In this document: piece by piece, positions 1 to 64,000 of the stretch
Numbering within the stretch: position 1 is the first letter of the stretch
Layout: each line of letters opens with the position of its first letter
Source of the DNA: Bacteriovoracia bacterium
GTDB taxonomy: Bacteria; Bdellovibrionota; UBA1018; CAIPTA01
Reading direction: 5' to 3'
NCBI GenBank assembly: GCA_050246755.1
Contig: JBFWVL010000002.1
Location: forward strand, 224,001-288,000
DNA: 64,000 bases
Translations under genes and position numbers: made by a program
Notes under the pieces: generated by a model
Seen by the model: the letters and a program-made list of their open reading frames with translations, nothing else
Told to the model about the DNA's origin: nothing
The model's database searches: none

Positions 1-1201
1 GCCGGAGCGGGGAGTTTAGGAGCGCGTTCGCCACGAGGTAGGGCTGGTAGCGCAATGCTTCGATCGCGGCCACGCGTTTGGGCTCGAGGTTCGGGATGAT
101 TTTCTTAGCCACAAATTTCGGGCAAGCCATCACCACGGCCCGGGCTTTGATCCGGCGCAATTTTCTATTTTCGTCTTCGTAGGTAACGAAAGAATGCTTT
201 CCTTTTACTTCCACGTCGAGCACCACGCTCGAAGGCCGGAGGTTCTGCGGGATTTCTTTATGCAGGGCTGCGAGGAAGCGCTCGGCCACGCCGGCGTTTC
301 CGCCCGGGGTCACGAGCACATCGGCAAATTCGCCGCCGAAGAAGCAAACGCCGAGGGCCGCGCTCGTTTCCCGCATGCTGCTTCCCATGCCGGACCAGCA
401 ATAATCTTCCAGTAGGGACCGCAGGTGGGAATGCAGGGGAGCGCCCAGCTCTTTTTCCACGAATTCGAGGAAGTTATATTTATCCAGTTCCCGTACGGCC
501 CGCTTCTCGGGCTCGTTGGTGTAAGGAATCACCGGATAGATCCGGCCATTTTGGCTGAGGCCGAAATCGTGAAAAAGCTGCGCGAACTTTTTAAACTGGG
601 CGCGCGCTGCCGGATCCGTATCGCCTTCCAGGAATTTTGGAAATACTTTCCCGCGGTACAGGATTGGGTCCGCTTCTTTTTTGATGGTGGCAATGTCGTA
701 TACACCCACTTCGCGGAAAAGCGCGTGGAGCGGCGTGCCCGGTTCGGCCGACATGAAATAGGCCGCGCCGATGCCGTAGTCCACGCCCCGCCAGGATTCT
801 CCGCGCGCGTTTCCGCCGAAACGTTCGCCCCGTTCTAGCAGAATGGGTTTAAGGTCCCGGAGCAGGTAAGCCGAAATGATCCCGCTCATCCCTCCGCCCA
901 CGATCACCACCGGCGCTTCCTCCGAAACCTCCGGCAGCCCTCCCGCTTTTTCCAGGTAGGCGGGCTTATCCCAGAGGATGCCGTGCGCGCGGTCGGGATT
1001 GTCGCCCGAGTAATTCGTGGCGGGCTTGGCGTAATGGCGATCAATCGGAGAAATCGCCGCGAAACGCAGTTCCGTAGTTTCCACCGGGAGGGAGGAAGGC
1101 GGAGCCATTCTATGCGCGCAGCTCCAGAGCGAAGGAAGCGAGGCCGCTACGGCGCCGATTCCGATCCAGCGCAGGGCTTCGCGGCGAGAAATATTTTTCA
1201 T
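1..1201 (-). CDS. Tat-exported FAD/NAD(P)-dependent oxidoreductase (amine oxidase-like), runs off the window start
   Basis: Manual translation from ATG at 1201: MKNISRREALRWIGIGAVAA (twin-arginine signal), then the Rossmann motif VVIVGGGMSG...LLERGERFGGNARG...GAAYF. Absent from the ORF track because it is open at the edge. Confidence 0.8.
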   Translation of the reverse strand, partial: MKNISRREALRWIGIGAVAASLPSLWSCAHRMAPPSSLPVETTELRFAAISPIDRHYAKPATNYSGDNPDRAHGILWDKPAYLEKAGGLPEVSEEAPVVIVGGGMSGIISAYLLRDLKPILLERGERFGGNARGESWRGVDYGIGAAYFMSAEPGTPLHALFREVGVYDIATIKKEADPILYRGKVFPKFLEGDTDPAARAQFKKFAQLFHDFGLSQNGRIYPVIPYTNEPEKRAVRELDKYNFLEFVEKELGAPLHSHLRSLLEDYCWSGMGSSMRETSAALGVCFFGGEFADVLVTPGGNAGVAERFLAALHKEIPQNLRPSSVVLDVEVKGKHSFVTYEDENRKLRRIKARAVVMACPKFVAKKIIPNLEPKRVAAIEALRYQPYLVANALLNSPLR

Positions 1202-1234
1202 GGCTCGAGTATAGCGGGAGGCAAATTAAGAAAG

Positions 1235-1774
1235 CTAGCTGCGCTGCGGGAGGAGGGCGCTGATGCGGAGCGGGATCCGGTGGGTGGATTTTCCGTGCGC
1301 CCGCTGATTAAGAAGGGAAAGCAGCACGTTCACTGTGTCGAGATTGAGCACGTAAGCCACTGGCAGCTCGCTGAGGGCGGTTTGCCGGAAATTCAAGGGG
1401 CAAACGTCGCGCACTTTTTGGTCTTCCTTTACACTCACCTGAAGCGGCACGCCGTGACTGCGGCAAACGAGGGGCCGTGCTTCGTAGATCGCACACTCTC
1501 CCCCCGCGGTCAGCAAAGCGCAGCGTTTTCCCTGGTGAGGATCCTCGGCTTCGGCCATCTCGGCAGCGGCCAGAGACTCGGGGGACCGGGCGAGAAATTC
1601 CCGGATCGCGCCCGCTTCGAGCTCGCTCACGCTCAAGCCGGGCTTGCAGCAGGAATGGCAGCCCGGCGCGCAGGCCATCTCGGCGCGGTAGGCGCTATGG
1701 ATCTCGTTGAATTTATCGTCCACGCGGCCCCTCAGCTCGAGGTATTGGCGCAGGTTTTCGGGATTTTCGCTCAT
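1235..1774 (-). CDS. YkgJ-family cysteine-cluster (zinc/Fe-S) protein
   Basis: CAPGCHSCC and CALL...CAIYEARPLVCR motifs. Confidence 0.85.
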   Translation of the reverse strand: MSENPENLRQYLELRGRVDDKFNEIHSAYRAEMACAPGCHSCCKPGLSVSELEAGAIREFLARSPESLAAAEMAEAEDPHQGKRCALLTAGGECAIYEARPLVCRSHGVPLQVSVKEDQKVRDVCPLNFRQTALSELPVAYVLNLDTVNVLLSLLNQRAHGKSTHRIPLRISALLPQRS

Positions 1775-2184
1775 GCCTGCGCGTTGAGGCCAGGGCCGGC
1801 GGAGGGCGCGTCGTCTTTTTGCACGAGACTGAAGAGCGGCACGTCCACTTCGAAGAGCTCGCCGTTGTCGCGCATCATTTTATAGGAGCCACGCATACTG
1901 CCGAAGGGCGTGGGCAGCGGGCAAAAACTATCGTAGGTAAAGCTCTCGCCCGGCTTGAGGCGGGGCTGCTTGCCGATCACACCGGGGCCTTTTACTTCTT
2001 CCATGCGGCCGAGCGCGTCGGTGATCGTCCAGTGGCGGTGGAGGAGCTGCACGGGCTCGGGGTTCTCGTTCGAGATGGTGATCTCGTAGCCAAATAAATA
2101 TTGATTAAGGGCCGGCACGCTTTTTTCGGCGATGTAGTAGGTGGCCACTTCAATGCGTACACCGTTGGTCGTTTTCGATCTCAT
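1771..2184 (-). CDS. apaG: ApaG protein
   Basis: YLFGYEITISN...QLLHRHWTITD...EEVKGPGVIGKQPRLKPGESFTY..SFCPLPTPFGSMRGSY. Confidence 0.95.
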   Translation of the reverse strand: MRSKTTNGVRIEVATYYIAEKSVPALNQYLFGYEITISNENPEPVQLLHRHWTITDALGRMEEVKGPGVIGKQPRLKPGESFTYDSFCPLPTPFGSMRGSYKMMRDNGELFEVDVPLFSLVQKDDAPSAGPGLNAQA

Positions 2185-3122
2185 GCTTTTTTTCCGCCTT
2201 TTTTGACCATCTTCTTCGTCTTTTGGGGCGCTTTTTTCTTGGGCTTCCCGCCCTTAGCAGTACCGCTTTGGATAATATAAGTTTTTCCGCAATATTCACA
2301 GCGGATATTCGTCGCTTTACCCTCCTGGAATGATCCTTCTTTTTTCTCCTGCGCTTCCAGGAGCGCCAGGGCGCGTTCCGCGCGATCCGTGGAGCATTTA
2401 CACGCAAATTTCACGCGCTGGTTCATCACGAGCTTGGGATTTTCTTCGCCGCATATTAGCCGCAGCATATCGAGGGGCACGCATTCGGGCCGCAGTAGCC
2501 AACGCGAAATGGGTCCGAGCGCTTGCATCTGGCGATCCCAACGCAGGAGCGCTTCATTTAATTTTGCTTCCGTGGGCTGCGGCAGCACGTGGATCAAGTA
2601 GGCGAGCGCGGAGCTTACCTTGAATTTCGATTTATCTTTTTCGTCCCAATTGATCACCACCGAAAGATTGATGCCGCAATTTTTTTGTTCCGACTGTTCG
2701 AGAAATTCCACGAGATCGGCGCCCACTTGGCCGGTGGCATTCACCACGCTGGTGCGTCCCACGGCGCCGTGCGCGCGCCGCACTTGCAAAATTCCTTCGC
2801 CGAGGCCGGTTTCGTAGTCGGCCACGGGCGGCTGGGGATGCTGGATCGTGCCGCGGACTTCGCCGTAGTTGCGGGCCTCTGCGTATAGATGCCCGAAGGG
2901 GCCCGCGCAATTCCACTGCAGAGAAAGAGTTTCGCCGTCTTCGCTATCGGAGAGCGCCTGGAGAAGTACCGACGCCATCATCGCCTGGCCGAGGTGCTTG
3001 GTGGCGGGCGGCCAGCAATCGATGCGCTCCATGGATTCCTGCACAAGCGAAGTGGCGTCGAGGGCATATACGACCACCTCTTGGTTTTCGCTGATGGCCT
3101 TTAAGAGTGAGTCGTTATTCAT
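2181..3122 (-). CDS. hslO: Hsp33 redox-regulated chaperone
   Basis: GPFGHLYAEA, SEQ, and the C-terminal zinc centre FACKCS...CEYC; Lys-rich tail. Confidence 0.8.
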   Translation of the reverse strand: MNNDSLLKAISENQEVVVYALDATSLVQESMERIDCWPPATKHLGQAMMASVLLQALSDSEDGETLSLQWNCAGPFGHLYAEARNYGEVRGTIQHPQPPVADYETGLGEGILQVRRAHGAVGRTSVVNATGQVGADLVEFLEQSEQKNCGINLSVVINWDEKDKSKFKVSSALAYLIHVLPQPTEAKLNEALLRWDRQMQALGPISRWLLRPECVPLDMLRLICGEENPKLVMNQRVKFACKCSTDRAERALALLEAQEKKEGSFQEGKATNIRCEYCGKTYIIQSGTAKGGKPKKKAPQKTKKMVKKGGKKA

Positions 3123-5002
3123 TGCAGTGCGCCTGCGATTAATTTAGCAGGAATTTTTGTTTTTGGCACTTTGAGCGGAAACCAGTCGCGCACGTCGCGC
3201 TCGAGGCCTTCCGCGTGCATGAAATTATAGAGCGCGCGCTTGAGTCCTTCGCCCAGGGAATCGTGGTCCACGTGCAGCGGATCTTCGAAGGGGATATCGT
3301 TCTCGGAAAAGCGCCCATGCCGCGCATAAAGGGAGGGCGGCGTTTCGAGGAGGCGGATCCCGTATTTCTGGGGATTTTTCCCGATCGGGCTGTGCACGGT
3401 GGCGGCGAAGCGGTGCCAGAAGGCGCTTTGCAGGCAGCCGAGCGAAAAAAGTTGCCGCACCACTTCGAGGCTGTCGACGGTTTCCTGCACCGTTTCGGTA
3501 GGGAATCCGTACATCAGATAGGCATGCACGAAAATCCCGCTGTCCTGAAAGGCTCGGGTCACCTTCGCCACCTGCTCGATCGTGACGCCTTTTTCGATGA
3601 GGGTAAGGAGGCGCGCGGAGGCCACTTCGAGCCCCCCCGTGACGGCGATGCAGCCCGCGCGCTTCATCAGCTGCGTGAGCTCGGGCGTGAAGGCCTTATC
3701 GAAGCGCACGTTCCCCCACCATTCGAATTTTAGATTTCTTCGCAGCAGCTCTTCCGCGAGGGCCCGCAGGATGGCGGGCGGGGCAGCTTCGTCCACGAAG
3801 TGAAAGCCGGTGGCGCCCGTTTCCCGGGAGATTTTTTCCATTTTATCCACGAGGCGCGCGGCCTTTTCGGTTTCATAGCGTCCGATATAGTCGAGCGAGG
3901 TATCGCAGAAGGAACAGCGTCTCCAGTAGCAGCCGTGGGCGAGGGTGAGTTTATTCCAGAAAAATCCGCTCCAGAGCCTCGTCATCGGATTCAGCATTTC
4001 GTACATGCGGATATAGTTTTTTATGGGGAGGCCTTCGTAGGAGGGCGTGCCGGTTTCGCGGAACGGTAAATCGCGCTCGGCGGGATTCACGGCATAGTGC
4101 ACTTTGCCTTGGGCGCGATAGTAGGTACGGAAGAGATCTTCTTTTTTTCGCTGGCCCCGCAGGCATTCGATCAGGCAGAGCAGGGGGCGCTCCCCATCGT
4201 CGATCGTGATGAAATCCACGTAGTCGAACACGCGGGGATCTTCGAGGCGGCGTAGCTCGGTATTGGGGTAGCCTCCCCCGAGCGCCACGGGAATATTTCT
4301 GGCTTTCGCCGCTTGGCCCATGCGCAAGGCTCCGTAGACGGTGCCGGCAAAGGGCGCCGAAAGGCAGAAGAGATCGGGTTTCTCTTTGTCGAGCCACTCT
4401 TCGGTGATCTCGAGGAGGATTTTATCTACCAGCGTGGGCGCCCGCTCCAGTTCGGCGCGCAAGGCCTCGAAGCTCGGCTGGGAGGCCGCAAGTTTTTCGC
4501 CGTAGCGGGAGAACTGAAACTGGGGGTCGATTCCGAGCTTCACGTAGTCGGCGAGGTCATCGAGGTAGAGGGAGGCGAGGTGCTGCGCCTTATCGGCTTC
4601 GGGGAGCGCCTCGAATTGATCGAGGAGAATCCCGCCCTCATGGAGTCCGGCAAAGCGCGGGCCTTCGGGCAGGAGATCGCGCGCCGCTATTTTCTTTTGC
4701 GCACCGGGATTTTTTCCCTGCAGGTACCTTACCGCTTCTTCCACGGTGGCGAGGTAATCCTCGAAGGCCTCGGCGAAGAATGCCAATTCGGGCGCGAGGT
4801 GCTTTTTCGGTAGCGCGGCCCGGATCCGCGAAAGCCCCTTTTGGCAAAAAAGCCTGAGAATCAGCTCTAACGCGGGATCGGCCTGGGTGGCCTTTACCTC
4901 ACCGCCGGGAAACTGTTCGTCGAGAAAGCCCTTGAGGTAGGCCGTGGCGGGGTAGGGCGTATTGATTTGCACCATGGGAGCGGTGCAGAGGAAAAGTTTC
5001 AT
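3119..5002 (-). CDS. B12-binding domain radical SAM protein
   Basis: HGCYWRRCSFCD (CxxxCxxC); N-terminal QINTPYPATAYLKGFL; GLEVASARLL. Confidence 0.9.
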   Translation of the reverse strand: MKLFLCTAPMVQINTPYPATAYLKGFLDEQFPGGEVKATQADPALELILRLFCQKGLSRIRAALPKKHLAPELAFFAEAFEDYLATVEEAVRYLQGKNPGAQKKIAARDLLPEGPRFAGLHEGGILLDQFEALPEADKAQHLASLYLDDLADYVKLGIDPQFQFSRYGEKLAASQPSFEALRAELERAPTLVDKILLEITEEWLDKEKPDLFCLSAPFAGTVYGALRMGQAAKARNIPVALGGGYPNTELRRLEDPRVFDYVDFITIDDGERPLLCLIECLRGQRKKEDLFRTYYRAQGKVHYAVNPAERDLPFRETGTPSYEGLPIKNYIRMYEMLNPMTRLWSGFFWNKLTLAHGCYWRRCSFCDTSLDYIGRYETEKAARLVDKMEKISRETGATGFHFVDEAAPPAILRALAEELLRRNLKFEWWGNVRFDKAFTPELTQLMKRAGCIAVTGGLEVASARLLTLIEKGVTIEQVAKVTRAFQDSGIFVHAYLMYGFPTETVQETVDSLEVVRQLFSLGCLQSAFWHRFAATVHSPIGKNPQKYGIRLLETPPSLYARHGRFSENDIPFEDPLHVDHDSLGEGLKRALYNFMHAEGLERDVRDWFPLKVPKTKIPAKLIAGALQ

Positions 5003-5031
5003 GACGCAACTTGTCTATCACGAGAGTTTTA

Positions 5032-5183
5032 CTAGTTGGTATACTTGATTGTTGTTTTCGCAGAGATTCTCGCCTGAATTCGCGCGGGTTCAGGCGAGTG
5101 GTATTAATCCGAAACCATTTTAGAAATTCTCGAATAACTATCGGGCTTTACGATGGTCCATACACAATCAAGTAGACCAGGTC
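5032..5183. mobile_element. MITE-like non-autonomous insertion with terminal inverted repeats and a 9-bp direct repeat
   Basis: IR TGGTATACTTGATTGT (5037-5052) vs ACAATCAAGTAGACCA (5164-5179), 15/16 match; AGAGTTTTA flanks both sides (5023-5031, 5184-5192); internal 10-bp hairpin CTCGCCTGAA/TTCAGGCGAG (5069-5098). Confidence 0.65.
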
Positions 5184-6300
5184 AGAGTTTTAGAAAGTTC
5201 AAAGCCTTCTTCGACCAGCTCGCGGCGAAGGACTCTGCACTAGCTCGCTGGATCTCGGCCAAGACGCCTTTTCCCAGCGCTTTACCGGCCTTAGCGGGCA
5301 GATAGCTCTGCAATACCTTTGCCCCGCCCGGGAAATTTTCCTGCAAACCGGCGAGGGCCCGCGCATAGCCATAGAGGGGGATCTTAGGAGACGAAAGCTT
5401 GGCGAAGCCCTCGAGTAGCGCCTCGGCCACTTCGGCCTTTTCCTCTCCACTAAGCAAGGAGTGCCGGGCGATGGCGGCTCCCCAGGCATCGAAAAAAGGC
5501 CCTACCGGCAATAAAAAATCCCGGCTGCGGCGCAGGCATTTGGGCTTTCGCAGGGGATAGTGGCGGTGGTTCTCGGGTGCCATAAAGGCTTTGTTTAAGG
5601 TTCCGGCCTCGACTAGGGTTTCCTGGGCCGGGCCAAAATCGGCGTGCTTCTCGTGGCCCAGCTTATACACGCGAAGGCGGAGAGGATCATTCGGGGGAAG
5701 CTCCCATTGGTCGATCACGCGATCCAAATCCCCGAGGTTATGCGCGATCAGGGTGCAGCACTTGAGGAGCTCCACGCCCTTACGCTGTTTTTTCAAGGAA
5801 TCGAAAATCTTGGCCTCGAGCAGCAGTTCCTCCACGATTTTTTCCACGAAGGCGGCGGCGATTTCAGGATTGCGGTTTCGGTGCGAGGCGTAGGCGCCAG
5901 CCGCCACGCTGAACCACTCTCCCTGGTGCCCGGAAACGTAGGCTCCTTCCGCCTCGGCGAGGCGAGTGGTTACCGGGCGAAAATCCCAGTTCCGCGATTC
6001 GAGCGTGAGCGCCGCCATTTTCTCCGTGATCTCGAGCGGCAGGCTCTCGTCCCAGAGGTGTTTGCGGATTTGGTTATCCACGTCGGTGGGAACGAAGGTG
6101 GCCACGGTGCCGTAGTGGGCGCAGAGGCAGAGGCGGAAGTACTCGAGGTGGTTGAGCGGGGCAGAGGTATCCGTGCGCACCGCGCTCAGGGTTTGCACAT
6201 AGGGCAAAGACCCAAACTCAGGGGTAAAAAGGAAGGCGGCGGTATTTTCCACGAGAGAGAGGAGAGCGGCGGGCTCGATCCCGCGCCGGGGAGCGTTCAC
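5182..6300 (-). CDS. Hypothetical protein
   Basis: Long ORF; GTG start at 6300 directly follows the ferredoxin stop; no family recognised. Confidence 0.75.
   Translation of the reverse strand: MNAPRRGIEPAALLSLVENTAAFLFTPEFGSLPYVQTLSAVRTDTSAPLNHLEYFRLCLCAHYGTVATFVPTDVDNQIRKHLWDESLPLEITEKMAALTLESRNWDFRPVTTRLAEAEGAYVSGHQGEWFSVAAGAYASHRNRNPEIAAAFVEKIVEELLLEAKIFDSLKKQRKGVELLKCCTLIAHNLGDLDRVIDQWELPPNDPLRLRVYKLGHEKHADFGPAQETLVEAGTLNKAFMAPENHRHYPLRKPKCLRRSRDFLLPVGPFFDAWGAAIARHSLLSGEEKAEVAEALLEGFAKLSSPKIPLYGYARALAGLQENFPGGAKVLQSYLPAKAGKALGKGVLAEIQRASAESFAASWSKKALNFLKL
6158..6170 (-). repeat. 13-mer ATACCTCTGCCCC copy inside a CDS
   Basis: Exact GGGGCAGAGGTAT on the + strand; encodes DTSAP in the host gene. 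Confidence 0.7.
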
Positions 6301-6302
6301 GG

Positions 6303-6602
6303 TTATTCCTTCCGAATGGCTTTTTCCACCGCATCCACGAGTGTGTCCACGTCGTCTTTTTTGAGGTCCAGGAACCATTCACCTTTAGGATAGAGCACCG
6401 CCGCGATTCCGCGCTCGCACTGGTCCAAACAGCCTGCGCTATTGATCCTCACGCTGCCCTTGGGAAATCCCTTCGCTTTGCAAGCGTCCTTCACGCGTTC
6501 CCGTAGCTTTTCGGCTCCCTTGGGGCAGCAGCTTTCGCGTTTGCCATTGGGGCCCCGATCGTTGGTGCAAATGAACAGGTGGGCGGTGAATTTGGGTTCC
6601 AT
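6303..6602 (-). CDS. Thioredoxin-like [2Fe-2S] ferredoxin
   Basis: HLFICTN...SCC...RINSAGCLDQCERG...YPKGEWF; start set at MEPKF. Confidence 0.9.
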   Translation of the reverse strand: MEPKFTAHLFICTNDRGPNGKRESCCPKGAEKLRERVKDACKAKGFPKGSVRINSAGCLDQCERGIAAVLYPKGEWFLDLKKDDVDTLVDAVEKAIRKE

Positions 6603-6717
6603 TAGGCGGAGACTAGCATGGCTCCCGGCTCCTCGTGAGGGGAGGAAGAAAAAAGAGGTGGTTTTTCGGGGCACAAATGCCCATAATTTTTAAAGCCACA
6701 CGGGCGCGGGGGTTTTC

Positions 6718-8160
6718 ATGAATAAATACCTTTCGGTTTTCTCCAATAAAAGAATGCTGACCACTTTGCTGCTGGGATTTTCTGGCGGTTTGCCGCTGGC
6801 CCTCGTGGGATCCACCCTCCAGGCCTGGCTCGCGCGTTCCAATGTGGACATCGTGTTGATCGGGCAGTTCGCGCTGATCCAATACCCCTATGCCCTTAAA
6901 TTCCTGTGGGCTCCGTTTATGGACAATAAACCTCTGCCCTTCCTCGGGCTGCGCCGGGGTTGGCTCGTGGTTAGCCAGATCGGGCTCTTCGCCGCCACCT
7001 GGGGCTTGGGCTCGATCGGAAATCCTTCCAATACCATCGCGCTCTTCTCGCTGCTGGCCTTCCTGCTCGCGTTTTTCAGCGCCAGCCAGGACATCGTGAT
7101 CGACGCCTACCGCACCGAAATCATCGAGGACGAAAAAGAGCTTGGCGCCGGTGCCTCCACTTATATCACCGGCTACCGCATCGCCACGCTGGTATCGGGA
7201 GGGGTGGCGCTCGGCCTCGTGGACCAGATCGGCTGGAAGCACGTCTATTTCCTCATGGCCTCCATCAACTTGGTGGGGCTCGTTACCGTGCTGCTTTCCA
7301 AGGAACCTAAAGTAACGCGTGAAGTGAAGACGCAAACCGGCTCCTTCACGAAACCTTTTATCGAGTTCTTCCAGCGCAGCGGCGCGATGGAAATTTTGAT
7401 TTTTGTGATGGTCTACAAATTGTCTACGCTCATGGCCACCGCACTCACCACGAAGTTTCTCGTGGATCTGGGCTATTCCAATCTCATGATCGGCACCGTG
7501 AATAAGGGTGCCGGTCTCATCGCCACGATCGCGGGCACGCTCGCCGGCGGAGCGCTGATGGCCAAGCTTGGGCTCAAGCGCTCCCTTTGGGTATTCGGGA
7601 TCCTGCAGGCCATGGTGGGGCTCACGTTCTGCGCGCTTTCCTATCTGGCCAGCCATGGCGGGGAAATCCAGAATCTCGGCCTGGTGATGGTAGTGAGTAT
7701 CGATAATTTCTTCATGGGAATGGGCACCGCCGCGCTCACCGGATTCCTCATGCACGTTTGCAGCAAACGCTATACCGCCACGCACTACGCCTTGCTCACG
7801 AGCGTGATGGCGGTGGGGCGGGTGGTGCTGATCGCGCACGCGGGCACCCTCGTGGCGTGGATGGGGTATAACTGGTTCTTCATCGCCACGGTGCCGCTGG
7901 CGATTCCGGGGCTCTTACTCCTGCGCCGCTATGATTTCTGGGAGAAGAGCTCCGGCCAGCTCGTGACCACGAAGGTGCCCAAATTCGAATTAGGGCTGAT
8001 GGTGGTGATGATGGCCTCGCTGCTCCTGCTTTCCTCGGATCCCGTTTGGAGATTTTTGGATAAAAAGGCCCTGGGCACCGAAGTGGCGCTGCTCGGCGCC
8101 TTCGGGGTGCTCGCGGTGGTGGCGCTCGGCTTGCTCAAGCCCCAGGCGCAGCGCACCTAA
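6718..8160 (+). CDS. ampG: AmpG-family muropeptide MFS transporter
   Basis: LLGFSGGLPL, KFLWAPFMD, GLRRGW, SASQDIVIDAYR motifs. Confidence 0.92.
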   Translation: MNKYLSVFSNKRMLTTLLLGFSGGLPLALVGSTLQAWLARSNVDIVLIGQFALIQYPYALKFLWAPFMDNKPLPFLGLRRGWLVVSQIGLFAATWGLGSIGNPSNTIALFSLLAFLLAFFSASQDIVIDAYRTEIIEDEKELGAGASTYITGYRIATLVSGGVALGLVDQIGWKHVYFLMASINLVGLVTVLLSKEPKVTREVKTQTGSFTKPFIEFFQRSGAMEILIFVMVYKLSTLMATALTTKFLVDLGYSNLMIGTVNKGAGLIATIAGTLAGGALMAKLGLKRSLWVFGILQAMVGLTFCALSYLASHGGEIQNLGLVMVVSIDNFFMGMGTAALTGFLMHVCSKRYTATHYALLTSVMAVGRVVLIAHAGTLVAWMGYNWFFIATVPLAIPGLLLLRRYDFWEKSSGQLVTTKVPKFELGLMVVMMASLLLLSSDPVWRFLDKKALGTEVALLGAFGVLAVVALGLLKPQAQRT

Positions 8161-8555
8161 GCCTGGACCATCACCAGCGCTTCACCGGTGGCGGCGGGTT
8201 TGCCGTCGGCCTTGAGGGCTTTGGTCTCAATCGTGAGAAAACCTTTTTCTTCGCGGATATTTAGTACCGTGAGCTCGATGATGATTTCTTCGTCCACGAA
8301 AACCGGCGCGGTAAACTTCAAGCTTTGGGTTAAGTAAACGGCGCCGGGGCCCGGCAATTCGGTGGCTAGTGCGCGCGAGATGAGGGCGCCCGTGATCATT
8401 CCGTGGGCAATGCGCCGCCCGAAGCGGGTGGTCTTGGCGAACGCGTCGTCGAGGTGCACGGGATTTTTGTCGCCGCTGAGCTCGGCGAAGTCCCGGATCA
8501 TTTTATCGGTAACGGTTACGCGCACGGAGGCTTTGTCGCCCACTTTGAATTTCAT
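8157..8555 (-). CDS. MaoC-family (R)-specific enoyl-CoA hydratase/dehydratase
   Basis: FAELSGDKNPVHLD...IAHGM...LPGPG hot-dog fold motif. Confidence 0.92.
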   Translation of the reverse strand: MKFKVGDKASVRVTVTDKMIRDFAELSGDKNPVHLDDAFAKTTRFGRRIAHGMITGALISRALATELPGPGAVYLTQSLKFTAPVFVDEEIIIELTVLNIREEKGFLTIETKALKADGKPAATGEALVMVQA

Positions 8556-8622
8556 TTCATTCTCCCGAAATTTATTTTCTTACCGGTTTGCCCGCGCCCC
8601 GGCAAAATGGCAAGCTGATCTT

Positions 8623-9987
8623 ATGGGGTTGATGCGCTTTTCGTTGATGGGGTTACTATTCCTTTTTTCCGTCCAGCCGGCGGGGGCCGCCGAGTGGAAA
8701 TTTTCGCTGAACGGCGAAACCGAGGTCACCGGCCTGCATTGGCAGGAAAAAGTTTTGCCCGATAATCGGCAGAACCGCTATCTGCTGAACCAGAAGCTGC
8801 CGATGACGTTGCGCTACGGGCGCGCGTGGCGGTTCCGCCTACAGCCGATTGCGCTCTTCGATCCTAATAATATCTCCAAGAGCGAGCGCCTATTCTGGGA
8901 TATCCAGGAGGGCTACCTCCAGTACCAGGCGCTACCCTGGACGGTGCAAGTGGGGAATAATATTTTCACCTGGGGCGATACCGACGTGTTCAATCCGCTC
9001 GACGTGGTGAACCAGCGCCGCTATTTCGATCCCTTCCAGTCCGAAAAGCTCGGCGCCCCCGCTCTGATGGTGAAGCGGGAGTTCGAAACATTTTTCGTGG
9101 AAGCGATTTATATCCCGAAGCAGAGAAAAACGTTATTGCCCGGCGAGCAGAGCCGCTGGCTCCCGCGCGACGTGTATAAAAGCCGCAGTTACCGCGTGCC
9201 GATCGTAGCCGGTGGAGTCACGAAAACCTACAATACCACCCTGAATTTACCGTCGGTGGTGAACTACCATTATATGAAGCCCGAGGAGCGCGACAATGCC
9301 CTCGACAATAGTTTCGGCGGCCGTTTCAAATTCCGTTTTCCCGGTTTCGACTGGACGCTCGCGGCGTTCCAGGGAACCGCTCCCACACCCGCGGTAAACG
9401 TAAAGGAAGTAGGGCTCCTTGGTAATATCGCGATTCTGTCGTCCACCGAAATCTCGGCCACTATGCTGGAGCCCGACCTCACGGTGCAGGCCACGTACTA
9501 TCAGTCGCGCATGGGCGGCACCAGTTTCACGCTCGTGGCCGGAGATTTTTTGGTGAAGGGCGCCTCGGCGTATACTTCTCCCGTAAAGCACGCGGGCGAT
9601 TTACCGGCGAAAACGCTCGAGAACGCCCTTGGCCTAGAGCGCACCTTCAGCGTGGGCAAGGGATCGCTTACCGCCTTGGCGCAGGGAACCTACGTGAAGC
9701 GCGGAGACCGCGTGGACACGAACTCCGTTTCGCTAGCCCGTATGTTCGATCGGGCCGGCATGGGGGCCCTTCGCTGGTCGGCGAGCGAGAAGCTCACGGT
9801 ACTGGCTTCTTACCTGCGCGATATCCGTTACAAAGGCAACGTCGTGCATGCCGACGCTTCCTATAAGATCGCCGATGGCTGGCGCGCCAAAGTGGGGGCG
9901 GATTTTCTTTCCGGCCCCACCGAGACGCCGATCGGTACCTACGGGCGTAACGACCGGATTACTTTGTCTTTGAATTCTCAGTGGTGA
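8623..9987 (+). CDS. Putative outer-membrane beta-barrel (DUF1302-like)
   Basis: Signal peptide; QVGNNIFTWGDTDVFNPLDVVN motif; amphipathic strands ending in C-terminal Trp; next to an MMPL/LolA-like gene. Confidence 0.65.
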   Translation: MGLMRFSLMGLLFLFSVQPAGAAEWKFSLNGETEVTGLHWQEKVLPDNRQNRYLLNQKLPMTLRYGRAWRFRLQPIALFDPNNISKSERLFWDIQEGYLQYQALPWTVQVGNNIFTWGDTDVFNPLDVVNQRRYFDPFQSEKLGAPALMVKREFETFFVEAIYIPKQRKTLLPGEQSRWLPRDVYKSRSYRVPIVAGGVTKTYNTTLNLPSVVNYHYMKPEERDNALDNSFGGRFKFRFPGFDWTLAAFQGTAPTPAVNVKEVGLLGNIAILSSTEISATMLEPDLTVQATYYQSRMGGTSFTLVAGDFLVKGASAYTSPVKHAGDLPAKTLENALGLERTFSVGKGSLTALAQGTYVKRGDRVDTNSVSLARMFDRAGMGALRWSASEKLTVLASYLRDIRYKGNVVHADASYKIADGWRAKVGADFLSGPTETPIGTYGRNDRITLSLNSQW

Positions 9988-11512
9988 ACTGAAGCCCGAG
10001 GTTTCCGCCGCTCTGGAGCTGCCAGTGTTCGGGCACCAGCTTGAGCGCTTTGCCCACCACGAAGGTGGGGAAGGCGAGGGTGAGGCCCTCGGCACTCAGC
10101 GATTCCTTCGCCGCGTCGGCCATAGTCTGGGCGGCGATTCTCTTCGTTGGGTTATACTGAGCCACGTATTGCTTGGCCCAGCTATAGCTCATGGGAAGCT
10201 CGTCGGCGGTAACGAGGAAATCCACTTTCCCGCCCTTTTGCAGCTTCATCTTCGATTGGCCCTGGAGCAGGGTTCTGAACTCCACGTAGGGAGTATAGGT
10301 TCCTTTTACCGGGGCGAACATGCGGATCGCGAGCGGGAGCGTGAGATCACCCGAGATCGTGTCGGTGTCGGTCGCTTTTTCGTTGTCGAAAGAGGGCGGG
10401 CCGTTGGGCACGAAGTTAAAGGCGAAGGTAGTATTGGTCGGGAACTTCATGAGGTCCGGCCAAGCCCAGAATTGTTTCCAGCGCGACTGCATGAATTCCT
10501 GGAACGCAGGAATCTCGTAGGAGCGCAGTGAATATTCCAGCTTGCCCGCAAAGTATTCTCCCATCATCAGCGCGCGGATCGTAGCGAACGGCATCATCAA
10601 TTGAGGAATGGCAGTGCTTTGGGTTGCCGCTTGCGAGGTCTTGGCCGCGGTGCCAACACCGAGCTTAAATTCCTGCACGATGTTTTGGTTGGGGGCTACG
10701 TACGGATACACGAAACGCAGCTGGCCCTCGAGCATCAGGCCGCCGCCGCTCTCGCGGGCGTTTTTGGGCTCATAGTAAAGCTTGAGGTAATCTTTTTGCG
10801 TGGGCAATTCGCGCTCGCTGAGCAGGAGAATGCTGGCGTCTTTGCTCCACTGCACGAACTTAGTTTCCAGCTCACCGCGAACTTGCGCATCGAAATTCTG
10901 GAAACTCGCGAGGGCATTGAGCGCGTACTCACGCACGTTCACGTCTAGGCCTTCGGTGCCGCTGCAGGAAATGCTTTCCACTTCCCAAGCGCCTTGCTGC
11001 CAGTCTGCGTTGAAGGAGGGCATGGAGAGCTTTACTTGTCCGTCGAGCACTTCGGCGCGGATGGTGGCGGCCACGGAGCTAAGGCCCGGCTTGAGGCGCA
11101 AGGAAACGTTGTGGCATTCGGCGTCGAGTTTCACGCGGTAGCGAACGCCATCGATCACGCGGTCGACGATTTGCGAGGCCGATATATTAGCTACCGTGAT
11201 GCGCGCGCCGAGCTGATTGCTGGCGAGGGTCCATTCCCGGGTATTGGCGTTAGTACGCTTGGGCACGGGGAAGGCGTAGTTCATCTCGGCGGTGATTCCG
11301 CTGATCTGAATGGGAAGCCCCGGATTGATCGTGAAGTTGGGAATCGCCACGCTCTGGGTGCCGCTGAGGCTCTGCCAGAAATCTTCGATCACTTTGTCGA
11401 AGAGGCTCTCGGTGAGCTGGAGTTGGAATTCACTTTTCACTTCCCAACGCGCTTGGGCGGCGAGGGGGAGAGCGGCGAGCAGTAACGGCAGCGTGTAAAA
11501 AAGTTTTCTCAT
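9959..11512 (-). CDS. Secreted hypothetical protein (517 aa)
   Basis: Signal peptide MRKLFYTLPLLLAALPLAAQA; long beta-rich ORF. Confidence 0.8.
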   Translation of the reverse strand: MRKLFYTLPLLLAALPLAAQARWEVKSEFQLQLTESLFDKVIEDFWQSLSGTQSVAIPNFTINPGLPIQISGITAEMNYAFPVPKRTNANTREWTLASNQLGARITVANISASQIVDRVIDGVRYRVKLDAECHNVSLRLKPGLSSVAATIRAEVLDGQVKLSMPSFNADWQQGAWEVESISCSGTEGLDVNVREYALNALASFQNFDAQVRGELETKFVQWSKDASILLLSERELPTQKDYLKLYYEPKNARESGGGLMLEGQLRFVYPYVAPNQNIVQEFKLGVGTAAKTSQAATQSTAIPQLMMPFATIRALMMGEYFAGKLEYSLRSYEIPAFQEFMQSRWKQFWAWPDLMKFPTNTTFAFNFVPNGPPSFDNEKATDTDTISGDLTLPLAIRMFAPVKGTYTPYVEFRTLLQGQSKMKLQKGGKVDFLVTADELPMSYSWAKQYVAQYNPTKRIAAQTMADAAKESLSAEGLTLAFPTFVVGKALKLVPEHWQLQSGGNLGLQFTTENSKTK

Positions 11513-11590
11513 GGGGCTATTTTCTCACTTCGATAGCTAAAGTTAGTAAGAACCTAAAGTGCCTACAGGAACGAACCGAGTAGTAGCTGA

Positions 11591-11629
11591 TTGACTCGCT
11601 CCATTATTAAATGTTAACATGGGTTAACA
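11591..11629 (+). promoter_or_regulatory. Putative sigma70 promoter with palindromic operator in the divergent intergenic region
   Basis: TTGACT (11591-11596); palindrome ATGTTAACAT (11611-11620) followed by a second GTTAACA; AT-rich. Confidence 0.35.
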
Positions 11630-11682
11630 ATATTGCAATGGGCGACGATATTAAATTTTAAGAAAACCCGAGAGCCCGACAC

Positions 11683-14600
11683 ATGAAAATTAGGCAAATT
11701 ACTGAAGTTACTAAGTTTGTTATGAAAAATGCCAAGCGTTTTTCGATTTTAGTGATTTTGGCTTTTTTGGGTTTGGGGGCCATATCCGCCTTATCACTCT
11801 CTAAGCTCAAGACCGAATACTCCATGCGTCAGTTCTTGCCGCCCCACCATAAACTGATGGAGACCGACGACGCCCTCAAGGCTCGTTTCCAGCTTCCCGA
11901 CCTCGAGCCCTTCTTCGCCCTCATTAGTATTCCTGAAAAAGAGACCGGCAACTGGTTCCAGCCCGAACGCATGGCCAAGCTCAAAGAAATTACCGAGGGC
12001 CTCAATAAGTATGAGGGCGTGAGCCGTGCCATCAGCTTAGCCACGATCGAGGGAGCCTCGTCGAGCCCGGAAGGAATCACCGTGGGGCGTCTGCTCGATC
12101 TCACGCCCGCGAAGGATTGGGAAAATCGCGTGCTTAAAGATCCTATCCTCAGTCCGCACCTGATCACCGCCGACGGCCGCACCGCCGTACTCGCCATGGT
12201 CAACCAAGTGGGCCTCACGCAGAAAGCCAGCACCGCAATTCAGGACGAAACCCGCGTGCGTATCCAGGCCGCCTTTCCTGGCTACCAGCTTCGCCTCGGG
12301 GGCATTCCCGTGGTGCAAACCGAAATGAGCCAAATTCTCGGCAAAGAACTAAAAAATTTCCTCGTGCTCTCGCTGCTCGCCAGCCTTTTCACCCTCATGC
12401 TTTTCTTCCGTTCTTTCTCGAGCGTGCTGATCCCGCTTATCCTATTGTTACTCGCGAACTTCATCAGCTTGGCTTGGATGGCGTGGACGGGCACCGCCTT
12501 CACCGTACTTTCGAGTACGCTGCCCGTGCTCGTGGCGCTCACGGTAGTTTCGATGAGCGCGCACACGATGCTGCGCTACGCTTCGGACTGGCAGCTCGCG
12601 CTCCGCTCCCAAGAGAACCCGAACCCGATCCGCGTGCTTTTCCATTCCTACGCCGGACTGCTATTGCCGAACTTCCTCACGGCCGTAACCACCTCCATCG
12701 GATTTTTCGCGATCGCCTTCGCTAATATTCCCCTTGTGCGCCAATACGGGATCACCGTGGGGATTTCCATTTTCGTTTGCTGGTTCACCGTGATCGGCGC
12801 CTTGCTCCCGCTGCTCGTTCTCTTTCCCGTGCCCCAGGTGCGCGACTGGACCGAAAAGCGCGCCAGCTGGGCCCTCTGGATTACCGCTCACAGCCGAAAA
12901 GTGGTTTTCGCCGTGGTGGCTCTCAGCGCAGTTTGCTTATTTTTCGGGCGTCAGCTCAACTGGTCGGCGCAGTTATTCGACGATCTTCCCAAGGGCCACG
13001 AGGCCCGCGCCACCACCGAGTTCGTGGATTCCCATCTTGGCGGCATGATTCCCCTCGATATCGTGGTGGAGCGCGATGAGGAAAATGCCTGGAACGATCC
13101 CTCGGCTCTCGCTAGATTCGATGAGCTCGCTAATGATTGGCGCAAGCATCCCGCCGTTGGCTCCGTGACCGGCCCGCAGGATTTCATTCGCGTGGCCGGT
13201 AAAGTGCAGGGGCGGGGCCTCGCTTCCACCCGTCAAGAGGCCGCTGAGTACGCGTTCCTCTACGGATTCGCCGCCGATAATCCTTATAAGCAATACGTAA
13301 CGTCGGACGGCCGCGCCGCCCGCATCAACTTGCGCTTGCATGATATCCCCGGCGATAAAATGGCCTTGGTGGTGCAGCAGCTCACCGAGCAAACCCAGGC
13401 GAAATTCCCCGGCTGGAAGGTAACGCCCGGCGCGATGGCCACCACCGTGCATGTGCTCAATAACGAACTTTGCCGCGAATTGATCTGGGGTTTCTGGCAA
13501 GCCTTGCTCTTAATCGCCGTCGTTCTTGCTTGTGTATTCCGCTCCGTGCGCTGGACGATCGCGGCGGTACTGCCGAACTTGGTTCCCGCGTTCTTACTTC
13601 TTGGCGCGCTGTACCTAGGCGCTACGCCGATTAAGCCTGGCATCGCCCTGATCTTTTCGATCGCCCTCGGTATATCCTTCGACAATACCGTGTATCTCAT
13701 GGGGCGTTTACGCCTTCTGCGGGACCGCTCCGCCACGAAAAAAATCATGGTCGCCAAAGCCTGGTACCAAGAAGGCAATCTCTGTCTCTTTTCCTCGCTC
13801 GCGTTGTCTTCCGGTTTTCTTGTATTCTTGGCCTCGTTCTTCTCGCTCAATCAGCAGTTCGGTATGTATATGCTCATCGCCATCCTGGGATCCCTCGTCG
13901 GAGATCTCGTGCTCATGCCCGCAATGCTTGCGGCCTTCCCCCGGATGCTGGAGAATAGAGCCAAACCCGAACTTCAAAAGGAGAATGATATGTCTGAGAG
14001 AGCGATCGCCGCCGGTATTGCACTGGCATTTTTCACCAGCAGTTTCGCCTACGCTGCGGTGGATTTGAAAGACGCGAAGTCCATTCTGAAAAACGTAGAG
14101 AAAAATATGTCGGCTACCGACGAAGTGGCCAACGTGAAGATGACCATCACCGAAGCCGACGGCACGAAAAAAGATCGTGGCCTGCAGATCAGCCGCAAGG
14201 GCAAAGACGCAGACCAAAAAGTAATGGTGCGCATGAACGCTCCCGCCGATCTAAAGGGCACCGCGCTGCTCTCCGTTTCGAAGGGCAAATCCAGTGACCA
14301 GTGGCTCTATTTGCCCTCGAGCAAGCAGACGCGCCGGATCCAGAGCGGTAACCGCAGCGGCGGTTTCATGGACTCCGAGATGAGCTACGAAGACATGGGC
14401 ACCAACGCCGACGCGAAATTCGAGAGTAAAGTTCTACCCGAAGAGACGATCGCCGGCCGCAAGTACTCCGTGATCGAGAGTATTCCGAAGGGCGAGAGCT
14501 CTTACGGCAAAGTGGTGACCTGGGTAGACCAGGGAACGTACCTCGTGGGCAAGATGCAATACTTCGACAAGTCGATGAAGCCGCTCAAGGTGACGAACTT

Positions 14601-14766
14601 CACGGGTTACAAGCAATACGACAAGGGAGTATGGCGCGCGCAAAAAGTGCAGGTGCAGAATCTGCAAAATAAACGCGGCACCACCCTCGAGCTTTCCGAC
14701 CTGAAACTTAACAAAGGCCTCGACGACGCCGAATTCACCGAGAGCGCCCTCACCGAAGGCGATTGA
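11683..14766 (+). CDS. MMPL/RND-family transporter fused to a C-terminal outer-membrane lipoprotein-sorting (LolA-like) domain
   Basis: Two RND TM repeats (IALGISFDNTVY); C-terminal PADLKGTALL...QWLYLPSSKQTRRI...FMDSEMSYED typical of LolA-like sorting proteins. Confidence 0.85.
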   Translation: MKIRQITEVTKFVMKNAKRFSILVILAFLGLGAISALSLSKLKTEYSMRQFLPPHHKLMETDDALKARFQLPDLEPFFALISIPEKETGNWFQPERMAKLKEITEGLNKYEGVSRAISLATIEGASSSPEGITVGRLLDLTPAKDWENRVLKDPILSPHLITADGRTAVLAMVNQVGLTQKASTAIQDETRVRIQAAFPGYQLRLGGIPVVQTEMSQILGKELKNFLVLSLLASLFTLMLFFRSFSSVLIPLILLLLANFISLAWMAWTGTAFTVLSSTLPVLVALTVVSMSAHTMLRYASDWQLALRSQENPNPIRVLFHSYAGLLLPNFLTAVTTSIGFFAIAFANIPLVRQYGITVGISIFVCWFTVIGALLPLLVLFPVPQVRDWTEKRASWALWITAHSRKVVFAVVALSAVCLFFGRQLNWSAQLFDDLPKGHEARATTEFVDSHLGGMIPLDIVVERDEENAWNDPSALARFDELANDWRKHPAVGSVTGPQDFIRVAGKVQGRGLASTRQEAAEYAFLYGFAADNPYKQYVTSDGRAARINLRLHDIPGDKMALVVQQLTEQTQAKFPGWKVTPGAMATTVHVLNNELCRELIWGFWQALLLIAVVLACVFRSVRWTIAAVLPNLVPAFLLLGALYLGATPIKPGIALIFSIALGISFDNTVYLMGRLRLLRDRSATKKIMVAKAWYQEGNLCLFSSLALSSGFLVFLASFFSLNQQFGMYMLIAILGSLVGDLVLMPAMLAAFPRMLENRAKPELQKENDMSERAIAAGIALAFFTSSFAYAAVDLKDAKSILKNVEKNMSATDEVANVKMTITEADGTKKDRGLQISRKGKDADQKVMVRMNAPADLKGTALLSVSKGKSSDQWLYLPSSKQTRRIQSGNRSGGFMDSEMSYEDMGTNADAKFESKVLPEETIAGRKYSVIESIPKGESSYGKVVTWVDQGTYLVGKMQYFDKSMKPLKVTNFTGYKQYDKGVWRAQKVQVQNLQNKRGTTLELSDLKLNKGLDDAEFTESALTEGD

Positions 14767-14784
14767 TCTCTAGTTTGTGTTCTT

Positions 14785-14820
14785 AAGAGCCGGTCACCTA
14801 TAAGGGTGGTCGGCTTTTTT
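14785..14820 (+). terminator. Rho-independent terminator
   Basis: Stem AGCCGGTCACC/GGTGGTCGGCT followed by a T tract. Confidence 0.75.
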
Positions 14821-14860
14821 GTGCCTGTTTTGCACGCGCATGCTGCCGCCCCGTCCGCTG

Positions 14861-15040
14861 GAATACCTCTGCCCCGGAGAGTGCCTTCGCTTTTGCGAAT
14901 ACCTCTGCCCCGCGCCAGCAACTCTGCTCCTTAAAATACCTCTGCCCGGTGTGGGGGCAATCACCATCGTGTCAGATTTTCGTACGCGCCCACGTCTGCA
15001 TACCGAACACCGCTCTCCTAAAATACCTCTGCCCCAGAGG
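14861..15040 (+). repeat. Cluster of four direct repeats (A)ATACCTCTGCCC(C) upstream of the HUH transposase (REP-like)
   Basis: Copies at 14863, 14899, 14936 (12/13) and 15023; spacing 36, 37, 87 bp. Confidence 0.9.
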
Positions 15041-15086
15041 CTTTACCCCACGCGGAAATGGCATGCTTCCCGCTCGGCCCGCCCGC

Positions 15087-15605
15087 ATGAAATTCCAAGT
15101 ACGTAAATGGAGTCCGCTCGAACACGGAGGTATCGTACGCAAGGGCCAGCGGAAACGCCGCCGCTATATGGATGTGAGTCGAACCCTGCACTTGGTGATG
15201 CGTTCTACTAAGGCCAGGGGCCACCGCAGTTTTATTAACCCGCGCAATAAGGGCGTGATCCATCTGCTGCTCATCGATACGGCCAATCGCTACGAGATAA
15301 AAATCTATAACTACGTGAACGTTGGCAACCATCTGCACCTTCACGTGCGCGGATGGAAACGCAAAAATCTCCAGGCATTCTTGAAAGTATTCCCGCAAAG
15401 AGTGATGTTCCACGTAACGGGCGCACGCAAGGGTCGCCCGCGCGGCAAGTTTTTCGATGAGATCGTCTATTCGCGCGTGGTGAACTGGGGCGGCGATTTC
15501 AAGCGCGTGAAAGAATATTTTTGGAAGAACACGCTCGAGGCGCTGGGATTCAGTCACGCCACGATCGTGAAGTGGCGCAGGGCCGCGCGGATAGTGCCGC
15601 CCTAA
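15087..15605 (+). CDS. Y1 HUH-family transposase (IS200/RAYT-like, stand-alone)
   Basis: HGG...RK..R...LHLVMRS, HUH motif GNHLHL, SRVVNWG, catalytic Tyr in EYFWKN; no tnpB; start set at MKFQV. Confidence 0.8.
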   Translation: MKFQVRKWSPLEHGGIVRKGQRKRRRYMDVSRTLHLVMRSTKARGHRSFINPRNKGVIHLLLIDTANRYEIKIYNYVNVGNHLHLHVRGWKRKNLQAFLKVFPQRVMFHVTGARKGRPRGKFFDEIVYSRVVNWGGDFKRVKEYFWKNTLEALGFSHATIVKWRRAARIVPP

Positions 15606-16408
15606 CGGACCAGCGGAAAGAAATCGAAGCTATATACGTAGGCCGTTTCTTCGGGAGACTTAGCGATCACGTCTTGGTTCTTTTTTAGATTTTCCAGCAG
15701 GGAAACTTTCACGCGCTCGGCATCTTCCCGTGAAAGGCTCACGCAGGCCGAGTAGTGCATGTCGTTGGTGCCCGCCGAGTCCATCGACTGAATTGAAAAT
15801 AGCCGCCAGTTGCTGTGCAGGTTCTTGATCAGCGGATCGGTGGCGGGTAGGTGCACGTGGCTCGGGCCGGCGGAGTAGTGGGTGCCCTTAAGCTTGAGGA
15901 TCCCGCAACCCACGAGGAAATCCAATTTCTCGTCGAGTTCGGCCGGATGCACGCGCAGGGCCTGGCTGAGCGCGAGTTTGGTCTGAAAAGACGGGATCGA
16001 GCAGAGTACGTGAATTGCGGCGTAGAGGTGGCTCGAGTGGAATCGCGCGGTGTCGCTCGCGGAAATACCGGTAGAGGGCCGCACTACTTTTGAGGGCGTA
16101 AGTTTCTGCGCGCGTTTAGCGGCGAGTAGAGTTTGAAATCGCTGGCGGGCTTTTGAGGAGCGGGCGCGGTCGCGGCAGACTAGGAGCGCGAAGTACTCGG
16201 CCTCGTCCTCGTCGTGACGAAGAAAATCATTCATGAGCTCGGCCTGTTCGGTGCTAAGGTCGGCTTTTCCCGAAAGAATTTGCGATAAATAGGTAGTGTG
16301 AACGGCCAAAGCGCGGGCCGCATCGGCGCGCATGCCCGAGCGATGACCCTGCTCGTCAAATCGTAACTTAAGGTAATCGCGGTAGTTTTGGGATTCGTAG
16401 ATTTTCAT
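15602..16408 (-). CDS. TIGR02147/DUF4423-family HTH protein
   Basis: YRDYLK...ARALAVHTTYLSQILSGKADLS.EQA HTH; LHSNWR; C-terminal VYSFDFFPL. Confidence 0.8.
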   Translation of the reverse strand: MKIYESQNYRDYLKLRFDEQGHRSGMRADAARALAVHTTYLSQILSGKADLSTEQAELMNDFLRHDEDEAEYFALLVCRDRARSSKARQRFQTLLAAKRAQKLTPSKVVRPSTGISASDTARFHSSHLYAAIHVLCSIPSFQTKLALSQALRVHPAELDEKLDFLVGCGILKLKGTHYSAGPSHVHLPATDPLIKNLHSNWRLFSIQSMDSAGTNDMHYSACVSLSREDAERVKVSLLENLKKNQDVIAKSPEETAYVYSFDFFPLVR

Positions 16409-16507
16409 ACCTGTGCCCTCGAGGTGTAGAGTTATTCTCTTATTTCAACCTGATGATTTAGTAAAATAATCTTTTCGCGCTTGTGGCCTGCACGTATAAA
16501 CAGTCTC

Positions 16508-17545
16508 ATGATGAAACTCATTTTGGTTTTGGGAATTTTCGGCGCGCTCCACGCACAGGCCGGCGTGATCAACGGCGGCGGGGGCAAAGGTATTCTCTGC
16601 GTGAACCCCGACGGCAGCCGCACGGTGGAGAGCCTCGATCGCTACGAAGCGAGGATCGTTTGGCGCTACTCGGTGCCCGAGAGCAAGGATTTCGACGCCG
16701 AGTTTTTGCGGATGATGTCGAGGGCCCACTATGCTTTCAATGGGAACGCCCACCAAGCGCCCGGTCCTTATTCGGCCAAAGAGCACGAAGAATTTTTGTT
16801 GCTGCTCAAGGTATTCCAGGCCCAAATGAATTTTCTTCCAGTAGGCACTCACCTCAAACCCACCGATGACGCCGGGGAAGTGGTGATTCCGCCCGCAAAC
16901 TGCGCCATCACGCAGGTGATCCATTACCTCGATGAAACCGAACGTACCGGGCAGATCCTGGTAGACAAAGAATACTGGGACCTTCTCTCCCCGCAGGATC
17001 AAGTCGGTTTTTTCATGCATGAAGTGGTTTACAAAGATTTTCGCACTTCCGGCGAAACTTCCTCTCTGCGCACCCGTAAACTAGTGGGCCGTTTGCTTTC
17101 CAGCGAGGTGTATCCAAATCCTTATTCTCCACTCTGGGGAGCGCCCAAGATGCTGCATTGCCTGGGCAAGATGGACGATTATGGATGGGGAACTTCCAGC
17201 GGGCTGGATTTTTACGTAGTTCCTGCTGTGGATAAGCCGGGCCGCAATGCGGCTTTGCTCGTGTTCACTACCATCGGCGACGACGGCATGATGGCCGCCA
17301 CCACGGCGCTCAGTCCTTTCGAGTACGAAAGCTTTACTGGTGATCCGCAGTACGCCAGTTACGGGTCGGCCAGCTTGTCGGTGAATTCATTTTATGGTCC
17401 GCGCAGCCTGGTGCTCAGGATGGGGGGAGAAGGAGCTGGCTCTCCGCCGCCGCAGCCTTCCCTGCGGAAGATGTTTATGCGCTTCGATCGTAAAGGACAA
17501 ACCCAGGAAACGGAGTTTTCCTGCCAACCCGAGGAGAGACAATGA
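16508..17545 (+). CDS. Secreted hypothetical protein (Bdellovibrio-type GGGG N-terminus, HE motif)
   Basis: Signal peptide then GVINGGGGKGILC; FFMHEVVY; divergent from the TIGR02147 gene. Confidence 0.8.
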   Translation: MMKLILVLGIFGALHAQAGVINGGGGKGILCVNPDGSRTVESLDRYEARIVWRYSVPESKDFDAEFLRMMSRAHYAFNGNAHQAPGPYSAKEHEEFLLLLKVFQAQMNFLPVGTHLKPTDDAGEVVIPPANCAITQVIHYLDETERTGQILVDKEYWDLLSPQDQVGFFMHEVVYKDFRTSGETSSLRTRKLVGRLLSSEVYPNPYSPLWGAPKMLHCLGKMDDYGWGTSSGLDFYVVPAVDKPGRNAALLVFTTIGDDGMMAATTALSPFEYESFTGDPQYASYGSASLSVNSFYGPRSLVLRMGGEGAGSPPPQPSLRKMFMRFDRKGQTQETEFSCQPEERQ

Positions 17546-17925
17546 AGTACTTGCTCATCGCCATGCTGTTCGCCAATACCGTTTTCGCCGCCGATAATTG
17601 CGGTCCGCAGGAAGGAAAATTCGGCTGGGAAAAAGCCGTGAAAGTAGGGGACGTAGTCACCTTCTTCAACCCGCGTCTCAATCTCGACGGGGTGAATCTC
17701 ATCCCGATCGCTTTCGACGACGGCGTGACCGAGTCCTTTTCGAACGGCGTTTGCAAAGCCCTCGGCAAGAAGACGGGTACCGTAGGCCAGATTACTCGAG
17801 CGTACGAGCTGGAAACCACACTCGCGGTTTTCATCGATGCGGCGGGCCGCGTGGCGTATATGCATGAAATTGGAAGAAATTCTGGATCCTATACTGGAAT
17901 CGTAAACTCGATTTCCTGCCGCTAG
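17542..17925 (+). CDS. Small secreted hypothetical protein
   Basis: Signal peptide MKYLLIAMLFANTVFA; start overlaps the upstream stop; GGAG RBS. Confidence 0.75.
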   Translation: MKYLLIAMLFANTVFAADNCGPQEGKFGWEKAVKVGDVVTFFNPRLNLDGVNLIPIAFDDGVTESFSNGVCKALGKKTGTVGQITRAYELETTLAVFIDAAGRVAYMHEIGRNSGSYTGIVNSISCR

Positions 17926-17957
17926 TCATTACATAAAATTTAAGGAGAACGATAACC

Positions 17958-18437
17958 ATGAAATTTCATGCAACGGCACTGCTTTGCCTAGTCCTAACTG
18001 CCTGTGGAGCGGAGGAGCCTAGAGACCAAGAAATAAGCACCGATACTGCCACTATCACCGAGAACCTCGTTGCGGCACCGATGCCCGGCGATGGACGGCT
18101 AAACCAGACAGAGTTTAAGTCGCTCCATTGCGTGGCGCTTGTGAGTTCCTCGAATAACCCGGCGCGGGTTTTGGCGAGCGTGAAGTGCGATGGGTTCGGC
18201 GTCGTAAGCGGGGACTACGTGCTCGAATGCCAAGACAACAGGCTCTGCGTTCAGCGGCAATCCGTGCACGGAGGGCAGACAGAAGCGGTTTTTTCCGAAA
18301 ATTTCATGCAGATGATCCTGACGATTTCCGACTCGAATGGAAAGAAAGTTTATAGTGATAACTTCGTTTGCGAGAAGGGTTGTGCGCTGGAATTTCAGCC
18401 GCCTTCGTTCGAGAAAGGCACTCAGCCACGGCCCTAA
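17958..18437 (+). CDS. Hypothetical lipoprotein
   Basis: Lipobox LTAC; AAGGAG RBS. Confidence 0.75.
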   Translation: MKFHATALLCLVLTACGAEEPRDQEISTDTATITENLVAAPMPGDGRLNQTEFKSLHCVALVSSSNNPARVLASVKCDGFGVVSGDYVLECQDNRLCVQRQSVHGGQTEAVFSENFMQMILTISDSNGKKVYSDNFVCEKGCALEFQPPSFEKGTQPRP

Positions 18438-19675
18438 AGATTGCGAAATGCCTCGGGCGTGCCCATGCCCCTGATTTCGTCGCCGGCCTTGGTGCTCCCA
18501 TGGGTATGGAATTCCCGCCGCCGTTTTCGGTAAGAAACACTCACGCGCTCAAACAGCGAAATACCGTGCATTTCGGCCGGGGCAGGCGAAACCGCCGGCC
18601 CGCGCAGATCGCTCAGCGGGTTCATCGCGCCCGGCGAGATTTTTTCAATCGAAGCTAGGTGGCGCGCCCCTACGTCTACGGGCGCGGAAGCACCGAAGGC
18701 CTGCGCGTAGCCTTCCGAAATACCTCTGCCCCGAGGCGAGGGTGCTAGGGGAGTGGCCTCCCTAGTAGGCGCCAAAACCTGTGCCCCGGCTAGTAGGGCA
18801 GGTCCGCCGCTAGCGTTGAACCTAGTCGACTGGCCCGCACTCGTCACGGATACCTCTGCCCCAGAGGCGGGCGTCACGCGGCCCTCCAGCGCTTTCGCCA
18901 CCACGGGGCCGGGGTCCGCGAGCGTTTCTTCGACGGCGTTGCGTTTGGTTCGATCCAGTTTTCCCACGAACGGTGATTCGTTCACGATCGCCGCAAACGG
19001 CTCGCCAGCAAAAGCACGCCGCATGATCTCGCCGTTCTCGTAGCCAAGGTAGACGGATCCGTCGGGGAAGCGCTCCGATAATTCTTTCCACCCGAGCGCG
19101 TTCACCGCCGTGGACCTAGAAACCCCCGAACGGCTTTCTTCCGGCGCCAATGTGGGCACCATCACCGGGGCGCCGCTCGCCATTTCGGTGAGCCCAGTCA
19201 TGGGAGAAACCAGCGCGTCGGTACGCGTTTTCGTAGAGTAGCAGCCCGTCATCGACGAAGCGTATTGGCTGCTGAACGCCATCCAGTCGGTCATCGTGAA
19301 GCCATCGGCGCCCCAGGAAGTGCATTCGCCCGCGCCGTCGCGGGTAAGGCAATTGGCGGCGTTCCGGAGGGCTTGGCTTAGTCCCACGCATTCCGGGCTT
19401 TTGGGAGAAGCCGCGCAAACGGAATCCGTGCGCCCGCCTACGTTCGTGCCCACGCAGCCTCCCATTACGTTGGAGCCCATCACGAAGGCATTGGCTTGGG
19501 TGGACTCGGAATCCACATCTTCTCTATAGAGCTGGTTATTGTATTTCGTTACCTCGTACTCGTCGGAGCGTTTGGAATCGCCGGCGCCGGTCGTTTTACC
19601 GTTCTCGCCAACTAGATCGTTCGCGGCGAAGCCAAGGCCGGGGCAGAGGTATAAAATTAAGAAGAGGCGAATCAT
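18434..19675 (-). CDS. Secreted Cys-containing hypothetical protein with C-terminal SLFERVS..Y motif
   Basis: Signal peptide; shares blocks with the upstream paralogue; coupled start/stop. Confidence 0.8.
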   Translation of the reverse strand: MIRLFLILYLCPGLGFAANDLVGENGKTTGAGDSKRSDEYEVTKYNNQLYREDVDSESTQANAFVMGSNVMGGCVGTNVGGRTDSVCAASPKSPECVGLSQALRNAANCLTRDGAGECTSWGADGFTMTDWMAFSSQYASSMTGCYSTKTRTDALVSPMTGLTEMASGAPVMVPTLAPEESRSGVSRSTAVNALGWKELSERFPDGSVYLGYENGEIMRRAFAGEPFAAIVNESPFVGKLDRTKRNAVEETLADPGPVVAKALEGRVTPASGAEVSVTSAGQSTRFNASGGPALLAGAQVLAPTREATPLAPSPRGRGISEGYAQAFGASAPVDVGARHLASIEKISPGAMNPLSDLRGPAVSPAPAEMHGISLFERVSVSYRKRRREFHTHGSTKAGDEIRGMGTPEAFRNL

Positions 19676-20015
19676 AGTTCCGTGCCCCCGCGATTCACCA
19701 GCTCGCGCACATCTTTGGGCTCGGATTTTTTTGGCAGGCGCTTGATATAGTCTTCCATGCCCCGAAGGTTCGGCACCTGCCGCTGGTAGACGGTGCTCAC
19801 CCGGTCAAAGAGCGTGAGGTCGAGGCCGAGGGAATAGGGATTGTGCTTGAGCGCGCGCACGAAGTTTCCGTTGCTTGCGGGCCTGGGCGATACCTCTGCC
19901 CCGGAAGAGGTGGCCGGTTCGCGATTAGCGGTGCTGCCAATGATGATCGCGCCGTAGCCGCTATCGGGTGCGCCCCAGCGCCGGGTACGCTTGCTAGCCG
20001 AAATACCTCTGCCCC
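18720..20015. repeat. Five exact intragenic copies of ATACCTCTGCCCC plus one degenerate copy
   Basis: + orientation at 18720, 18850, 19890, 20003; reverse at 19640-19652; degenerate AAACCTGTGCCCC at 18775. Confidence 0.9.
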
Positions 20016-20625
20016 CGAGGTGGGTGGTCTCGGCCAGCGCGTCGGCGGGGGTGTCCACCACGGGGTAGGGAGTTTTCGCGGCGAGCTCCATGGTGTCCTG
20101 CTCGTGGGCGGGAATCTGCGTCCACATCGGCGAGGAGCTCAGTACGGACTCAAAACTTTCGCCCTCGAGGGTACGGCGCAGGATGCTTCCTTCGCGTAGT
20201 CCGAACGAGCTCGCGCCTTCTTCGAGGGAGGCCAGGAGGGCGCGGAAATTGGGATCGGCGAGCGCTTCCTGGGCACCGGAAGAATCGTTGTTGCCATACT
20301 GGTTGCGCACGCACTGGTGAAATACCGCGAGGTAACCCGCCGCAACCGATACCCACTGCGACTGCGTATTTTGGCGATACGCGTAGGCTAGGCAGGCCTC
20401 GCCGGCCCGCGCGCGGCACTGGTCTTTGCGGAGAGCATTGCGGAGGGCGAGCTGCATGCCCACGCAGGCATCGGCTTCGTGGTCGCTGGCGCAGTCGCCG
20501 TCGAAGCGGCCGCCGATCGCGGTTTCGATGCAGGAGAGCGTGGGTTTGGCGCTCGCGCCGGAGCGCAGAGGTTTTGCCTCCGCCGCGGTAGTAGCCAGGA
20601 GCAGGATGAAAACGAAGCTGTTCAT
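19672..20625 (-). CDS. Secreted Cys-containing hypothetical protein with C-terminal TLFDRVS..Y motif
   Basis: Signal peptide MNSFVFILLLATTAAEA; block CVGMQLALRNA shared with the neighbour. Confidence 0.8.
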   Translation of the reverse strand: MNSFVFILLLATTAAEAKPLRSGASAKPTLSCIETAIGGRFDGDCASDHEADACVGMQLALRNALRKDQCRARAGEACLAYAYRQNTQSQWVSVAAGYLAVFHQCVRNQYGNNDSSGAQEALADPNFRALLASLEEGASSFGLREGSILRRTLEGESFESVLSSSPMWTQIPAHEQDTMELAAKTPYPVVDTPADALAETTHLGGRGISASKRTRRWGAPDSGYGAIIIGSTANREPATSSGAEVSPRPASNGNFVRALKHNPYSLGLDLTLFDRVSTVYQRQVPNLRGMEDYIKRLPKKSEPKDVRELVNRGGTEL

Positions 20626-20626
20626 C

Positions 20627-21745
20627 CTAGAACTCGAGCGCGGCCGTGCCCTTTAGGTCGAAGATCGGCCGCGGAGCATCCGCTTGCTCGCGTTTCACGC
20701 CGAACATGAGAGGCGTCTTTTTATGGTACTGCGCGCGCACCATTTCGAAGATGCTCCGGCTGCTGATCCCGTTGCGATCGAGAGCCGCTTGCACTTCGGG
20801 GCTGATGCTGCCGTCTTTGGTGCCGCCACCCAGCGCCACGCCGCCGCCGGTATCTCCGGCGCCGGGCTTCCCGAAGAGCGAATCGAAGTCAGTGGTGGGG
20901 GCCGCGGAATTGATCTTCCGGTCACCACCGCTGGCGCTATACGCGCCTTCGCCAGCGAGGTCCTGGGCGTTGAGGCCGAGCCGGTCCATCACTTCTTCGC
21001 CGGTGAGGGGATTGGTATTGGCCATCGTGGAATCAATCATCTTCTGGAGCTCGGATTCCGATTTTCCGATTTTTGAAGAGCCGGCGAGAATTTCCGCGGG
21101 GCTTTTGCCCGCGTTCAAGCCATTGATGAGGTCGTCGCGGCTCAGGCCGGTTTTGTTTTCGAAGTCGTTGAGAATCTCCCCGATTTTTCCGCCATTGCGA
21201 GCGAGGGCCGGGTCGATTTTGATCGAGCTGCCGTTGCTCTCGTTCGACAAATTTCCGGGGCCAACGCTTTTTACGCTCTCGGCGGTGGGGCCGAGGTTAT
21301 TCGCGTATCCGCCGGCCTGCTGTCCGTTCTTACGCATATTGCTGGCAGCGGCGAGGGCGGCCATTCCGGCCATCATCAGCGCGATCCCCGCGGCCATGAG
21401 TGCCATACCGGGAGCCACGGTGGGAGGGCTCGCCATCATCGCGGCCCCGGCCGCCATCATTGCCATACCGGCGGCGATCGCCGCCAGGCCGAGGCTAGTG
21501 GAAGAGCTATCGCCTTGCTGATTGAGCTTGTTCGCGTCGTTCTGGTGCTGGAGCTGGGTCACGGTCGGCGCGGGAGGAGTGGGCATGGTGCTGGTGAATT
21601 TGTTGGCATCGGTTTTGGTGCTGGTGGAGCCGATATTCACGTCTCCCACGCTCACGCCGGCGGCCATGGCGTCTTCCACGCAAATATCGGCGGACGAAGT
21701 CCACAGAACCAAGGCGACAATCAATGTCCAAATGCCTAATTTCAT
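20627..21745 (-). CDS. Secreted hypothetical protein with Ala/Met-rich hydrophobic hairpin and C-terminal SIFEMV...Y motif
   Basis: Start set at MKLGIW; hydrophobic segment LGLAAIAAGMAMMAAG...; Gly-rich linker. Confidence 0.8.
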   Translation of the reverse strand: MKLGIWTLIVALVLWTSSADICVEDAMAAGVSVGDVNIGSTSTKTDANKFTSTMPTPPAPTVTQLQHQNDANKLNQQGDSSSTSLGLAAIAAGMAMMAAGAAMMASPPTVAPGMALMAAGIALMMAGMAALAAASNMRKNGQQAGGYANNLGPTAESVKSVGPGNLSNESNGSSIKIDPALARNGGKIGEILNDFENKTGLSRDDLINGLNAGKSPAEILAGSSKIGKSESELQKMIDSTMANTNPLTGEEVMDRLGLNAQDLAGEGAYSASGGDRKINSAAPTTDFDSLFGKPGAGDTGGGVALGGGTKDGSISPEVQAALDRNGISSRSIFEMVRAQYHKKTPLMFGVKREQADAPRPIFDLKGTAALEF

Positions 21746-21907
21746 ACGATACCCCCATTGGATGGACGCGGCTCGTCCCCGATCCAATAATCCCTATTCT
21801 TTTAATCGACTATCTGTGTGAGTTTCTTTAGAAAAAGGTCTAAAAGCGGGTGGATTTATATGGTAAAAAGTCGCCATTCCAAGATTAAGGAAAAGTCCTT
21901 AGATTTT

Positions 21908-21983
21908 GCCGATGTAGCTCAGTTGGTAGAGCAGCGCTTTCGTAAAGCGCAGGTCGCAGGTTCGAGTCCCGTCATCGGCTCCA
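21908..21983 (+). tRNA. tRNA-Thr(CGT)
   Basis: Cloverleaf GCCGATG...CATCGGC-TCCA; anticodon stem GCGCT-TTCGTAA-AGCGC; TTCGA T-loop. Confidence 0.97.
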
Positions 21984-21990
21984 ATTATGG

Positions 21991-22012
21991 CCTGTCTCCG
22001 GATGGAGACAGG
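21991..22012. terminator. Hairpin between tRNA-Thr and the convergent ACP-like gene
   Basis: CCTGTCTCC-GGAT-GGAGACAGG perfect 9-bp stem; weak U tract. Confidence 0.5.
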
Positions 22013-22025
22013 GGAATGGTCCATT

Positions 22026-22286
22026 TTAATAAGATTTATTTAGCGTAGCCAGATGGGCGGCGATTTCGCCTACCGTGAGCTCGCGGCGCGCCGACATTTT
22101 CTCGTTTTGCCGCAAGAGCAGCAGTTCCCGCAAATTCAATTTTCGGCCGCTCCGTTTTTCCAGCTCGGAGAAGAAATCCACTAGATCGAGGGAACTGAGG
22201 GTCAGCGGCGTGTCTGGCTCAGCGGAAATTTGGGTTCCGGTAACCTCGAGGTAGGACTCCTGGATGAGCTCAACGGCGTTCGGCAT
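22026..22286 (-). CDS. Acyl carrier protein-like small protein
   Basis: 86 aa; DTPL..LSSLDLVDF..ELE resembles the phosphopantetheine attachment motif. Confidence 0.6.
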   Translation of the reverse strand: MPNAVELIQESYLEVTGTQISAEPDTPLTLSSLDLVDFFSELEKRSGRKLNLRELLLLRQNEKMSARRELTVGEIAAHLATLNKSY

Positions 22287-22370
22287 GGCGCCCTAAGCTT
22301 ATGCGCGATCGAGTGCGCTAGGCAATCGGCTTATTGAGTTTGGGAGGGGCAGGGGATATATTTTTTCAAA

Positions 22371-23822
22371 ATGCTTCCAACTTCGGGTTTGCGACTCATT
22401 CCGGCCCTCGACGAAAACGAGCGTTTCGTTCTTTTCGCCCAATCCTTCACCGGCAAGCTGCTTCTCGCGCTCCTTTCCGCGGCCCTGCTTTGCGCATTCC
22501 GTCTCGAATTTTCGCTTCCTTACAGTCTGCTCGCTTTTTTCCTGGTCTGCGCGCCGCTTAGGGCGGAGCTCAAGCTCCTGCTCGCTGGCGCCGCGGGCTG
22601 GATTTTTTTCGAGCGGCCCGCCGCCTACTACGCGCTCTACGACAATCTAATCAACCCCGTTTTCGTGGAAAAGTTTTTGGGCACGGGGGCCTATTCGTAC
22701 GAATTTTCGGTAGTCTACCGCGCGGTCACGGCCGTGGTTCTGTTCGCGCTCCTTTCCGCGTTGCTCTTCTTCCGGCGTAATGCCAAGGTATTTTGGCTGG
22801 CCACCTTCTTATTCGCCGTTTCCGTATTCTTTCTCCCAAAAACCGGCTGGGCCGGGCTCATCCTCTGGACGAGTGCGCTCATCTTCTTCAAGGGCCTGGT
22901 GGGAATTTTTTTCGCCCTGGACCCCGATGAGATTCCGAAAAAATCCGGGCTCGCGGGAAAAGCCGTGGTGGCGTTCCAGCTCCTCGGGCACGGCATCTCC
23001 GTTCCGCTCCTGCAAAGCCCAGCCCAGCTCACCGATTTCCCGCACCGCGCTCGCTGCCAAATCAAGGGCGTGAAACTCTTGTTGTGGGGCCTTCTCCTGC
23101 ACCTAGGCAACGAAACCCTGATGCAATTCGTGTTCGGCAATTCCCAGCTCCCCGCCATCCGCGCCCTCGTTCCCCAATCGCTTGGCTGGGTAAATTATAT
23201 CCAGGCGGGGATGGACGCGTTCAACCTCAGGCCGGCTTCGCCGCTAAAAAACTGGGCCGTGCTCCTGCTCGTGAACTGGGATTACCTCCTGCGCACCGCC
23301 GTGATCACCAGCTTTTATATCGGGATCATCCGGCTCAGCGGGATCTACCTGCCGCGCTGGATTTACCGGCCCTATCTCGCGGTATCGTTCAACGATTACT
23401 TCCGTCGCTGTTTTTATTTCTACAGCGAATTCCTTCTGGCCGTCTTCTACGCTCCGGCGTGGAAGTGGTTGCGTGGCACTCGTCTCGCGCGCCCGGTACG
23501 GATATTTTTAGCCACGTTCTTTGCGGTGGGGCTAGGGGGATGGCTTTTCCACATCGCGCGCTGGGTTAACCGGATCCTCTATTTCGAGCCCAGCTATTAT
23601 TTAGGGCTTTACCTATCGATCACGCCGTATTTTTTTCTCCTCGGTTTGTTCACGGCGATCTCGGCGCTGCGAAATACGCCACGAGCTTGGCGTCCGGCGA
23701 GCCTGCTCTGGGTGCCCGTCTACTTCGTGTTTCATTCCTTAGTGATGGTGGCGTTCGCTCTCGAGAAAGACATGGGCGTCACGCAGAGGCTAGCGTTTCT
23801 CGCTTCGCTGGTCGGACGCTAA
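22371..23822 (+). CDS. MBOAT-like membrane-bound acyltransferase (AlgI/DltB-like, divergent)
   Basis: Polytopic; RLSGIYLP...RPYLAVSFNDYFRR...FYAP and GGWLFH (putative catalytic His). Confidence 0.65.
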   Translation: MLPTSGLRLIPALDENERFVLFAQSFTGKLLLALLSAALLCAFRLEFSLPYSLLAFFLVCAPLRAELKLLLAGAAGWIFFERPAAYYALYDNLINPVFVEKFLGTGAYSYEFSVVYRAVTAVVLFALLSALLFFRRNAKVFWLATFLFAVSVFFLPKTGWAGLILWTSALIFFKGLVGIFFALDPDEIPKKSGLAGKAVVAFQLLGHGISVPLLQSPAQLTDFPHRARCQIKGVKLLLWGLLLHLGNETLMQFVFGNSQLPAIRALVPQSLGWVNYIQAGMDAFNLRPASPLKNWAVLLLVNWDYLLRTAVITSFYIGIIRLSGIYLPRWIYRPYLAVSFNDYFRRCFYFYSEFLLAVFYAPAWKWLRGTRLARPVRIFLATFFAVGLGGWLFHIARWVNRILYFEPSYYLGLYLSITPYFFLLGLFTAISALRNTPRAWRPASLLWVPVYFVFHSLVMVAFALEKDMGVTQRLAFLASLVGR

Positions 23823-23849
23823 AACCCCTGAAATCCCGGCAAACTCCAT

Positions 23850-23879
23850 TTGACAGCGCGCCGCGTTCAACCATAAAGT
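23850..23879 (+). promoter_or_regulatory. Sigma70 promoter for tRNA-Ser
   Basis: TTGACA-N18-TAAAGT ending 21 bp upstream of the tRNA. Confidence 0.55.
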
Positions 23880-23900
23880 GCTGCTTCAGTTTGCGACGCT

Positions 23901-23988
23901 GGAGAGGTGGCCGAGTGGCCGAAGGCGCCTGATTCGAAATCAGGTATACCGCAAGGTATCGTGGGTTCGAATCCCACCCTCTCCGCCA
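23901..23988 (+). tRNA. tRNA-Ser(CGA)
   Basis: GGAGAGG...CCTCTCC-GCCA; anticodon stem CCTGA-TTCGAAA-TCAGG; long variable arm. Confidence 0.97.
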
Positions 23989-24017
23989 AATTTCGCAAAA
24001 GTTTAAATCAAAAAAAT

Positions 24018-24510
24018 TGTAAGGGTCCATTCCGGAGACATAGGTAACACTTTTGTGCCGAACGGATCGGCCACGGGCTCGACTCTTTTACCCTCTTCAT
24101 CAAAATATCCAAGATCATAATTCAAAAAAGATACGACCCAGATTCCATCCTCCACCTCTTTGATCCCCACTTCTTGGCCAGCAAAGGCCGTGCTTAGATT
24201 GATCTTTATACGCTTCCACGGCAGATTCTCTCGCACTGGGTGACCTGGATTGTTTTGTCGTGGAAGGGGCAAAAAAGTTCTGGAGCCCCAAGATAAGGGC
24301 GGGGCGATGGTTTGTAGAGCTCAACAGGGTACTTCATGCCGAGGCCTTGATGAGGGCGTTCTCGATTAAATTCTTCGATGAAGTGATCAAGTTTTTCCTG
24401 CTGCTCAAGGAGATTGTTTCCGGGCGGCCGTGTAGTACTTCGCTTGAGCGTCAGGTGCATACGCTCGTGCCGGCCGTTTTGCTCGGGGTGGTCTGTCCGT
24501 TCCAATTAAA
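24018..24510 (-). pseudogene. IS481-family transposase 3' remnant (truncated, frameshifted) with terminal TGT end
   Basis: QNGRHERMHLTLK...FNRERPHQGL in one frame continues as INLSTAFAGQEVGIKEVEDGIWVVSF...VLPMSPE in another; end TGTAAGGGTCC at 24018. Confidence 0.8.
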
Positions 24511-24512
24511 TC

Positions 24513-25397
24513 TTAGACTGCAGATTCACTGCTAAAGTCCATAGGCTCGGATGACTCGGGTAGTTCTGCCTTTTTGATCTTCCGGGCCTTCTCTGGGGGC
24601 TGCGTAAGGGATTTGATTCCGTCTTCAATCCAAGAGCGATATTTTCCAATACTAGTGTAAGCCGTATAACGAAAGCCACAGAAGAGGGAGGAGTCCGCAT
24701 AGAAAGCTGCCGAGGCCACGCCCAGCTGCAAGGCTTCTCCATTTTCGTCCAATTCATAGAGAGGCCCGCCAGAATCCCCCTTACAACTTCCGCCCCTGTC
24801 TGTGTTTTCAATCACGAACTGGCCGAGTTTTTCTTTTACATCTATTTTTTCAAAGACATCCGTACCCGAAACGGGGGCAGACATCAGAACGGACCAATCA
24901 GCAAAACCGGCAACGCGAATCTCTCCCATATCGTGAGCTTCATCAACTAAGCGAATCGCTTTATAGGGGGACGGCACATCGTTTGGCAGCAGGATAAGGG
25001 CGAGATCATTATTTTTTCCTTGTGCGTCCAGCATCTCGCCGGGAGTACAACGCTCCTTGGGATTAGCTTTCTGACATGTTTTCAGCGTTCCCGCCCACTG
25101 CTTGTGAACGAGCACGTTAATGGGATCGTCAGATATCGGCCTTCCCCAATTATCTCGAGCATATTGGAAATCTACGCGCATCCAGCTTGCTGGCCCTTGG
25201 ATGCAATGAGCGGCCGTAAGAAGAATTCGTGGGGCGATAATAGTGGCGGTGCAGTCTCCGCCTATGCCACTACGAATTTTCACAGTTGATTTTGATATGC
25301 TGCTGACTGGATCTTCTTTTACTCCGGAGCTAACTGCGAAGGCCGCTTGTCCGCAAAACGAGAGAAGAATGACGAAGCTCATGCAGAAGGTACGCAT
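24513..25397 (-). CDS. Secreted trypsin-like (S1) serine protease
   Basis: CTATIIAPRILLTAAHC, NDLALI, SCKGDSGGP catalytic triad motifs; signal peptide. Confidence 0.92.
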   Translation of the reverse strand: MRTFCMSFVILLSFCGQAAFAVSSGVKEDPVSSISKSTVKIRSGIGGDCTATIIAPRILLTAAHCIQGPASWMRVDFQYARDNWGRPISDDPINVLVHKQWAGTLKTCQKANPKERCTPGEMLDAQGKNNDLALILLPNDVPSPYKAIRLVDEAHDMGEIRVAGFADWSVLMSAPVSGTDVFEKIDVKEKLGQFVIENTDRGGSCKGDSGGPLYELDENGEALQLGVASAAFYADSSLFCGFRYTAYTSIGKYRSWIEDGIKSLTQPPEKARKIKKAELPESSEPMDFSSESAV

Positions 25398-25709
25398 ACC
25401 TATTAAAATGCAAAGATGAAGCCACGTTAAAGCTAAATAAAATCAAGAGCTTGTCTGGGTTCTATTAGCAGATATTGTAGAAGTTTTAGACGATTCGAGC
25501 GACATTCATCATTCGTTTTCGTTTTTTAGAAAGTAGCGGAGGGCGAACATCGATGCATCAAGATGGATGCGGTCGTCACGCACTCACACCGCAGAATGCG
25601 GACCGATCCGAGGCCAATCAAAATGGTTTTGCGGACATCGCTGCGGTTACGAGCTATAGACATTGGTTTGATGGACATCGATTTTTCTGTATTGCAGACT
25701 AACAAAAGC

Positions 25710-26147
25710 ATGAAGTTGATTCGTTACCTCTTATTCAGTGTAGTGGCAGTCGTCGCGGTAGTATTTGTGCTCTTTTCCTTAGTCCCGAGCGATGAGGTGA
25801 CCGAGCGATACGAGACGTATGCCGCAGCCAATGCGGCAGGTCTCTTTAGGAGAGGGTGGCTTCCAGGGGTGATACCTCTATCTTCAGAGAGGATTATCGC
25901 TTCGAACGATCTTGATTTGAATCTGTCCAGTGGAGAATTCTATTTTTCATTTAACGACAGAAATACATTCCTATCGCAATTGAGTCCCACCTCTCAAAAG
26001 ACGCAGAAACTTCTTGAGGAAAAGAAGAGAGATCTTTTGGACCAAGGATACAAATCCTACGAATTTTCCCAAAACAGAAGCCGATGGGTTTTTCTGGTTA
26101 ATCCCACCACGAGTCACGCCTTGTTCGTTATGCAATATGATCGTTAG
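25710..26147 (+). CDS. Hypothetical membrane-anchored protein (YbbD-like)
   Basis: N-terminal TM; Y.TYA.A...LF.RGWLP..IP...ND.DLN pattern recalled from YbbD-like proteins. Confidence 0.55.
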   Translation: MKLIRYLLFSVVAVVAVVFVLFSLVPSDEVTERYETYAAANAAGLFRRGWLPGVIPLSSERIIASNDLDLNLSSGEFYFSFNDRNTFLSQLSPTSQKTQKLLEEKKRDLLDQGYKSYEFSQNRSRWVFLVNPTTSHALFVMQYDR

Positions 26148-26265
26148 ACACTTGTTTGTAATACAAGCTTGGGAACTTTAAGTCCGGAAGATCTGATTTC
26201 TTTGAAGACGGCATTCACTATTTTGGGTTCAAATAAGCAATTGAATTGATTCAGCACCCGTAAAA

Positions 26266-26316
26266 TCCGCCAAATAAAAATCCGACGCCCCGTGAGAGGG
26301 TGGCGGATTTTTATTT
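26266..26316 (+). other. Duplicate of the tRNA-Ser 3' end (attR-like) followed by a 13-bp hairpin terminator
   Basis: TCCGCCAAAT at 26266-26275 equals 23982-23991; AAATAAAAATCCG/CGGATTTTTATTT perfect inverted repeat. Confidence 0.55.
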
Positions 26317-26610
26317 TGGGCAGATGGGAGCGGTGGACGAACACGCTTAAGGTTCGACGCAGGATGCGCGCGAGCCAGTAGGGATTCTACTCACTCAGTG
26401 GTGGGGAACGAGCATCAACGATCTAGTTACAAGCACTTAGTAATCGCAGCCGATAGTTTTGGAAGTTGCGGAAGCCGTAACTCCAAGGGGCTTTTTCAAC
26501 TTATTTGAATGCTATGACACGGTGCCCTCTAGAGAAATTATCCCTTCTTGTACGCGAGATATCGATCGTAGAATATGCGTGTTGGCTAGCAAGACGATAA
26601 GTGTATTGGA

Positions 26611-27066
26611 GTGAAGCTAATGGACGTGTGGAATATAAACATAAAAATTATATATATGATTATTCTGGTTTATGGCTTCGACGCGATGGCCGTTTGCGCT
26701 TCTCGCAGCAAACCCGCCGAGCAACGTTTTTATATTTCCGAAGTTGAGCCCTTGAGATGCCCTTGCGTAAATTCAGACAATGCCCAGTCCATTTTGGAGG
26801 AGCAGGGATGCTTAGTTCGTGCAAAAAGCTGGTCCTGGCTGGGGAAAGTTTTAGGACAAAAACCTACTTTTGATCAAAAGGTGCTCACCAACCGCAGGGA
26901 TATTTGCGCAATTAAAGGAGAGGGCGAGGTTACGGCCACCCTCGACGGAGATTGCCATGATGTTATTATGGATAAGGAAATTCCGCCTTGTAAGTGGCCC
27001 CATGGAGGCCTAGAGCCAAAAAATATGTGTAATTTTTTTTACAGAGTAGAAAGAATGTTATTTTAA
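26611..27066 (+). CDS. Small secreted Cys-rich hypothetical protein
   Basis: Signal-like N-terminus; Cys pattern shared with the downstream gene; start uncertain. Confidence 0.6.
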   Translation: MKLMDVWNINIKIIYMIILVYGFDAMAVCASRSKPAEQRFYISEVEPLRCPCVNSDNAQSILEEQGCLVRAKSWSWLGKVLGQKPTFDQKVLTNRRDICAIKGEGEVTATLDGDCHDVIMDKEIPPCKWPHGGLEPKNMCNFFYRVERMLF

Positions 27067-27609
27067 ATGGTTTTCTATATGAATAATCGATCTATGGCTA
27101 TTTTTCTGGGTATGGGATTTGTCATTTGTTGTTTGAAATTTTCTTCTATCGAAGCTCTTGGCAACTGTCCGAATTTGGGGCCAGACGAAGGACGTTCCGC
27201 GAAAGTTAACGTCGAAAAAATAGTTCCGAGTGAATGTGAATGCACCACCAAAGACGGCACTATTCAAAAAATTAAGGTTCATGGATGCATTTTAGAGGGC
27301 AAAACCTTTCCCGCAGACGGGGGGCTCTGGAATAATATGGATGAAGCGCCTGGGTATTCAAATGAATCCAAATCATTTTTTCAGAAATTTTTTAATCTGC
27401 CAATCCGTAAGGAATATCGAAGTCACCGTCTGTTCGGGTCTATGTGCGATGCGAAAGTGGGCGATTCATTGGACGTTACATTGAGGTTTTATTGCCATGA
27501 TGGCGGTTCCTATTACGGAAAAATTAACTGCGACGATCCGAAGAAAGAGTCCTTATGCGAAGACAGTTATCTCCTGCGGAGAAGAACATATCTGCAATAC
27601 AGGCGTTAA
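27067..27609 (+). CDS. Small secreted Cys-rich hypothetical protein (paralogue of the upstream gene)
   Basis: C...CxC...GC...C...CHD...C...C pattern. Confidence 0.65.
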   Translation: MVFYMNNRSMAIFLGMGFVICCLKFSSIEALGNCPNLGPDEGRSAKVNVEKIVPSECECTTKDGTIQKIKVHGCILEGKTFPADGGLWNNMDEAPGYSNESKSFFQKFFNLPIRKEYRSHRLFGSMCDAKVGDSLDVTLRFYCHDGGSYYGKINCDDPKKESLCEDSYLLRRRTYLQYRR

Positions 27610-27698
27610 ATGCTGTGCACCTAAACCGAAATTATAATTCGCACGTCTGATTCCATGGGCCACTAGCATTACGAGCTCCGCCTAGCTATGCTGGCCCC

Positions 27699-29009
27699 AT
27701 GGAAAAACCCGCCCTAAAACGAAACATCGGATTACTAGCGCTCACGCTCTACGGCGTGGGCGATATCCTCGGCTCCGGCATCTACGGGCTCGTGGGCAAA
27801 GCCGCGGGCCAAATGGGTTCCGCCGTATGGCTCGCGTTTTTCATTAGCATGATCGCCGCCGGCCTCACGGGGCTTTCCTACGCCAGCCTCGGCTCGCGTT
27901 ATCCCCGCGCCGGTGGGGCCGCGTACTCCACGTATCGCGCTTTCAATAAAGCATTCCTCTCCTACATGGTGGGCTTAGCCGTATTGGCTTCCGGTCTCAC
28001 TTCGATGGCCACGGCGGCGCGGGTATTCGCCGGCTATTTCGTCGGTCTCGGCGTGAACTTGCCTTTGCCGATGGTGGCCGTGCTGTTTTCACTCGTGGTG
28101 GCCGCCGTAGTTTTTTGGGGCATCAAGGAGTCACTGGCGGCTAACGGGGTTTGCACTTTGATCGAACTGAGCGGTTTGCTCATCGTGCTGGTAGTGGGCG
28201 CGCGTTATATTGGCTCGGTAAACTATCTCGACGCCACCACCGCCGCTAATCCCGAAGGCAATATCAGCCTTTCGTTGATGCTCACCGGCGCGGTGCTCAC
28301 CTTCTATTCCTTCGTGGGCTTTGAAGACATGCTCAACGTGGCGGAAGAAGTGAAGGACCCGAAAAAGACTTTGCCACGCGGCTTGCTGCTGGCGGTGGTG
28401 ATTTCCTCGCTGGTTTATATCGGCGTGAGCATCGTGGCGGTATCGGTGATTCCCGCGGCGGAATTATCGCAGTCGAACCGCCCGCTGGTAGACGTGGTGG
28501 TGCGGGCCGCCCCTTGGTTCCCGGCTTCCCTCTTTGCGATCATTGCGATGTTCGCGGTGGCCAATACGGCGCTCCTGAATTTTGTGATGGGCTCGAGGCT
28601 GCTCTATGGGATGGCACGCCAGGGGCTAGTGCCAAAAGTTTTAGGAAAAGTTCACACGAATCGCCAGACGCCCCATATGGCGGTGATCGCGGTTTGGTGC
28701 TTGTTTCTTGTTCTGATTTTGAGCGGCGATATTTCTTCCCTCGCGAAATCCACCAGCGTTCTGCTCCTGAGCTGTTTCGTGATCGTGAACGTGGCGCTGA
28801 TCGTATTACAGCGAAAAGAAAAAATGGAAGGTACCTTCGAGGTGCCGGCAATCGTACCGGCTCTCGGCGCCATCGTGTGCCTGGCGATTCTGGCGAAGGC
28901 GAAGGCGGCGGAACTGCTCACGGCGGGATCTATTCTGGCAGTGGTTGCCGCGCTGTACTTCGTGATGCGCCCCAAGGCCCAGGCGATCGAAAATATGGAC
29001 GATGCTTAA
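27699..29009 (+). CDS. APC-family amino acid permease
   Basis: GVGDILGSGIY, P.AGG, FYSFVGFED, EEVKDP motifs; about 12 TM. Confidence 0.92.
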   Translation: MEKPALKRNIGLLALTLYGVGDILGSGIYGLVGKAAGQMGSAVWLAFFISMIAAGLTGLSYASLGSRYPRAGGAAYSTYRAFNKAFLSYMVGLAVLASGLTSMATAARVFAGYFVGLGVNLPLPMVAVLFSLVVAAVVFWGIKESLAANGVCTLIELSGLLIVLVVGARYIGSVNYLDATTAANPEGNISLSLMLTGAVLTFYSFVGFEDMLNVAEEVKDPKKTLPRGLLLAVVISSLVYIGVSIVAVSVIPAAELSQSNRPLVDVVVRAAPWFPASLFAIIAMFAVANTALLNFVMGSRLLYGMARQGLVPKVLGKVHTNRQTPHMAVIAVWCLFLVLILSGDISSLAKSTSVLLLSCFVIVNVALIVLQRKEKMEGTFEVPAIVPALGAIVCLAILAKAKAAELLTAGSILAVVAALYFVMRPKAQAIENMDDA

Positions 29010-29187
29010 GAAGATCCTAAATTACTTCCGCGAGCCCGTGCGCGTGGCTTATATTAGCGACGATCGCTACGCCATGCCGCTCACGGTTTCCCTGCGTTCC
29101 CTGATCGAGAGCAAAAGTAATCGCTTCTACGTTTGCCGAATGGCTAAAGCGCACGAAGTGGGAAATGCCGGCTCACCTCAGGTTTGA
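29002..29187 (+). pseudogene. N-terminal stub of a family 8 glycosyltransferase
   Basis: VAYISDDRYAMPLTVSLRSLIE matches the GT8 N-terminus; ORF ends at 61 aa. Confidence 0.5.
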
Positions 29188-29207
29188 GGCTTAGTTCGAC
29201 CTGTGGA

Positions 29208-30929
29208 TTATCTCCCCAGCACGGCCCCTAGATCCCGTGGATCGGCGGCGCCCCTAAGCACATTCCCTTCCCGCACCACCGCCTCCACGCGGCAGGATAC
29301 GGCATCATCGCCTAGGTTTAGCGTATAACCCTTGGCGCGCAGCTGGCTCAGCGTCTTTTCGCCGGGTCCCGGCAGATCGATGTCAATACGGTCCGGCATC
29401 CACTGGTGGTGGAAGCGGGGCACGGCCACGGCCTCGTAGATGGGCAGCTTATATTCCAGGTAATTCAGGATGGTTTGCGCCACGCAGGTGAGGATGCGGG
29501 TACCGCCGGGTGCGCCTACCGTCATGATTGGAATCCCGTCCTTGAGCACGATGGTGGGGCTCATGCTGCTGAGGGGAGTTTTCTGTGGGGCGATCGCGTT
29601 TGCTTCGCCGCCGAGCGCGCCGAAGGCATTGGCCACGCCGGGTTTTGCGGAAAAATCATCCATCTCATCGTTGAGCAAGATCCCGCTTTTCCCCGCTACC
29701 AGGGAGGAACCAAAATAGAGATTGATCGTTTGGGTAGAGGCCACGCTATTGCCTTCTTTGTCCATGATCGAGAAATGCGTGGTTTCGAAAGATTCTTGGC
29801 GAGGGCCGAGGCCCGGCTTGATGCTAGAGGAGGAATTGGCCCGGTCTCCGATCTTGGTGCGGAGGGTAGCCGCGTAGGATTTGCTGATGAGTCTCTCCGC
29901 GGGAACTTTTACGAAGTCGGGATCTCCGGGGTATTCGGAGCGGTCGGCGAAGGCGAGCTGCATGGCCGCGGCGGTGCGATGAATGCTCTCGGCGGAAAGG
30001 ACGCCGAGCTTTTTTAGATCGTCCTGCTCGAGGATATTTAGGATCTCGAGCACGTGGATCCCGCCCGAGCTCGGGGGAGGCATGGCGAGGAGTTCATAGC
30101 CTTTATAGCTGCCGCGTAGGGGTTCCCGCCACTTTACCTGATAGGCGTCGAAATCTTTTTGTTGGAGGAGGCCGCCGCGGTGCTTGGATTCGGCCAGAAT
30201 TTCCTGGGTGATTTTTCCGTTATAGAAAGCTTTTTTTCCTTCGGCCGCAATGAGGCGGAGGGATTGGGCCAAATTTTTTTGCACCAGCTTTTCGCCCACT
30301 CGGTAGGGAGAGCCGTCCTTCTTTAGGAAGATGGCGGCGGAAGTGGGGAATTGGGCTAGCACCTCTTTCTTCTGCTGGAGAGATTTGGCAAGGCCGGGAT
30401 ACACCTCGAGGCCATTCTCGGCTAGGTCAATTGCGGGAGCGACCACCTCGGACAATTTCAATTTTCCGAATTTTTGGTGGATCTCGGTGAGGCCGGCCAC
30501 GAGCCCGGGAACGGCCACGGAGAGGATGCCGTCGGTGGAAAGGTTGGGGATCACGCTGCCATCTTTCCCGAGGAACATATTCCGCGTGGCGCGGAGCGGG
30601 GCACGCTCGCGAAAGTCTACGGCGTAGGTTTTGCCGGTTTTCGCTTCGTGGAAGAGCAGGAATCCGCCGCCGCCGATGCCGGTGGACTGAGGGCGCTCCA
30701 CCGAGATCACGAAGGAGGCCGCGATCGCGGCATCGATGATATTTCCACCTTTGTCGAACATCCGCTGCGCGGCTAAGGCAGCCATTTTTCCCTGGGCCGA
30801 TACCAAAAAGTTTTCGGCGCTGCCTTCATAGAGGGCGCGGTCGGATGAGCTTTGCTCTACCACCAGGGGCAAAGTTTGAGCCGAGCTGCAGGAAAAGAGA
30901 AGCAGGAACAGAAGCGAAAATGGTTTCAT
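29208..30929 (-). CDS. ggt: Gamma-glutamyltransferase
   Basis: GIGGGGF, DFRERAP, autocleavage ETTHFS, LNDEMDDF, PLSSMSP, GAPGG, DPR. Confidence 0.96.
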   Translation of the reverse strand: MKPFSLLFLLLFSCSSAQTLPLVVEQSSSDRALYEGSAENFLVSAQGKMAALAAQRMFDKGGNIIDAAIAASFVISVERPQSTGIGGGGFLLFHEAKTGKTYAVDFRERAPLRATRNMFLGKDGSVIPNLSTDGILSVAVPGLVAGLTEIHQKFGKLKLSEVVAPAIDLAENGLEVYPGLAKSLQQKKEVLAQFPTSAAIFLKKDGSPYRVGEKLVQKNLAQSLRLIAAEGKKAFYNGKITQEILAESKHRGGLLQQKDFDAYQVKWREPLRGSYKGYELLAMPPPSSGGIHVLEILNILEQDDLKKLGVLSAESIHRTAAAMQLAFADRSEYPGDPDFVKVPAERLISKSYAATLRTKIGDRANSSSSIKPGLGPRQESFETTHFSIMDKEGNSVASTQTINLYFGSSLVAGKSGILLNDEMDDFSAKPGVANAFGALGGEANAIAPQKTPLSSMSPTIVLKDGIPIMTVGAPGGTRILTCVAQTILNYLEYKLPIYEAVAVPRFHHQWMPDRIDIDLPGPGEKTLSQLRAKGYTLNLGDDAVSCRVEAVVREGNVLRGAADPRDLGAVLGR

Positions 30930-31122
30930 AGAAATAATCTACCAGGAGAATCTATTACTGATATATAAATAAATAATATTTTGTCAAAAAAATGCCGTTT
31001 CTCGACTAAAACTCTCGGCTCCACTGATAAATTCTTGCACCGTAGCAAACCCCACGACTTTGATGCCGCAGTTGGAGATAATGAAAGTGACCCGACCTTA
31101 ACAGGATGTTTAGGAAGAGGAG

Positions 31123-31893
31123 TTGACCATGGATTCGGTCTTCGCAGGGCGCTGGATGGCGCGTGTAGTAGTGGGCTTTGGATTTATTCTCTTTACGGCG
31201 TGCGGGCCGCTCGCGGAGCAGCCGGTGACCGAGGGTGATACGAAAAACCCGGGGACGAAAACGCCGGGCACTACGCCCGGTACGCCTCCGGCCGACGTGC
31301 CGGAAAGCCCGGTGGCCCTGGTGGCCGCGCTCTGGGAAAAACCTCATCCCGATGATGGGCCGGATTGGACGAGTTACGCCTTCGAGGTGGTTCGTGACTA
31401 CGGCGCGAACCTGATCGCCGGCACCAGCGACACGAAAGATTTCTGCCCGGCGTATTCCACGCTCAATAAAGACCAAAAAATTTCTTTTTGGGTATACCTC
31501 GTTTCGGCGATGACGAAGTACGAGAGCGGCTTCGATCCCACCAACCGGTATAAGGAATCGACGATGGGTACGGATCCGGTCACGAAACAGCCCGTCTATA
31601 GCGAGGGATTACTCCAGCTTTCCTACCAGGACTCTCGTAACTATTCTTTCTGCAATCAGTTCGATTGGGAGAAGGACAAGCTGCTTTCTCCCAGGGATCC
31701 GCGGAAGACGATCCTGGATCCCTATAAGAATCTAAATTGCGGGATCCGGATCCTGAATCAGATCGTGGGTAGCCACAAGGCCATTGCGTTCGGGAGTGGT
31801 CACTACTGGGCGGTGCTGAAGAGCTCGAGCTCCCACCACCGGATCAAAGAGATTCAGGCGCTCACGAACCAGATTTTATTCTGCCGGAAGTGA
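31123..31893 (+). CDS. Lipoprotein with SLT-like lytic transglycosylase domain
   Basis: Lipobox FTAC; KYESGFDP...SEGLLQLSY...DPYKNLNCG...YWAVL; true start may be slightly downstream. Confidence 0.75.
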   Translation: MTMDSVFAGRWMARVVVGFGFILFTACGPLAEQPVTEGDTKNPGTKTPGTTPGTPPADVPESPVALVAALWEKPHPDDGPDWTSYAFEVVRDYGANLIAGTSDTKDFCPAYSTLNKDQKISFWVYLVSAMTKYESGFDPTNRYKESTMGTDPVTKQPVYSEGLLQLSYQDSRNYSFCNQFDWEKDKLLSPRDPRKTILDPYKNLNCGIRILNQIVGSHKAIAFGSGHYWAVLKSSSSHHRIKEIQALTNQILFCRK

Positions 31894-32493
31894 AGAGGTT
31901 GCGGCGGGAGCCGCAACGGGCGCCCGGTATTCGGCGATCAGGTAGGTGATTCCTAGCAAAGCTACCGAGACTAAAATCGGTTCCCAGCCCTTATTGCGCA
32001 GCCAAAGGCGGCGATTGAACACGATGCCTTCGCGGGGCTCGCGGCGGGGGAGCAGTTCCTGGATAAAAAGCATGGGAGAGAAGAAGCGAGGGACCCGCGC
32101 CATATAAGATGGGTAGTCTGCGAACTTTTCCTTCAGCACTTTTTCTTCCTCGCGGATGATCGCGATATGGATCAGCCAGGTGGCCACCAGGATCACGAAG
32201 CTAAGCAGCCAGAGCTCTTGGGAAAGCGGAATCGCCACGCCGATAAGAATACTGCCGAGGTAGAGCGGGTTACGGGAAAAATGATAGGGACCGTTGAAGG
32301 CGAGTTTGCTTTCTTTGTCGAGGCAGCCCGAGGCCCATACGCGCAGGATGGTGCCGAAGGCCAAAACTAATATCCCAAAGAGCTGGGGATGCTGGCGCAC
32401 GGTTCCCAAAACGATGGGTAGGAGGATCCAGGAAAGCCACACGCGGAGTTTTCCGCGGAGCTCTCTTCGGTAAAATTCACTAAGCTTGCTCAT
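31876..32493 (-). CDS. Isoprenylcysteine carboxyl methyltransferase-family membrane protein
   Basis: GPYHFSRNPLYLG...EEKVL..F..Y..YMARVPRF. Confidence 0.88.
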   Translation of the reverse strand: MSKLSEFYRRELRGKLRVWLSWILLPIVLGTVRQHPQLFGILVLAFGTILRVWASGCLDKESKLAFNGPYHFSRNPLYLGSILIGVAIPLSQELWLLSFVILVATWLIHIAIIREEEKVLKEKFADYPSYMARVPRFFSPMLFIQELLPRREPREGIVFNRRLWLRNKGWEPILVSVALLGITYLIAEYRAPVAAPAATSSLPAE

Positions 32494-32566
32494 AAGGTGG
32501 GCAAATCCTACCGAACCAGTTCGCGGAAGGGAAGAATTTCCTCGCGGCCTCATTGCGCAAGGCGTC

Positions 32567-33007
32567 CTAAGGTCGGAGCATTTCGGCGTGGGGGATATCG
32601 TCTTCGAGGTAATTTTCGCCCGCGCGCACGAAGCCGAAACTCGCGTAAAATTTTTCCAGATAGGCCTGCGCTGAAATCCGAACGGGAACTTTCCCCCAAA
32701 GCTCTTCTATTTTTTTGATTGCTTCGGCGGTTTGCGTGCGCCCCATGCCTGTGCCCCGGACTGAAGCCGCCGTCACCACGCGGCCGAGCGAAGGTTCTGG
32801 GTACTTGAGGCCGGGAGGAAGGATGCGTAGGTACGCTACCAGGGCATTTTTTTCGCGGCCTAGTAAATGCCAGGATTCCTGGTCGAGCCCATCGCAGTCC
32901 AGGTAAGGGCAGTTCTGTTCCACGATAAATACTTGCTGGCGGAGCGCCAGGATCTCGTAGAGCTCTTGGGCACTAAGCTCGTTAAATTTCTTCCACTGCC
33001 ACTTCAT
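32567..33007 (-). CDS. elaA: ElaA-family GNAT acetyltransferase
   Basis: F.ELS..ELYEILALRQQVFIVEQNCPYLDCDGLD...GRVVT...SAQAYLEKFY...YLEDDIPH. Confidence 0.9.
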   Translation of the reverse strand: MKWQWKKFNELSAQELYEILALRQQVFIVEQNCPYLDCDGLDQESWHLLGREKNALVAYLRILPPGLKYPEPSLGRVVTAASVRGTGMGRTQTAEAIKKIEELWGKVPVRISAQAYLEKFYASFGFVRAGENYLEDDIPHAEMLRP

Positions 33008-33085
33008 AAAGAACCTTTCCGAAAATCCAGTATAGCGTGCGAAAAAGTATTTTACACTTCGGGGAAGATGGGCCACCACTGAGGG

Positions 33086-33466
33086 ATGCCCGTCGACCAA
33101 GACCGACCTTCCACCTGGATTAGCTATAAGGCGCAGTTTTGCGCCAGTTGCCAGGCCACCTGCTGCACGATGCCGGTGGAGGTAAGGGTGGAAGATCTAG
33201 TGCGCATGGGCGTGGTTTCGGAAGACGAAGCCCAGGGTTCACTGAAAAAAGTGGCGCGGAGGCTTCAGGCCGAAGGCTTGGTAAAGAACTACCGCACCTC
33301 CACGGGCCTTTTCCTGCTGGAGCAAAAAAACGGCCGCGATTGCGTATTTCTCGGAGCCGATCGCCGATGCACGGTTTACGAAAATCGCCCGGGGGTTTGC
33401 CGCGGCTTTCCCGTGGTGCTCGGGCCCCGGGTGGGCTTTTGCCCTTACCGCCCGAAGCGGCCCTGA
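33086..33466 (+). CDS. YkgJ-family cysteine-cluster protein
   Basis: CASCQATCC...CVFL...CTVYENRPGVCR. Confidence 0.88.
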   Translation: MPVDQDRPSTWISYKAQFCASCQATCCTMPVEVRVEDLVRMGVVSEDEAQGSLKKVARRLQAEGLVKNYRTSTGLFLLEQKNGRDCVFLGADRRCTVYENRPGVCRGFPVVLGPRVGFCPYRPKRP

Positions 33467-34308
33467 AAGTTTCCGTTTTTATAAAAGGCGGTGAGCAGGG
33501 CATCTTTTTGCCGGTAGAGCTCGTTCACCCAGAGGCCGCGGCCCGCGTCGTCGGGAGGTAAAGCGGCCATGGAGAAGCGGCGCACGTGCACGTGAATCCG
33601 CAAGGTGGCGCAAAATAATTCCTTCAAGTTCGGCGCGGGGCCTTCGTAGGCGATGGTGCAATCGTAGAGCGCGTCCACTTTTCCCTCGAGCCCGCGCAGG
33701 GTGGCCTCGAAGCCCTTCGTTCTCGGCAGCAATAAATGCTGGAGCGGGGGCATCCCCTGGCGCTTGGCGTAGGCTTGGCTCTTGGCCAGTTTTGCCGGCC
33801 GGATGCGCGTGCCTTCGAGAAAAGAGACCACCCAGAAGGGAAAACTGCTCTCCCGGAGCCGCGCGAAGGTGGCGAGCACCTTCGCCTTATCGGCGGCCCA
33901 ATTTCGTTTCACGAATACGCAATCGAGGAAGAGCATGCCCCAGCCGATTCCGGGCACCCACTTAAGCGGATCCTTCACGAACCACTTTAGGTCTTGCTGC
34001 CGGCCTTGGCGCCGGGCTACGGCCACGACCACCGGGATATCGGCCATCGCCTGGTGGTTGGCCACGAGAAAAATATTTTCTTCGCCCGAAAGGGCATCGC
34101 CGCTTTGCAAAATTTCCACACCGAGCACCGATTGCAGCGTGAAATCCAAAAAGGCAAACCAGCTGCCGCAGGCAAAGCGGTTGATTTGCTTGGCCAGCCA
34201 GGCGCTGAAGGGCCAGGCCAGCAGCGAGAGGCATTGCACCAGATTGCAGAGCAGGAGCGCGAGGCCTAAGAGCAGGGCGAATAGGAGGGCGAGGGGGATA
34301 CGCAGCAT
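33445..34308 (-). CDS. Lysophospholipid/1-acylglycerol-3-phosphate acyltransferase
   Basis: NHQAMAD (HX4D), FVKR, FLEGTR, LLPRTKGF. Confidence 0.9.
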   Translation of the reverse strand: MLRIPLALLFALLLGLALLLCNLVQCLSLLAWPFSAWLAKQINRFACGSWFAFLDFTLQSVLGVEILQSGDALSGEENIFLVANHQAMADIPVVVAVARRQGRQQDLKWFVKDPLKWVPGIGWGMLFLDCVFVKRNWAADKAKVLATFARLRESSFPFWVVSFLEGTRIRPAKLAKSQAYAKRQGMPPLQHLLLPRTKGFEATLRGLEGKVDALYDCTIAYEGPAPNLKELFCATLRIHVHVRRFSMAALPPDDAGRGLWVNELYRQKDALLTAFYKNGNFQGRFGR

Positions 34309-34389
34309 GGCCGCAAGCTTAACGGATCGATTCAGTGCGCGCAAATCGAAGGCCTGTATTTGTGCGGCCCCAGCGTTTATACTCCCCGG

Positions 34390-35889
34390 ATGCGCGTAGC
34401 GATCATCGACCTTGGCACGAATTCCGTCCGTTTCGACATTCACTCCATCAGTGAAAGCGGAAAAACCAAGCTCCTCCACCGGGAGAAGCAAATGATCCGG
34501 CTGGGGCAGGGCGTGTTCCTCAAAGGAAAAATGGACCCCGATGCCATCCGCCGCGCCCTGCTTGCCTTCGATCACTTTCGCCGCGTGGCGGGTAATCTCC
34601 GCTGCCGCAAAGTGGTGGCCTTCGGCACGAGTGCCCTGCGCGAAGCCCAGGATTCGGCGCAGCTATTGGAGCAGGTGAGTGCCCGCACCGGCATCGACCT
34701 GCGCGTGATTTCCGGCAAAGAAGAAGCGAATTTGATCGCCCTCGGCGTGCTGGCCAACGAAAAGCTTCCGAGCGGCACCTTCGCCCTCGTGGATATCGGA
34801 GGGGGCTCCACCGAAGTGTCTCTCTGCCGCGGAAGCCAGGTTCGCTTTGGTGATAGTTTTCCGCTCGGCACTGCCCGCTTGCAGCAGGTTTTTTTGCGCC
34901 GAAGCCCGCCTAAGGCGCCCGCCGTGCAACAGCTGCGCGCGTATATCCAAAACATCCTGAAGGAAAAAATCAACGGCGAGGGCTGGCCGAAGGTATCGCA
35001 GATCCTCGCTTCGAGCGGCACGGCCAAGGCGATCGCGAAATTGCTCGGCCGCAAGGGCAAGGATGGTTTTTCCTTAGCCGAACTATCAGAGCTCGTGGCC
35101 ATCCTTTCCCGCAAAACCACCACCGAGCTATTGGATATTCCCGAAATGGAACCCAAGCGGGTAGACATGATCCTGGCCGGCGCCTTGCTCCTCGAGGAAA
35201 CCGCCTTGGCGCTCGGCGCGCGTAAAATCCTGCTCAGCGATTTTTCGCTGCGCGACGGCATCATCGAGGAAGAACGGCGGCTCGCCCGCGCGCACAAAAC
35301 CTCCCTGCTGGAGTTGCACCTCGACGAATTGATCGCCCGCGCCGTTTCCTTTGGGGGCCACGAAGCGCATATGCGCCACCTCGCGAAACTGGCCGAAGAG
35401 CTGTTCAATCGCCTGCAAAAAATCCACCGTCTCGAGCGGCGCTGGAAGGTATACCTGCTCGCGGCCGTGATTTTCCGCAATTGCGGCGAGCTCGTGGGAT
35501 TCGTGGGGAAAGAAAAACACGCCCACTATATCGTGAAGAACCTCGATATCCAGGCCATGGAAGCCTGGGAGCATGGTTTCATCGCGGACCTCTGTCTCCA
35601 CCAGAGCGGCGGAAAGATCAGCCAAAAAGACCTCAACGGCATCGCGAAAGAGCGCCGCGCGCCCTTCCGGAAGCTGCTCGGGCTGCTCCGTCTCGTGGTG
35701 GCGGTGGATCTCGGGCATAATACCACGCTGCACCTGAAGTCGGTGCGGGTCACCGGCACCGCCGTGAAGCTTATTTTCAGCGGAAAGGCGGCGGCCGGCC
35801 TGGAGCAGCTCCTGATCGACCGGAAAAAGAAATTATTCGAAGATGAATTCGGCCGTCAGCTCTTGCTGGAAGGCTTGAGAAAGCGCTGA
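34390..35889 (+). CDS. ppx: Exopolyphosphatase Ppx/GppA
   Basis: IDLGTNS, TSALREA, ISGKEEA, DIGGGSTE, LRDG. Confidence 0.92.
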   Translation: MRVAIIDLGTNSVRFDIHSISESGKTKLLHREKQMIRLGQGVFLKGKMDPDAIRRALLAFDHFRRVAGNLRCRKVVAFGTSALREAQDSAQLLEQVSARTGIDLRVISGKEEANLIALGVLANEKLPSGTFALVDIGGGSTEVSLCRGSQVRFGDSFPLGTARLQQVFLRRSPPKAPAVQQLRAYIQNILKEKINGEGWPKVSQILASSGTAKAIAKLLGRKGKDGFSLAELSELVAILSRKTTTELLDIPEMEPKRVDMILAGALLLEETALALGARKILLSDFSLRDGIIEEERRLARAHKTSLLELHLDELIARAVSFGGHEAHMRHLAKLAEELFNRLQKIHRLERRWKVYLLAAVIFRNCGELVGFVGKEKHAHYIVKNLDIQAMEAWEHGFIADLCLHQSGGKISQKDLNGIAKERRAPFRKLLGLLRLVVAVDLGHNTTLHLKSVRVTGTAVKLIFSGKAAAGLEQLLIDRKKKLFEDEFGRQLLLEGLRKR

Positions 35890-37982
35890 TCGCGCAGCGG
35901 GGTTTGCGCGTAGCTTTTAATGGCCAGCTCCTCAAAATACCACTGTGCGCGATGCAGCTGGTCCTTTTTGGGAACCTTCGCCCATACGCCGCGAGAAGTG
36001 AGGCGCCGTGCCCTCACGTTGTCCTTTAAATATCCCGGGATCACGAAATCAGTGATGAAGGAAAAAATCCTCGGGTCGAGCACGGGGAAAGCGATTTCGA
36101 GCCGAGAAAAGAAATTTCTCGGCATCCAATCGGCGCTCGATAGGTACATCGCGTGCGACTGTTCGAAATAATAAATGCGGCTATGTTCGAGGAAGCGATC
36201 CACGATCGAGATCACGCGGATATTTTCGGAAAGGCCTTTTACGCCCGGAATCAGGGAGCAGGCTCCGCGCACGATGAGGTCCACCGACACGCCGGCCTGG
36301 GAGGCTAGGTAGAGATCCTCGATGATTTTCTCGTCCACGAGGGCGTTCACCTTGGCCACGATCCGGCCTTTTTTCCCCGCCTTCGCCGCCTCCGTTTCCG
36401 ACTTTATGAGCGCTCGCATTTTTTGGTGGAGCTTGGCCGGCGCGGTCACCAGGTGTTTGAACCCGGTAGGCACGTCTTTGCGAAAAACGGCGTCGAAGAA
36501 ATAACGGGCGTCTTCGCCGATCTCGGGATGCGCCGTGAGGATGGAAATATCGGTGTATTGCCGTGCGGTGCGGGCGGAATAATTGCCGGTGGAGAGGTGA
36601 GTATAGCGCACCACCTTATCGCCATGTCTGCGCGTAACGAGGGTTACCTTCGCGTGGAGCTTGAGCAGGCCGAAGCCAAACCTTACTTCGGCGCCGGCCT
36701 TGGCCAGTTCTTCGGCAATGCGCAGGTTATTGGATTCGTCGAAACGCGCCCGCAGCTCCAGGATCACACGCACTTTTTTCTTGGGCGCGGCTAGCTTAAG
36801 CAGGCCCACGATCTCGGAGACGGAATCGGTGCGGTAGATCGTTTGTTCGATCATGGTCACATGCGGATCCTCGCACGCGAGGCGCAGCCAAGAGAGGAAG
36901 GCCTCGAAGGAATCGTAGGGATGGTGGAGCATGAAATCGGCTTGGTCGATGGTCTCGAAAATTTTCGCCGGGGTTTTGAAGAGGGTCGGCAGCTTGGCGC
37001 GCAGCGGAGGGTTGGAATAGCCGGGTCTTTCGGAAATTTTTTCCGGCAGATTATTCACGAAGGAGAGTAAGCCGTGCAGGCAGAGCGTGGCCGGGGCGCG
37101 GAAGATCTGCCGCAGGTCCAGCTTGAGGTGGTCGGCTAGCTCGGGAAGGAAGTCCTTGGGGAAGTTTCCGCTGTGCTGAAGGCGCACGGATCTCCCTTTA
37201 TCGCGCGAGCCGATACTTTTGCGTACGAGGTCGGGAATGGATTCGGTGTCTCCATCCGGGATCTCGATCGTGAAGTCGGCATCGCGGGTGATTCGTAAAA
37301 TGCCGGGTTTTTCTTTGATGGGCAGCATCCGGTCGAGATGGGATTCCAGCAGTGCATCGAGAAAAAATACCTCGAGCTCGCCGCTGGCCGTATTTTGTTC
37401 CCAGAAGAGGGGAGGGAGGGAGCGGGGAACTTCGAAGTACAGATCCTTGTTCAGGTAAACGAGCAGCTGCGTGTTCTCTAGCTCGTTCACGGCGTGGAAG
37501 GTGAAGCCGGATTTCATGATGAGCTGGGGAAGGATTTTTTCTTCGAAGATCTTCGCGCCTAGCGCGAAGGCCGGGTGGTCGGTGGCGAGCCGTAGGTGCA
37601 GATTGATTTTTTCCAGCGCGCTTTCTTTACGCAAGGCTTCGAAAGCGCGCTGCTGGCGCTCCACGAAGGTGCGCACGCTTTCGAGCACGGTGCCATGCAC
37701 GCGTGCGAGATTCAGGCGGTTTTCCTCTATTTTCATCGCGGCTAATGAGCGCAGCAGGGAAGAGAACCGGATCATGAAAAATTCGTCGAGGTTCGAGGAG
37801 CAGATGGCGAGAAATTTTAGGCGCTTTAGCAGCGGGTTCGAACTCGAGCGGGCTTCCGCGAGCACCCGATCATTGAATTGGATCCAGCTGAGATCGCGGT
37901 GAATGAACGGCTTGGCCGGATCCAGCAGAAGGTAGGATAGGGTAGGTAACTTCGCTTCGCGAGGTACCGCTGTTTCACTCAT
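35856..37982 (-). CDS. ppk1: Polyphosphate kinase 1
   Basis: RDLSWIQFNDRVL, SNLDEFF, HHPYDSF, ELRARFDE, KLHAK, TGNY, SSADWMPRN. Confidence 0.96.
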   Translation of the reverse strand: MSETAVPREAKLPTLSYLLLDPAKPFIHRDLSWIQFNDRVLAEARSSSNPLLKRLKFLAICSSNLDEFFMIRFSSLLRSLAAMKIEENRLNLARVHGTVLESVRTFVERQQRAFEALRKESALEKINLHLRLATDHPAFALGAKIFEEKILPQLIMKSGFTFHAVNELENTQLLVYLNKDLYFEVPRSLPPLFWEQNTASGELEVFFLDALLESHLDRMLPIKEKPGILRITRDADFTIEIPDGDTESIPDLVRKSIGSRDKGRSVRLQHSGNFPKDFLPELADHLKLDLRQIFRAPATLCLHGLLSFVNNLPEKISERPGYSNPPLRAKLPTLFKTPAKIFETIDQADFMLHHPYDSFEAFLSWLRLACEDPHVTMIEQTIYRTDSVSEIVGLLKLAAPKKKVRVILELRARFDESNNLRIAEELAKAGAEVRFGFGLLKLHAKVTLVTRRHGDKVVRYTHLSTGNYSARTARQYTDISILTAHPEIGEDARYFFDAVFRKDVPTGFKHLVTAPAKLHQKMRALIKSETEAAKAGKKGRIVAKVNALVDEKIIEDLYLASQAGVSVDLIVRGACSLIPGVKGLSENIRVISIVDRFLEHSRIYYFEQSHAMYLSSADWMPRNFFSRLEIAFPVLDPRIFSFITDFVIPGYLKDNVRARRLTSRGVWAKVPKKDQLHRAQWYFEELAIKSYAQTPLRDQRFLKPSSKS

Positions 37983-38049
37983 ACGTTTTGGAGCTCCAAA
38001 CCCTAAGAATAGTCAATCCGGGCGCGGGGCGCCATGGTTTTCGGCCTGT

Positions 38050-38119
38050 CTTAACGCAGTCCTAATAATTGCGCGGCATGCTTCACGCCGGCCTAAAGGA
38101 AGCCTAACCGGAACCTGAC
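38050..38119. promoter_or_regulatory. 11-bp-periodic direct repeats (PhoB/OmpR-type box candidate)
   Basis: CTTAAC 38050, CCTAAT 38061; CTTCAC 38081, CCTAAA 38092, CCTAAC 38103, CCTGAC 38114. Confidence 0.5.
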
Positions 38120-38152
38120 CCGGCAAAGAGCTTTCCCGTCGATACTAAAATC

Positions 38153-38902
38153 ATGTTCTTAGCCGACTTTCACGTTCACACGAACCGCAGCGATGGAAAG
38201 CTTCCACTTAAAACGGTGATCGATCTTTACGGGGAGCATGGATTTGGCGCGATCGCGATCACCGATCACCTTTGCGACCAATATTCTTTTTTGGGGAAGG
38301 CCTCGCGGTTTCTCGGCTATAGCCTAAACGAAGAAAATTTTCAGCGTCACATGGAAGATCTGGCGGTGGAGAAAGAGCGGGCCTGGAAGCAATACCGCAT
38401 GGTGGTCCTTCCCGGGTTTGAAGTGACCAAAAATTCCGTCTCGAATCACCGTTCCTCCCATATGCTGGCGGTGGGCACGGAAAAATACGTGAACCCAAAT
38501 CTTTCCACCGAAGAAACTTGCGCGGCGATCCGTGAGCAGGGAGGGCTCGCGATTGCGGCCCATCCCGTATTTTCCCAGAAGATGGAGAAGCAAACCTATT
38601 TTCTTTGGGACCGCCGGGAGGAGTTACGCGGACATTTCGATGCCTGGGAAGTAGCGAGCGGCCCGCATTTATTTCCCGAGGTGATGCGTAGCGGACTACC
38701 GATGATCGCCAATAGTGACCTTCATCACGCCAAACAAATGACCAGCTGGAAGACGGTTTTGCGTTGTGAAAAAAATCCGGAAGCAATTTTGGACGCGATA
38801 CGTCGACAGGAAATTGAGTTCGCCTTTTACCGCGCTGACGCTGCAGAGCGTGGTATTTTTGGTGCGTCGTTTCGCGCCACCAGCCCCCCGCTGCAATTCT
38901 AA
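38153..38902 (+). CDS. PHP-domain metallophosphoesterase
   Basis: DFHVHT..SDG, AITDH, AAHP, NSDLH. Confidence 0.9.
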   Translation: MFLADFHVHTNRSDGKLPLKTVIDLYGEHGFGAIAITDHLCDQYSFLGKASRFLGYSLNEENFQRHMEDLAVEKERAWKQYRMVVLPGFEVTKNSVSNHRSSHMLAVGTEKYVNPNLSTEETCAAIREQGGLAIAAHPVFSQKMEKQTYFLWDRREELRGHFDAWEVASGPHLFPEVMRSGLPMIANSDLHHAKQMTSWKTVLRCEKNPEAILDAIRRQEIEFAFYRADAAERGIFGASFRATSPPLQF

Positions 38903-38995
38903 AGTTGACCGGTCAAGAAAAGACGTTACACTTTCCCTACGATATAAATCGGACGCCTAATTTCGATTAGGCTTGGCAATGACTTAGGAGGCCTC

Positions 38996-39529
38996 ATGAA
39001 CACTGTATTCAAGCTAGCTGCGTTGGCTGTAGTTGCAACCCTTTCCGTTGCGGCTCAAGCTGCTCCCAAACAAAATAAAATCGCGATCAAGACCTATGAA
39101 TCCAGCCCTACCCGCCACAAAGCCGGCGGACAAAATATGGCCGGTTGCGGTCTCGGTTCGATGGTGGTGGACGATCCTACCAAATGGTCCCAAGTGCTCG
39201 CCGCTACCGTAAACGGAACCGGCTCGCAAACGATCGGTATCACTTTCGGCACCTCGAACTGCGTAGAAGACGGTGTGTCTTCCGCGGCTCGTGAAAAAGA
39301 TGCTTTCGTAGAAGCCAACTACGCTGAACTCCGTCGCGACCTCGCTACCGGTTCGGGCGCCTACCTCAGCTCCCTCGCCAGCCTCTACGGCTGCAAGGGC
39401 GAAGCGGCTCAAGGCTTCAACAAGGTTCTCCGCAACCATAACGAAAAAATCATCAACGCGAATCCGGCCACTGCCTCCAGCGTGATTGATTCCGTAGTTA
39501 CGGCTGCCGGCGTTAGCTGCCAAGGCTAA
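38996..39529 (+). CDS. DUF3015-family secreted protein
   Basis: AGCGLGS...ATVNGT...GITFGTSNC...G.G.YL.SLA.LYGC; AGGAGG RBS. Confidence 0.88.
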   Translation: MNTVFKLAALAVVATLSVAAQAAPKQNKIAIKTYESSPTRHKAGGQNMAGCGLGSMVVDDPTKWSQVLAATVNGTGSQTIGITFGTSNCVEDGVSSAAREKDAFVEANYAELRRDLATGSGAYLSSLASLYGCKGEAAQGFNKVLRNHNEKIINANPATASSVIDSVVTAAGVSCQG

Positions 39530-39575
39530 TTTAGCCTTTTTCATTGGGCCATGGCTCTGCTACCCTCCGGGGGGC

Positions 39576-41324
39576 ATGAGATCCGTGGCCCTTTTTTTAT
39601 TTTTCTTTTCCGTGCCCGCGTTTGCCGAACTTAAGGCCAGCGATCCGTCTTGGCGGGCGCTGCTGCATTTTAGCGGAAGCGATTCCACCATCAATCCTAA
39701 AGGCGCGTTTTTTCTCGCGGCGGAGGGCTTTCGTGATCCCGCCGCCGAGCTTGAAGCCACTAAAAAATTCTTCGCCCAAAATCCGGAAGCGCCTTGCCGT
39801 TACCCCGCGCGAGCGCTTGCGCTCGGCTGGAAAAAAGAAGGGCGCGGGGAAGCCTGCCTGCGCTGGAAAAATTGGCGGGAAGCGATTCGCCCTAAGGGCC
39901 TCGAGCTAGTTTTTGCCTCGGCTTTTCTGAACAGCCCGGCTTCGATGTACGGGCATACCCTGCTGAAGTTTCCCCGGGCCGGAAAAACCGAAGGGGAAGA
40001 GCTGCTCGATTATACTCTCAACTACGGGGCTAATACCGCCGGCACCAAGGGCGTGGCCTACGTATGGATGGGGCTGTTCGGCGGCTTCGATGGCTTGTTC
40101 ACTACCGAGCCCTTTTACCTGAAGGTAAAAGAATACAATTTCATCGAGAACCGGGATTTTTGGATTTATCCGGTGAATGTTTCTCCGGCCGAAATCGAAT
40201 TATTGCTGGCGCATGCCTGGGAGCTTCGCGATACCGGGCTTCCTTATTATTTTTTGCGCAAGAATTGTTCTTACTATCTCCTGGAATTTCTCGAGGTGGC
40301 GCGGCCGGGATCGGAGCTCACTAAAGATTTTCCCTTGTGGGCGGTTCCCCTCGATACGATCCGCGTGCTGAAAGAAAGAGGATGGATCGGCGAGCCGCGC
40401 TTTCGCCCTTCGCGCTCCAAGCAGCTCGAAGCGGAGTGGAACGAGCTGAGCGGAAGCGAGCGCACCTTGGCCGGAAAATTAGCTAAGGGAGAAAATAGTC
40501 CGCTTCCTCCCCAGCGGGAAGCGAAGGTGCTCGACGCCGCCTACGACCTCTGGAAATACCGGAACGAAGCCAAGGCCGGAGCCGATCTCAAGGTGGAGGA
40601 TTTTCTTCTGCGCGAAAGAAGCCGCTATAAAGATCCCGTGCAGGTATTCGAGTTCCGAGAGACGAAACCCGAGAACGGACACCGCTCCGGACGCTTAGGG
40701 CTAGCGGGCGGGCTAAACCGTCTTCACGCCTTTGGCGAAATTCAGTACCGGGGCACTTTCCACGATCTGCTCGGGCCACCCGAAGGCTACGAACCGTACA
40801 GCGAGCTCTCCATGGGAGATATGCGGGCACGTTTCGAGAAAGGCCGTTTCTACCTGGACCGCTTCGACGTGCTCCGGATTCGCGCCCTCTCTCCGCGCAG
40901 CGAGTGGTTCCCGCGTTTTGCTTGGTCGGTGAAGTTTGGCTTCGACCGCGCCAAAGAATTTCTCTGCGCCGATTGGCGCTGCTCTAAAGGCTTGGTCAAC
41001 GGCGGCGGCGGGATCTCCGCGAAGATCGGCCCCGTTTTGTTCTTCGCGCTGGCGGAAGGGGACGCGGAAGTGGGGGGAGTTTTCGATCCGAACTACCGGC
41101 TTGCGGCCGGCCCGAGTGGAGGAATTTTTCTGCCCCTCTGGAAAGGCGGCCGGGCCCTGGCGGAGGCTGAATACCGCTGGCGTATCTTGGGCGAAAAATT
41201 TCAGCGCCGCCCACTACGGTTAGGGCTTTCGCAAACCTTGGGGCCCAATTGGGAATTGCGCGCGCAAGGCGAAACGAATCGCGGCTACCGCGAAGCCTCG
41301 GCCGGCCTCTTCCACTATTTCTGA
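39576..41324 (+). CDS. DUF4105 (Lnb N-terminal domain) outer-membrane protein
   Basis: CRYPAR, SPASMYGHTLL, ENRDFW, YYFLRKNCSY; C-terminal barrel ending in F; usual partner of DUF3015. Confidence 0.85.
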   Translation: MRSVALFLFFFSVPAFAELKASDPSWRALLHFSGSDSTINPKGAFFLAAEGFRDPAAELEATKKFFAQNPEAPCRYPARALALGWKKEGRGEACLRWKNWREAIRPKGLELVFASAFLNSPASMYGHTLLKFPRAGKTEGEELLDYTLNYGANTAGTKGVAYVWMGLFGGFDGLFTTEPFYLKVKEYNFIENRDFWIYPVNVSPAEIELLLAHAWELRDTGLPYYFLRKNCSYYLLEFLEVARPGSELTKDFPLWAVPLDTIRVLKERGWIGEPRFRPSRSKQLEAEWNELSGSERTLAGKLAKGENSPLPPQREAKVLDAAYDLWKYRNEAKAGADLKVEDFLLRERSRYKDPVQVFEFRETKPENGHRSGRLGLAGGLNRLHAFGEIQYRGTFHDLLGPPEGYEPYSELSMGDMRARFEKGRFYLDRFDVLRIRALSPRSEWFPRFAWSVKFGFDRAKEFLCADWRCSKGLVNGGGGISAKIGPVLFFALAEGDAEVGGVFDPNYRLAAGPSGGIFLPLWKGGRALAEAEYRWRILGEKFQRRPLRLGLSQTLGPNWELRAQGETNRGYREASAGLFHYF

Positions 41325-41869
41325 AGCATTTTATCAGCGAATTGGTTGAGCGAGGTAGCCGCGCCCACCATCTGCTTGAGCACGCCGTCCTGAATGAGTT
41401 TTCCTTCGGCGTCGAAAGCCTTATCCGCAAAAGGGCATTGCACTTGTTCGGGGATCACCCAAGTTTTGATGCCGGAAAGCACCGTGCGCAGGTGAATTAG
41501 GTTTCTCGCGCCGCCGAGGGCGCCAGGAGAGGCCGAGAGCAAAACCCCGATTTTTCCTACCCAAAGATTACCGGGAGGCCGCGTGGCCCAATCGATGGCG
41601 TTTTTTAGGTTACTGGGCGTGGAGGCGTTGTATTCGGGCGAGGCGATCACCACGATGGGGTATTCTTCAAGAGCTTTGCGGAAATTCAGGATCGAGGCGT
41701 CGAGGGGCTTTTTTTCCAGGTCCTCGTTCATTAGGGGCATCTCGAGGGGAGGATAGAGCTTAGTTTGGGCGCCTTCCTTCTCGAGCAGCGCAAGGAAATT
41801 GCGAAGGAGCTTCAAATTATAAGAATCCACACGTAAACTACCACAGATACCCAGAACCTTTTTTTGCAT
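41315..41869 (-). CDS. NAD(P)H-dependent FMN reductase
   Basis: GSLR..SYN, SPEYN, LKNAIDW..R, SASPGALGG. Confidence 0.92.
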   Translation of the reverse strand: MQKKVLGICGSLRVDSYNLKLLRNFLALLEKEGAQTKLYPPLEMPLMNEDLEKKPLDASILNFRKALEEYPIVVIASPEYNASTPSNLKNAIDWATRPPGNLWVGKIGVLLSASPGALGGARNLIHLRTVLSGIKTWVIPEQVQCPFADKAFDAEGKLIQDGVLKQMVGAATSLNQFADKMLQK

Positions 41870-41903
41870 GCGGGAAATGTATCTAACCCCGCGGAGGGAT
41901 GCA

Positions 41904-42317
41904 ATGGCCGATCGACAACTTAGCCTGAACCAACAGTTGGCGCTCCTCCCGGTGGCGATCGCGGATTCCGTGCTCGATTTCCTCGAAGATTTTAACTACG
42001 CCACTGCGCTGCAAACCGAAACCGTACAGTCGAGCCTGGATCCCGACTACTGGAAAAAAAACGGTGAAACCCTAAAAAATGATCTCGAAGCAGTGCGCAA
42101 AGAACTGGGAAAATTGCAGACCATTTCGGTGGAGCAGGGCGGCCGGGAAATTCCGGGCGCCTACCTCGTGCGATTGGGATTTGAAAAAGGCACCAAAGGC
42201 CTGGGTCTGCTCACGAAGATGAAAGAGAAAACGATTTTCCGCGTTTTACTCCAGCCCGGTGAGTACAACGAAGTTGCGCTCAAGGAATTAGCTAAAAATC
42301 CGCCGCAAGCGGGATGA
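41904..42317 (+). CDS. Hypothetical protein
   Basis: ORF fills the intergenic space; GGAGG upstream of the ATG at 41904. Confidence 0.6.
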   Translation: MADRQLSLNQQLALLPVAIADSVLDFLEDFNYATALQTETVQSSLDPDYWKKNGETLKNDLEAVRKELGKLQTISVEQGGREIPGAYLVRLGFEKGTKGLGLLTKMKEKTIFRVLLQPGEYNEVALKELAKNPPQAG

Positions 42318-43128
42318 GATCTTTCGGCGCGGGGCTTTCCCACAAGCTGAGGATATAGCCGCCGTTTCCTGATCCCGTAGGTTTGACGGCCAAGGCCCCC
42401 GCACTTTTTAATTGCTGCATTTGTTGCTCCACCGCGGTCGGCACTAAGTTCCATTCCCGAAAAATATCGGCCGCTTCGTTCATCGCGTTGGCGAGCTCTT
42501 TTTTTCCGTTCGGAGTGGCGAGCGCATTTTTTGCTGCCCCCACGAGCTCTCCCATTCGTTGGTCGAGCTCGGGCCTGGCGAGCGCCATTACCTGCTCCAC
42601 GCAGGCCTTCGTGGAAGATCTTAGGCCGCTGTCGAACAGGTATAATTTCGGCTGCCACGCCATGGAGAGGGGTTCGGGAGGTGCATGCCGGCGGAAGAGA
42701 ATGGGTTGTTCGCTGAGCGTGGCGGCCACGTCGATTCCGCTCGAGCTGCCGTGGAAAATATTTTCCAATTCGAGCGCCAACGCGAATGGATCCGAGCTTT
42801 GGATCCCGATTTTTTCCAGGAAGCGCACGGTGGCTACCGATAGGGCGGCCGAAGATCCGAGGCCGGCGCGCACCGGAATTTCACTCACGAGGGTAAAGGA
42901 CCATTTTTTCCCCGGTAGCTTTTTTCCGAGCAGTTCTAGCGCGCGTTCGAGGATGAGCCGGAAAGGCTGCGCGTAGTCACCCGCTGAAACCTCGAGCCCG
43001 CCACCGTTTTCTTCCTTCCATTCCAGGCGAAGCTTCTTGCTCTGAAGCGGAAAAACCAGCGCGGGCTCGCCGCGCACCACGCTATGTTCGCCGAGGAGAA
43101 TGCACTTACCGTGCACCTCAACCTTCAC
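42292..43128 (-). CDS. mvk: Mevalonate kinase
   Basis: GKCILLGEHSVV, IPVRAGLGSSAA, HGSSSGID, KPTGSGNGG; GTG start. Confidence 0.9.
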   Translation of the reverse strand: MKVEVHGKCILLGEHSVVRGEPALVFPLQSKKLRLEWKEENGGGLEVSAGDYAQPFRLILERALELLGKKLPGKKWSFTLVSEIPVRAGLGSSAALSVATVRFLEKIGIQSSDPFALALELENIFHGSSSGIDVAATLSEQPILFRRHAPPEPLSMAWQPKLYLFDSGLRSSTKACVEQVMALARPELDQRMGELVGAAKNALATPNGKKELANAMNEAADIFREWNLVPTAVEQQMQQLKSAGALAVKPTGSGNGGYILSLWESPAPKDLIPLAADF

Positions 43129-44066
43129 GCCTCGCTCTCCACGAATTTGATTCCGGGATGGGCCTCGCCGAGGAGGGCCCGGTAGCGCTCCCGCTCGGAA
43201 ACCGGCACCAAGAGGTGCACGTTCGGGCCGGCGTCGATCGTGGCGATCGGGCCTTTGCCCTCTTTTTCCCATCGCTCTTCCACCCAGCGAAGCATCGCCA
43301 CCGTACCGGGGGAGAAGTAGCTGAAGGGAGGAACGCTGGTATGAAACAGGCTATGCATGTCCCAAAGCTCGGCCCAGGAAATTTCGGCCACGCGCGGGAG
43401 ATTTCCGGCTTTCATGGCGGCGGTAAGCTCCTTCATCCGGTTTTCCACGCGGGTGGAACGGGTGGAGAATAAATCGCTGGTGCGCACGCGCTGGTGGGCC
43501 TCCGAGCTCGACACTTTTTTGAATCCGGTTTCGATCACCGCCACGAAATCCACGAGGGGAGGGAGGGAATTTTCCACGGGGCCGATTTTCTCGCCTTCCC
43601 ACGCGCACCAGGGAGAAAAGAAAGAGCGGCAGGAAGATCCCGATCCAGTTTGGCTGATCTTGGCTAGCGCCTCGGGAGAAGGCATGGGTTTTCCCAAAAT
43701 CTCGGCGAAGGCCATATGTGCCGTGCGCGTGAGCGCCGCGAAGCTCGAGGCGGAGCTGGCGAGGCCGGCATCGCTCGGAAAATTATTACCCGATTTCAGC
43801 TCGAAGAAGCCTTCCACACCGGCTTCGGCCTTGAGGCGCTGGAAAAACTTCACGAATCGCACCGTGGATTCTTCGCGCAGGGGCGCGGAATTGGGCAGCG
43901 GTCGCCAGCGGTCGTTCTCGGCGCCGGTGAGAGGGGAAATTTCTACTTCGGTGCGAAAATCTTTCAGCGTCATGGAAAGGCTGGGATTGGTGGCGCGGTT
44001 GCCCGGCTCTTTTCCCATGTACTTGATGAGGGCGATATTGGAGGGGGCGAATGATTTCCAGCTCAT
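43125..44066 (-). CDS. mvaD: Diphosphomevalonate decarboxylase
   Basis: SNIALIKYMGK, GLASSASSFAAL, GSGSSCRS, TIDAGPNVH. Confidence 0.93.
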   Translation of the reverse strand: MSWKSFAPSNIALIKYMGKEPGNRATNPSLSMTLKDFRTEVEISPLTGAENDRWRPLPNSAPLREESTVRFVKFFQRLKAEAGVEGFFELKSGNNFPSDAGLASSASSFAALTRTAHMAFAEILGKPMPSPEALAKISQTGSGSSCRSFFSPWCAWEGEKIGPVENSLPPLVDFVAVIETGFKKVSSSEAHQRVRTSDLFSTRSTRVENRMKELTAAMKAGNLPRVAEISWAELWDMHSLFHTSVPPFSYFSPGTVAMLRWVEERWEKEGKGPIATIDAGPNVHLLVPVSERERYRALLGEAHPGIKFVESEA

Positions 44067-44075
44067 GCATCAGGT

Positions 44076-44900
44076 TTATATCGGGAGGGAGGCTACCTCA
44101 ACCAAAGAATGGTATTCGGCCCAGTCGCTAAGGTCTATTTTCTTGGCGCTGCACACCAGGAGTACGTCGCTTCCCATGGCCCCGCAGCCTTTGGCGGCCA
44201 AAACCTCTTTGATCCTATCCAGGGATTTTAGTGCCGCCGCCGAGTGCCCCGCCACGAGATCCAGGCGCGCTAGTTCTTTTTCATAAGCGCGAACCGAGTC
44301 TAGAAAAATCGCGGTTTTGCCCTCGCTGCACGCCAGGATTCCTTGGTCGGCGATTTGCGTCAGGATTTTCACGTTCAGCGCAGATTTCTCTTCTAGGTGC
44401 ACATGGGTAGGAAGTTTACGGCCGGTGTGAAAGAGCGTGGCCTGAATGCCTAATTTCCCCAGGGGAAAGAAATTCAGTTTTCGCTGATTCAGATCGACAT
44501 AAAGGAGGGCGGCAGATGTGGTGGATCCCTGGGCAAGGAGATCGGCCCCGCTCCCGGTGCAACCTAGTTTTTTATAAAGGTCCCAGGCTTCCCAGGCGAA
44601 GGCTTCATTTCCCGGATTATTTTTTTTTGCCGCCAGCACCGACAGGAATTCCGCGCCCGATCCGCCGAAACCTCCCTTACCTTGGTGAGGATCGCGGAAT
44701 TCCAGCGTGCGTAGGTCTACGCCGATCAGCCTGGAGGCCTTTCCCGCGGCGGATTCGGCGTGAAAGGCGGGCTTGGTGCGAGTCTTCTCCGTGCTTACTT
44801 CGAAGTTCGGCCCGTGCGCCAGGAGCAATGCGCGCCCATTTTGCAAAATAGCGTATTCGCCGAGCACGAAGGTTTTGCTGGGAAAGGAAAAAGTAGGCAA
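44076..44900 (-). CDS. GHMP kinase, probable phosphomevalonate kinase
   Basis: PSKTFVLGEYAIL, GGFGGSGA, SGADL, KGCGAMGSD; operon context. Confidence 0.75.
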   Translation of the reverse strand: MPTFSFPSKTFVLGEYAILQNGRALLLAHGPNFEVSTEKTRTKPAFHAESAAGKASRLIGVDLRTLEFRDPHQGKGGFGGSGAEFLSVLAAKKNNPGNEAFAWEAWDLYKKLGCTGSGADLLAQGSTTSAALLYVDLNQRKLNFFPLGKLGIQATLFHTGRKLPTHVHLEEKSALNVKILTQIADQGILACSEGKTAIFLDSVRAYEKELARLDLVAGHSAAALKSLDRIKEVLAAKGCGAMGSDVLLVCSAKKIDLSDWAEYHSLVEVASLPI

Positions 44901-44903
44901 GGA

Positions 44904-46199
44904 TCAGGTGCCGGAATTGAAGGCGCGCAGGAGATCGAGGAGCTCGCGGGCGCGGGTCATCGTGATGGTTTTTTCCCGCTTAAGGGCCGCGAGGAGTTTT
45001 TCCCGCAGCGGAGCCATTTCTCCGGGCATCGCGCCCACCGCGATGGCAAGGTTAGTGGCGTGTAGATTCATATGACCCTTCACGATTCCCACCGTGGAGA
45101 GGGCCTTGAGCGCGCCGAGATTCTGGATCAGCCCCACGGCCGCAATTTTGCGCGAAAGCTCTTCGGCGCTTTCGGCGTTGAGGATGCGCAAGCATACTTG
45201 GGCGGTAGGATGGAGCTTCGTTACGCCGCCCACGGTGCCTACCACGAGGGGCGCCGAGAATTCGCCTACGAGAGTTTCCCCATCCATGCGCCATTTCGTC
45301 ACGGGCTCGTAATGGCCGTTACGGGTGCAGTAGGCGTGCACGCCGGCTTCCACGGCGCGCCAGTCGTTGCCGGTGGCGATGAGCACGGGGTCGATTCCGT
45401 TCATCACGCCCTTATTATGGGTGGCGGCGCGGTAAGGGTCGAGCTCGGCGAAGAGCGAAGCTTCGGCGATGCCGCGCCCTACGTCGGGGTCGATGCCTGG
45501 CAAGCGCACGGTGGCTTTCGTGATTTTCGTGTCCACCAAATTAGAAAGGATGCAGAGGCCCACTTTTTCGCCGGTCCAGGCGGCGAGGTAAGGCTTGATC
45601 GCTTCGCAGACTTGGTTGATCAAATTGGCGCCCATGGCGTCGCAGGGATCCATGTACACGTGGAGCACGAGCATTTCCCGGCCATCGGGGCGTTCCATCC
45701 GGCGTACCTGAAAGCTGCGCACGCCGCCGCCACGTTTCACGAGGCCGGGCACCACCGAGTTGGCGATGGCGAGTAATTCGTCGGTGCGGGCGCGGATGGT
45801 CTCGATCAGGTTGTCTTTTGCGTCCACGTGAGGGAACTGCACTTGGCCGATGATCGAGCGGCCCTCCACCGAAGTGGTCACGCTGAAGCCTTCGTGGGAG
45901 CGAACCCATTTGGCGGTACCGCTGCAGGCCGCGATCACGGAAGTTTCTTCGATGGCCATCGGGATCGGCACGTCCACGCCGTCGATTTGAAAATAGGCGG
46001 CGAGGCCGAGCGGCATCGGAAAGGTGCCGATGAGGTTTTCCACGAAGTGTTCGGCTAAATCTAAATCGAGGGGAGAGCGGCCTTCGAGGATATCGAGGTC
46101 GGCGTCGCTGAGGTTCGCCATGCTTTTCAGGCGGGCGAGTCTTTCCTCGCGGGAAATTTTGGAAAATCCTTGGAATAGGGCTTCTAGATTTTCCGCCAT
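44904..46199 (-). CDS. mvaA: Class II (degradative-type) HMG-CoA reductase
   Basis: EN.IG, PMAIEETSVIAA, DAMGAN, ATHNKGVMNG, GNDWRA, GHMNLH. Confidence 0.95.
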   Translation of the reverse strand: MAENLEALFQGFSKISREERLARLKSMANLSDADLDILEGRSPLDLDLAEHFVENLIGTFPMPLGLAAYFQIDGVDVPIPMAIEETSVIAACSGTAKWVRSHEGFSVTTSVEGRSIIGQVQFPHVDAKDNLIETIRARTDELLAIANSVVPGLVKRGGGVRSFQVRRMERPDGREMLVLHVYMDPCDAMGANLINQVCEAIKPYLAAWTGEKVGLCILSNLVDTKITKATVRLPGIDPDVGRGIAEASLFAELDPYRAATHNKGVMNGIDPVLIATGNDWRAVEAGVHAYCTRNGHYEPVTKWRMDGETLVGEFSAPLVVGTVGGVTKLHPTAQVCLRILNAESAEELSRKIAAVGLIQNLGALKALSTVGIVKGHMNLHATNLAIAVGAMPGEMAPLREKLLAALKREKTITMTRARELLDLLRAFNSGT

Positions 46200-47221
46200 T
46201 TTTTCGCCTTTCTCAAAGCTTCCGGGCTTTTCGATCCGGTGCAGAATAGGGCCACTTTGAGCTCAAATTCCATTGCCTGCATCCAGGCTTCCAGCTCCGC
46301 TTCCCCCAAGAGCGCTTTTTCGAGCGCGGGTTTCGCGAAACCTACTTTTCGGGCGCCTAGAGCCAGGGCCTTAGCCGCCTCTAATCCTGACCGTATCCCA
46401 CCGCTTGCCCATATTTCAAGCTTGGCGGGAAATTTTTGCTGCATGGCATTATAGAGGGATTCCACGGTGCTTTCGCCCCAGCCAGCGAAGGTTTGGGCGG
46501 CCTGTTTTTGGATACTGGCGTCGGGAGCCCGGCCGCCTTCGATCCGGCCCCAGTGGGTACCGCCGTAGCCGCTAAGGTCGATCACGCTGAGCCCGATAGT
46601 GCGGAGTCTCTTCAGGGTGGCGGCCGAAAAGCCGCAACCCGTTTCTTTCAGAATCACGGGCACGGGGCTGGATTTACAAAGTTTTTCGAGCGCCTTGAGA
46701 CCGCCCTTAAAATTAGGAGTTCCCTCGGGCTGCAGGGCTTCCTGCATGGGATTCGTGTGCACGATGAGCGCCGCCGCCTGGAGGGACTCGGCCAAGCCGA
46801 GCACCTTGGCTACCGGATTCGTGATGATTTGGCTCAGGCCCACATTGCTGAAAAGCAAGGCCCCGGGCGCCTCGGATCTCAGGCGCTTCCATTCCGTCTT
46901 AGCTCCGGAATCGGTGAGCTCGCGGCGCTGGGAGCCAAGTCCCATGGGCCATTTCCGGCGCGCGGCCGTGCGGGCGAGGGTGAAATTAAGAGCCTCTCCC
47001 TGGTGGTGCCCGGCCGTCATCGAAGAAATAAAGAAAGGGCTCGCGGCTTGGTATTTCCAAAAATTCGTGGCGAGGCTGATCTCGCTGAAATCGAGTTCGG
47101 GAATAGCTTCGTGCACAAGGTGAATTTGACCGAAGCCGCTACCGCCGAGGGCTTCCATCGAGGGATCGAGGGCGAGGCGTAAATGATCAGCCTTGCGGCT
47201 CTCGAAGCGCTCCGTATTCAT
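46184..47221 (-). CDS. fni: Type 2 isopentenyl-diphosphate delta-isomerase
   Basis: RKADH, SSMTAG, GSQR, H.NP.QE..QPEG, KETGCG, GGTHW, SGGIR. Confidence 0.95.
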   Translation of the reverse strand: MNTERFESRKADHLRLALDPSMEALGGSGFGQIHLVHEAIPELDFSEISLATNFWKYQAASPFFISSMTAGHHQGEALNFTLARTAARRKWPMGLGSQRRELTDSGAKTEWKRLRSEAPGALLFSNVGLSQIITNPVAKVLGLAESLQAAALIVHTNPMQEALQPEGTPNFKGGLKALEKLCKSSPVPVILKETGCGFSAATLKRLRTIGLSVIDLSGYGGTHWGRIEGGRAPDASIQKQAAQTFAGWGESTVESLYNAMQQKFPAKLEIWASGGIRSGLEAAKALALGARKVGFAKPALEKALLGEAELEAWMQAMEFELKVALFCTGSKSPEALRKAKKWRKI

Positions 47222-47300
47222 GCTTCTACCTTATAGAACTTCGTTTTTTTTGTCGAGGCGATTGCTTGCGGTGCGAAGGGGCGCAGGATAATTTTTCCCT

Positions 47301-48563
47301 ATGCAAAATGCGGAAGCCAAGCGCGCCTTGAAGCTCGCGAGCATCGTGATTGCCGGGGCGCTCTTAGAGTGGCTCGGCGCCACGAATTATCTCTGGGTTT
47401 TTCCGCTCGTATTCCCGGGGCTGGGGCTCTGGCTACTGTTTGCGTGTGGAGACATTCTTCTTCTGCGCTCCGCCTTTTCGGGTATCGAGCAAGCGAGGCT
47501 TTTGCTGTGGGGCACCGGGCTTTCGCTCTTCGCGGCCTATGGGGGTTTTCCCCTAACCGGAGTTTTTCTCGTGCTGGCTCCGGCGGCACTATGGGCTTTG
47601 AGCCGCCATGGCAATCGCATTTTATTAAAAGCCGCAGTGCCGGTTTTGTTTTTTATTTTTTTTCTCGGCCACGACGAGAATTTTTTTCACTGGAACCTCG
47701 ACCAAAAAAATCTGGGCTGGAGATTTTCGGTGCACCTGGTGGCGCTCTTCGCATTCTTTCGCGCTTGTTCCTGGCTGGCGGCGGTGGCCGGCCGGGGAGA
47801 GCGCCCCTCTTTTACCGCCACGATGGAATATTTCATTGCGCCGGCTTTCTGGCTTAGTCCGCTCCACGCCAGCCACCTGATTTGGGCGCGGATGCAGGAG
47901 GAAACCCACGAAGAGGGCGATGCTTTTCTCTGGATCGTCCGCGGGCTTTTTCACGCGGTTTGTTTGAGTCTGGTCTGCCGCTTGGCCCTGCCTTGGCTGG
48001 GCGGGCTCTACGGCGGGGGAATAAAACAGATTTTTTGGTACGAATGGCTCAGCCTCGGGCCCGTGCTCTTTTTGCTGGCCTATCTGGATAAATCCCAGGT
48101 GTCCTATTTGGTGGCGGGTTTTCTCCGCCTCTCGGGAAAAAATATCGAGCCCGATTTTCGCTCTCCCTGGCTCGCCTTCGATCTCCTCGACTACTGGCGT
48201 CGCTTTCACTACTGGCTCTGGGAATTTTACATGGATGTTCTCTACCCGATCCTACTCGTGCCCTTATCGAGGAGAATGCGGGCCGAGTTCGCGTTGCCGC
48301 TAGCCCTTTTTTTTTCTTTTTCCCTTGGCACCGGCTCCGGGCATTTCCTTTCCTACCGCGCGGGCTTGGGCATGAGCCTCGCGCTCGGGGCGTTTTTTGG
48401 CTTGGCCACGATGCTGCACTATTATCTGCGCTTGCCCTTAAAATCCCGCTGGATTGGTATTCCGGCCACTTGGCTCACGATTTTTCTGTTATATTCCCTA
48501 GCCTATCCCGTATTCGGGCTCGGCTGGGGCTTCGCGGAGTTCCGCCAATTTTTTGGGAGCTAA
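47301..48563 (+). CDS. MBOAT-family acyltransferase
   Basis: RLSG..IEPDFRSPWLA.DLLDYWRRFH.WLWEF....LY. Confidence 0.75.
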   Translation: MQNAEAKRALKLASIVIAGALLEWLGATNYLWVFPLVFPGLGLWLLFACGDILLLRSAFSGIEQARLLLWGTGLSLFAAYGGFPLTGVFLVLAPAALWALSRHGNRILLKAAVPVLFFIFFLGHDENFFHWNLDQKNLGWRFSVHLVALFAFFRACSWLAAVAGRGERPSFTATMEYFIAPAFWLSPLHASHLIWARMQEETHEEGDAFLWIVRGLFHAVCLSLVCRLALPWLGGLYGGGIKQIFWYEWLSLGPVLFLLAYLDKSQVSYLVAGFLRLSGKNIEPDFRSPWLAFDLLDYWRRFHYWLWEFYMDVLYPILLVPLSRRMRAEFALPLALFFSFSLGTGSGHFLSYRAGLGMSLALGAFFGLATMLHYYLRLPLKSRWIGIPATWLTIFLLYSLAYPVFGLGWGFAEFRQFFGS

Positions 48564-48564
48564 A

Positions 48565-49323
48565 ATGCTGAAGGTAATCGAAGTGGCGGGAAAAGACGCC
48601 GCCGAATTTCTACATCGCGTAACGGCCGGAACCGTAAAAAAACTTACGGTGGGCCAGGGCGCGCCCGGGCTTTTGCTCAATGGGCAATCACGGATGATCG
48701 CGCAGTTCGATCTGCTGCGAGCTGAAAATTCCTACTGGCTCGTAGCCCCGGAGGAATGTGCCGGTGCACTAACGGATAACCTAGAGCGCTTGCATTTTTC
48801 CGAAGAGCTGGAAATTCGGAGCCTGCCAGAAAGTGTTTCGGTGGTGAGGGGGGAAGGCAACGCCGAACGGGGAAAAATCTTTTCCTGGGCCACCACCGAA
48901 GCCGGTAAGCGCTGGGCTAGCGGAGCCGAGGATTTTTATTTTCAGCAGAGCAATCTGGCCATCGATCCCGAGTGGGATTTTGCCCGCATCGGCGCCGGAT
49001 TGCCCTGGCCCATAAAAGATTGGGACGAAAGCACTCCCGCGCTCGAAGCCAGCCAGCTCCACGCGATCGACCGAGAAAAGGGCTGCTACCCCGGCCAGGA
49101 AGTGGTGGAGCTTTCGCTCAACGTGGGGCATCCGGTGCGTGTATTGATCGCGGTGGAAGGGGAAGCGGAGCTCATTTCCGGAGAAAAAATCGCGCTGGTT
49201 CCTCACGGTGAAGGAAAAGTTTGTTCTGTGGCCGTGCGCGGCAATATCACCCGCGCACTGGTGCGTGTCCCCTGGAGCGCCCGGGAATCGGCGCCAGCTA
49301 ATTTTCGTAAAATTCGGGGGTAG
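48565..49323 (+). CDS. ygfZ: YgfZ/GcvT-like folate-binding protein
   Basis: V.G.DA..FL, KGCYPGQE signature. Confidence 0.8.
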   Translation: MLKVIEVAGKDAAEFLHRVTAGTVKKLTVGQGAPGLLLNGQSRMIAQFDLLRAENSYWLVAPEECAGALTDNLERLHFSEELEIRSLPESVSVVRGEGNAERGKIFSWATTEAGKRWASGAEDFYFQQSNLAIDPEWDFARIGAGLPWPIKDWDESTPALEASQLHAIDREKGCYPGQEVVELSLNVGHPVRVLIAVEGEAELISGEKIALVPHGEGKVCSVAVRGNITRALVRVPWSARESAPANFRKIRG

Positions 49324-49371
49324 CGCGGAGCCGCTCCCAAAGTTACAATAGCGTTAGGGGAGACGCATCGA

Positions 49372-49671
49372 ATGCCGCAAGTAAAAGTGAAGCACGCTAT
49401 CGCCGGGGAAAAGAAAAAAGTATTTGCCGCGGTGAAATCCTACCTCCAGGGCCGCGATACTCTCTCGAAGCTCGGAGCCGATATCGAGTGGGACGATAAA
49501 TCCTGCTCCGCCGAAATTTCCGGCGGAAGTTTCGAGGGCAATCTCGCCGTTACCGAAAAAAGCGGCAAATCCGAAGTCGAGATCACTATCCAGCTGCCCC
49601 TCCTCATGACCCCCTTCAAGGGCAAGGTGGAAGAGGAGCTGAAGAAGCATCTAGGGCGCGTGGAAGTTTAG
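49372..49671 (+). CDS. Polyhydroxyalkanoic acid system (PHA_gran_rgn) family protein
   Basis: MP...V.H N-terminus; LPLLMTPFKGKVEEEL C-terminus. Confidence 0.7.
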   Translation: MPQVKVKHAIAGEKKKVFAAVKSYLQGRDTLSKLGADIEWDDKSCSAEISGGSFEGNLAVTEKSGKSEVEITIQLPLLMTPFKGKVEEELKKHLGRVEV

Positions 49672-51209
49672 TTCATCTCCACGGTCTTTAAATCCAGCTT
49701 ATCCAATGCATTCAGCTTCAGCCCTTTTACGGTGGGCGAAACCAGCACGTTCAACGAATCGATGAAAAGGGGGATGATCACCACGTCTTTCTCGAGGAGC
49801 ATGGCCTGTGCATTTTTGTACATCGCGAGGCGCTTGGCCATATTGCTTTCACCGGCTGCGGATTCTACGAGTTTGTCGAACTCTTTGCTCTTCCAGTTCG
49901 TATGGTTATTGTCGCTGTAGGACGTGAAGAGATCGAGGAAGTTATTCGGGTCCGGGTAGTCGGCGCCCCAGCCCATGCGGAACATCGCGGGCACGTCGGT
50001 CTTGAGGCGGTTGAGGTAAACCTTCCAGTCTTCGTTCTGGGCGCGCAGGTGCACGCCGAGGTTGGTCTGCCACATCGATTGTAAGCGCTCGGCGATCACT
50101 TTATTATCGTCGCGGGTATCGAACATGAACGTCACTTCCGGGAAGCCCTTACCGCCCGGGAAACCAGCATCGGCCAAAAGTTTTTGGGCTTTCTTTACAT
50201 CGAATCCGAGGCCGATATTGGGCTCGTAGCCCGGCATTCCTTTGGGGACCCAGCTGGTGGTGGGCAGCTGTCCGCCTTTGAGCAAACTCACGATTTGCGA
50301 GCGGTCGATGGCGTGGGCGAAGGCTTGGCGCACGCGCACGTCCTTGAACGGGGCTTTGTCGATATTGAAGCCGTAGTAGTAGCCGCGCAGGAAGGGAGCA
50401 TTGCGGTAGGCGGGGCTAGCTTTTAGGCGCTCGATCTCGAGGGCGGGGAGGCGGGAGACATAATGGAGCGAGCCGCTCTCGAACATATTGATGGCGGTGG
50501 TGTCCTCGTTCACGATGTAGGCGTTCACCTTTTGGAGCTTCGGGGCTCCGCCGTAGTATTTGGCGTTGGGTAGGAGCACTACTTTCGAATCATGCTTCCA
50601 CTCGCCGAGCGTGAAGGCGCCGCTGGTCACCAGCTTGCCTGGGTCCGTCCATTTATTGCCGTATTTCTCGATCAAATCTTTTCGGATCGGAAAGGTAACG
50701 GTGAAGGTAGGGATGGTGGGAAAAAAGGCGGCTGGCTTAGTGAGCGTGACGACGAAAGTTTTATCATTCACGGCTTTGAAGCCGAGCTTCGAGGAATCCT
50801 TTAACTTTCCTTCGTTGTATTCCTTGGCGCCCACCACGGAAAAAAGAAAATAGGAATATTCCGAAGCCGTTTTCGGATTCAGGAGGCGTTCCCAGGAATC
50901 CCAGAAGTGCTGGGCGGTGAGGGGAGTGCCGTCGCTCCACACGAGGTTATCCCGCAAGGTATAGGTATAGGTTTTTCCGTCTTTGGAAACAGCCCAGCTT
51001 TTTGCCAGGGCGGGTTTGGGCTGGAGTTTGTCATCGTAATTGGCAAGCCCATCCATGAGATTTTGGAGAAGGGTGATCGAAACGTTATCGGTGGCGAGAG
51101 TCCAGTCCAGCGTGGGCGGCTCAGAGTGAATGCGAAGGTTGAACTCCTGTTTTGCGGCAAGAGCGTTGAGCGAAACAATGGCGGCCAAGATGATCAAAAT
51201 ATTCTTCAC
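49668..51209 (-). CDS. Oligopeptide ABC transporter substrate-binding protein (OppA-like)
   Basis: EPPTLD, PALAKSW, WSDGTPLTA, GWGADYPDP. Confidence 0.92.
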   Translation of the reverse strand: MKNILIILAAIVSLNALAAKQEFNLRIHSEPPTLDWTLATDNVSITLLQNLMDGLANYDDKLQPKPALAKSWAVSKDGKTYTYTLRDNLVWSDGTPLTAQHFWDSWERLLNPKTASEYSYFLFSVVGAKEYNEGKLKDSSKLGFKAVNDKTFVVTLTKPAAFFPTIPTFTVTFPIRKDLIEKYGNKWTDPGKLVTSGAFTLGEWKHDSKVVLLPNAKYYGGAPKLQKVNAYIVNEDTTAINMFESGSLHYVSRLPALEIERLKASPAYRNAPFLRGYYYGFNIDKAPFKDVRVRQAFAHAIDRSQIVSLLKGGQLPTTSWVPKGMPGYEPNIGLGFDVKKAQKLLADAGFPGGKGFPEVTFMFDTRDDNKVIAERLQSMWQTNLGVHLRAQNEDWKVYLNRLKTDVPAMFRMGWGADYPDPNNFLDLFTSYSDNNHTNWKSKEFDKLVESAAGESNMAKRLAMYKNAQAMLLEKDVVIIPLFIDSLNVLVSPTVKGLKLNALDKLDLKTVEMN

Positions 51210-51402
51210 GGGTTCTCCTCGTTGCGTTCAGCGCTCGATATCACCTTAGAACTCTGGAACAAGCAAAATTTTCTTTTGAAAAAAGAATTGAAAAATTCTT
51301 GCAAAGCCTCAGAAACTTTGTACGCTTAGGGTTGTCAGAGGATGTAAGGGCTTACAACAACGAAATGGATTTCGTTCAAACGGCTCTTACTGGTGGGGGA
51401 AT

Positions 51403-51630
51403 ATGGGAAATAAATTATTTAGTGAAGTGACGGAGCTCACGGGCCTGCCCGAGGAGCTGATTGGCGCAGAGCTAAAATCTCTGCTCGCGAACAAGGGCGT
51501 GGCGCCCGAGCAAATGACGATGGAAAGCCTGCGTGAAGCGCTCGCGGACTATCTCAACCAGGTGGTTACGGAAATGGGAGCGCTCGATGAAGACATGCTC
51601 GAGCTCAGCCCTGGTGTAAAAACCAATTAA
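51403..51630 (+). CDS. Small hypothetical protein
   Basis: TGLPEELI..EL...MTMESLREALADYL; GGGGGA RBS; downstream terminator. Confidence 0.75.
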   Translation: MGNKLFSEVTELTGLPEELIGAELKSLLANKGVAPEQMTMESLREALADYLNQVVTEMGALDEDMLELSPGVKTN

Positions 51631-51638
51631 TTCTTTTG

Positions 51639-51664
51639 ACCGCTCCAAAAGTGGGCGGTTTTTT
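51639..51664 (+). terminator. Rho-independent terminator
   Basis: ACCGCTC...GGGCGGT followed by a T tract. Confidence 0.6.
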
Positions 51665-51667
51665 CTT

Positions 51668-52123
51668 TTATAGCGCCCGCGAAATCTCGAAAATATTTCC
51701 CTCGAGGCAACGGAATCCGGCCTTCTCCAGCACGCGAATCGAGGCGAGATTTTCCGCGTCGGCTACCGCGCGCAGAGCGGGAAAGCGCGCCAGCCCATGC
51801 TTCACCAACAACGCAGATCCTTCCGTCGCGTATCCCTTGCCCCAAGCCCTTTGCGGTAGCATAAATCCCAGTTCCGGAACCGCGAACTCCGTCATCTTCA
51901 GCATGAACCAGCCCACGAGCACGCCAGAAGATTCCGCTCCCCAAACGCCGAGATCGTCGTCGGTAGCGGCCAATAATTTCTCGAGTCGCTCTTCCGTTTT
52001 AGCCCGCAACTGCGGCACGCGGAAACCCGTAAACTTCATCACTTCGGAATCGGTTTCAAGTTCAAGCAAGAAGGGCAGATCGGCCCGCGCAAACCGGCGC
52101 AGGACCAAGCGCGAACTCTTCAC
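51668..52123 (-). CDS. RimJ/RimL-family GNAT acetyltransferase
   Basis: RLVLR, ELGF...WGKGYATE, N.AS.RVLEKAGF. Confidence 0.9.
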   Translation of the reverse strand: MKSSRLVLRRFARADLPFLLELETDSEVMKFTGFRVPQLRAKTEERLEKLLAATDDDLGVWGAESSGVLVGWFMLKMTEFAVPELGFMLPQRAWGKGYATEGSALLVKHGLARFPALRAVADAENLASIRVLEKAGFRCLEGNIFEISRAL

Positions 52124-53142
52124 GGGGAGAGTTCTCCGGCCTCGGAAATGGCCAGCGCGGCCTCCGGTTCAGGGGTGCCCAGCATCGCCTCCGGCCAGTA
52201 TCCCTCGAACCACTCGCGCAGCGCCTTCGCCTCTTCGAAATGAAACACCGTCGCGCGCGCCTTCGCGCCCCCCTTGGTGCCCGCGATATACCAGCCGAGG
52301 TGCTTCTTCATCTGCACGAAGCCGAAACGTTCCGGCATATGCTGCGCGATCAAATCCAGGTGGCGCAGGATCACGCGAAATTTGTAGGCATGCTGCGCCT
52401 CGGGCGAAAGAAACTCGAACTCCGAATCGAAAACCCAAGGCTTACCCAAAGCCCCGCGGCCGATCATCACGGTCTTGCAGCCGGTCTCGGCCATCATGCG
52501 GCGGGCGTCGTCCCAGGTGCGTACGTCGCCGTTGCCCGTCACCGGAATTTTCACCGCGTCCACCACGAGCTTGATGATTTCCCAAGGGGCTTTGCCCGTA
52601 TATTGCTGCGAGCGGGTGCGCGGGTGAACCGCGATCGAATCCACGCCCTCGAGCTCCGCGATGCGGGCGATCGAAGGCGCATTAATCGTATGATCGTCCC
52701 AGCCGCCGCGGATTTTGATCGTGAAGGGGATAGAAATCGCCTTGCGGATTTCCCGAAAAACTTGCGCCGCCACGAGCTCGTCCCGCATCAGTGCGGAGCC
52801 TGCACCGGTCTTGGTAATTTTCGGAACTGGGCAGCCCATATTTAAATCAATGATGTCTGCGCCGCGATCCGCGAGGATCTTCGCGGCCTCGGCCAATACG
52901 CTCGCCTCTCCGCCGAATATCTGCATCGCGATCGGCGTTTCCTCGGGGAGATAGGCCGCCATGTCGAAGGTTCGTTCGTTGCCGTGCACGAGGGCTTTCG
53001 CGGAAATTTCTTCCGAGGTAGTGAGCGAAGACCCCAATTCTTTGCAGATGAGGCGGAAGGGCGTATTAGAAACGCCCGCCATCGGCGCTAGCCTACAGGG
53101 ACCGTGTAAGCTAACCGGACCTATTTGCATGTAATTCCGCAT
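52120..53142 (-). CDS. dusB: tRNA-dihydrouridine synthase
   Basis: LAPMAGV, IDLNMGCP, GAGSAL, KIRGGW, H.RT, GNGDV, MIGRG. Confidence 0.9.
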   Translation of the reverse strand: MRNYMQIGPVSLHGPCRLAPMAGVSNTPFRLICKELGSSLTTSEEISAKALVHGNERTFDMAAYLPEETPIAMQIFGGEASVLAEAAKILADRGADIIDLNMGCPVPKITKTGAGSALMRDELVAAQVFREIRKAISIPFTIKIRGGWDDHTINAPSIARIAELEGVDSIAVHPRTRSQQYTGKAPWEIIKLVVDAVKIPVTGNGDVRTWDDARRMMAETGCKTVMIGRGALGKPWVFDSEFEFLSPEAQHAYKFRVILRHLDLIAQHMPERFGFVQMKKHLGWYIAGTKGGAKARATVFHFEEAKALREWFEGYWPEAMLGTPEPEAALAISEAGELSP

Positions 53143-53273
53143 AGTGCGGTAAACTAGCCCGGCTTTTTGCTTGGTGTCAATTTCGAAGGTTAGGGTAGAA
53201 TGAAAAATGGCTTAACCGCCTGGTTGACCGTTCCGATAGGAATAATGAGTTAGTGAACTAAGGAGAGAGCACC

Positions 53274-53905
53274 GTGAGCGACGAAAGAACCTATCCTTCC
53301 CTGCACATCCCAAACCCTATCGTAATTGAGCAGACGCCTAGGGGAGAACGTCAGTACGACATTTATTCCCGCCTCATGCTCGACCGGATCATTTTCCTCG
53401 GCACCGAGGTAAACGATACCGTATCGAACCTCCTGATCGCCCAGATGCTCTTCCTGGAAAGTAACGACTCCGAGCGCGACATTCATTTTTATATCAATAG
53501 CCCGGGCGGATCCGTATCCGCCGGTCTCGCGATCTACGACGTAATGAAGTACGTAAAATGCGATATCAATACCTACTGTATCGGGATGGCCGCTTCGATG
53601 GGAGCCTTCCTGCTCTCCGCGGGCACCAAGGGCAAGCGCTATTCGCTACCTAATTCCCGCATCATGATCCACCAACCGCTAGGCGGCGCTCGCGGGCAAG
53701 CTTCCGATATCGAGATCCAGGCTAAAGAGATTCTTTTCCTCAAGAGACGCCTCAACGAGATGCTCGCCGAGCATACCGGCCAGCCGATTTCGAAGATCGA
53801 ACAAGACACCGACCGCGACAATTACATGAGCGGCGACGAAGCGGCCAAATACGGCCTCGTGGATAAAGTTCTCAAACGTCACGACGTGAACTCGAAGGAG
53901 AAGCT

Positions 53906-53909
<4 letters not shown>
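53274..53909 (+). CDS. clpP: ATP-dependent Clp protease proteolytic subunit
   Basis: DIYSRL, YINSPGG, AASMG, MIHQP, DTDRD. Confidence 0.98.
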
Positions 53910-55219
<1,310 letters not shown>

Positions 55220-55230
55220 GTTTCAAATTG

Positions 55231-55263
55231 GCCGGAACCCTAGTAGGGGTTCCGGCTTTTTTT
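55231..55263 (+). terminator. Rho-independent terminator of clpPX
   Basis: GCCGGAACCC/GGGTTCCGGC 10-bp stem plus T7. Confidence 0.88.
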
Positions 55264-55286
55264 ATGCCTGAATAGAAGGGGATTTT

Positions 55287-55754
55287 ATGCTGTTTGTTTC
55301 TCTCTTGATCGCCACCGTGAGTTTCGCCGCCGCGCCGAAATTCGAAGGTATTTATTCCCAGGCGATGCAGTACCGCATGGGTATGAGCGATTCCGACTGC
55401 GCCCAAGCCGGGGGTAAGTTCGAGGAGGGCGGTTGCCGCCTCGTGGGTACCAATACCTTGCAGATCCAGGATACCGGCGACGGGAAGAACTTTAACGTTT
55501 CCTTCGCGATCCAAGGCTCCAGCGGAAACGAATGCAGCGCCGAGCTGCTCATGAAAGCCAAAGGAAATAAGTTAATCCCCAGCGCTAAGCTAAAGGGCGC
55601 TTCCGCCGGGCATAAGCTCACGCTGGTGCTCAAAGGCGACGAGCTCGAGGTGCAGGAAAAGCTTGGCGCCGCGGAGCTTGAGGAGAATCATTCTCCCGGA
55701 TGCGGAGTAGATTCTTTCCTCAGCGGCAACGGCCATAAGTTCGAGCGCAATTAG
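55287..55754 (+). CDS. Secreted hypothetical protein
   Basis: Signal peptide; four Cys. Confidence 0.7.
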   Translation: MLFVSLLIATVSFAAAPKFEGIYSQAMQYRMGMSDSDCAQAGGKFEEGGCRLVGTNTLQIQDTGDGKNFNVSFAIQGSSGNECSAELLMKAKGNKLIPSAKLKGASAGHKLTLVLKGDELEVQEKLGAAELEENHSPGCGVDSFLSGNGHKFERN

Positions 55755-55761
55755 TACCGTC

Positions 55762-55791
55762 TTGACAGGGGAGGCCCTTCCGCACTAAGTT
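55762..55791 (+). promoter_or_regulatory. Sigma70 promoter of rpoZ
   Basis: TTGACA-N18-TAAGTT upstream of the GGAG RBS. Confidence 0.5.
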
Positions 55792-55822
55792 CGGTTAAAC
55801 CGTACTTTAGGGAGTAAGCCAC

Positions 55823-56068
55823 ATGGCCCGCGTTACCGTAGAAGATTGCCTTCGCTTTGTTCGTAACCGCTACGAGCTCGTTCACCTGTGCACCAAGCGC
55901 ACCCGCCAGCTTTTCCGCGGCGCGGATCGCCTTGTGCAGTGCAAAAATAACGAAGTAGTGACTGCCCTCCGCGAAATCGCCGCTGGCAAAGTACGCTTCC
56001 AAATCTTCGAAGCCCGCACCGCGGCCGCTGCCGAAGAAGCCAATCCCACTTCTACCCTGACCCAGTGA
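55823..56068 (+). CDS. rpoZ: RNA polymerase omega subunit
   Basis: MARVTVEDCL...NRYELV...KR.RQL...ALREIA.G. Confidence 0.95.
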   Translation: MARVTVEDCLRFVRNRYELVHLCTKRTRQLFRGADRLVQCKNNEVVTALREIAAGKVRFQIFEARTAAAAEEANPTSTLTQ

Positions 56069-57072
56069 AATTCCTTGGTCTCCTGATCTTAGGCTTCTCT
56101 CTTACGGCAATGGCCGCAGAGAAGCCTAAAGCTCCCGCTACGCCTTCCACGCCTGCCATTCCTTACCTCGGCCCCGGCGCCGATAAAATGTCGGCCGAAG
56201 AGTACGAGCGCGTTTATAAGAACTATATTCAAACGAGCATTCTGCTCGGATATCCCCTGATCCGCGACCAACGGGCCCCCTGCGACCAAGCTCTCAACGC
56301 CATCTTCCGTCAAATGGGAATGTTCTCCTATCCCGTGCCGGGCGACGCCCAGCAATTAGTGAAGCACACGAAAACCGTAAAAGGCTTTAAGGTAGAGACC
56401 TATGAAATGGGCGGCAGCCTCATCCAAGTTCTACGCGACGGAAAAAAAGAAGGGCTCCTAAAGCTCATCCTCGTGAACTCCGCTTCATCCCGCGCTTCCC
56501 GCAAGCTTTCCCAGATCGCCCGCAACGATATCATCGATCTTGAGCGCGATCCCAAAACCGGCCTCGAGCGCGTGAAGGGCGTACCGGTAGGTTTCCCGCA
56601 TCCCTTTCTTTCGAAAGAAGCCCAGGGGCTTTTTGTGAAAACCCTGCGCTTCAACGGCAAGGTGGATGGCTGCGAGCCCGTTGAGTTCCTCGACAACGCC
56701 TGGGTAGGGGGCTTCGAGCTCAGTGAAGCGCGCTGCGTGGAGCTCCAGGACGATGCCAGGAAAGTATGGGACGCGCGCATGAGCACCGAGGATTTCTATA
56801 AGCGTGAACTTACGCGCATGCGCGACAAAGGCGTGAAGGAAGCCATGAAGGGCGGCCTCAAGGAAGACGAAGCCCGTGAGCTGGTAAACAAACACTATAC
56901 GTTGCCGATCACGAGTGAGATCAGCGTGGTGGGTTCGGCCATGCAGAACCTGGCCCAGTGCAATCTCGTGGCGCTGGGGCACGCGGGAGCTAAGCCCAAA
57001 GAAGGCGCACCGGCCGGTTCCGGTGATGGCAATAAAGACGGCGCGGCCAAGGGTTCGGGGTCGGCGGAGTAG
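56065..57072 (+). CDS. Secreted hypothetical protein, coupled to rpoZ
   Basis: GTGA overlap; signal peptide MKFLGLLILGFSLTAMA. Confidence 0.8.
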   Translation: MKFLGLLILGFSLTAMAAEKPKAPATPSTPAIPYLGPGADKMSAEEYERVYKNYIQTSILLGYPLIRDQRAPCDQALNAIFRQMGMFSYPVPGDAQQLVKHTKTVKGFKVETYEMGGSLIQVLRDGKKEGLLKLILVNSASSRASRKLSQIARNDIIDLERDPKTGLERVKGVPVGFPHPFLSKEAQGLFVKTLRFNGKVDGCEPVEFLDNAWVGGFELSEARCVELQDDARKVWDARMSTEDFYKRELTRMRDKGVKEAMKGGLKEDEARELVNKHYTLPITSEISVVGSAMQNLAQCNLVALGHAGAKPKEGAPAGSGDGNKDGAAKGSGSAE

Positions 57073-57140
57073 CTTTTCCGCCTGTGCGCCCATTAATACT
57101 GGATTTTTACGCAGCGCTTAGCCGGCGCCGGAGTCGTCCC

Positions 57141-60068
57141 CTAAAGATCCCGTAAAAACTGCAAGATCTCATCCTGAGTAAGATCCGCCGTGCCGCCGGC
57201 GCCCGAGATCACGCCCTCCGATAAAGCGCGTTTTCTCTTCTGCATCTGCAGGATCTTGTCTTCCACCGTATCCCGCGCCACTAAGCGATGAATGAATACG
57301 GGATTCTCTTGCCCGATGCGGTGAGCGCGGTCGGCGGCTTGGTCTTCGGCCGCGGGATTCCACCAGGGGTCCAAGATATAAATATGATCGGCCGCCGTGA
57401 GGGTGATTCCCACGCCACCGGCTTTCAAAGAGAGCAGCATCACGGGCGGGCCGTCTTCCTTTTGGTAGGCGCTTACCACCTGATCGCGGTTCCGGGTGGA
57501 GCCATCGAGGCGGGAGAAGCGGATATTTTTCTCGTTCAGGCGCGTTTCCGTTAAATCCAGCAGGGAGGTCCACTGCGAGAACACGAGCGCGCGGTGTCCG
57601 AGATCGAGCGATTCTTCCAGGGATTCCATCAATAAGTTCAGCTTCGCAGATCCATAAGCAGCATCCAGGCCGGAACCGGGAACCAGGGAAGGGTGGCAGC
57701 AAGCCTGGCGCAAACGGAGCAGCATTTCCAAAGCCGCGAACACGGAGCCGCCGGCCCCCACTTTTTCTAAAACGTCTTTGCGGGAAGAGGCGAGCACGGC
57801 GCGGTAGAGGGTCTGCTCTTCTTCCGAAAGGTCGCAGTGGAGCACCACTTCGGTGCGGGCCGGGAGCTCGGGCGCCACTTCGGTTTTCTTCCGGCGCAGC
57901 AAAAACGGGCGGATGCGGTGGCGCAGTTTTTCCAGCTTGCGCGGATTCCCCGAGCGCATGGCGTCGCCGAAACGTTCCAAGAACTCGGAGCGTTTCCAAA
58001 GCAATCCCGGATTCAAAAATTGGAACTGGCTCCAGAGATCGTCGAGGCGATTTTCGATCGGGGTGCCGGAAAGCGCGATGCGGAAACCGCCGCGGAGCCG
58101 GTGGGCGGCCTTCGCGATCTGGCTATCGGGGTTTTTGATCACCTGCGTTTCGTCGAGGATCACGGTATCCCATTCGGTGGCGGCGAGCTTTTCCTGATCG
58201 ATACGCAGGATGCCGTAGCTGGTGAGGGTGATCCCGTCCCCCAAAGTGCGGTTGGCGCCGTGGTAGAGATTCACATTGAGCTTGGAGCGGAATTGCTGGA
58301 TCTGGTCCACCCAGGATTGCAAAACGGAAGTAGGGCACACGATGAGGGTGCGGCCCTCGATGCAGCAAATGCTCTGCAGGGTTTTACCTAAGCCCATATC
58401 GTCGGCGAGCATGGCGCCTAGGCCCGCGTTTTTCAAAAAATACAGCCAGTCCACGCCCTTGCGCTGGTACACGCGGAGATCCGCGCGCAAATCGGAGGGC
58501 ATGGTGGCCTTGGGGATGCCTTCGGTGCCCATCAGGCGGGAGCAGAGGGCCTGGATGCGTTCCGGAACGTCGATGCCTTCGTCTTCGCAGAGCATTGCGA
58601 GGTCGGGGATAAAATGTTTGGGTAATTTATTCTGGCCGGGCACGCGGGCGGAAAGAATGGCTTCCACGCGGTCGGAATATTTCAGCAGCCAGTCGTGGGG
58701 CAGGGCCGCCCAGCCACCGCCTTCAAGGGGAACGAAGCTCTGGTTCTCACGCCAGGCGGCCAAAACTTTTTCCGGATTCACCACGCCGGCGGAATCGGGC
58801 AGCTGGAAATCGAGGTTGATGCTTTCTTCTTCCCAGGAAACGGAAGGAGCTAGTTCTCCCTGAACGGTGAAGGCGGAGAGGCCGTTGCCGCTGCATTCCC
58901 AGTCTTTCAATTTCGAAACGAGGAGCAGGGCGCTTTGGTCTTCGAACACGCTCTGCCGGCCCACTTGGAGCTGGAGTTCCTGGTGGAGTTTTTTGCGCAA
59001 AGCTTCTTCGGCCTCCAAGTCTCGCTCGGGTAGGTGGTCTTCGTGGAGCGGCATGAGCTTGGCGCCGATCACTTCGGCGATGGGGGGCTTTCCGTACACG
59101 AGCGAAGGGTACACGGAGAGCTTGCGCGCGTTTTCTGCTTGGCAATGCAGGATGATCCGCGCCTCGTGCTTGGAAAGCTTCGGCAAGCGTTTGGTTTCGA
59201 TGTGAATCACGAGCTTGGCTTCGAAGGGCGGCAGTACCTCGGAAGCAAATTTGTGGAGCTCGTCGGGCGAGTAGGTGCGGAAAGCTTCGCGTTCTTTGCT
59301 GGTAAGAGCGGGCTCGCGCACGGCCTTCAATTTATTCCCGCAGAGGGCGGCGCCGTTCTTGAATAATTGCGACACGGAGGAATCCGCGTGCCACTCAAGC
59401 CGCACTCCCTTGCCATCGTCCACCACGCGGGCCTGGGGGCTCACGGTTTGGGCGGAAATCTCCACCGGCTCATCGCCGTAGAGTACGCGGCCGCAGCGCT
59501 GGAGGGCCGCCATGAGGCGGGTGAGGGTATAGCGATCTAGGGGGTTTTGGTAAGAACCGCCGAGCACGTGGTCCACGGCAAAATCTTCTTTTCCCGCCAC
59601 CGGCGTGGTGCCGGAAAGCCGCCCGCTCTGGAGGCCGCCGATTATTGAAACTAAACTCTGGTTATGGAGCCGCTCGGATTTTTTTCCCTTTACGAGATAG
59701 CGATCGAAGTAGAGGTAGCCGGCTTGCGCAAAAAATCGGTATTCGAGCTGGGCCGTACCGCCGCCCTTGAGCGCCTGCACTTCGGGCTTGGTGGTTTTAT
59801 CGTCGCGGTAGGCGAGGAAGGCAGCCACGATATGATTGCAGGGATCGTTGCGGTCTCCGCAGTCGCAGTGCCAATCTTCTTCTTCTGGCCACAGCGTGAT
59901 TTTCGGCGATACGGGCGGCTTATGGTAGCGAAGCAAAATTTCCGTGGGAGTTTCGCTCTCGAGATAAAACGTTCCGTCTTTGGCCAAAGAAACACCCTTC
60001 GACCAGACGCCCGGTAAGGCGGCTTCTTGCAGCGAAAGTTGGAGAGGCGAGAGGTTTGGTTTTGGCAT
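57141..60068 (-). CDS. SWIM zinc-finger SNF2-family helicase
   Basis: CDC...C.H SWIM; LADDMGLGKT, ILDE.Q, SGTPIEN, LRLRQ, FSQW, DPWWNPA.EDQA.DRAHRIGQ. Confidence 0.93.
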   Translation of the reverse strand: MPKPNLSPLQLSLQEAALPGVWSKGVSLAKDGTFYLESETPTEILLRYHKPPVSPKITLWPEEEDWHCDCGDRNDPCNHIVAAFLAYRDDKTTKPEVQALKGGGTAQLEYRFFAQAGYLYFDRYLVKGKKSERLHNQSLVSIIGGLQSGRLSGTTPVAGKEDFAVDHVLGGSYQNPLDRYTLTRLMAALQRCGRVLYGDEPVEISAQTVSPQARVVDDGKGVRLEWHADSSVSQLFKNGAALCGNKLKAVREPALTSKEREAFRTYSPDELHKFASEVLPPFEAKLVIHIETKRLPKLSKHEARIILHCQAENARKLSVYPSLVYGKPPIAEVIGAKLMPLHEDHLPERDLEAEEALRKKLHQELQLQVGRQSVFEDQSALLLVSKLKDWECSGNGLSAFTVQGELAPSVSWEEESINLDFQLPDSAGVVNPEKVLAAWRENQSFVPLEGGGWAALPHDWLLKYSDRVEAILSARVPGQNKLPKHFIPDLAMLCEDEGIDVPERIQALCSRLMGTEGIPKATMPSDLRADLRVYQRKGVDWLYFLKNAGLGAMLADDMGLGKTLQSICCIEGRTLIVCPTSVLQSWVDQIQQFRSKLNVNLYHGANRTLGDGITLTSYGILRIDQEKLAATEWDTVILDETQVIKNPDSQIAKAAHRLRGGFRIALSGTPIENRLDDLWSQFQFLNPGLLWKRSEFLERFGDAMRSGNPRKLEKLRHRIRPFLLRRKKTEVAPELPARTEVVLHCDLSEEEQTLYRAVLASSRKDVLEKVGAGGSVFAALEMLLRLRQACCHPSLVPGSGLDAAYGSAKLNLLMESLEESLDLGHRALVFSQWTSLLDLTETRLNEKNIRFSRLDGSTRNRDQVVSAYQKEDGPPVMLLSLKAGGVGITLTAADHIYILDPWWNPAAEDQAADRAHRIGQENPVFIHRLVARDTVEDKILQMQKRKRALSEGVISGAGGTADLTQDEILQFLRDL

Positions 60069-60189
60069 AACGGACAATAGAGCCTACCACGCATTGGCTA
60101 TTCACGGGGGCGGAATCTAGGGGTGGCGAAAAACAGCTAGGAGGTTTCGAAAAACATAGCCCATTGACGCGCTGCTTTTTAGATCGATT

Positions 60190-60630
60190 CTAAGCGGGAA
60201 AAGCCGATTCTCCCTCGTGCACCTTCACTCCGTTCACGTGGATCCGATACCGGATAGGGCAAGCCTTCGCGATCATCGCGCTCACTCCGCAATACTTCGA
60301 CTGCGATAGGTGAACCGCTTCGATGGCCTTGGCGCTTTCAATATTGCCGTCGAGAAAAAAATCCAGCATCACGAACGCGAACACGGCGGGATACCCTTCG
60401 GTGACCGGCGCATCGGCTTCCACGCGGAACATCTTCACGTCTTGCTTGTATTTTTTGAGCAAGCCCACCACGTCCATGCCGGTGCACCCGCAGATCGAAG
60501 CTAGACAGAGCTGCTTGGGGCTGAGCGCGCGCCCGTCGCCGATGGGGGCCTGGGTGTCCATGGTCACGGAGTTATTTCCGTCCGTGGAGACGAACGTCAT
60601 CTTGTTTTGCCAATTCATGGATAGTTTCAT
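60190..60630 (-). CDS. OsmC/YhfA-family protein
   Basis: SPKQL.L...GCTGMDVV..L.K...SKYCGVS. Confidence 0.9.
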   Translation of the reverse strand: MKLSMNWQNKMTFVSTDGNNSVTMDTQAPIGDGRALSPKQLCLASICGCTGMDVVGLLKKYKQDVKMFRVEADAPVTEGYPAVFAFVMLDFFLDGNIESAKAIEAVHLSQSKYCGVSAMIAKACPIRYRIHVNGVKVHEGESAFPA

Positions 60631-60691
60631 TCTCCGACCTTACTTTTCTTTCCGCGCTTTTGCCAGCATACTGGGGGATAAGGTGGTTCCG

Positions 60692-61291
60692 ATGAGCGAA
60701 GAAATGGGACAAGTTAGAAATGAAAATACCTGGGCCATGCTTTGCCACCTGGTGGCGCTGCTGGGATTTTTTACCTCCTCCATGCCGCTGGTCGGCCTCG
60801 TGGTTCCGATCGGCGCCATTCTCTTCGTGTGGGTCCTGAAGAAGGATTCCGACGCGGAGGTGAATGAGCATGGGCGCCAGTCCCTAAACTGGCAGGCCAC
60901 CGTGTTCGCGGTGCTCCTGATCACGGTGGTTCCGGTGATGACGTACCAGTATTGGAAGGGACGAAATTTCGCCAATAGCCTCGAGACGATCTCGGTGAAA
61001 ATAAAAGCAGCCAAGACCGATCCTGAGCGCGAGGCCTTGATGGATGAACGAGACAAAATCGGCAGGGTAATGGAAGCCGACATAGCGAAGAGCCCGATGA
61101 GCAATCCGCCCATTCTGGCTTCCGCGGTGGTGGCGTTTCTCGTGGGCGTGAGCAATATCGTGTTCGTGATCTGGAATAGTATCCGGGCGTTTCGCGGGAA
61201 GGCGGCGAACTATCCCTTCACTATTCCGCTATTGGCCACGCGGCATCGCCGCGGGCTGATCCGCGCGGCCGTTAAACCACCACTAAGTTAA
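60692..61291 (+). CDS. DUF4870-domain membrane protein
   Basis: WAMLCHL...W..KK......HGRQSLNWQ...YPFTI. Confidence 0.8.
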
Positions 61292-64000
61292 CCAGCTTTT
61301 TCGGCACGTAGATCTTCTTCTTGATCTCTTTGCCTTCAACATGCTTTTTCACTTCGGCGCAGTCCAGTGCGAGGGCGAGCACTTCTTCCTGGGTGGCCGA
61401 GGCCGGGCAGTCGAATTGGTCGCGGAGCTTGCCGTTGATCTGCACCACGATCTTCATGGAATCGGCCACGAGCAGGGCGGGATTGGCTTTCGGCCAAGGC
61501 GCGCGGGTGATCGATTCTTTATGGCCAAGCTTGGCCCACATCTCTTCGGCAAGGTGGGGCGCGAAAGGGGAGAGCAGCTTGAGGAAGGTCTCGAGCAGTT
61601 CTTTGTTCTGTACTTTCGCCGCGCCGAATTCGTTCACGCAAATCATGAATTGGGATACGCAGGTATTGAAGTTCAGCGTTTCAATTCCCTGGGTGATTTT
61701 GGCGATCGTCTGGTGGAGCAAGCGCTGGCTGGCTTCCGGAACGGGCGCTTCGCTGAACACGAGCTCGTCGGTTTCGGAGTGGGTCCAGCGCCAGAATTTT
61801 TGCAGGAAGCGCGATACGCCCTCGATCCCGCTCGTGTTCCAGGGCTTGAATTGCTCGAGCGGTCCAAGGAACATTTCGAACAGGCGTAGCGTGTCGGCGC
61901 CGTATTCGTCGCAGATCACATCGGGATTTACCACGTTGAAAAAACTTTTAGACATTTTCTCCACCGCGAATCCGCAGCGGTAGATTTCTTTTCCGTCCAC
62001 GCTTTCGCAAATGAATTTCGCGTCTTGGTATTCCGGGCGCCAGGCGCGGAAGCCTTCTTGGTCTAAGATATCGTGGTGCACGAGCGCTACGTCCACGTGC
62101 AGTTCCGTACACTCGTATTGCTTGCGTAAACCGTGGCTCACGAAGGTTTTGGGATCGGATTTCAGGCGGTACACGAAGTTCGAGCGCCCCTGGATCAGCC
62201 CTTGGTTCACTAACTTGCGAAAGGGCTCGTCGATCTTGCAGGTGCCGATATCGTGGAGGAACTTGCACCAGAAGCGGGAGTAAATTAAGTGCCCGGTGGC
62301 GTGCTCGGATCCGCCCAAATAGAGATCCACTTCGCCCCAATAGTCGGCTTTTTTGGGATCCACGAGCGCGGAATCATTCTTAGGATCCATATAGCGGAGG
62401 TAGTAGGCGGAGGAGCCCGCAAATCCCGGCATCGTAGAGAGCTCAAGGGGATCTCCCCCTTTGGTTTTCCAATTCTTCGCGCGGCCGAGAGGGGGTTCTC
62501 CCGTTTCGGTGGGAAGAAACTTATCTACTTCCGGAAGCTCCACGGGGAGCTCACTCACGGGCAGCACGTGGGGGATTCCATTCTTATAGTAGACGGGGAA
62601 GGGCTCGCCCCAGTAGCGCTGGCGGGAGAAGATGGCGTCGCGGAGGCGGAAATTCGTCTTAGGGATCCCGATTCGGCGTTTCTCTACTTCGTCGATGGCT
62701 TTCTTGATCGCCGCCGGAACTTCGAGCCCGTTCAGGAAATCGGCGTTCACTAATTTGCCTTCTTTGCCGTCGAAGGCTTCTTCCTGCACGTCTTTACCGC
62801 CCGAAACTACTTCCACGATGGGTAGGCCGAAGTGCTTTGCGAAGGCGTGGTCGCGGGTATCGTGGGCCGGCACCGCCATGATGGCGCCGGTGCCGTAGCC
62901 GCCGAGCACGTAGTCGGCCACCCAGATGGGAATTTTTTTCTGCGTAAAGGGATGGATCGCGTAGGAGCCGGTGAATACCCCGCTCACTTTTTTCACGTCG
63001 GCGAGGCGCTCGCGCTCGGTTTTCTTTTTGCACTCTTCGAGGTAGGCCTCCACTTTCGCTTTCTCGGAGGGAGCGCTCAGCTTCTGGGCCCAATCACTTT
63101 CGGGGGCGAGCACCATGAAGGTAACGCCGAAGATCGTGTCGGGACGGGTGGTGAAGATACGGAATTTTTCGCTATGTCCATCGAGGGCGAAGTCCACTTC
63201 GGCGCCCACGGATTTTCCGATCCAGTTACGCTGCATGTCCTTGATGGCTTCAGGCCAATCGAGCTTCTCCAGGCCCTGGAGCAAGCGATCGGCGTAGGCC
63301 GAAATGCGGAGGCTCCACTGCTGCATGATCTTTTGTTCCACAGGGTGCCCGCCCCGCACCGATACTCCGTCTTTCACTTCGTCGTTGGCCAGCACCGTGC
63401 CGAGCGCCGGGCACCAGTTCACCGGTAAATCGGCGAGGTAGGCGATGCGGTATTGCTGGAGGATTTCTTCTTTGGATTTCTCGTCGAGGCGCTTCCACTC
63501 GTCGGCGGCGAATTGGCGCACTTCCGCGGTGGTGGCCGCGTGGATATTTACGTTCCCTTGGGTAGAGAAGCGATGCGCGAGCTCGGCGATCGGCAGCGCC
63601 TTATCGGCGGAGAGATCGTAGTAGTGCGAAAACATTTCCGCGAAGGCCCATTGGGTCCACTTATAGAATTTCGGATCGGCGGTGGAGACTTCTCTTTCCC
63701 AATCGAAGGAAAGGCCGATGCGATCGAGCTGGGCGCGGTAGGTTTTGATATTTTTTTCCGTCGTCACGGCCGGGTGCTGGCCAGTTTGGATCGCGTACTG
63801 CTCGGCGGGAAGGCCGAATGCGTCGTAGCCCATGGGATGGAGCACGTTGAAGCCCTGGTGGCGTTTGTAGCGCGACAAGATATCGGAGGCGATATAGCCG
63901 AGCGGATGGCCCACGTGGAGTCCGGCGCCCGAAGGGTAGGGGAACATATCGAGCACGTAGTATTTTGGCTTCGTGCTGTTCTCTTCAGTTTTAAAAGATT
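61272..64000 (-). CDS. leuS: Leucine--tRNA ligase (5' end outside the window)
   Basis: [20 protein letters not shown] (HIGH), FTTRPDT editing domain, KMSKS; frame open to the window edge. Confidence 0.98.

Follow-up and report, generated by a model that had tools for sequence, protein, structure and literature searches.

The 13-nt motif ATACCTCTGCCCC is multiplied around a stand-alone gene for a Y1 HUH protein in the 64-kb stretch of DNA analysed here (hereafter the window), which comes from a lineage of predatory bacteria. On balance, we favour the view that the motif is the DNA site of this Y1 HUH clade, and that motif and gene form a low-copy, strictly local system resembling REPtrons and TIRtrons. 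If so, it would be a scaled-down and strictly local form of the systems that spread repeats in other bacteria.

Local multiplication of the motif

The whole genome (3,546,152 bases in 10 contigs) contains eleven exact copies of ATACCTCTGCCCC. Nine of them are in the window, within one 13.9-kb span, and the remaining two are located at C1:327431 and C5:60998. When up to two mismatches are allowed, the window has 17 matches against 1.32 expected, a number reached in none of 100 shuffles. Using the generic pattern ATACCNNTGCCCC with at most one substitution, 14 of 71 genome matches lie within 10 kb of the start of the Y1 gene, where an even spread would put 0.40, a 35-fold excess. The multiplication near the Y1 gene had been noticed in a sequence-only reading of the window and is confirmed. 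The nine exact copies, the 12/13 copy and the two degenerate copies that it placed are all present at their positions (Table 1). Its list was nonetheless incomplete, as two one-mismatch copies, both ATACCTTTGCCCC, had been overlooked (starts 5313 and 16581). It had seen no copies past about 20.1 kb; beyond 20015 the window indeed shows only two matches with two mismatches (32745 and 56163), which is chance level. The flanks of solo copies have no similarity beyond about 19 nt.

In 40 relatives, ATACCTCTGCCCC is found zero or one time per genome. A genome-wide count had been proposed as a check that could overturn the idea of a local system. It does not do so, because the motif is scarce both genome-wide and in relatives.

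Table 1 Positions of motif copies, hairpin, Y1 gene and surrounding segment in the window
Feature	Position	Strand	Remarks
Variant ATACCTTTGCCCC	5313..5325	+	Antisense in ORF 5182-6378 (-), over conserved FPGGxKxL codons; may partly be chance
Exact copy	6158..6170	-	Sense strand, variable indel-prone loop (DTSAP) of conserved protein, ORF 5182-6378 (-)
Segment of about 3.7 kb	14767..18433		Present here; relatives lack it between the two corresponding flanking genes
Upstream array, four direct copies	14863..15035	+	Starts 14863, 14899, 14936 (12/13), 15023
Partial inverted ancestral-type motif (GGTGATTGCCCCC)	14953..14965	-	Head to head with array copy 3; weak
Hairpin at gene-proximal copy, CCTCTG-CCC-CAGAGG	15026..15040	+	6-bp stem, 3-nt loop; -4.8 kcal/mol, z -3.39
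Y1 HUH (IS200/RAYT-like) gene	15063..15605	+	Probable extent; 180 aa; HGG, NHLH, Y152-x3-N156-x2-E159
Degenerate copy, CTGTG type	16407..16419	+	2 mismatches; start of DUF4423 gene; part of local excess count
Variant ATACCTTTGCCCC (G003 type)	16581..16593	-	In ORF 16508-17545, read GGKGI; residues unchanged in relative
Exact copy	18720..18732	+	Antisense in gene 18434-19675 (-), GRGI, variable linker; kept in P0125 of relative
Decayed copy	18775..18787	+	2 mismatches; read GAQVL; GAEVS in relative
Exact copy with hairpin as in proximal copy	18850..18862	+	Read GAEV, linker of gene 18434-19675
Exact copy	19640..19652	-	Sense strand, signal peptide of gene 18434-19675 (LYLCPG)
Exact copy	19890..19902	+	Antisense in gene 19672-20625 (-), GAEV, variable linker
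Exact copy	20003..20015	+	Antisense in gene 19672-20625 (-), GRGI, variable linker

The Y1 HUH gene and its locus

The product of the Y1 ORF is a divergent Y1 HUH protein, probably of the extent given in Table 1, which matches the length of the protein-collection entry. The NHxH and YxxxN motifs are invariant in the family, which also has a conserved extra N-terminal arm rich in HGG/RK. In PDB, the family profile has TnpA chains of ISDra2 and IS608 as its top five matches, the Atlas neighbours of the protein are PF01797 clusters, and 27 of 32 homologues match PF01797. The window protein itself gives matches below every curated cut-off of Pfam and NCBIfam (PF01797, E 0.034; REP_Tyr_transpos, E 0.026). 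Across the family, RAYT and IS200 models score equally weakly (17/32 each). The combination of NHxH and YxxxN is the class-2 (RAYT-like) pattern in Table 1 of the published classification (PMC6006769). The gene had been described as an intact, RAYT-like HUH transposase. NHLH and the tyrosine in its YxxxN context agree with this, whereas the protein is no clean RAYT, its own scores being sub-threshold.

The gene is single-copy in this genome, and no homologue of its product was found in plasmid or phage collections. No tnpB was found, in agreement with the earlier reading; the five neighbouring ORFs (15602-19675) give DUF4423 or no Pfam family. The segment of about 3.7 kb comprises the Y1 cassette, a DUF4423 HTH gene (15602-16408, minus strand) and three small secreted ORFs. 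In G001, G002, G004, G005 and G007, the MMPL-LolA gene adjoins 413/317-like genes.

Upstream array and hairpins

The spacers of the upstream array (23, 24 and 74 nt) are unrelated in sequence to one another and match nothing else in the genome. The G003 orthologue carries an array of the same layout, with four copies of ATACCTTTGCCCC. A 93%-identical relative has an array shorter by one unit of repeat plus spacer, 36 nt long (joint 14838->14897, 24 letters in between). Apart from this one-unit difference, no motif-to-motif joint was found in the sequences compared (contigs, not reads). A promoter scan of 14600-16700 found no promoter.

The motif had been called mostly unpaired. The hairpins are indeed weak (folded as DNA, they give -1.8 to -6.1 kcal/mol, and only two of 12 folded copies have z below -2), are absent in half of the copies and are not conserved across the family, where at least three pairs form in only 7 of 54 regex instances, some of them unrelated sites also picked up by the regex. 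On the other hand, 4-6 bases complementary to the CCTCTG part of the motif follow six of the eleven exact copies, against 13% of the TGCCCC sites elsewhere in the genome (189/1441). The gene-proximal copy (15023) and that at 18850 have a 19-mer in common, made of the motif and AGAGGC. A further listed stem, also weak, is formed by the partial inverted copy and array copy 3 (14933-14962, -4.3 kcal/mol).

A related motif across the class

The association of the motif with the Y1 gene is genuine and extends well beyond the window. Of 47 family loci from across the class, 35 have a related motif, ATACC-NN-TGCCCC (core TGCCC), upstream of the gene and on its strand; this occurrence is new here. The loci were searched with the regex [AC]C-NN-TGCCC, using as controls the downstream regions (0/47) and the antisense strand of the upstream regions (0/47). 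Motif-positive loci belong to 18 of 25 genome or contig sets. The class consensus, A-ATACC-AT-TGCCCC, is present as one copy in the core promoter region 5' of the gene. At many loci, the motif is located between -35-like and -10-like boxes (TTGAAA-17-TATACA in G034, TTGCTA-17 in G036); at others it precedes an AT-rich box by 3-7 nt. Most genomes have one copy per gene, G024 shows additional 10-mer matches without the extended motif, and the extended motif in relatives is essentially confined to family genes. In the two relatives checked that lack a homologue (E <= 1e-10), generic matches are at background level (0 in G001, 1 in G007). The expectation that each clade might have its own motif is borne out by clade- and species-level variants among the homologues.

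Within the genus, each species has its own variant in all copies, with arrays or nearby solo copies. In G002, ATACCTTTGTCCCC forms an inverted pair and recurs at distances of 4.4 and 8.7 kb. In G004, TTACCACTGCCCC has seven exact copies at five loci, and the dispersed copies have a common ...G-N-ATATAG tail. The genome studied here (G000) has kept three copies of the G003-type variant ATACCTTTGCCCC, two in the window and one at C7:96296.

Orthologues occupy different loci in G000, G002 and G003/G004. The G003 cassette runs from 2 nt ahead of the first motif to 1 nt past the stop codon. In G004, the cassette occupies this intergenic site in reverse orientation and is bounded on each side by inverted copies. 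Among five G036 paralogues with 86-91% identity, the alignment extends from about 8 nt before the motif to the stop codon, and some family relatives are multi-copy units of 680-720 bp. The earlier remark that the gene has no IS ends was therefore too strong, as the 5' boundary of the cassette is marked by the motif in G003 and G036, and different species have the cassette at different positions. The motif is not always the edge, since the repeated unit in G034 and G018 reaches 55-85 nt or more past it.

Copies inside genes

In-gene copies are read in three frames, giving GAEV, GRGI, and TSAP or LCP. They mostly fall in poorly conserved segments, namely variable linkers, a variable loop and a signal peptide. 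Those of the window are mostly antisense to their host genes and have no -10-like box. All eight exact or one-mismatch in-gene copies checked via protein sequences encode the same residues in a relative diverged by about 7%, and four of these belong to a linker that differs from that relative at 11 of its 49 residues. As judged from these proteins, the in-gene copies are not recent and predate the split from the relative. Selection on binding sites fits this retention as well as, or better than, neutral transposition relics do. The enzyme had been proposed to spread the motif locally, including into genes. Local clustering and in-gene copies stand, whereas spreading by the enzyme does not follow, the copies being older than the split.

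Comparison with known systems

Iterons adjoin rep genes, both of the plasmid RepA type and at HUH Rep origins of rolling-circle replicons. The array resembles them in its short direct repeats with irregular, unrelated spacers just upstream of an HUH gene, the last repeat being on a small hairpin. In contrast, the locus is chromosomal, homologues were not found in plasmid or phage collections, most family members have a single site and no replication function is indicated.

IS200/IS605 TnpA proteins are also small Y1 HUH proteins and include the best PDB matches of the family profile, and the multi-copy relatives have the size of IS200. Unlike in these elements, left and right subterminal hairpins were not found here, the gene is single-copy and the protein has the extra N-terminal arm. 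It also has YxxxN and NHLH, where Table 1 of PMC6006769 gives YxxxQ and DH[VI]H.

REPtrons associate RAYT (TnpA-REP) genes with REP/REPIN families (Nunvar 2010; Bertels and Rainey 2011; Ton-Hoang 2012; PMC6006769). As they are described in these sources, the likeness lies in a stand-alone, low-copy Y1 HUH gene without tnpB and with a short cognate repeat alongside, in repeat variants that follow the gene lineage, in the class-2 motifs and in copies having a short stem-loop after a conserved 5' tail. By the same descriptions, the repeat is shorter here (13-19 nt vs 21-65 nt) and its 11 copies, mainly within about 10 kb, compare with tens to hundreds genome-wide. The array is direct and upstream instead of inverted flanks, the GTAG tag is missing, the hairpin is weak or, in half of the copies, absent, the Pro of Y---NP is absent from the Y motif and synteny of the gene is not kept among congeners. 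TIRtrons, or TIRYTs, are RAYT-like genes with non-REP flanks (Di Nocera et al. 2013, PMC3733652). Their repeat families are described there as moderately abundant or absent, with some copies in dimers or clusters, and the G004 cassette between inverted copies recalls this arrangement. The TIR motif that they share, GGGGWSAS, disagrees with the one here, whose reverse complement, GGGGCA..GGTAT, has C in place of W. In the window, as at most family loci, an inverted copy immediately after the gene is lacking. Earlier publications already describe REPs located within genes, as well as repeat families of low copy number around RAYT-like genes (PMC3733652, PMC5581495).

A possible mechanism and its alternatives

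Direct support exists for the association of motif and gene, for the edges of the cassette, for variants specific to each species, for clustering near the gene and for placement within genes. From these we propose that the 13-mer may be the own DNA site of a Y1 HUH clade akin to IS200 TnpA and RAYT and widespread in Bdellovibrionota. Motif, promoter and gene form a compact cassette ending at the stop codon, duplicated or relocated in some genomes, in some of which the motif is its exact left edge. In the genus of the window, the site differs from species to species, in all copies at once, and would have multiplied as a unit of 13-19 nt, in some cases with a hairpin of 4-7 bp. The outcome would be the row of copies upstream, set apart by unrelated spacers, together with solo copies no more than about 10 kb away; copies that landed in genes would have survived mostly where the protein tolerates them. 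The Y1 protein would bind the motif, and copies would be made by its single-strand cleavage and joining, or by repair triggered thereby. The size of the unit, the weak hairpin, the age of the copies and the sub-threshold family scores argue against this reading, as do the position of the motif, in most genomes once per gene and between promoter-like boxes where a plain operator would lie, and the G034 and G018 units that reach past it. To our knowledge, a unit of 13-19 nt is far below any element that moves via the IS200/IS605 or REPIN route.

The same pattern could also be explained by operator- or iteron-type sites kept by selection, without mobilisation, a serious alternative that we nevertheless hold to be rather unlikely. 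The Y1-derived protein, or another factor, would bind its own promoter for autoregulation; extra sites, arisen in this lineage in the array and in genes nearby and co-evolved with the specificity of the protein, would build a local nucleoprotein complex regulating or silencing the island and the adjacent secreted-protein genes. The promoter-like position of the motif in G034, G036 and ahead of AT-rich boxes, its single copy per gene in most genomes (the extra 10-mers of G024 lacking the extended motif), the iteron-like array, the residues unchanged at all eight checked copies even in fast-evolving linkers and the one variant common to all copies of a species are consistent with such sites. Selection alone would, however, hardly create exact 13-19-mers de novo at five or more in-gene places and in three frames, and both the 19-mer common to 15023 and 18850 and the enrichment of the inverted repeat point to copying. 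The coincidence of motif and cassette edge in G003 and G036 also favours the REPtron/TIRtron-like system, as do the invariant catalytic HUH and Tyr, which a pure DNA-binding regulator would not need. The older-variant copies in G000 are as expected from successive copying waves.

That array and solo copies are scars of repeated short-range cassette moves, with left-end sequence left or duplicated, appears improbable. The different loci in congeners, the inversion at one shared site, the motif at the left edge in G003 and G036 and the loss or gain of whole repeat-plus-spacer units in the array would suit such moves. Yet no gene or motif-to-gene fragment accompanies any solo copy, the flanks are unrelated beyond about 19 nt, array spacers have no match elsewhere in the genome and a right-end counterpart was not found; moreover, PMC5027513 describes IS200/IS605-family excision as precise. 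We give very little credence to the idea that the motif is a common promoter element belonging to a regulon or to an alternative sigma factor, its local excess being incidental. The recurring arrangement of CCCC(A/T) and AT-rich box and the common tail of the G004 copies would agree with it, but the extended motif is essentially confined to family genes in relatives, the in-gene copies are mostly antisense without a -10-like box, the 14600-16700 scan gave no promoter and a 35-fold local excess is not incidental.

Motif copies around the Y1 gene

The cluster of short repeats around the HUH transposase-like gene of the window (hereafter the Y1 gene) is a real feature. All copies listed in the sequence-only reading, namely nine exact ATACCTCTGCCCC, one 12/13 copy and two degenerate ones, were recovered, and two one-mismatch copies of the form ATACCTTTGCCCC were found in addition. 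With up to two mismatches, the window contains 17 matches versus 1.32 expected, and none of 100 shuffles gets to 17. The window corresponds to G000:C2:224001-288000 in the assembly of the source genome G000 (3,546,152 bases), where 9 of the 11 exact copies lie within it. The sequence-only reading had proposed to count the motif genome-wide as a function of the distance from the Y1 gene. Using the looser generic pattern ATACCNNTGCCCC with one substitution, 14 of the 71 genome matches are found within 10 kb of the gene, when an even spread predicts 0.40. A motif uniformly abundant genome-wide and in relatives without the transposase would have spoken against that reading; this is not what is observed, as each of 40 relatives has either zero or one exact copy. 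Taken together, the shuffles and the counts in G000 and in relatives show that the motif is neither a chance cluster nor a common genomic word. The shuffles and genome-wide counts rule out chance or composition as the cause of the cluster, and the counts in relatives rule out an abundant word such as an uptake sequence or a Chi-like site. An imported-island signature was also discarded, the base composition across the region being ordinary. Rfam gave no relevant match in region 14000-21000.

The plus strand is G-rich along the entire window. Going by IS200/IS605 biology, such a strand would place most copies, namely 9 of the 12 window copies with at most one mismatch, on the lagging-strand template. 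This bias is not significant and amounts to no more than a hint.

Positions of the locus features and motif copies (window coordinates unless a contig of G000 is named)
Feature	Position	Strand	Description
MMPL-LolA gene	11683-14766	+	single 1027-residue fusion
Insertion	14767-18433		Y1 cassette, DUF4423 HTH gene, three small secreted ORFs
Y1 ORF (most likely extent)	15063-15605		180 residues
DUF4423/HTH gene	15602-16408	-	
Secreted paralogue pair	18434-19675 and 19672-20625	-	413 and 317 residues
Copies in the secreted-protein genes (four)		+	antisense to the genes; read GAEV or GRGI
Copy 19640	19640	-	signal peptide, read LYLCPG
Copy 6158	6158	-	indel-prone loop of an otherwise well-conserved protein, read DTSAP
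Copy 5313	5313	+	one mismatch, G003-type; over conserved GGxKxL codons
Copy 16581	16581	-	one mismatch, G003-type
Copy 14936	14936		12/13 copy
Degenerate copies	16407 and 18775		
Copy on contig C5	C5:60998		N-terminal linker of a TonB-like ORF
Copy on contig C7	C7:96296		G003-type

The Y1 protein family

Taken alone, the window protein stays below every curated threshold. Its match to PF01797 (Y1_Tnp) has an E-value of 0.034 (14.7 bits, cut-off 23) and the NCBIfam RAYT model NF047646 gives 0.026 (14.4 bits, cut-off 80), so the protein falls short of the RAYT model. A PDB search with this single sequence returned no match. We found 179 homologues, and those with names are called after Bdellovibrionota MAGs or “RayT”. 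Of the 32 homologues aligned, 27 match PF01797 with E <= 0.01, the strongest reaching 3.5e-7. The RAYT model and the IS200 model are each matched by 17 of the 32, all weakly. A PDB search with the family profile has chains of ISDra2 or IS608 TnpA in each of its top five ranks (E 0.005-0.03), and the HUH region of the family aligns with that of ISDra2 TnpA. In the protein Atlas, feature similarity to Bdellovibrionota PF01797 clusters is 0.97, and the stored model of the protein superimposes on PF01797-labelled clusters with TM-scores of 0.68-0.86. It is its homologues, more than the protein's own sub-threshold match, that place it in the Y1 HUH superfamily.

The N-terminal HGG, R34, N89-H90-x-H92, Y152, N156 and E159 are invariant in the 32 sequences. 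The window protein thus carries an HUH motif (N89-H90-L-H92) and a single catalytic-type tyrosine (Y152), as in Y1 HUH enzymes. The Y-x3-N motif is kept, and the Pro position is occupied by Ala, Thr or Leu. According to Table 1 of Quentin et al. (PMC6006769), NHLH with Y-x3-N is the class-2 (RAYT-like) pattern minus its proline, and the IS200 pattern, DH[VI]H with Y---Q, is unlike that of the family. The family is large, with 646 clusters (50% identity, E <= 1e-30). Searches of plasmid and phage collections gave no homologue. G000 has a single copy of the gene plus one 31%-identical paralogue. The gene is multi-copy in some relatives (G018, G036 and G034; 82-95% identity). As far as our searches show, this is a large, previously undescribed Bdellovibrionota clade.

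The motif upstream of family genes

We collected 47 loci with a family member, 30 from 24 relatives, 16 further paralogues and one metagenome contig (L117). The sequence-only reading had proposed to look at the flanks of homologous transposases for a short motif particular to each clade. That such a motif accompanies the gene family is the principal new finding. On the strand of the gene and within 300 nt upstream, [AC]C-NN-TGCCC occurs in 35 of the 47 loci. Neither the sequence downstream of the gene nor the opposite strand upstream contains it in any of the 47. Several of the 12 loci without it have near-variants (TTTG-T-CCCC in G002, GGCATTGCCCC in G030, CCATTGACAAC in G018). The family consensus is A-ATACC-AT-TGCCCC and clade-own forms include ATATGACATTGCCCC, AAAAACCCATTGCCCC and AAATAACATTGCCC. 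In most genomes the extended motif is restricted to family genes; in relatives, the generic 13-mer is at background level and the occurrences of ATACCA[TC]TGCCCC adjoin a family gene. The extra 10-mer matches in G024 are ordinary coding sequence and were discarded.

An AT-rich -10-like box usually lies 3-7 nt 3’ of the motif and a -35-like hexamer is often found directly 5’ of it (TTGAAA-17-TATACA in G034, TTGCTA-17 in G036). These boxes place the motif within the core promoter region. In two loci the motif abuts the start codon. Compared visually with the sigma-54, FliA and sigma-32 promoter consensus sequences, the spacings do not fit. In all likelihood, the motif is the site to which the proteins of this Y1 clade correspond.

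Cassette edges and relocation

Five paralogues of G036, 86-91% identical, align from about 8 nt 5’ of the motif to the stop codon. In G003 and G004, both flanking genes are common and the cassette is found in opposite orientations. The G003 cassette is 718 bp long, from 2 nt before the first motif copy to 1 nt past the stop codon; that of G004 has inverted motif copies on both sides. Moreover, the orthologues of G000, G002 and G003/G004 are located at three distinct chromosomal places. Cassette alignments and relocation show that the gene travels as a compact motif-promoter-gene unit. The edge is not always the motif, since the ~700-bp unit begins 55 nt earlier in G018 and at least 85 nt earlier in G034. 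No right-end element of the cassette was found, the cassette ending at the stop codon.

In G018, a ~700-bp unit containing a family gene is present at three loci (L008, L026 and L057), with 89-95% identity between copies. It starts with GGGGCAGTATTATT and has a textbook promoter, TTGACA-18-TATAAA; it appears to be an active IS200-sized element belonging to the family. The intergenic site occupied by the cassette in G003/G004 corresponds to G000:C2:193986-195819 and its equivalents in G001-G007. The genes found there differ in each of the other genomes examined, which makes it a hot spot, bounded by two conserved genes that converge. Being variable in every genome examined, it offered no clean empty site for the G003/G004 insertion point.

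Species variants

The repeat variant follows the gene lineage, with species variants in G000, G002, G003 and G004 and clade forms elsewhere. Within a species, one variant is common to all copies. G003, which has the closest orthologue found (59% identity), contains four ATACCTTTGCCCC copies upstream of the gene in a layout like that of the window, and one ATACCATTGCCCC 13 kb away. In G002, ATACCTTTGTCCCC is upstream with an inverted partner at 29 nt; further copies are at 4.4 and 8.7 kb, the latter, within a gene, being the exact 13-mer of the window. In G004, TTACCACTGCCCC occurs seven times exactly, spread over five loci, and a G-N-ATATAG tail is common to most of these copies. G001 has no homologue at E <= 1e-10 and zero generic-motif matches. 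G000 itself retains three copies of the G003-type variant, as expected if an older wave had preceded the present one.

Arrays of at least two copies are rare. In a two-copy pattern scan of 185,579 species genomes and a metagenome collection, array and gene occur together in the G003 contig alone among 17 genome matches. Of 61 metagenome matches, L117 is the single additional family locus, the remainder of both sets being without the gene. Other tandem repeats were seen beside family genes, with 13-nt units repeated three times in G004 and G002 (L005 1307-1345; L004 1439-1477) and a 19-nt unit repeated four times in G015 (L015 2064-2133).

The window locus

In five relatives, the MMPL-LolA gene directly adjoins homologues of the two secreted-protein genes. 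The region between them in the window is therefore an insertion. The MMPL-LolA protein fuses an MMPL/RND-type transporter to a C-terminal LolA-like domain and is 60-74% identical throughout genomes of the bacterial family. The secreted proteins have conserved Cys-rich N-terminal and C-terminal domains, match no Pfam family, and their tandem arrangement is kept in this bacterial family. The DUF4423/HTH gene belongs to a family that is strongly expanded in G000 (13 further paralogues at E <= 1e-20, 28-41% identity, 14 including itself). Its protein has no clear orthologue in relatives.

The array upstream of the Y1 gene consists of four direct copies separated by unrelated spacers of 23, 24 and 74 nt, which match nothing in the rest of G000. 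A CRISPR-like array with acquired spacers was rejected, as the spacers are matchless in the genome, the repeat is too short and there is no cas or defence match. No inverted copy follows the Y1 stop codon in the window, the nearest being copy 16581, about 1 kb downstream. Inverted arrangements were seen in G004, G002 and possibly G005, and in no other family locus. At the gene-proximal copy, six base pairs close a CCC loop to give a hairpin (-4.8 kcal/mol, z -3.4), and the 19-mer of this copy is found again at 18850. Four to six complementary bases 3’ of the motif are present in 6 of 11 exact copies, versus 13% of other TGCCCC sites. The motif hairpins are weak and not conserved across the family, and the hairpin was set aside as a family-wide feature.

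Copies inside genes

The GAEV and GRGI copies fall in linkers that cannot be aligned among homologues. Copy 5313, over conserved codons, may be partly owed to chance. The use of three reading frames and both strands rules out a protein-level repeat. Most copies are in segments that tolerate them, as one would expect of survivors of insertion or patching at the DNA level. A shufflon-type inversion between 19640(-) and 19890/20003(+) was rejected because contigs show no alternative joints and the inverted form, inspected by eye, would lose its open frame.

A 21.5-kb contig from a metagenome of another study (run X3) covers window 5156-21500 at ~93% identity with the same gene order (679 differences over 9,682 bases and 470 over 6,604 bases). 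In its array, exactly one repeat-plus-spacer unit is missing (joint 14838->14897, with 24 letters between). Protein comparison shows identical motif-coded residues at all eight in-gene exact or one-mismatch copies, which indicates that the copies predate the split from this ~7%-diverged relative. The linker that contains four of the eight differs at 11 of its 49 residues, versus 8 of 268 in the rest of the protein. The decayed copy 18775 reads GAQVL in the window and GAEVS in the relative. The copies look either maintained or decaying only slowly.

Comparison with known systems

REPtrons, TIRtrons, low-copy flanking repeats of some RAYT groups and in-gene REPs are described in PMC6006769, PMC3733652 and PMC5581495, so that the general kind of system is known. 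As in RAYT/REPtron systems, the repeat variant follows the gene lineage. However, RAYT genes lie between inverted REPs, whereas the window has four direct upstream copies and no inverted copy after the stop codon. REPs are palindromic, 20-40 nt long with a 5’ tag, and abundant genome-wide; here the repeats have 13-19 nt and 11 copies, nine of them local. The REP hairpin has a weak counterpart here, limited to 6 of the 11 exact copies. TIRtron/TIRYT genes are surrounded by terminal inverted repeats, but the window lacks an inverted copy at the 3’ end, and the reverse complement of its motif does not match GGGGWSAS, the motif of many members in PMC3733652. IS200 elements carry a subterminal hairpin at either end, are present as several near-identical copies and have Y---Q, whereas G000 has one copy, YxxxN and no right end. 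Our searches gave no paper on this family, and “Bdellovibrio” is absent from the three RAYT classification papers cited above, supplements aside. Besides the clade itself, the system differs from published ones in its 13-nt site, conserved class-wide, in the promoter or at the 5’ edge, in the shortness of its units, in arrays whose spacers are unrelated, and in a strictly local distribution.

Origin of the local copies

We lean, with moderate confidence, towards a REPtron/TIRtron-like system in which the local copies would have been generated by the Y1 enzyme or by repair set off by it. The retained catalytic residues, the marked cassette edges and the exact 13-19-mers in unrelated contexts argue for this reading, as does the very probable role of the motif as the cognate site. 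Such 13-19-mers are better accounted for by copying than by convergence. The strongest alternative, to which we give a clearly lower probability, is that selection keeps the copies as operator or iteron sites, with no mobilisation. In its favour are the promoter position of the motif, the presence of only one copy in most genomes, and the fact that copies are retained over ~7% divergence. Two further possibilities are less likely than the REP-like and operator/iteron readings. That the solo copies are footprints of a hopping cassette seems improbable, and that the motif is an ordinary promoter or regulon element, very improbable.

A bolder reading, but an unlikely one, is that a Y1 HUH enzyme adds its own short recognition site to DNA in its vicinity. 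Working on single-stranded DNA near its own gene, the enzyme would put in 13-19-nt patches through cleavage, strand transfer and repair. Arrays of repeats with unrelated spacers would arise in this way, as would sites within neighbouring genes, resulting in a local field of sites that extends itself. Such a field might act as iterons or operators of the island, or remodel linkers of the adjacent secreted proteins. If true, this would be a repeat genesis unlike REPIN or insertion-sequence transposition.

The classic systems in which domesticated Y1 enzymes give rise to REP-type repeats and spread them are old, high-copy and genome-wide, which makes single steps hard to see. The present system can be read copy by copy, with one gene, a class-wide 5’-edge site, species variants, ~15 local copies and an array differing by one unit between two close genomes. 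With a 180-residue protein and 20-nt oligos, Y1 recognition and a possible preference for DNA beside the enzyme’s own gene become directly testable. For annotation, the case is also a caution that real genes may contain, in frame, short DNA sites that are mobile or under selection.

Other features of the window

The G+C content is 0.46-0.48 at window 24001-28000 and 0.54-0.60 in the rest of the window; this stretch may be a separate acquired segment. At window 6768-7334, contig depth is ~5 times (run X1) and at least 10 times (run X2) that of the bins on either side, and loose ends and joints are numerous. This peak is a conserved MFS transporter gene stretch common to other organisms in these samples.

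Follow-up and report, generated by a model that had tools for sequence, protein, structure and literature searches.

The DNA analysed here is a stretch of 64,000 nucleotides (the window) in which a 13-base word, ATACCTCTGCCCC, recurs inside several genes as well as in front of a putative Y1 transposase gene. The locus raises the question of how a single DNA word has come to be read in four registers in protein-coding genes, and what its relationship is to the transposase.

The word is present 12 times in the window at one mismatch or less, compared with 0.03 copies expected, and none of 100 shuffles reached 12 copies. The 3.55-Mb genome has 11 exact copies, nine of which are inside 13.9 kb, and eight additional copies with one mismatch. 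The pattern ATACCTYTGYCCC has 14 matches in the genome, of which 11 are no more than 9.8 kb from the Y1 gene; with the pattern reversed as a control, the count was one. At two mismatches the genome total (74) is about the number predicted by chance (~74, our own arithmetic, assuming uniform composition), and thus two-mismatch variants can be counted only where they have other support. Two of them have it: the copy at 18775 by the peptide GAEVS in strain X3 (see below), and that at 16407 by a downstream GAGG. A scan of 596 Gb of genome contigs with an exact 14-mer yielded 120 single matches in unrelated taxa, which is the chance level. An Rfam scan of positions 4500–22500 gave one tRNA and two sub-threshold matches, and no family at the copies. 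The repetition of the word is confirmed, and chance is excluded as its source.

The Y1 gene is at positions 15087–15605 (plus strand, 172 codons). Its product is, on the basis of its modelled fold, HUH motif and tyrosine, a divergent Y1 HUH transposase of the IS200/RAYT-like type. The HUH motif appears as HLH at residues 81–83, followed by an invariant Tyr143-x3-Asn147; H81-L-H83 and Y143 are invariant in all 12 aligned family members, and Y143 is within helix 135–151 of the AlphaFold model (pLDDT 85). The family alignment displays Y-x3-N-x-(L/F)-E-(A/S/G)-x-G, with the proline absent in 12 of 12. Sequence profiles give weak signals: the window's Y1 protein is matched by PF01797 at E = 0.034, with 14.7 bits against a cut-off of 23 bits, and by NCBIfam REP_Tyr_transpos at E = 0.05. 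PF01797 does match 11 of the 12 family members at E up to 1 (best E = 1.2e-9), and the family profile matches ISDra2 TnpA in PDB (E = 0.01). The top Foldseek matches are the TnpA proteins of IS608, IS200 and ISDra2, and of the 23 matches at E ≤0.001, all among the matches listed are IS608, IS200, ISDra2 or Sulfolobus Y1 transposases. Comparison of the model with the RAYT 4er8 gave a TMq of 0.55 and an rmsd of 3.5 over 134 columns.

Directly upstream of the Y1 gene is a direct array of four copies on the plus strand (positions 14863–15035), which start at 14863, 14899, 14936 (one mismatch) and 15023. The last of these, 52 nt before the ATG, forms a perfect hairpin, CCTCTG-CCC-CAGAGG. Six of the 14 copies are followed by a GAGG no more than 11 nt downstream, versus a 4% background (p = 1e-5). 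The only inverted downstream copy (16581–16593, minus strand, one mismatch) is 976 nt past the Y1 stop codon, beyond another gene; it lies inside the open reading frame 16481–17545 and reads GGKGI at residue 34. A CRISPR-like reading of the array was rejected because of the shortness of the repeat, and an iteron/origin reading because neither a Rep gene nor a plasmid context was detected.

The Y1 gene is part of an extra stretch (14767–18433) that is absent at the same junction in three genomes of the same genus (G001, G002 and G004), where the MMPL-LolA gene adjoins the secreted-protein genes directly. It contains, besides the Y1 gene, a TIGR02147/DUF4423 HTH gene (15602–16408, minus strand) and three small open reading frames. 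The sole other Y1 copy in the genome is a paralogue at C1:164282-164746 with 31% identity; neither a motif array nor a repeat family was detected around it.

Nine copies, two of which are two-mismatch variants, are intragenic. They are found in frame in four real genes and in four registers, each encodes about 5–8 residues, and the host genes have orthologues. The gene at 18434–19675 (minus strand) has two copies in one variable linker, an exact copy at 18720–18732 (plus strand; RGRGI, residues 315–319; reverse complement, codon phase 1) and a two-mismatch copy at 18775–18787 (plus strand), which reads GAQVL. An exact copy at 18850–18862 (plus strand) encodes GAEVS (residues 272–276; reverse complement, phase 0) and has the same perfect hairpin as the last array copy, and one at 19640–19652 (minus strand) is read in sense, phase 2, as LYLCP (residues 8–12) in a signal-peptide-like N-terminus. 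The next gene, 19672–20625 (minus strand), has two exact copies in variable linkers, both on the plus strand and read as the reverse complement: GAEVS at 19890–19902 (residues 242–246, phase 0) and GGRGI at 20003–20015 (residues 204–208, phase 1). The products of these two genes are secreted paralogues. The third host, at 5182–6378 (minus strand), belongs to a widely conserved family of ~372 aa (1628 matches) and has no visible signal peptide. It carries an exact copy at 6158–6170 (minus strand; DTSAP, residues 70–74; sense, phase 1) in an indel-rich loop, and a one-mismatch copy at 5313–5325 (plus strand) that reads GAKVL; the latter is less certain because it partly overlaps a semi-conserved PGG.K segment. 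A degenerate two-mismatch copy, ATACCTGTGCCCT, at 16407–16419 (plus strand) reaches into the TIGR02147 start codon and is followed by CGAGGT, with which it can form a hairpin.

The first-pass annotation of this DNA had listed the 13-mer at 18720, 18850, 19640, 19890, 20003 and 6158, and had read it in four registers. All six positions were verified as exact copies (minus strand at 19640 and 6158, plus strand at the others), and the recomputed readings bear out the registers. The one-mismatch copies at 5313, 14936 and 16581, the two-mismatch copies at 16407 and 18775 and the four-copy array are additions to that list. The accompanying statement that the word does not break the reading frame is true but partly trivial: direct reading shows that none of the six frames of the 13-mer contains a stop codon, and a same-length copy is therefore unable to break a frame. 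The placement of copies in low-complexity linkers of secreted proteins does not extend to the host at 5182–6378, which is conserved and not a low-complexity secreted protein.

In alignments with orthologues, the copies fall in linkers that vary, in one loop and in one signal peptide. These segments are non-conserved and indel-rich, in agreement with the earlier proposal that tolerant coding regions act as hosts. Among orthologues at 43%–75% identity, the motif peptides are found in none of three for the gene at 19672–20625 and in none of 16 for the gene at 5182–6378; same-genus orthologues of the secreted proteins are only ~31%–35% identical. The absence of the peptides from orthologues at 43%–75% identity supports a derived rather than an ancestral origin of the intragenic copies. 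Insertion and overwriting are both compatible with these alignments: linker lengths are similar in orthologues, no length change is demonstrable at the copies, and at the 6158 site the nearest orthologue is two residues shorter.

Chance, codon bias or shared ancestry of the linkers has a negligible probability as an explanation. The two secreted proteins are indeed paralogues, but the excess of copies over expectation, the use of four registers, the lack of the peptides in orthologues of each paralogue and the occurrence of the same word in front of the Y1 gene, where the DNA is non-coding, all speak against it.

Strain X3, which is ~8% diverged, offers a closer comparison. The intragenic copies were compared as proteins, with residues within 20 aa on either side taken as flanking. 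Residues encoded by the motif are identical at 30 of 30 positions, versus 160 of 213 flanking residues (Fisher p = 3.6e-4). At 18775, X3 reads GAEVS, the peptide of the exact motif, versus GAQVL in the window. In the upstream array, positions 14899–14911 and 15004–15055 are unchanged amid dense changes (among 40 of 449 differences listed), a G>C change at 14948 turns array copy 3 into a perfect copy, and array copy 1 (14863) is replaced and thus missing. The identity of the motif residues together with the four registers supports the claim, also made in the first-pass annotation, that the word is conserved at the DNA level and not at the peptide level.

The same comparison bears on the suggestion that the copies are nicking or recombination sites which shuffle or diversify segments of the secreted proteins. 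The two secreted paralogues carry the two registers in different orders, the linker between 18775 and 18850 is indel-rich between strains, and copies are present in both orientations, as might be expected of such sites. However, the X3 contig (21.5 kb) is colinear over 14897–20700, and its sole joint replaces 58 nt in the upstream array; loose ends and short pieces from contigs of other organisms were left aside in this comparison. Contigs from a second sample are letter-identical across 18680–19160. No inversion was seen in the four sequencing runs compared (4/4), although these are consensus contigs in which rare rearrangements could go unseen. An inverted segment read in frame would reach a stop after ~35 codons, and the hosts include the conserved protein without a visible signal peptide. 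Unlike shufflons, the locus displays no alternative segment orientation, and no serine or tyrosine recombinase family was found among the open reading frames scanned across 983–21787 (several of which have no family at all). Shuffling or diversification of segments thus has very little probability.

Words related to the repeat (..C..TGCCCC) are present upstream of, or flanking, homologous Y1 genes in relatives. A loose form of the word, on either strand, is found at 17 of 29 Y1-family loci (L001–L012 and L025–L042, less L024), and a locus outside the 29 (L163) has one upstream match. The form AAWAMCNWTGCCCC is present within ~250 nt upstream, on the gene's strand, of 13 Y1 genes in nine genomes (our own comparison of tables). 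In G003, whose Y1 protein is 59% identical, four copies of AATACCTTTGCCCC upstream of the gene are all the pattern matches in the genome; the array is present and dispersed copies are absent. In G004 and G005 the Y1 gene is preceded by the word and followed by an inverted copy. In G002, all three pattern matches are within 8.7 kb of that genome's own Y1 gene, one of them inside a 578-aa open reading frame, and this clustering is an independent replication of the local association of word and Y1 gene. A metagenome scan with the Y1 protein yielded a single 1.4-kb relative, with no orthologous neighbourhood.

The 36 open reading frames flanking 12 of the Y1 loci share no Pfam family except SpoVR (beside the G003 and G004 genes), with many having no family; the lack of common neighbours argues that the word travels with the Y1 gene. 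The first-pass link to the transposase is borne out by the four upstream copies, the words beside Y1 genes in relatives and the clustering in G002. The TIGR02147 HTH neighbour was also considered as the binder of the word and was rejected, as no such neighbour is present among the 36 flanking open reading frames at the 12 other Y1 loci.

A layout in which the Y1 gene is flanked by terminal inverted repeats (TIRs) is seen in G004, G005, G024 and G034, and multi-copy relatives carry TIRs; at the Y1 gene of the window such a layout is not clear. The related word of G034 and G036 lies within a repeated unit and not at its ends. In G034 it is ~225 nt from the unit end and ~35 nt before the ATG, and there are separate TIRs of ~45 nt; in these two genomes the word resembles an operator close to a promoter more than the end of a transposon.

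This raises an alternative, that the word is a protein-binding operator (of a Y1 regulator or a host factor) and that point mutations gave rise to the intragenic copies, which selection then retained where they stood. Together the copies would make up a local field of binding sites, similar to clusters of centromere-like or roadblock sites, through which expression of the neighbouring genes is tuned. Throughout the family the word is positioned 25–60 nt before the start codon, at several loci it lies, by eye, between -35-like and -10-like hexamers, and the copies are conserved across strains; these properties, with the internal position in G034 that is distinct from the TIRs, are consistent with an operator. 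On the other hand, a consensus scan of 14600–16700 found no sigma-70-like promoter, and the sites here are deep within genes, in both orientations and not at promoters. Nine copies agree in all 13 positions although their contexts are unrelated, so that many substitutions would be needed for each, and the downstream hairpin arm is unexpected for a simple duplex operator. The operator reading is thus unlikely. A sigma-54 promoter reading was rejected by eye, as the GG-to-GC spacing is one short and the GG is missing in most copies.

A second alternative is action at the RNA level, where the Y1 leader, or a small RNA from the array with its four sense copies, pairs with reverse-complement copies in neighbouring mRNAs. 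Of the nine intragenic copies, seven run antisense to the mRNA of their host gene, which makes them complementary to the Y1-sense word, but this proportion is not significant. The genes at 18434–19675 and 5182–6378 each contain both orientations, and sense copies near 5′ ends could pair inside their own mRNA. Against this, no Rfam family other than the tRNA and the two sub-threshold matches mentioned above was found, G003 has an array without targets, and the inverted DNA repeats that flank the gene in G004 and G005 point to a role of the word as DNA. RNA pairing is therefore very unlikely.

The association of the word with Y1 genes, its local clustering, its derived and tolerated positions and its conservation as DNA are observed features of the locus. 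They are probably best explained if the word is the core of a Y1 cis-repeat, copies of which are written nearby, tolerated in proteins and kept at the DNA level. The fuller form would be rAATACCTCTGCCCC(n)GAGG, with the 13-mer as the core of the cis-repeat that is cognate to the gene at 15087–15605 and, in about half of the copies, as the 5′ arm of a short hairpin. We infer that the word, in single-stranded form, is bound or cleaved by the Y1 protein, and that this protein is also what generates new copies, with a preference for DNA in cis: from a repeat array in front of the gene, further copies would be written within ~9.5 kb on either side. Because most nearby DNA is coding and the word is stop-free in six frames, copies would persist only at sites where any five residues can be accommodated in the protein, i.e. 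variable linkers, a loop and the core of a signal peptide. This restriction to residue-tolerant segments would explain why one DNA word is read in four registers. Either selection for binding or ongoing re-writing would then maintain the copies as DNA. To our knowledge, Y1 mechanisms move whole elements and never patches of 13–25 nt, and we know of no precedent for the copying step.

A stronger version is that the Y1 enzyme writes its own word into nearby single-stranded DNA as patch-like, length-neutral edits that are then kept by the cell. This is distinctly unlikely; if true, a cis-acting editing of single-stranded DNA would mark, and perhaps destabilise, hypervariable linkers of secreted proteins. 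In the TnpA-Y1 literature, editing of single-stranded DNA has been raised merely as a possibility.

The cis-repeat proposed here may be read as a variant of REPtron/TIRtron repeats that is local and for the most part intragenic, and as an unusually short form of "repeats inside genes", which are already known. REPtrons are described as RAYT/TnpA-REP genes with flanking REPs (Nunvar 2010, PMC2817692; Quentin 2018, PMC6006769). As in REPtrons, there is a single Y1 HUH gene whose cognate repeat is short, partly palindromic and present in several copies, the two covary between species, and the gene is low in copy number. REP families are reported usually to exceed 100 copies per genome, and the RAYT signature by the catalytic tyrosine is given as NP(L/V)(R/K)xG (PMC2817692). 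Unlike these, the present family has ~14 copies, nearly all within 10 kb of the gene and mostly intragenic, with a 13–14-nt core, a weak hairpin and no GTAG head, and N-x-L-E-A-x-G replaces the RAYT signature. By eye, the hairpin is not conserved across the Y1 family.

TIRtrons (TIRYT) are described as Y1 genes flanked by inverted repeats that are not classical REPs, in moderately abundant families, single or clustered, with the TIR consensus GGGGWSAS (Di Nocera 2013, PMC3733652). The layout in G004, G005, G024 and G034 is similar. However, the reverse complement of the word begins GGGGCAGA, where position 5 is C and not W, and unlike most published TIRYTs, which carry a C-terminal HTH domain according to PMC6006769, the 172-aa Y1 protein has no HTH in its structure model. 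Intragenic REPs and Rickettsia palindromic elements are given as genome-dispersed inserts of 20–82 residues (PMC3733652). The copies here resemble them in being wholly within protein-coding open reading frames, in frame, at variable positions and sometimes twice per gene, but they encode only ~5–8 residues and are clustered around the transposase gene.

The word also resembles DNA uptake sequences, as a DNA-level word tolerated in several frames and in less constrained parts of proteins. DNA uptake sequences are present in hundreds to thousands of copies, genome-wide, unlike the 11 exact copies here, nine of which are within 13.9 kb.

The multiplication of REP-like repeats is still unsettled, and most of the REP systems that have been studied consist of hundreds of old, dispersed, extragenic copies. 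The family described here is tiny, young enough to show differences between strains, confined near its Y1 gene and mostly in coding sequence. Each copy is therefore datable and its ancestral state readable from orthologues, which makes the birth of single repeat copies testable, i.e. insertion versus overwriting, and the cis preference of the enzyme. A patch-like copying would add a new activity to those of HUH enzymes; if copying is not patch-like, the locus is a small, tidy case of known intragenic repeats. From the comparison there also emerges a clade of Y1 genes in Bdellovibrionota that have a conserved word upstream.

The window sits in a uniformly positive GC-skew arm and contains ordinary housekeeping genes, and an origin or parS-like cluster was rejected on these grounds. 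Eleven of the 14 copies are on the G-rich plus strand; without the four array copies this is 7 of 10, a weak bias. By the usual skew rule, the G-rich plus strand here is the lagging-strand template. This template is described as the substrate of IS200/IS605 enzymes (PMC6006769), which have subterminal hairpins, no TIRs and move as whole units (PMC3201880, PMC5027513, PMC6006769). In the present family short words and not units are multiplied, and the related unit in G034 has TIRs. The catalytic fold is the same, and by analogy single-strand recognition and a lagging-strand preference would be expected of the Y1 protein as well.

The 13-mer ATACCTCTGCCCC (the word) is found in the window 12 times with at most one mismatch, where 0.03 copies are expected, and none of 100 shuffles got to 12. 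There are 11 exact copies in the complete 3.55-Mb assembly (10 contigs), nine of them confined to the span 6158–20015 of the window. Beyond the window there are two exact copies, more than our own expectation of about 0.1. One (C1:327431) is apparently intergenic; the other (contig C5, 60998–61010), far from the cluster, falls within a TonB-like 224-aa ORF, in its Pro-rich linker, and its reading NTSAP shares the register of DTSAP at 6158. One-mismatch matches number eight genome-wide; the cluster holds three (5313, 14936 and 16581) and the other five are close to chance (about four, by our own arithmetic with uniform composition). Two-mismatch matches, 74 genome-wide, are at chance level too, and only two were accepted as copies: 18775, because a related strain carries the exact-motif peptide there, and 16407, because the downstream hairpin arm is present. 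A third in the cluster, at 6928, was counted in neither direction. The accepted copies within the window number 14.

The first-pass annotation had placed the 13-mer within coding sequences in four registers. It is present at each position named there, and recalculation using ORF coordinates bears out the four readings. The reverse complement gives GAEVS (18850, 19890), GAQVL (18775) and GAKVL (5313) in phase 0, and RGRGI (18720), GGRGI (20003) and GGKGI (16581) in phase 1; the sense strand gives DTSAP in phase 1 (6158) and LYLCP in phase 2 (19640). That the frame is never broken is true of these copies but less remarkable than it may seem, as a direct reading of the word displays no stop codon in any of the six frames; a length-neutral copy is therefore unable to break a gene.

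The genes at 18434–19675 and 19672–20625 (both minus strand) are paralogues, with N-termini that by eye are signal-peptide-like. Two conserved features are common to both: a Cys-rich N-domain and, towards the C-terminus, an SLF.RVS..Y motif. Orthologues of the pair are found in the same genus at about 31%–35% identity, and further ones in public protein collections. Save for the copy in a signal peptide, all copies in the paralogues lie within the unalignable, indel-rich linker that separates the conserved parts. GGRGI and GAEVS are absent from three of three orthologues of 19672–20625 (about 50% identity), whose linker lengths are similar. The gene at 5182–6378 (minus strand) encodes a member of a protein family (about 372 aa) that is widely conserved, with 1628 matches, and carries its exact copy in a variable loop. 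DTSAP is absent from 16 of 16 orthologues (43%–75% identity), the nearest of which is two residues shorter at this loop. Because orthologues are without the peptides and the sites are in variable linkers or a loop, the intragenic copies are derived and placed where the sequence is free to vary. At present divergence, the linker lengths would argue for overwriting rather than insertion of a putative 13–25-nt patch.

The hypervariable linker between copies 18720 and 18850 displays, at 18745–18822, five CTAG in 78 nt (genome mean 1.4 per kb) and CTAGTAGG twice; in a diverged strain, a run of small deletions falls exactly there. The gene at 20627–21787 (minus strand) encodes a membrane-associated protein of 386 aa that is conserved, has a hydrophobic stretch rich in Ala, Met and Gly, and matches no family above threshold; in relatives this gene is always upstream of the secreted-protein pair. 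It is followed by a tRNA gene at 21908–21980.

The diverged strain is represented by a 21.5-kb contig from a wastewater run of another study. It is colinear with 14700–20700, with 441 letters and 33 gaps different over 5.8 kb. The nucleotide differences listed are 40 of 449, all at or before position 15122, and the intragenic copies were judged via the contig's proteins; those of the host genes are 87%, 94% and 96% identical. Among the differences listed, copy 14899 and the block 15004–15055 are unaltered amid dense changes, a G>C change at 14948 makes the third copy upstream of 15087 perfect, and unrelated letters replace copy 14863. The exact copies encode 30 residues, of which 30 are the same in the two strains, versus 160 of the 213 residues within 20 aa of them (Fisher p = 3.6e-4), and GAQVL at 18775 is GAEVS in the other strain. 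Since all 30 residues are kept, yet 18775, 14863 and 14948 differ, the copies are both maintained and turned over between strains. The shuffling of segments between copies, which the first-pass annotation had proposed, is not borne out: the strains are colinear, no joint occurs at any intragenic copy, and a second sample is identical across 18680–19160 (these are consensus contigs, in which rare variants would be missed). Such shuffling is highly improbable.

Copies 14863, 14899, 14936 and 15023 form an array of direct repeats that fills the spacer from the MMPL-LolA terminator-like hairpin to the ATG of an ORF at 15087–15605 (plus strand). This ORF is a Y1 HUH transposase gene: it displays an HLH and a C-terminal Tyr, and a weak match to the NCBIfam RAYT model (E = 0.05). 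HUH, Tyr143 and Asn147 are invariant in an alignment of its protein with 11 relatives, and all but one of these 12 proteins give a match to Pfam Y1_Tnp (best E = 1.2e-9). The family profile finds ISDra2 TnpA in the PDB (E = 0.01), and an AlphaFold model (pLDDT 85) matches IS608, IS200 and ISDra2 TnpA and superposes on the E. coli RAYT with an rmsd of 3.5 over 134 columns. In the ESM Atlas the protein falls in Y1_Tnp clusters, whose commonest phylum is Bdellovibrionota. The enzyme is assigned to the Y1 superfamily only. A search of 41 related genomes found the family in 24, a single genome holding as many as 19 matches. The Y1 frame is open across the whole array (14787–15086; 272 codons open), the copies being read NTSAP, NTSAP, KYLCP and KYLCP; one-base deletions at 14770, 14772 and 14959 in the other strain argue against this segment being coding.

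The stretch 14767–18433 consists of the Y1 gene, a TIGR02147/DUF4423 HTH gene and three small ORFs with signal-peptide-like starts. It is extra here, because in three same-genus genomes (G001, G002 and G004) the MMPL-LolA gene directly adjoins the secreted-protein genes, with 14767–18433 missing at that junction. A second Y1 paralogue, 31% identical, is present at C1:164282–164746 (minus strand; 8283–8747 of its fetched locus, L024), and around it both a motif array and a repeat family are absent.

Related words are found beside Y1 genes in other genomes. In G003, whose protein is 59% identical, AATACCTTTGCCCC stands four times ahead of the gene; in G005, GAAAACCATTGCCCC precedes the gene and recurs downstream in two inverted copies; in G004, two copies of GTTACCACTGCCCC precede the gene and an inverted one follows it; and in G024 ..CCTGCCCCAG.. 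arms are inverted around the gene. A loose form was matched, on either strand, at 17 of 29 Y1-family loci scanned, and a further locus, L163, likewise carries the word upstream. In 12 aligned copies the word is on the gene's strand, mostly 25–60 nt before the start codon. By our own tally, the degenerate AAWAMCNWTGCCCC gives roughly four times the matches of a reversed control in 41 genomes; our comparison of Y1-gene and pattern tables places it just upstream of 13 Y1 genes in nine genomes. Among 36 flanking ORFs of 12 loci, many of them family-less, there is no TIGR02147 protein and no shared Pfam family but SpoVR (G003 and G004). As the flanking genes share no other family, the word belongs to the Y1 gene.

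The 2.7 Mb of G002 contain three matches to ATACCTYTGYCCC, none of them more than 8.7 kb from the Y1 gene; one is apparently intergenic, and another, read IPLP, is inside a 578-aa ORF. In G003 the four pattern matches are all in the upstream array, and in the present genome 11 of the 14 matches are no more than 9.8 kb away from the gene. Clustering about the Y1 gene is thus common to three species, two of which have intragenic copies. In G002 an inverted word pair 41 nt apart (C17:29255–29308; 29255 on the minus strand, 29296 on the plus strand with one mismatch) forms a REPIN-like doublet upstream of the Y1 gene. In G004 the downstream inverted copy (L005, 2015–2041) is inside a C-terminal extension of the Y1 ORF, read PGSGNP.

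Outside the 13 positions, A is preferred at −1 and G at +13 and +14 (9 of 14 copies each), and GAGG follows within 11 nt in 6 of 14 copies, where the background is 4% (p = 1e-5). In its full form the repeat is a short hairpin, CCTCTG-CCC-CAGAGG, which is perfect at 15023 and 18850; by eye this hairpin is not evident among other Y1-family members. The repeat is REP-like but minimal. REPtrons (PMC2817692) and TIRtrons (PMC3733652) are Y1 genes with cognate flanking repeats, REPs within ORFs have been described, Rickettsia palindromic elements included (PMC3733652), and TnpA-Y1 proteins have been divided into three classes (PMC6006769). The present case is a variant of intragenic REP/TIR repeats. 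The NP(L/V)(R/K)xG motif of RAYTs is absent, there are about 14 copies and not the >100 of a REPtron, and the word departs from the TIRYT consensus GGGGWSAS. Unusual here are the very short core, the restriction of copies to the surroundings of the gene, the preponderance of sites in coding DNA and a turnover between strains that can be measured. Among the literature entries read, none dealt with the Y1 family or the pattern in Bdellovibrionota.

The word is probably a recognition element of the Y1 enzyme. The enzyme would recognise the word, new copies would arise mainly close to its gene, and they would survive only as far as the host proteins tolerate them. Across the contig the plus strand is the richer in G, and by the usual skew rule the G-rich strand is the lagging-strand template. 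It carries 11 of the 14 copies. The lagging-strand template is the reported substrate of IS200/IS605 enzymes (PMC6006769, PMC5027513). This strand bias gives weak support to Y1 recognition, because four of the 11 plus-strand copies form one array.

Two genomes speak against recognition by the Y1 enzyme. In G034 a Y1 gene and TIRs of about 45 nt are carried by a unit of about 930 bp that is repeated at 80%–93% identity (L033, 1359–2292; L029, 1366–2290), and within this unit a related word stands about 35 nt ahead of the ATG; G036 has a repeated unit as well, about 590 bp long, with the word again in its interior. In both it is apart from the unit ends and looks like a promoter-proximal operator. 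The copies may be read as a selected field of operators, which we regard as unlikely; pairing of an antisense RNA via the copies is considerably less likely still. The G034 TIRs include a small palindrome of their own (AGCCT..AGGCT), and several copies of the unit are at contig ends or have stop codons.

Elsewhere in the window, 8128–8222 (minus strand) gives a sub-threshold Rfam match to the Twister-sister ribozyme (25.2 bits versus a gathering score of 34; E = 0.11).
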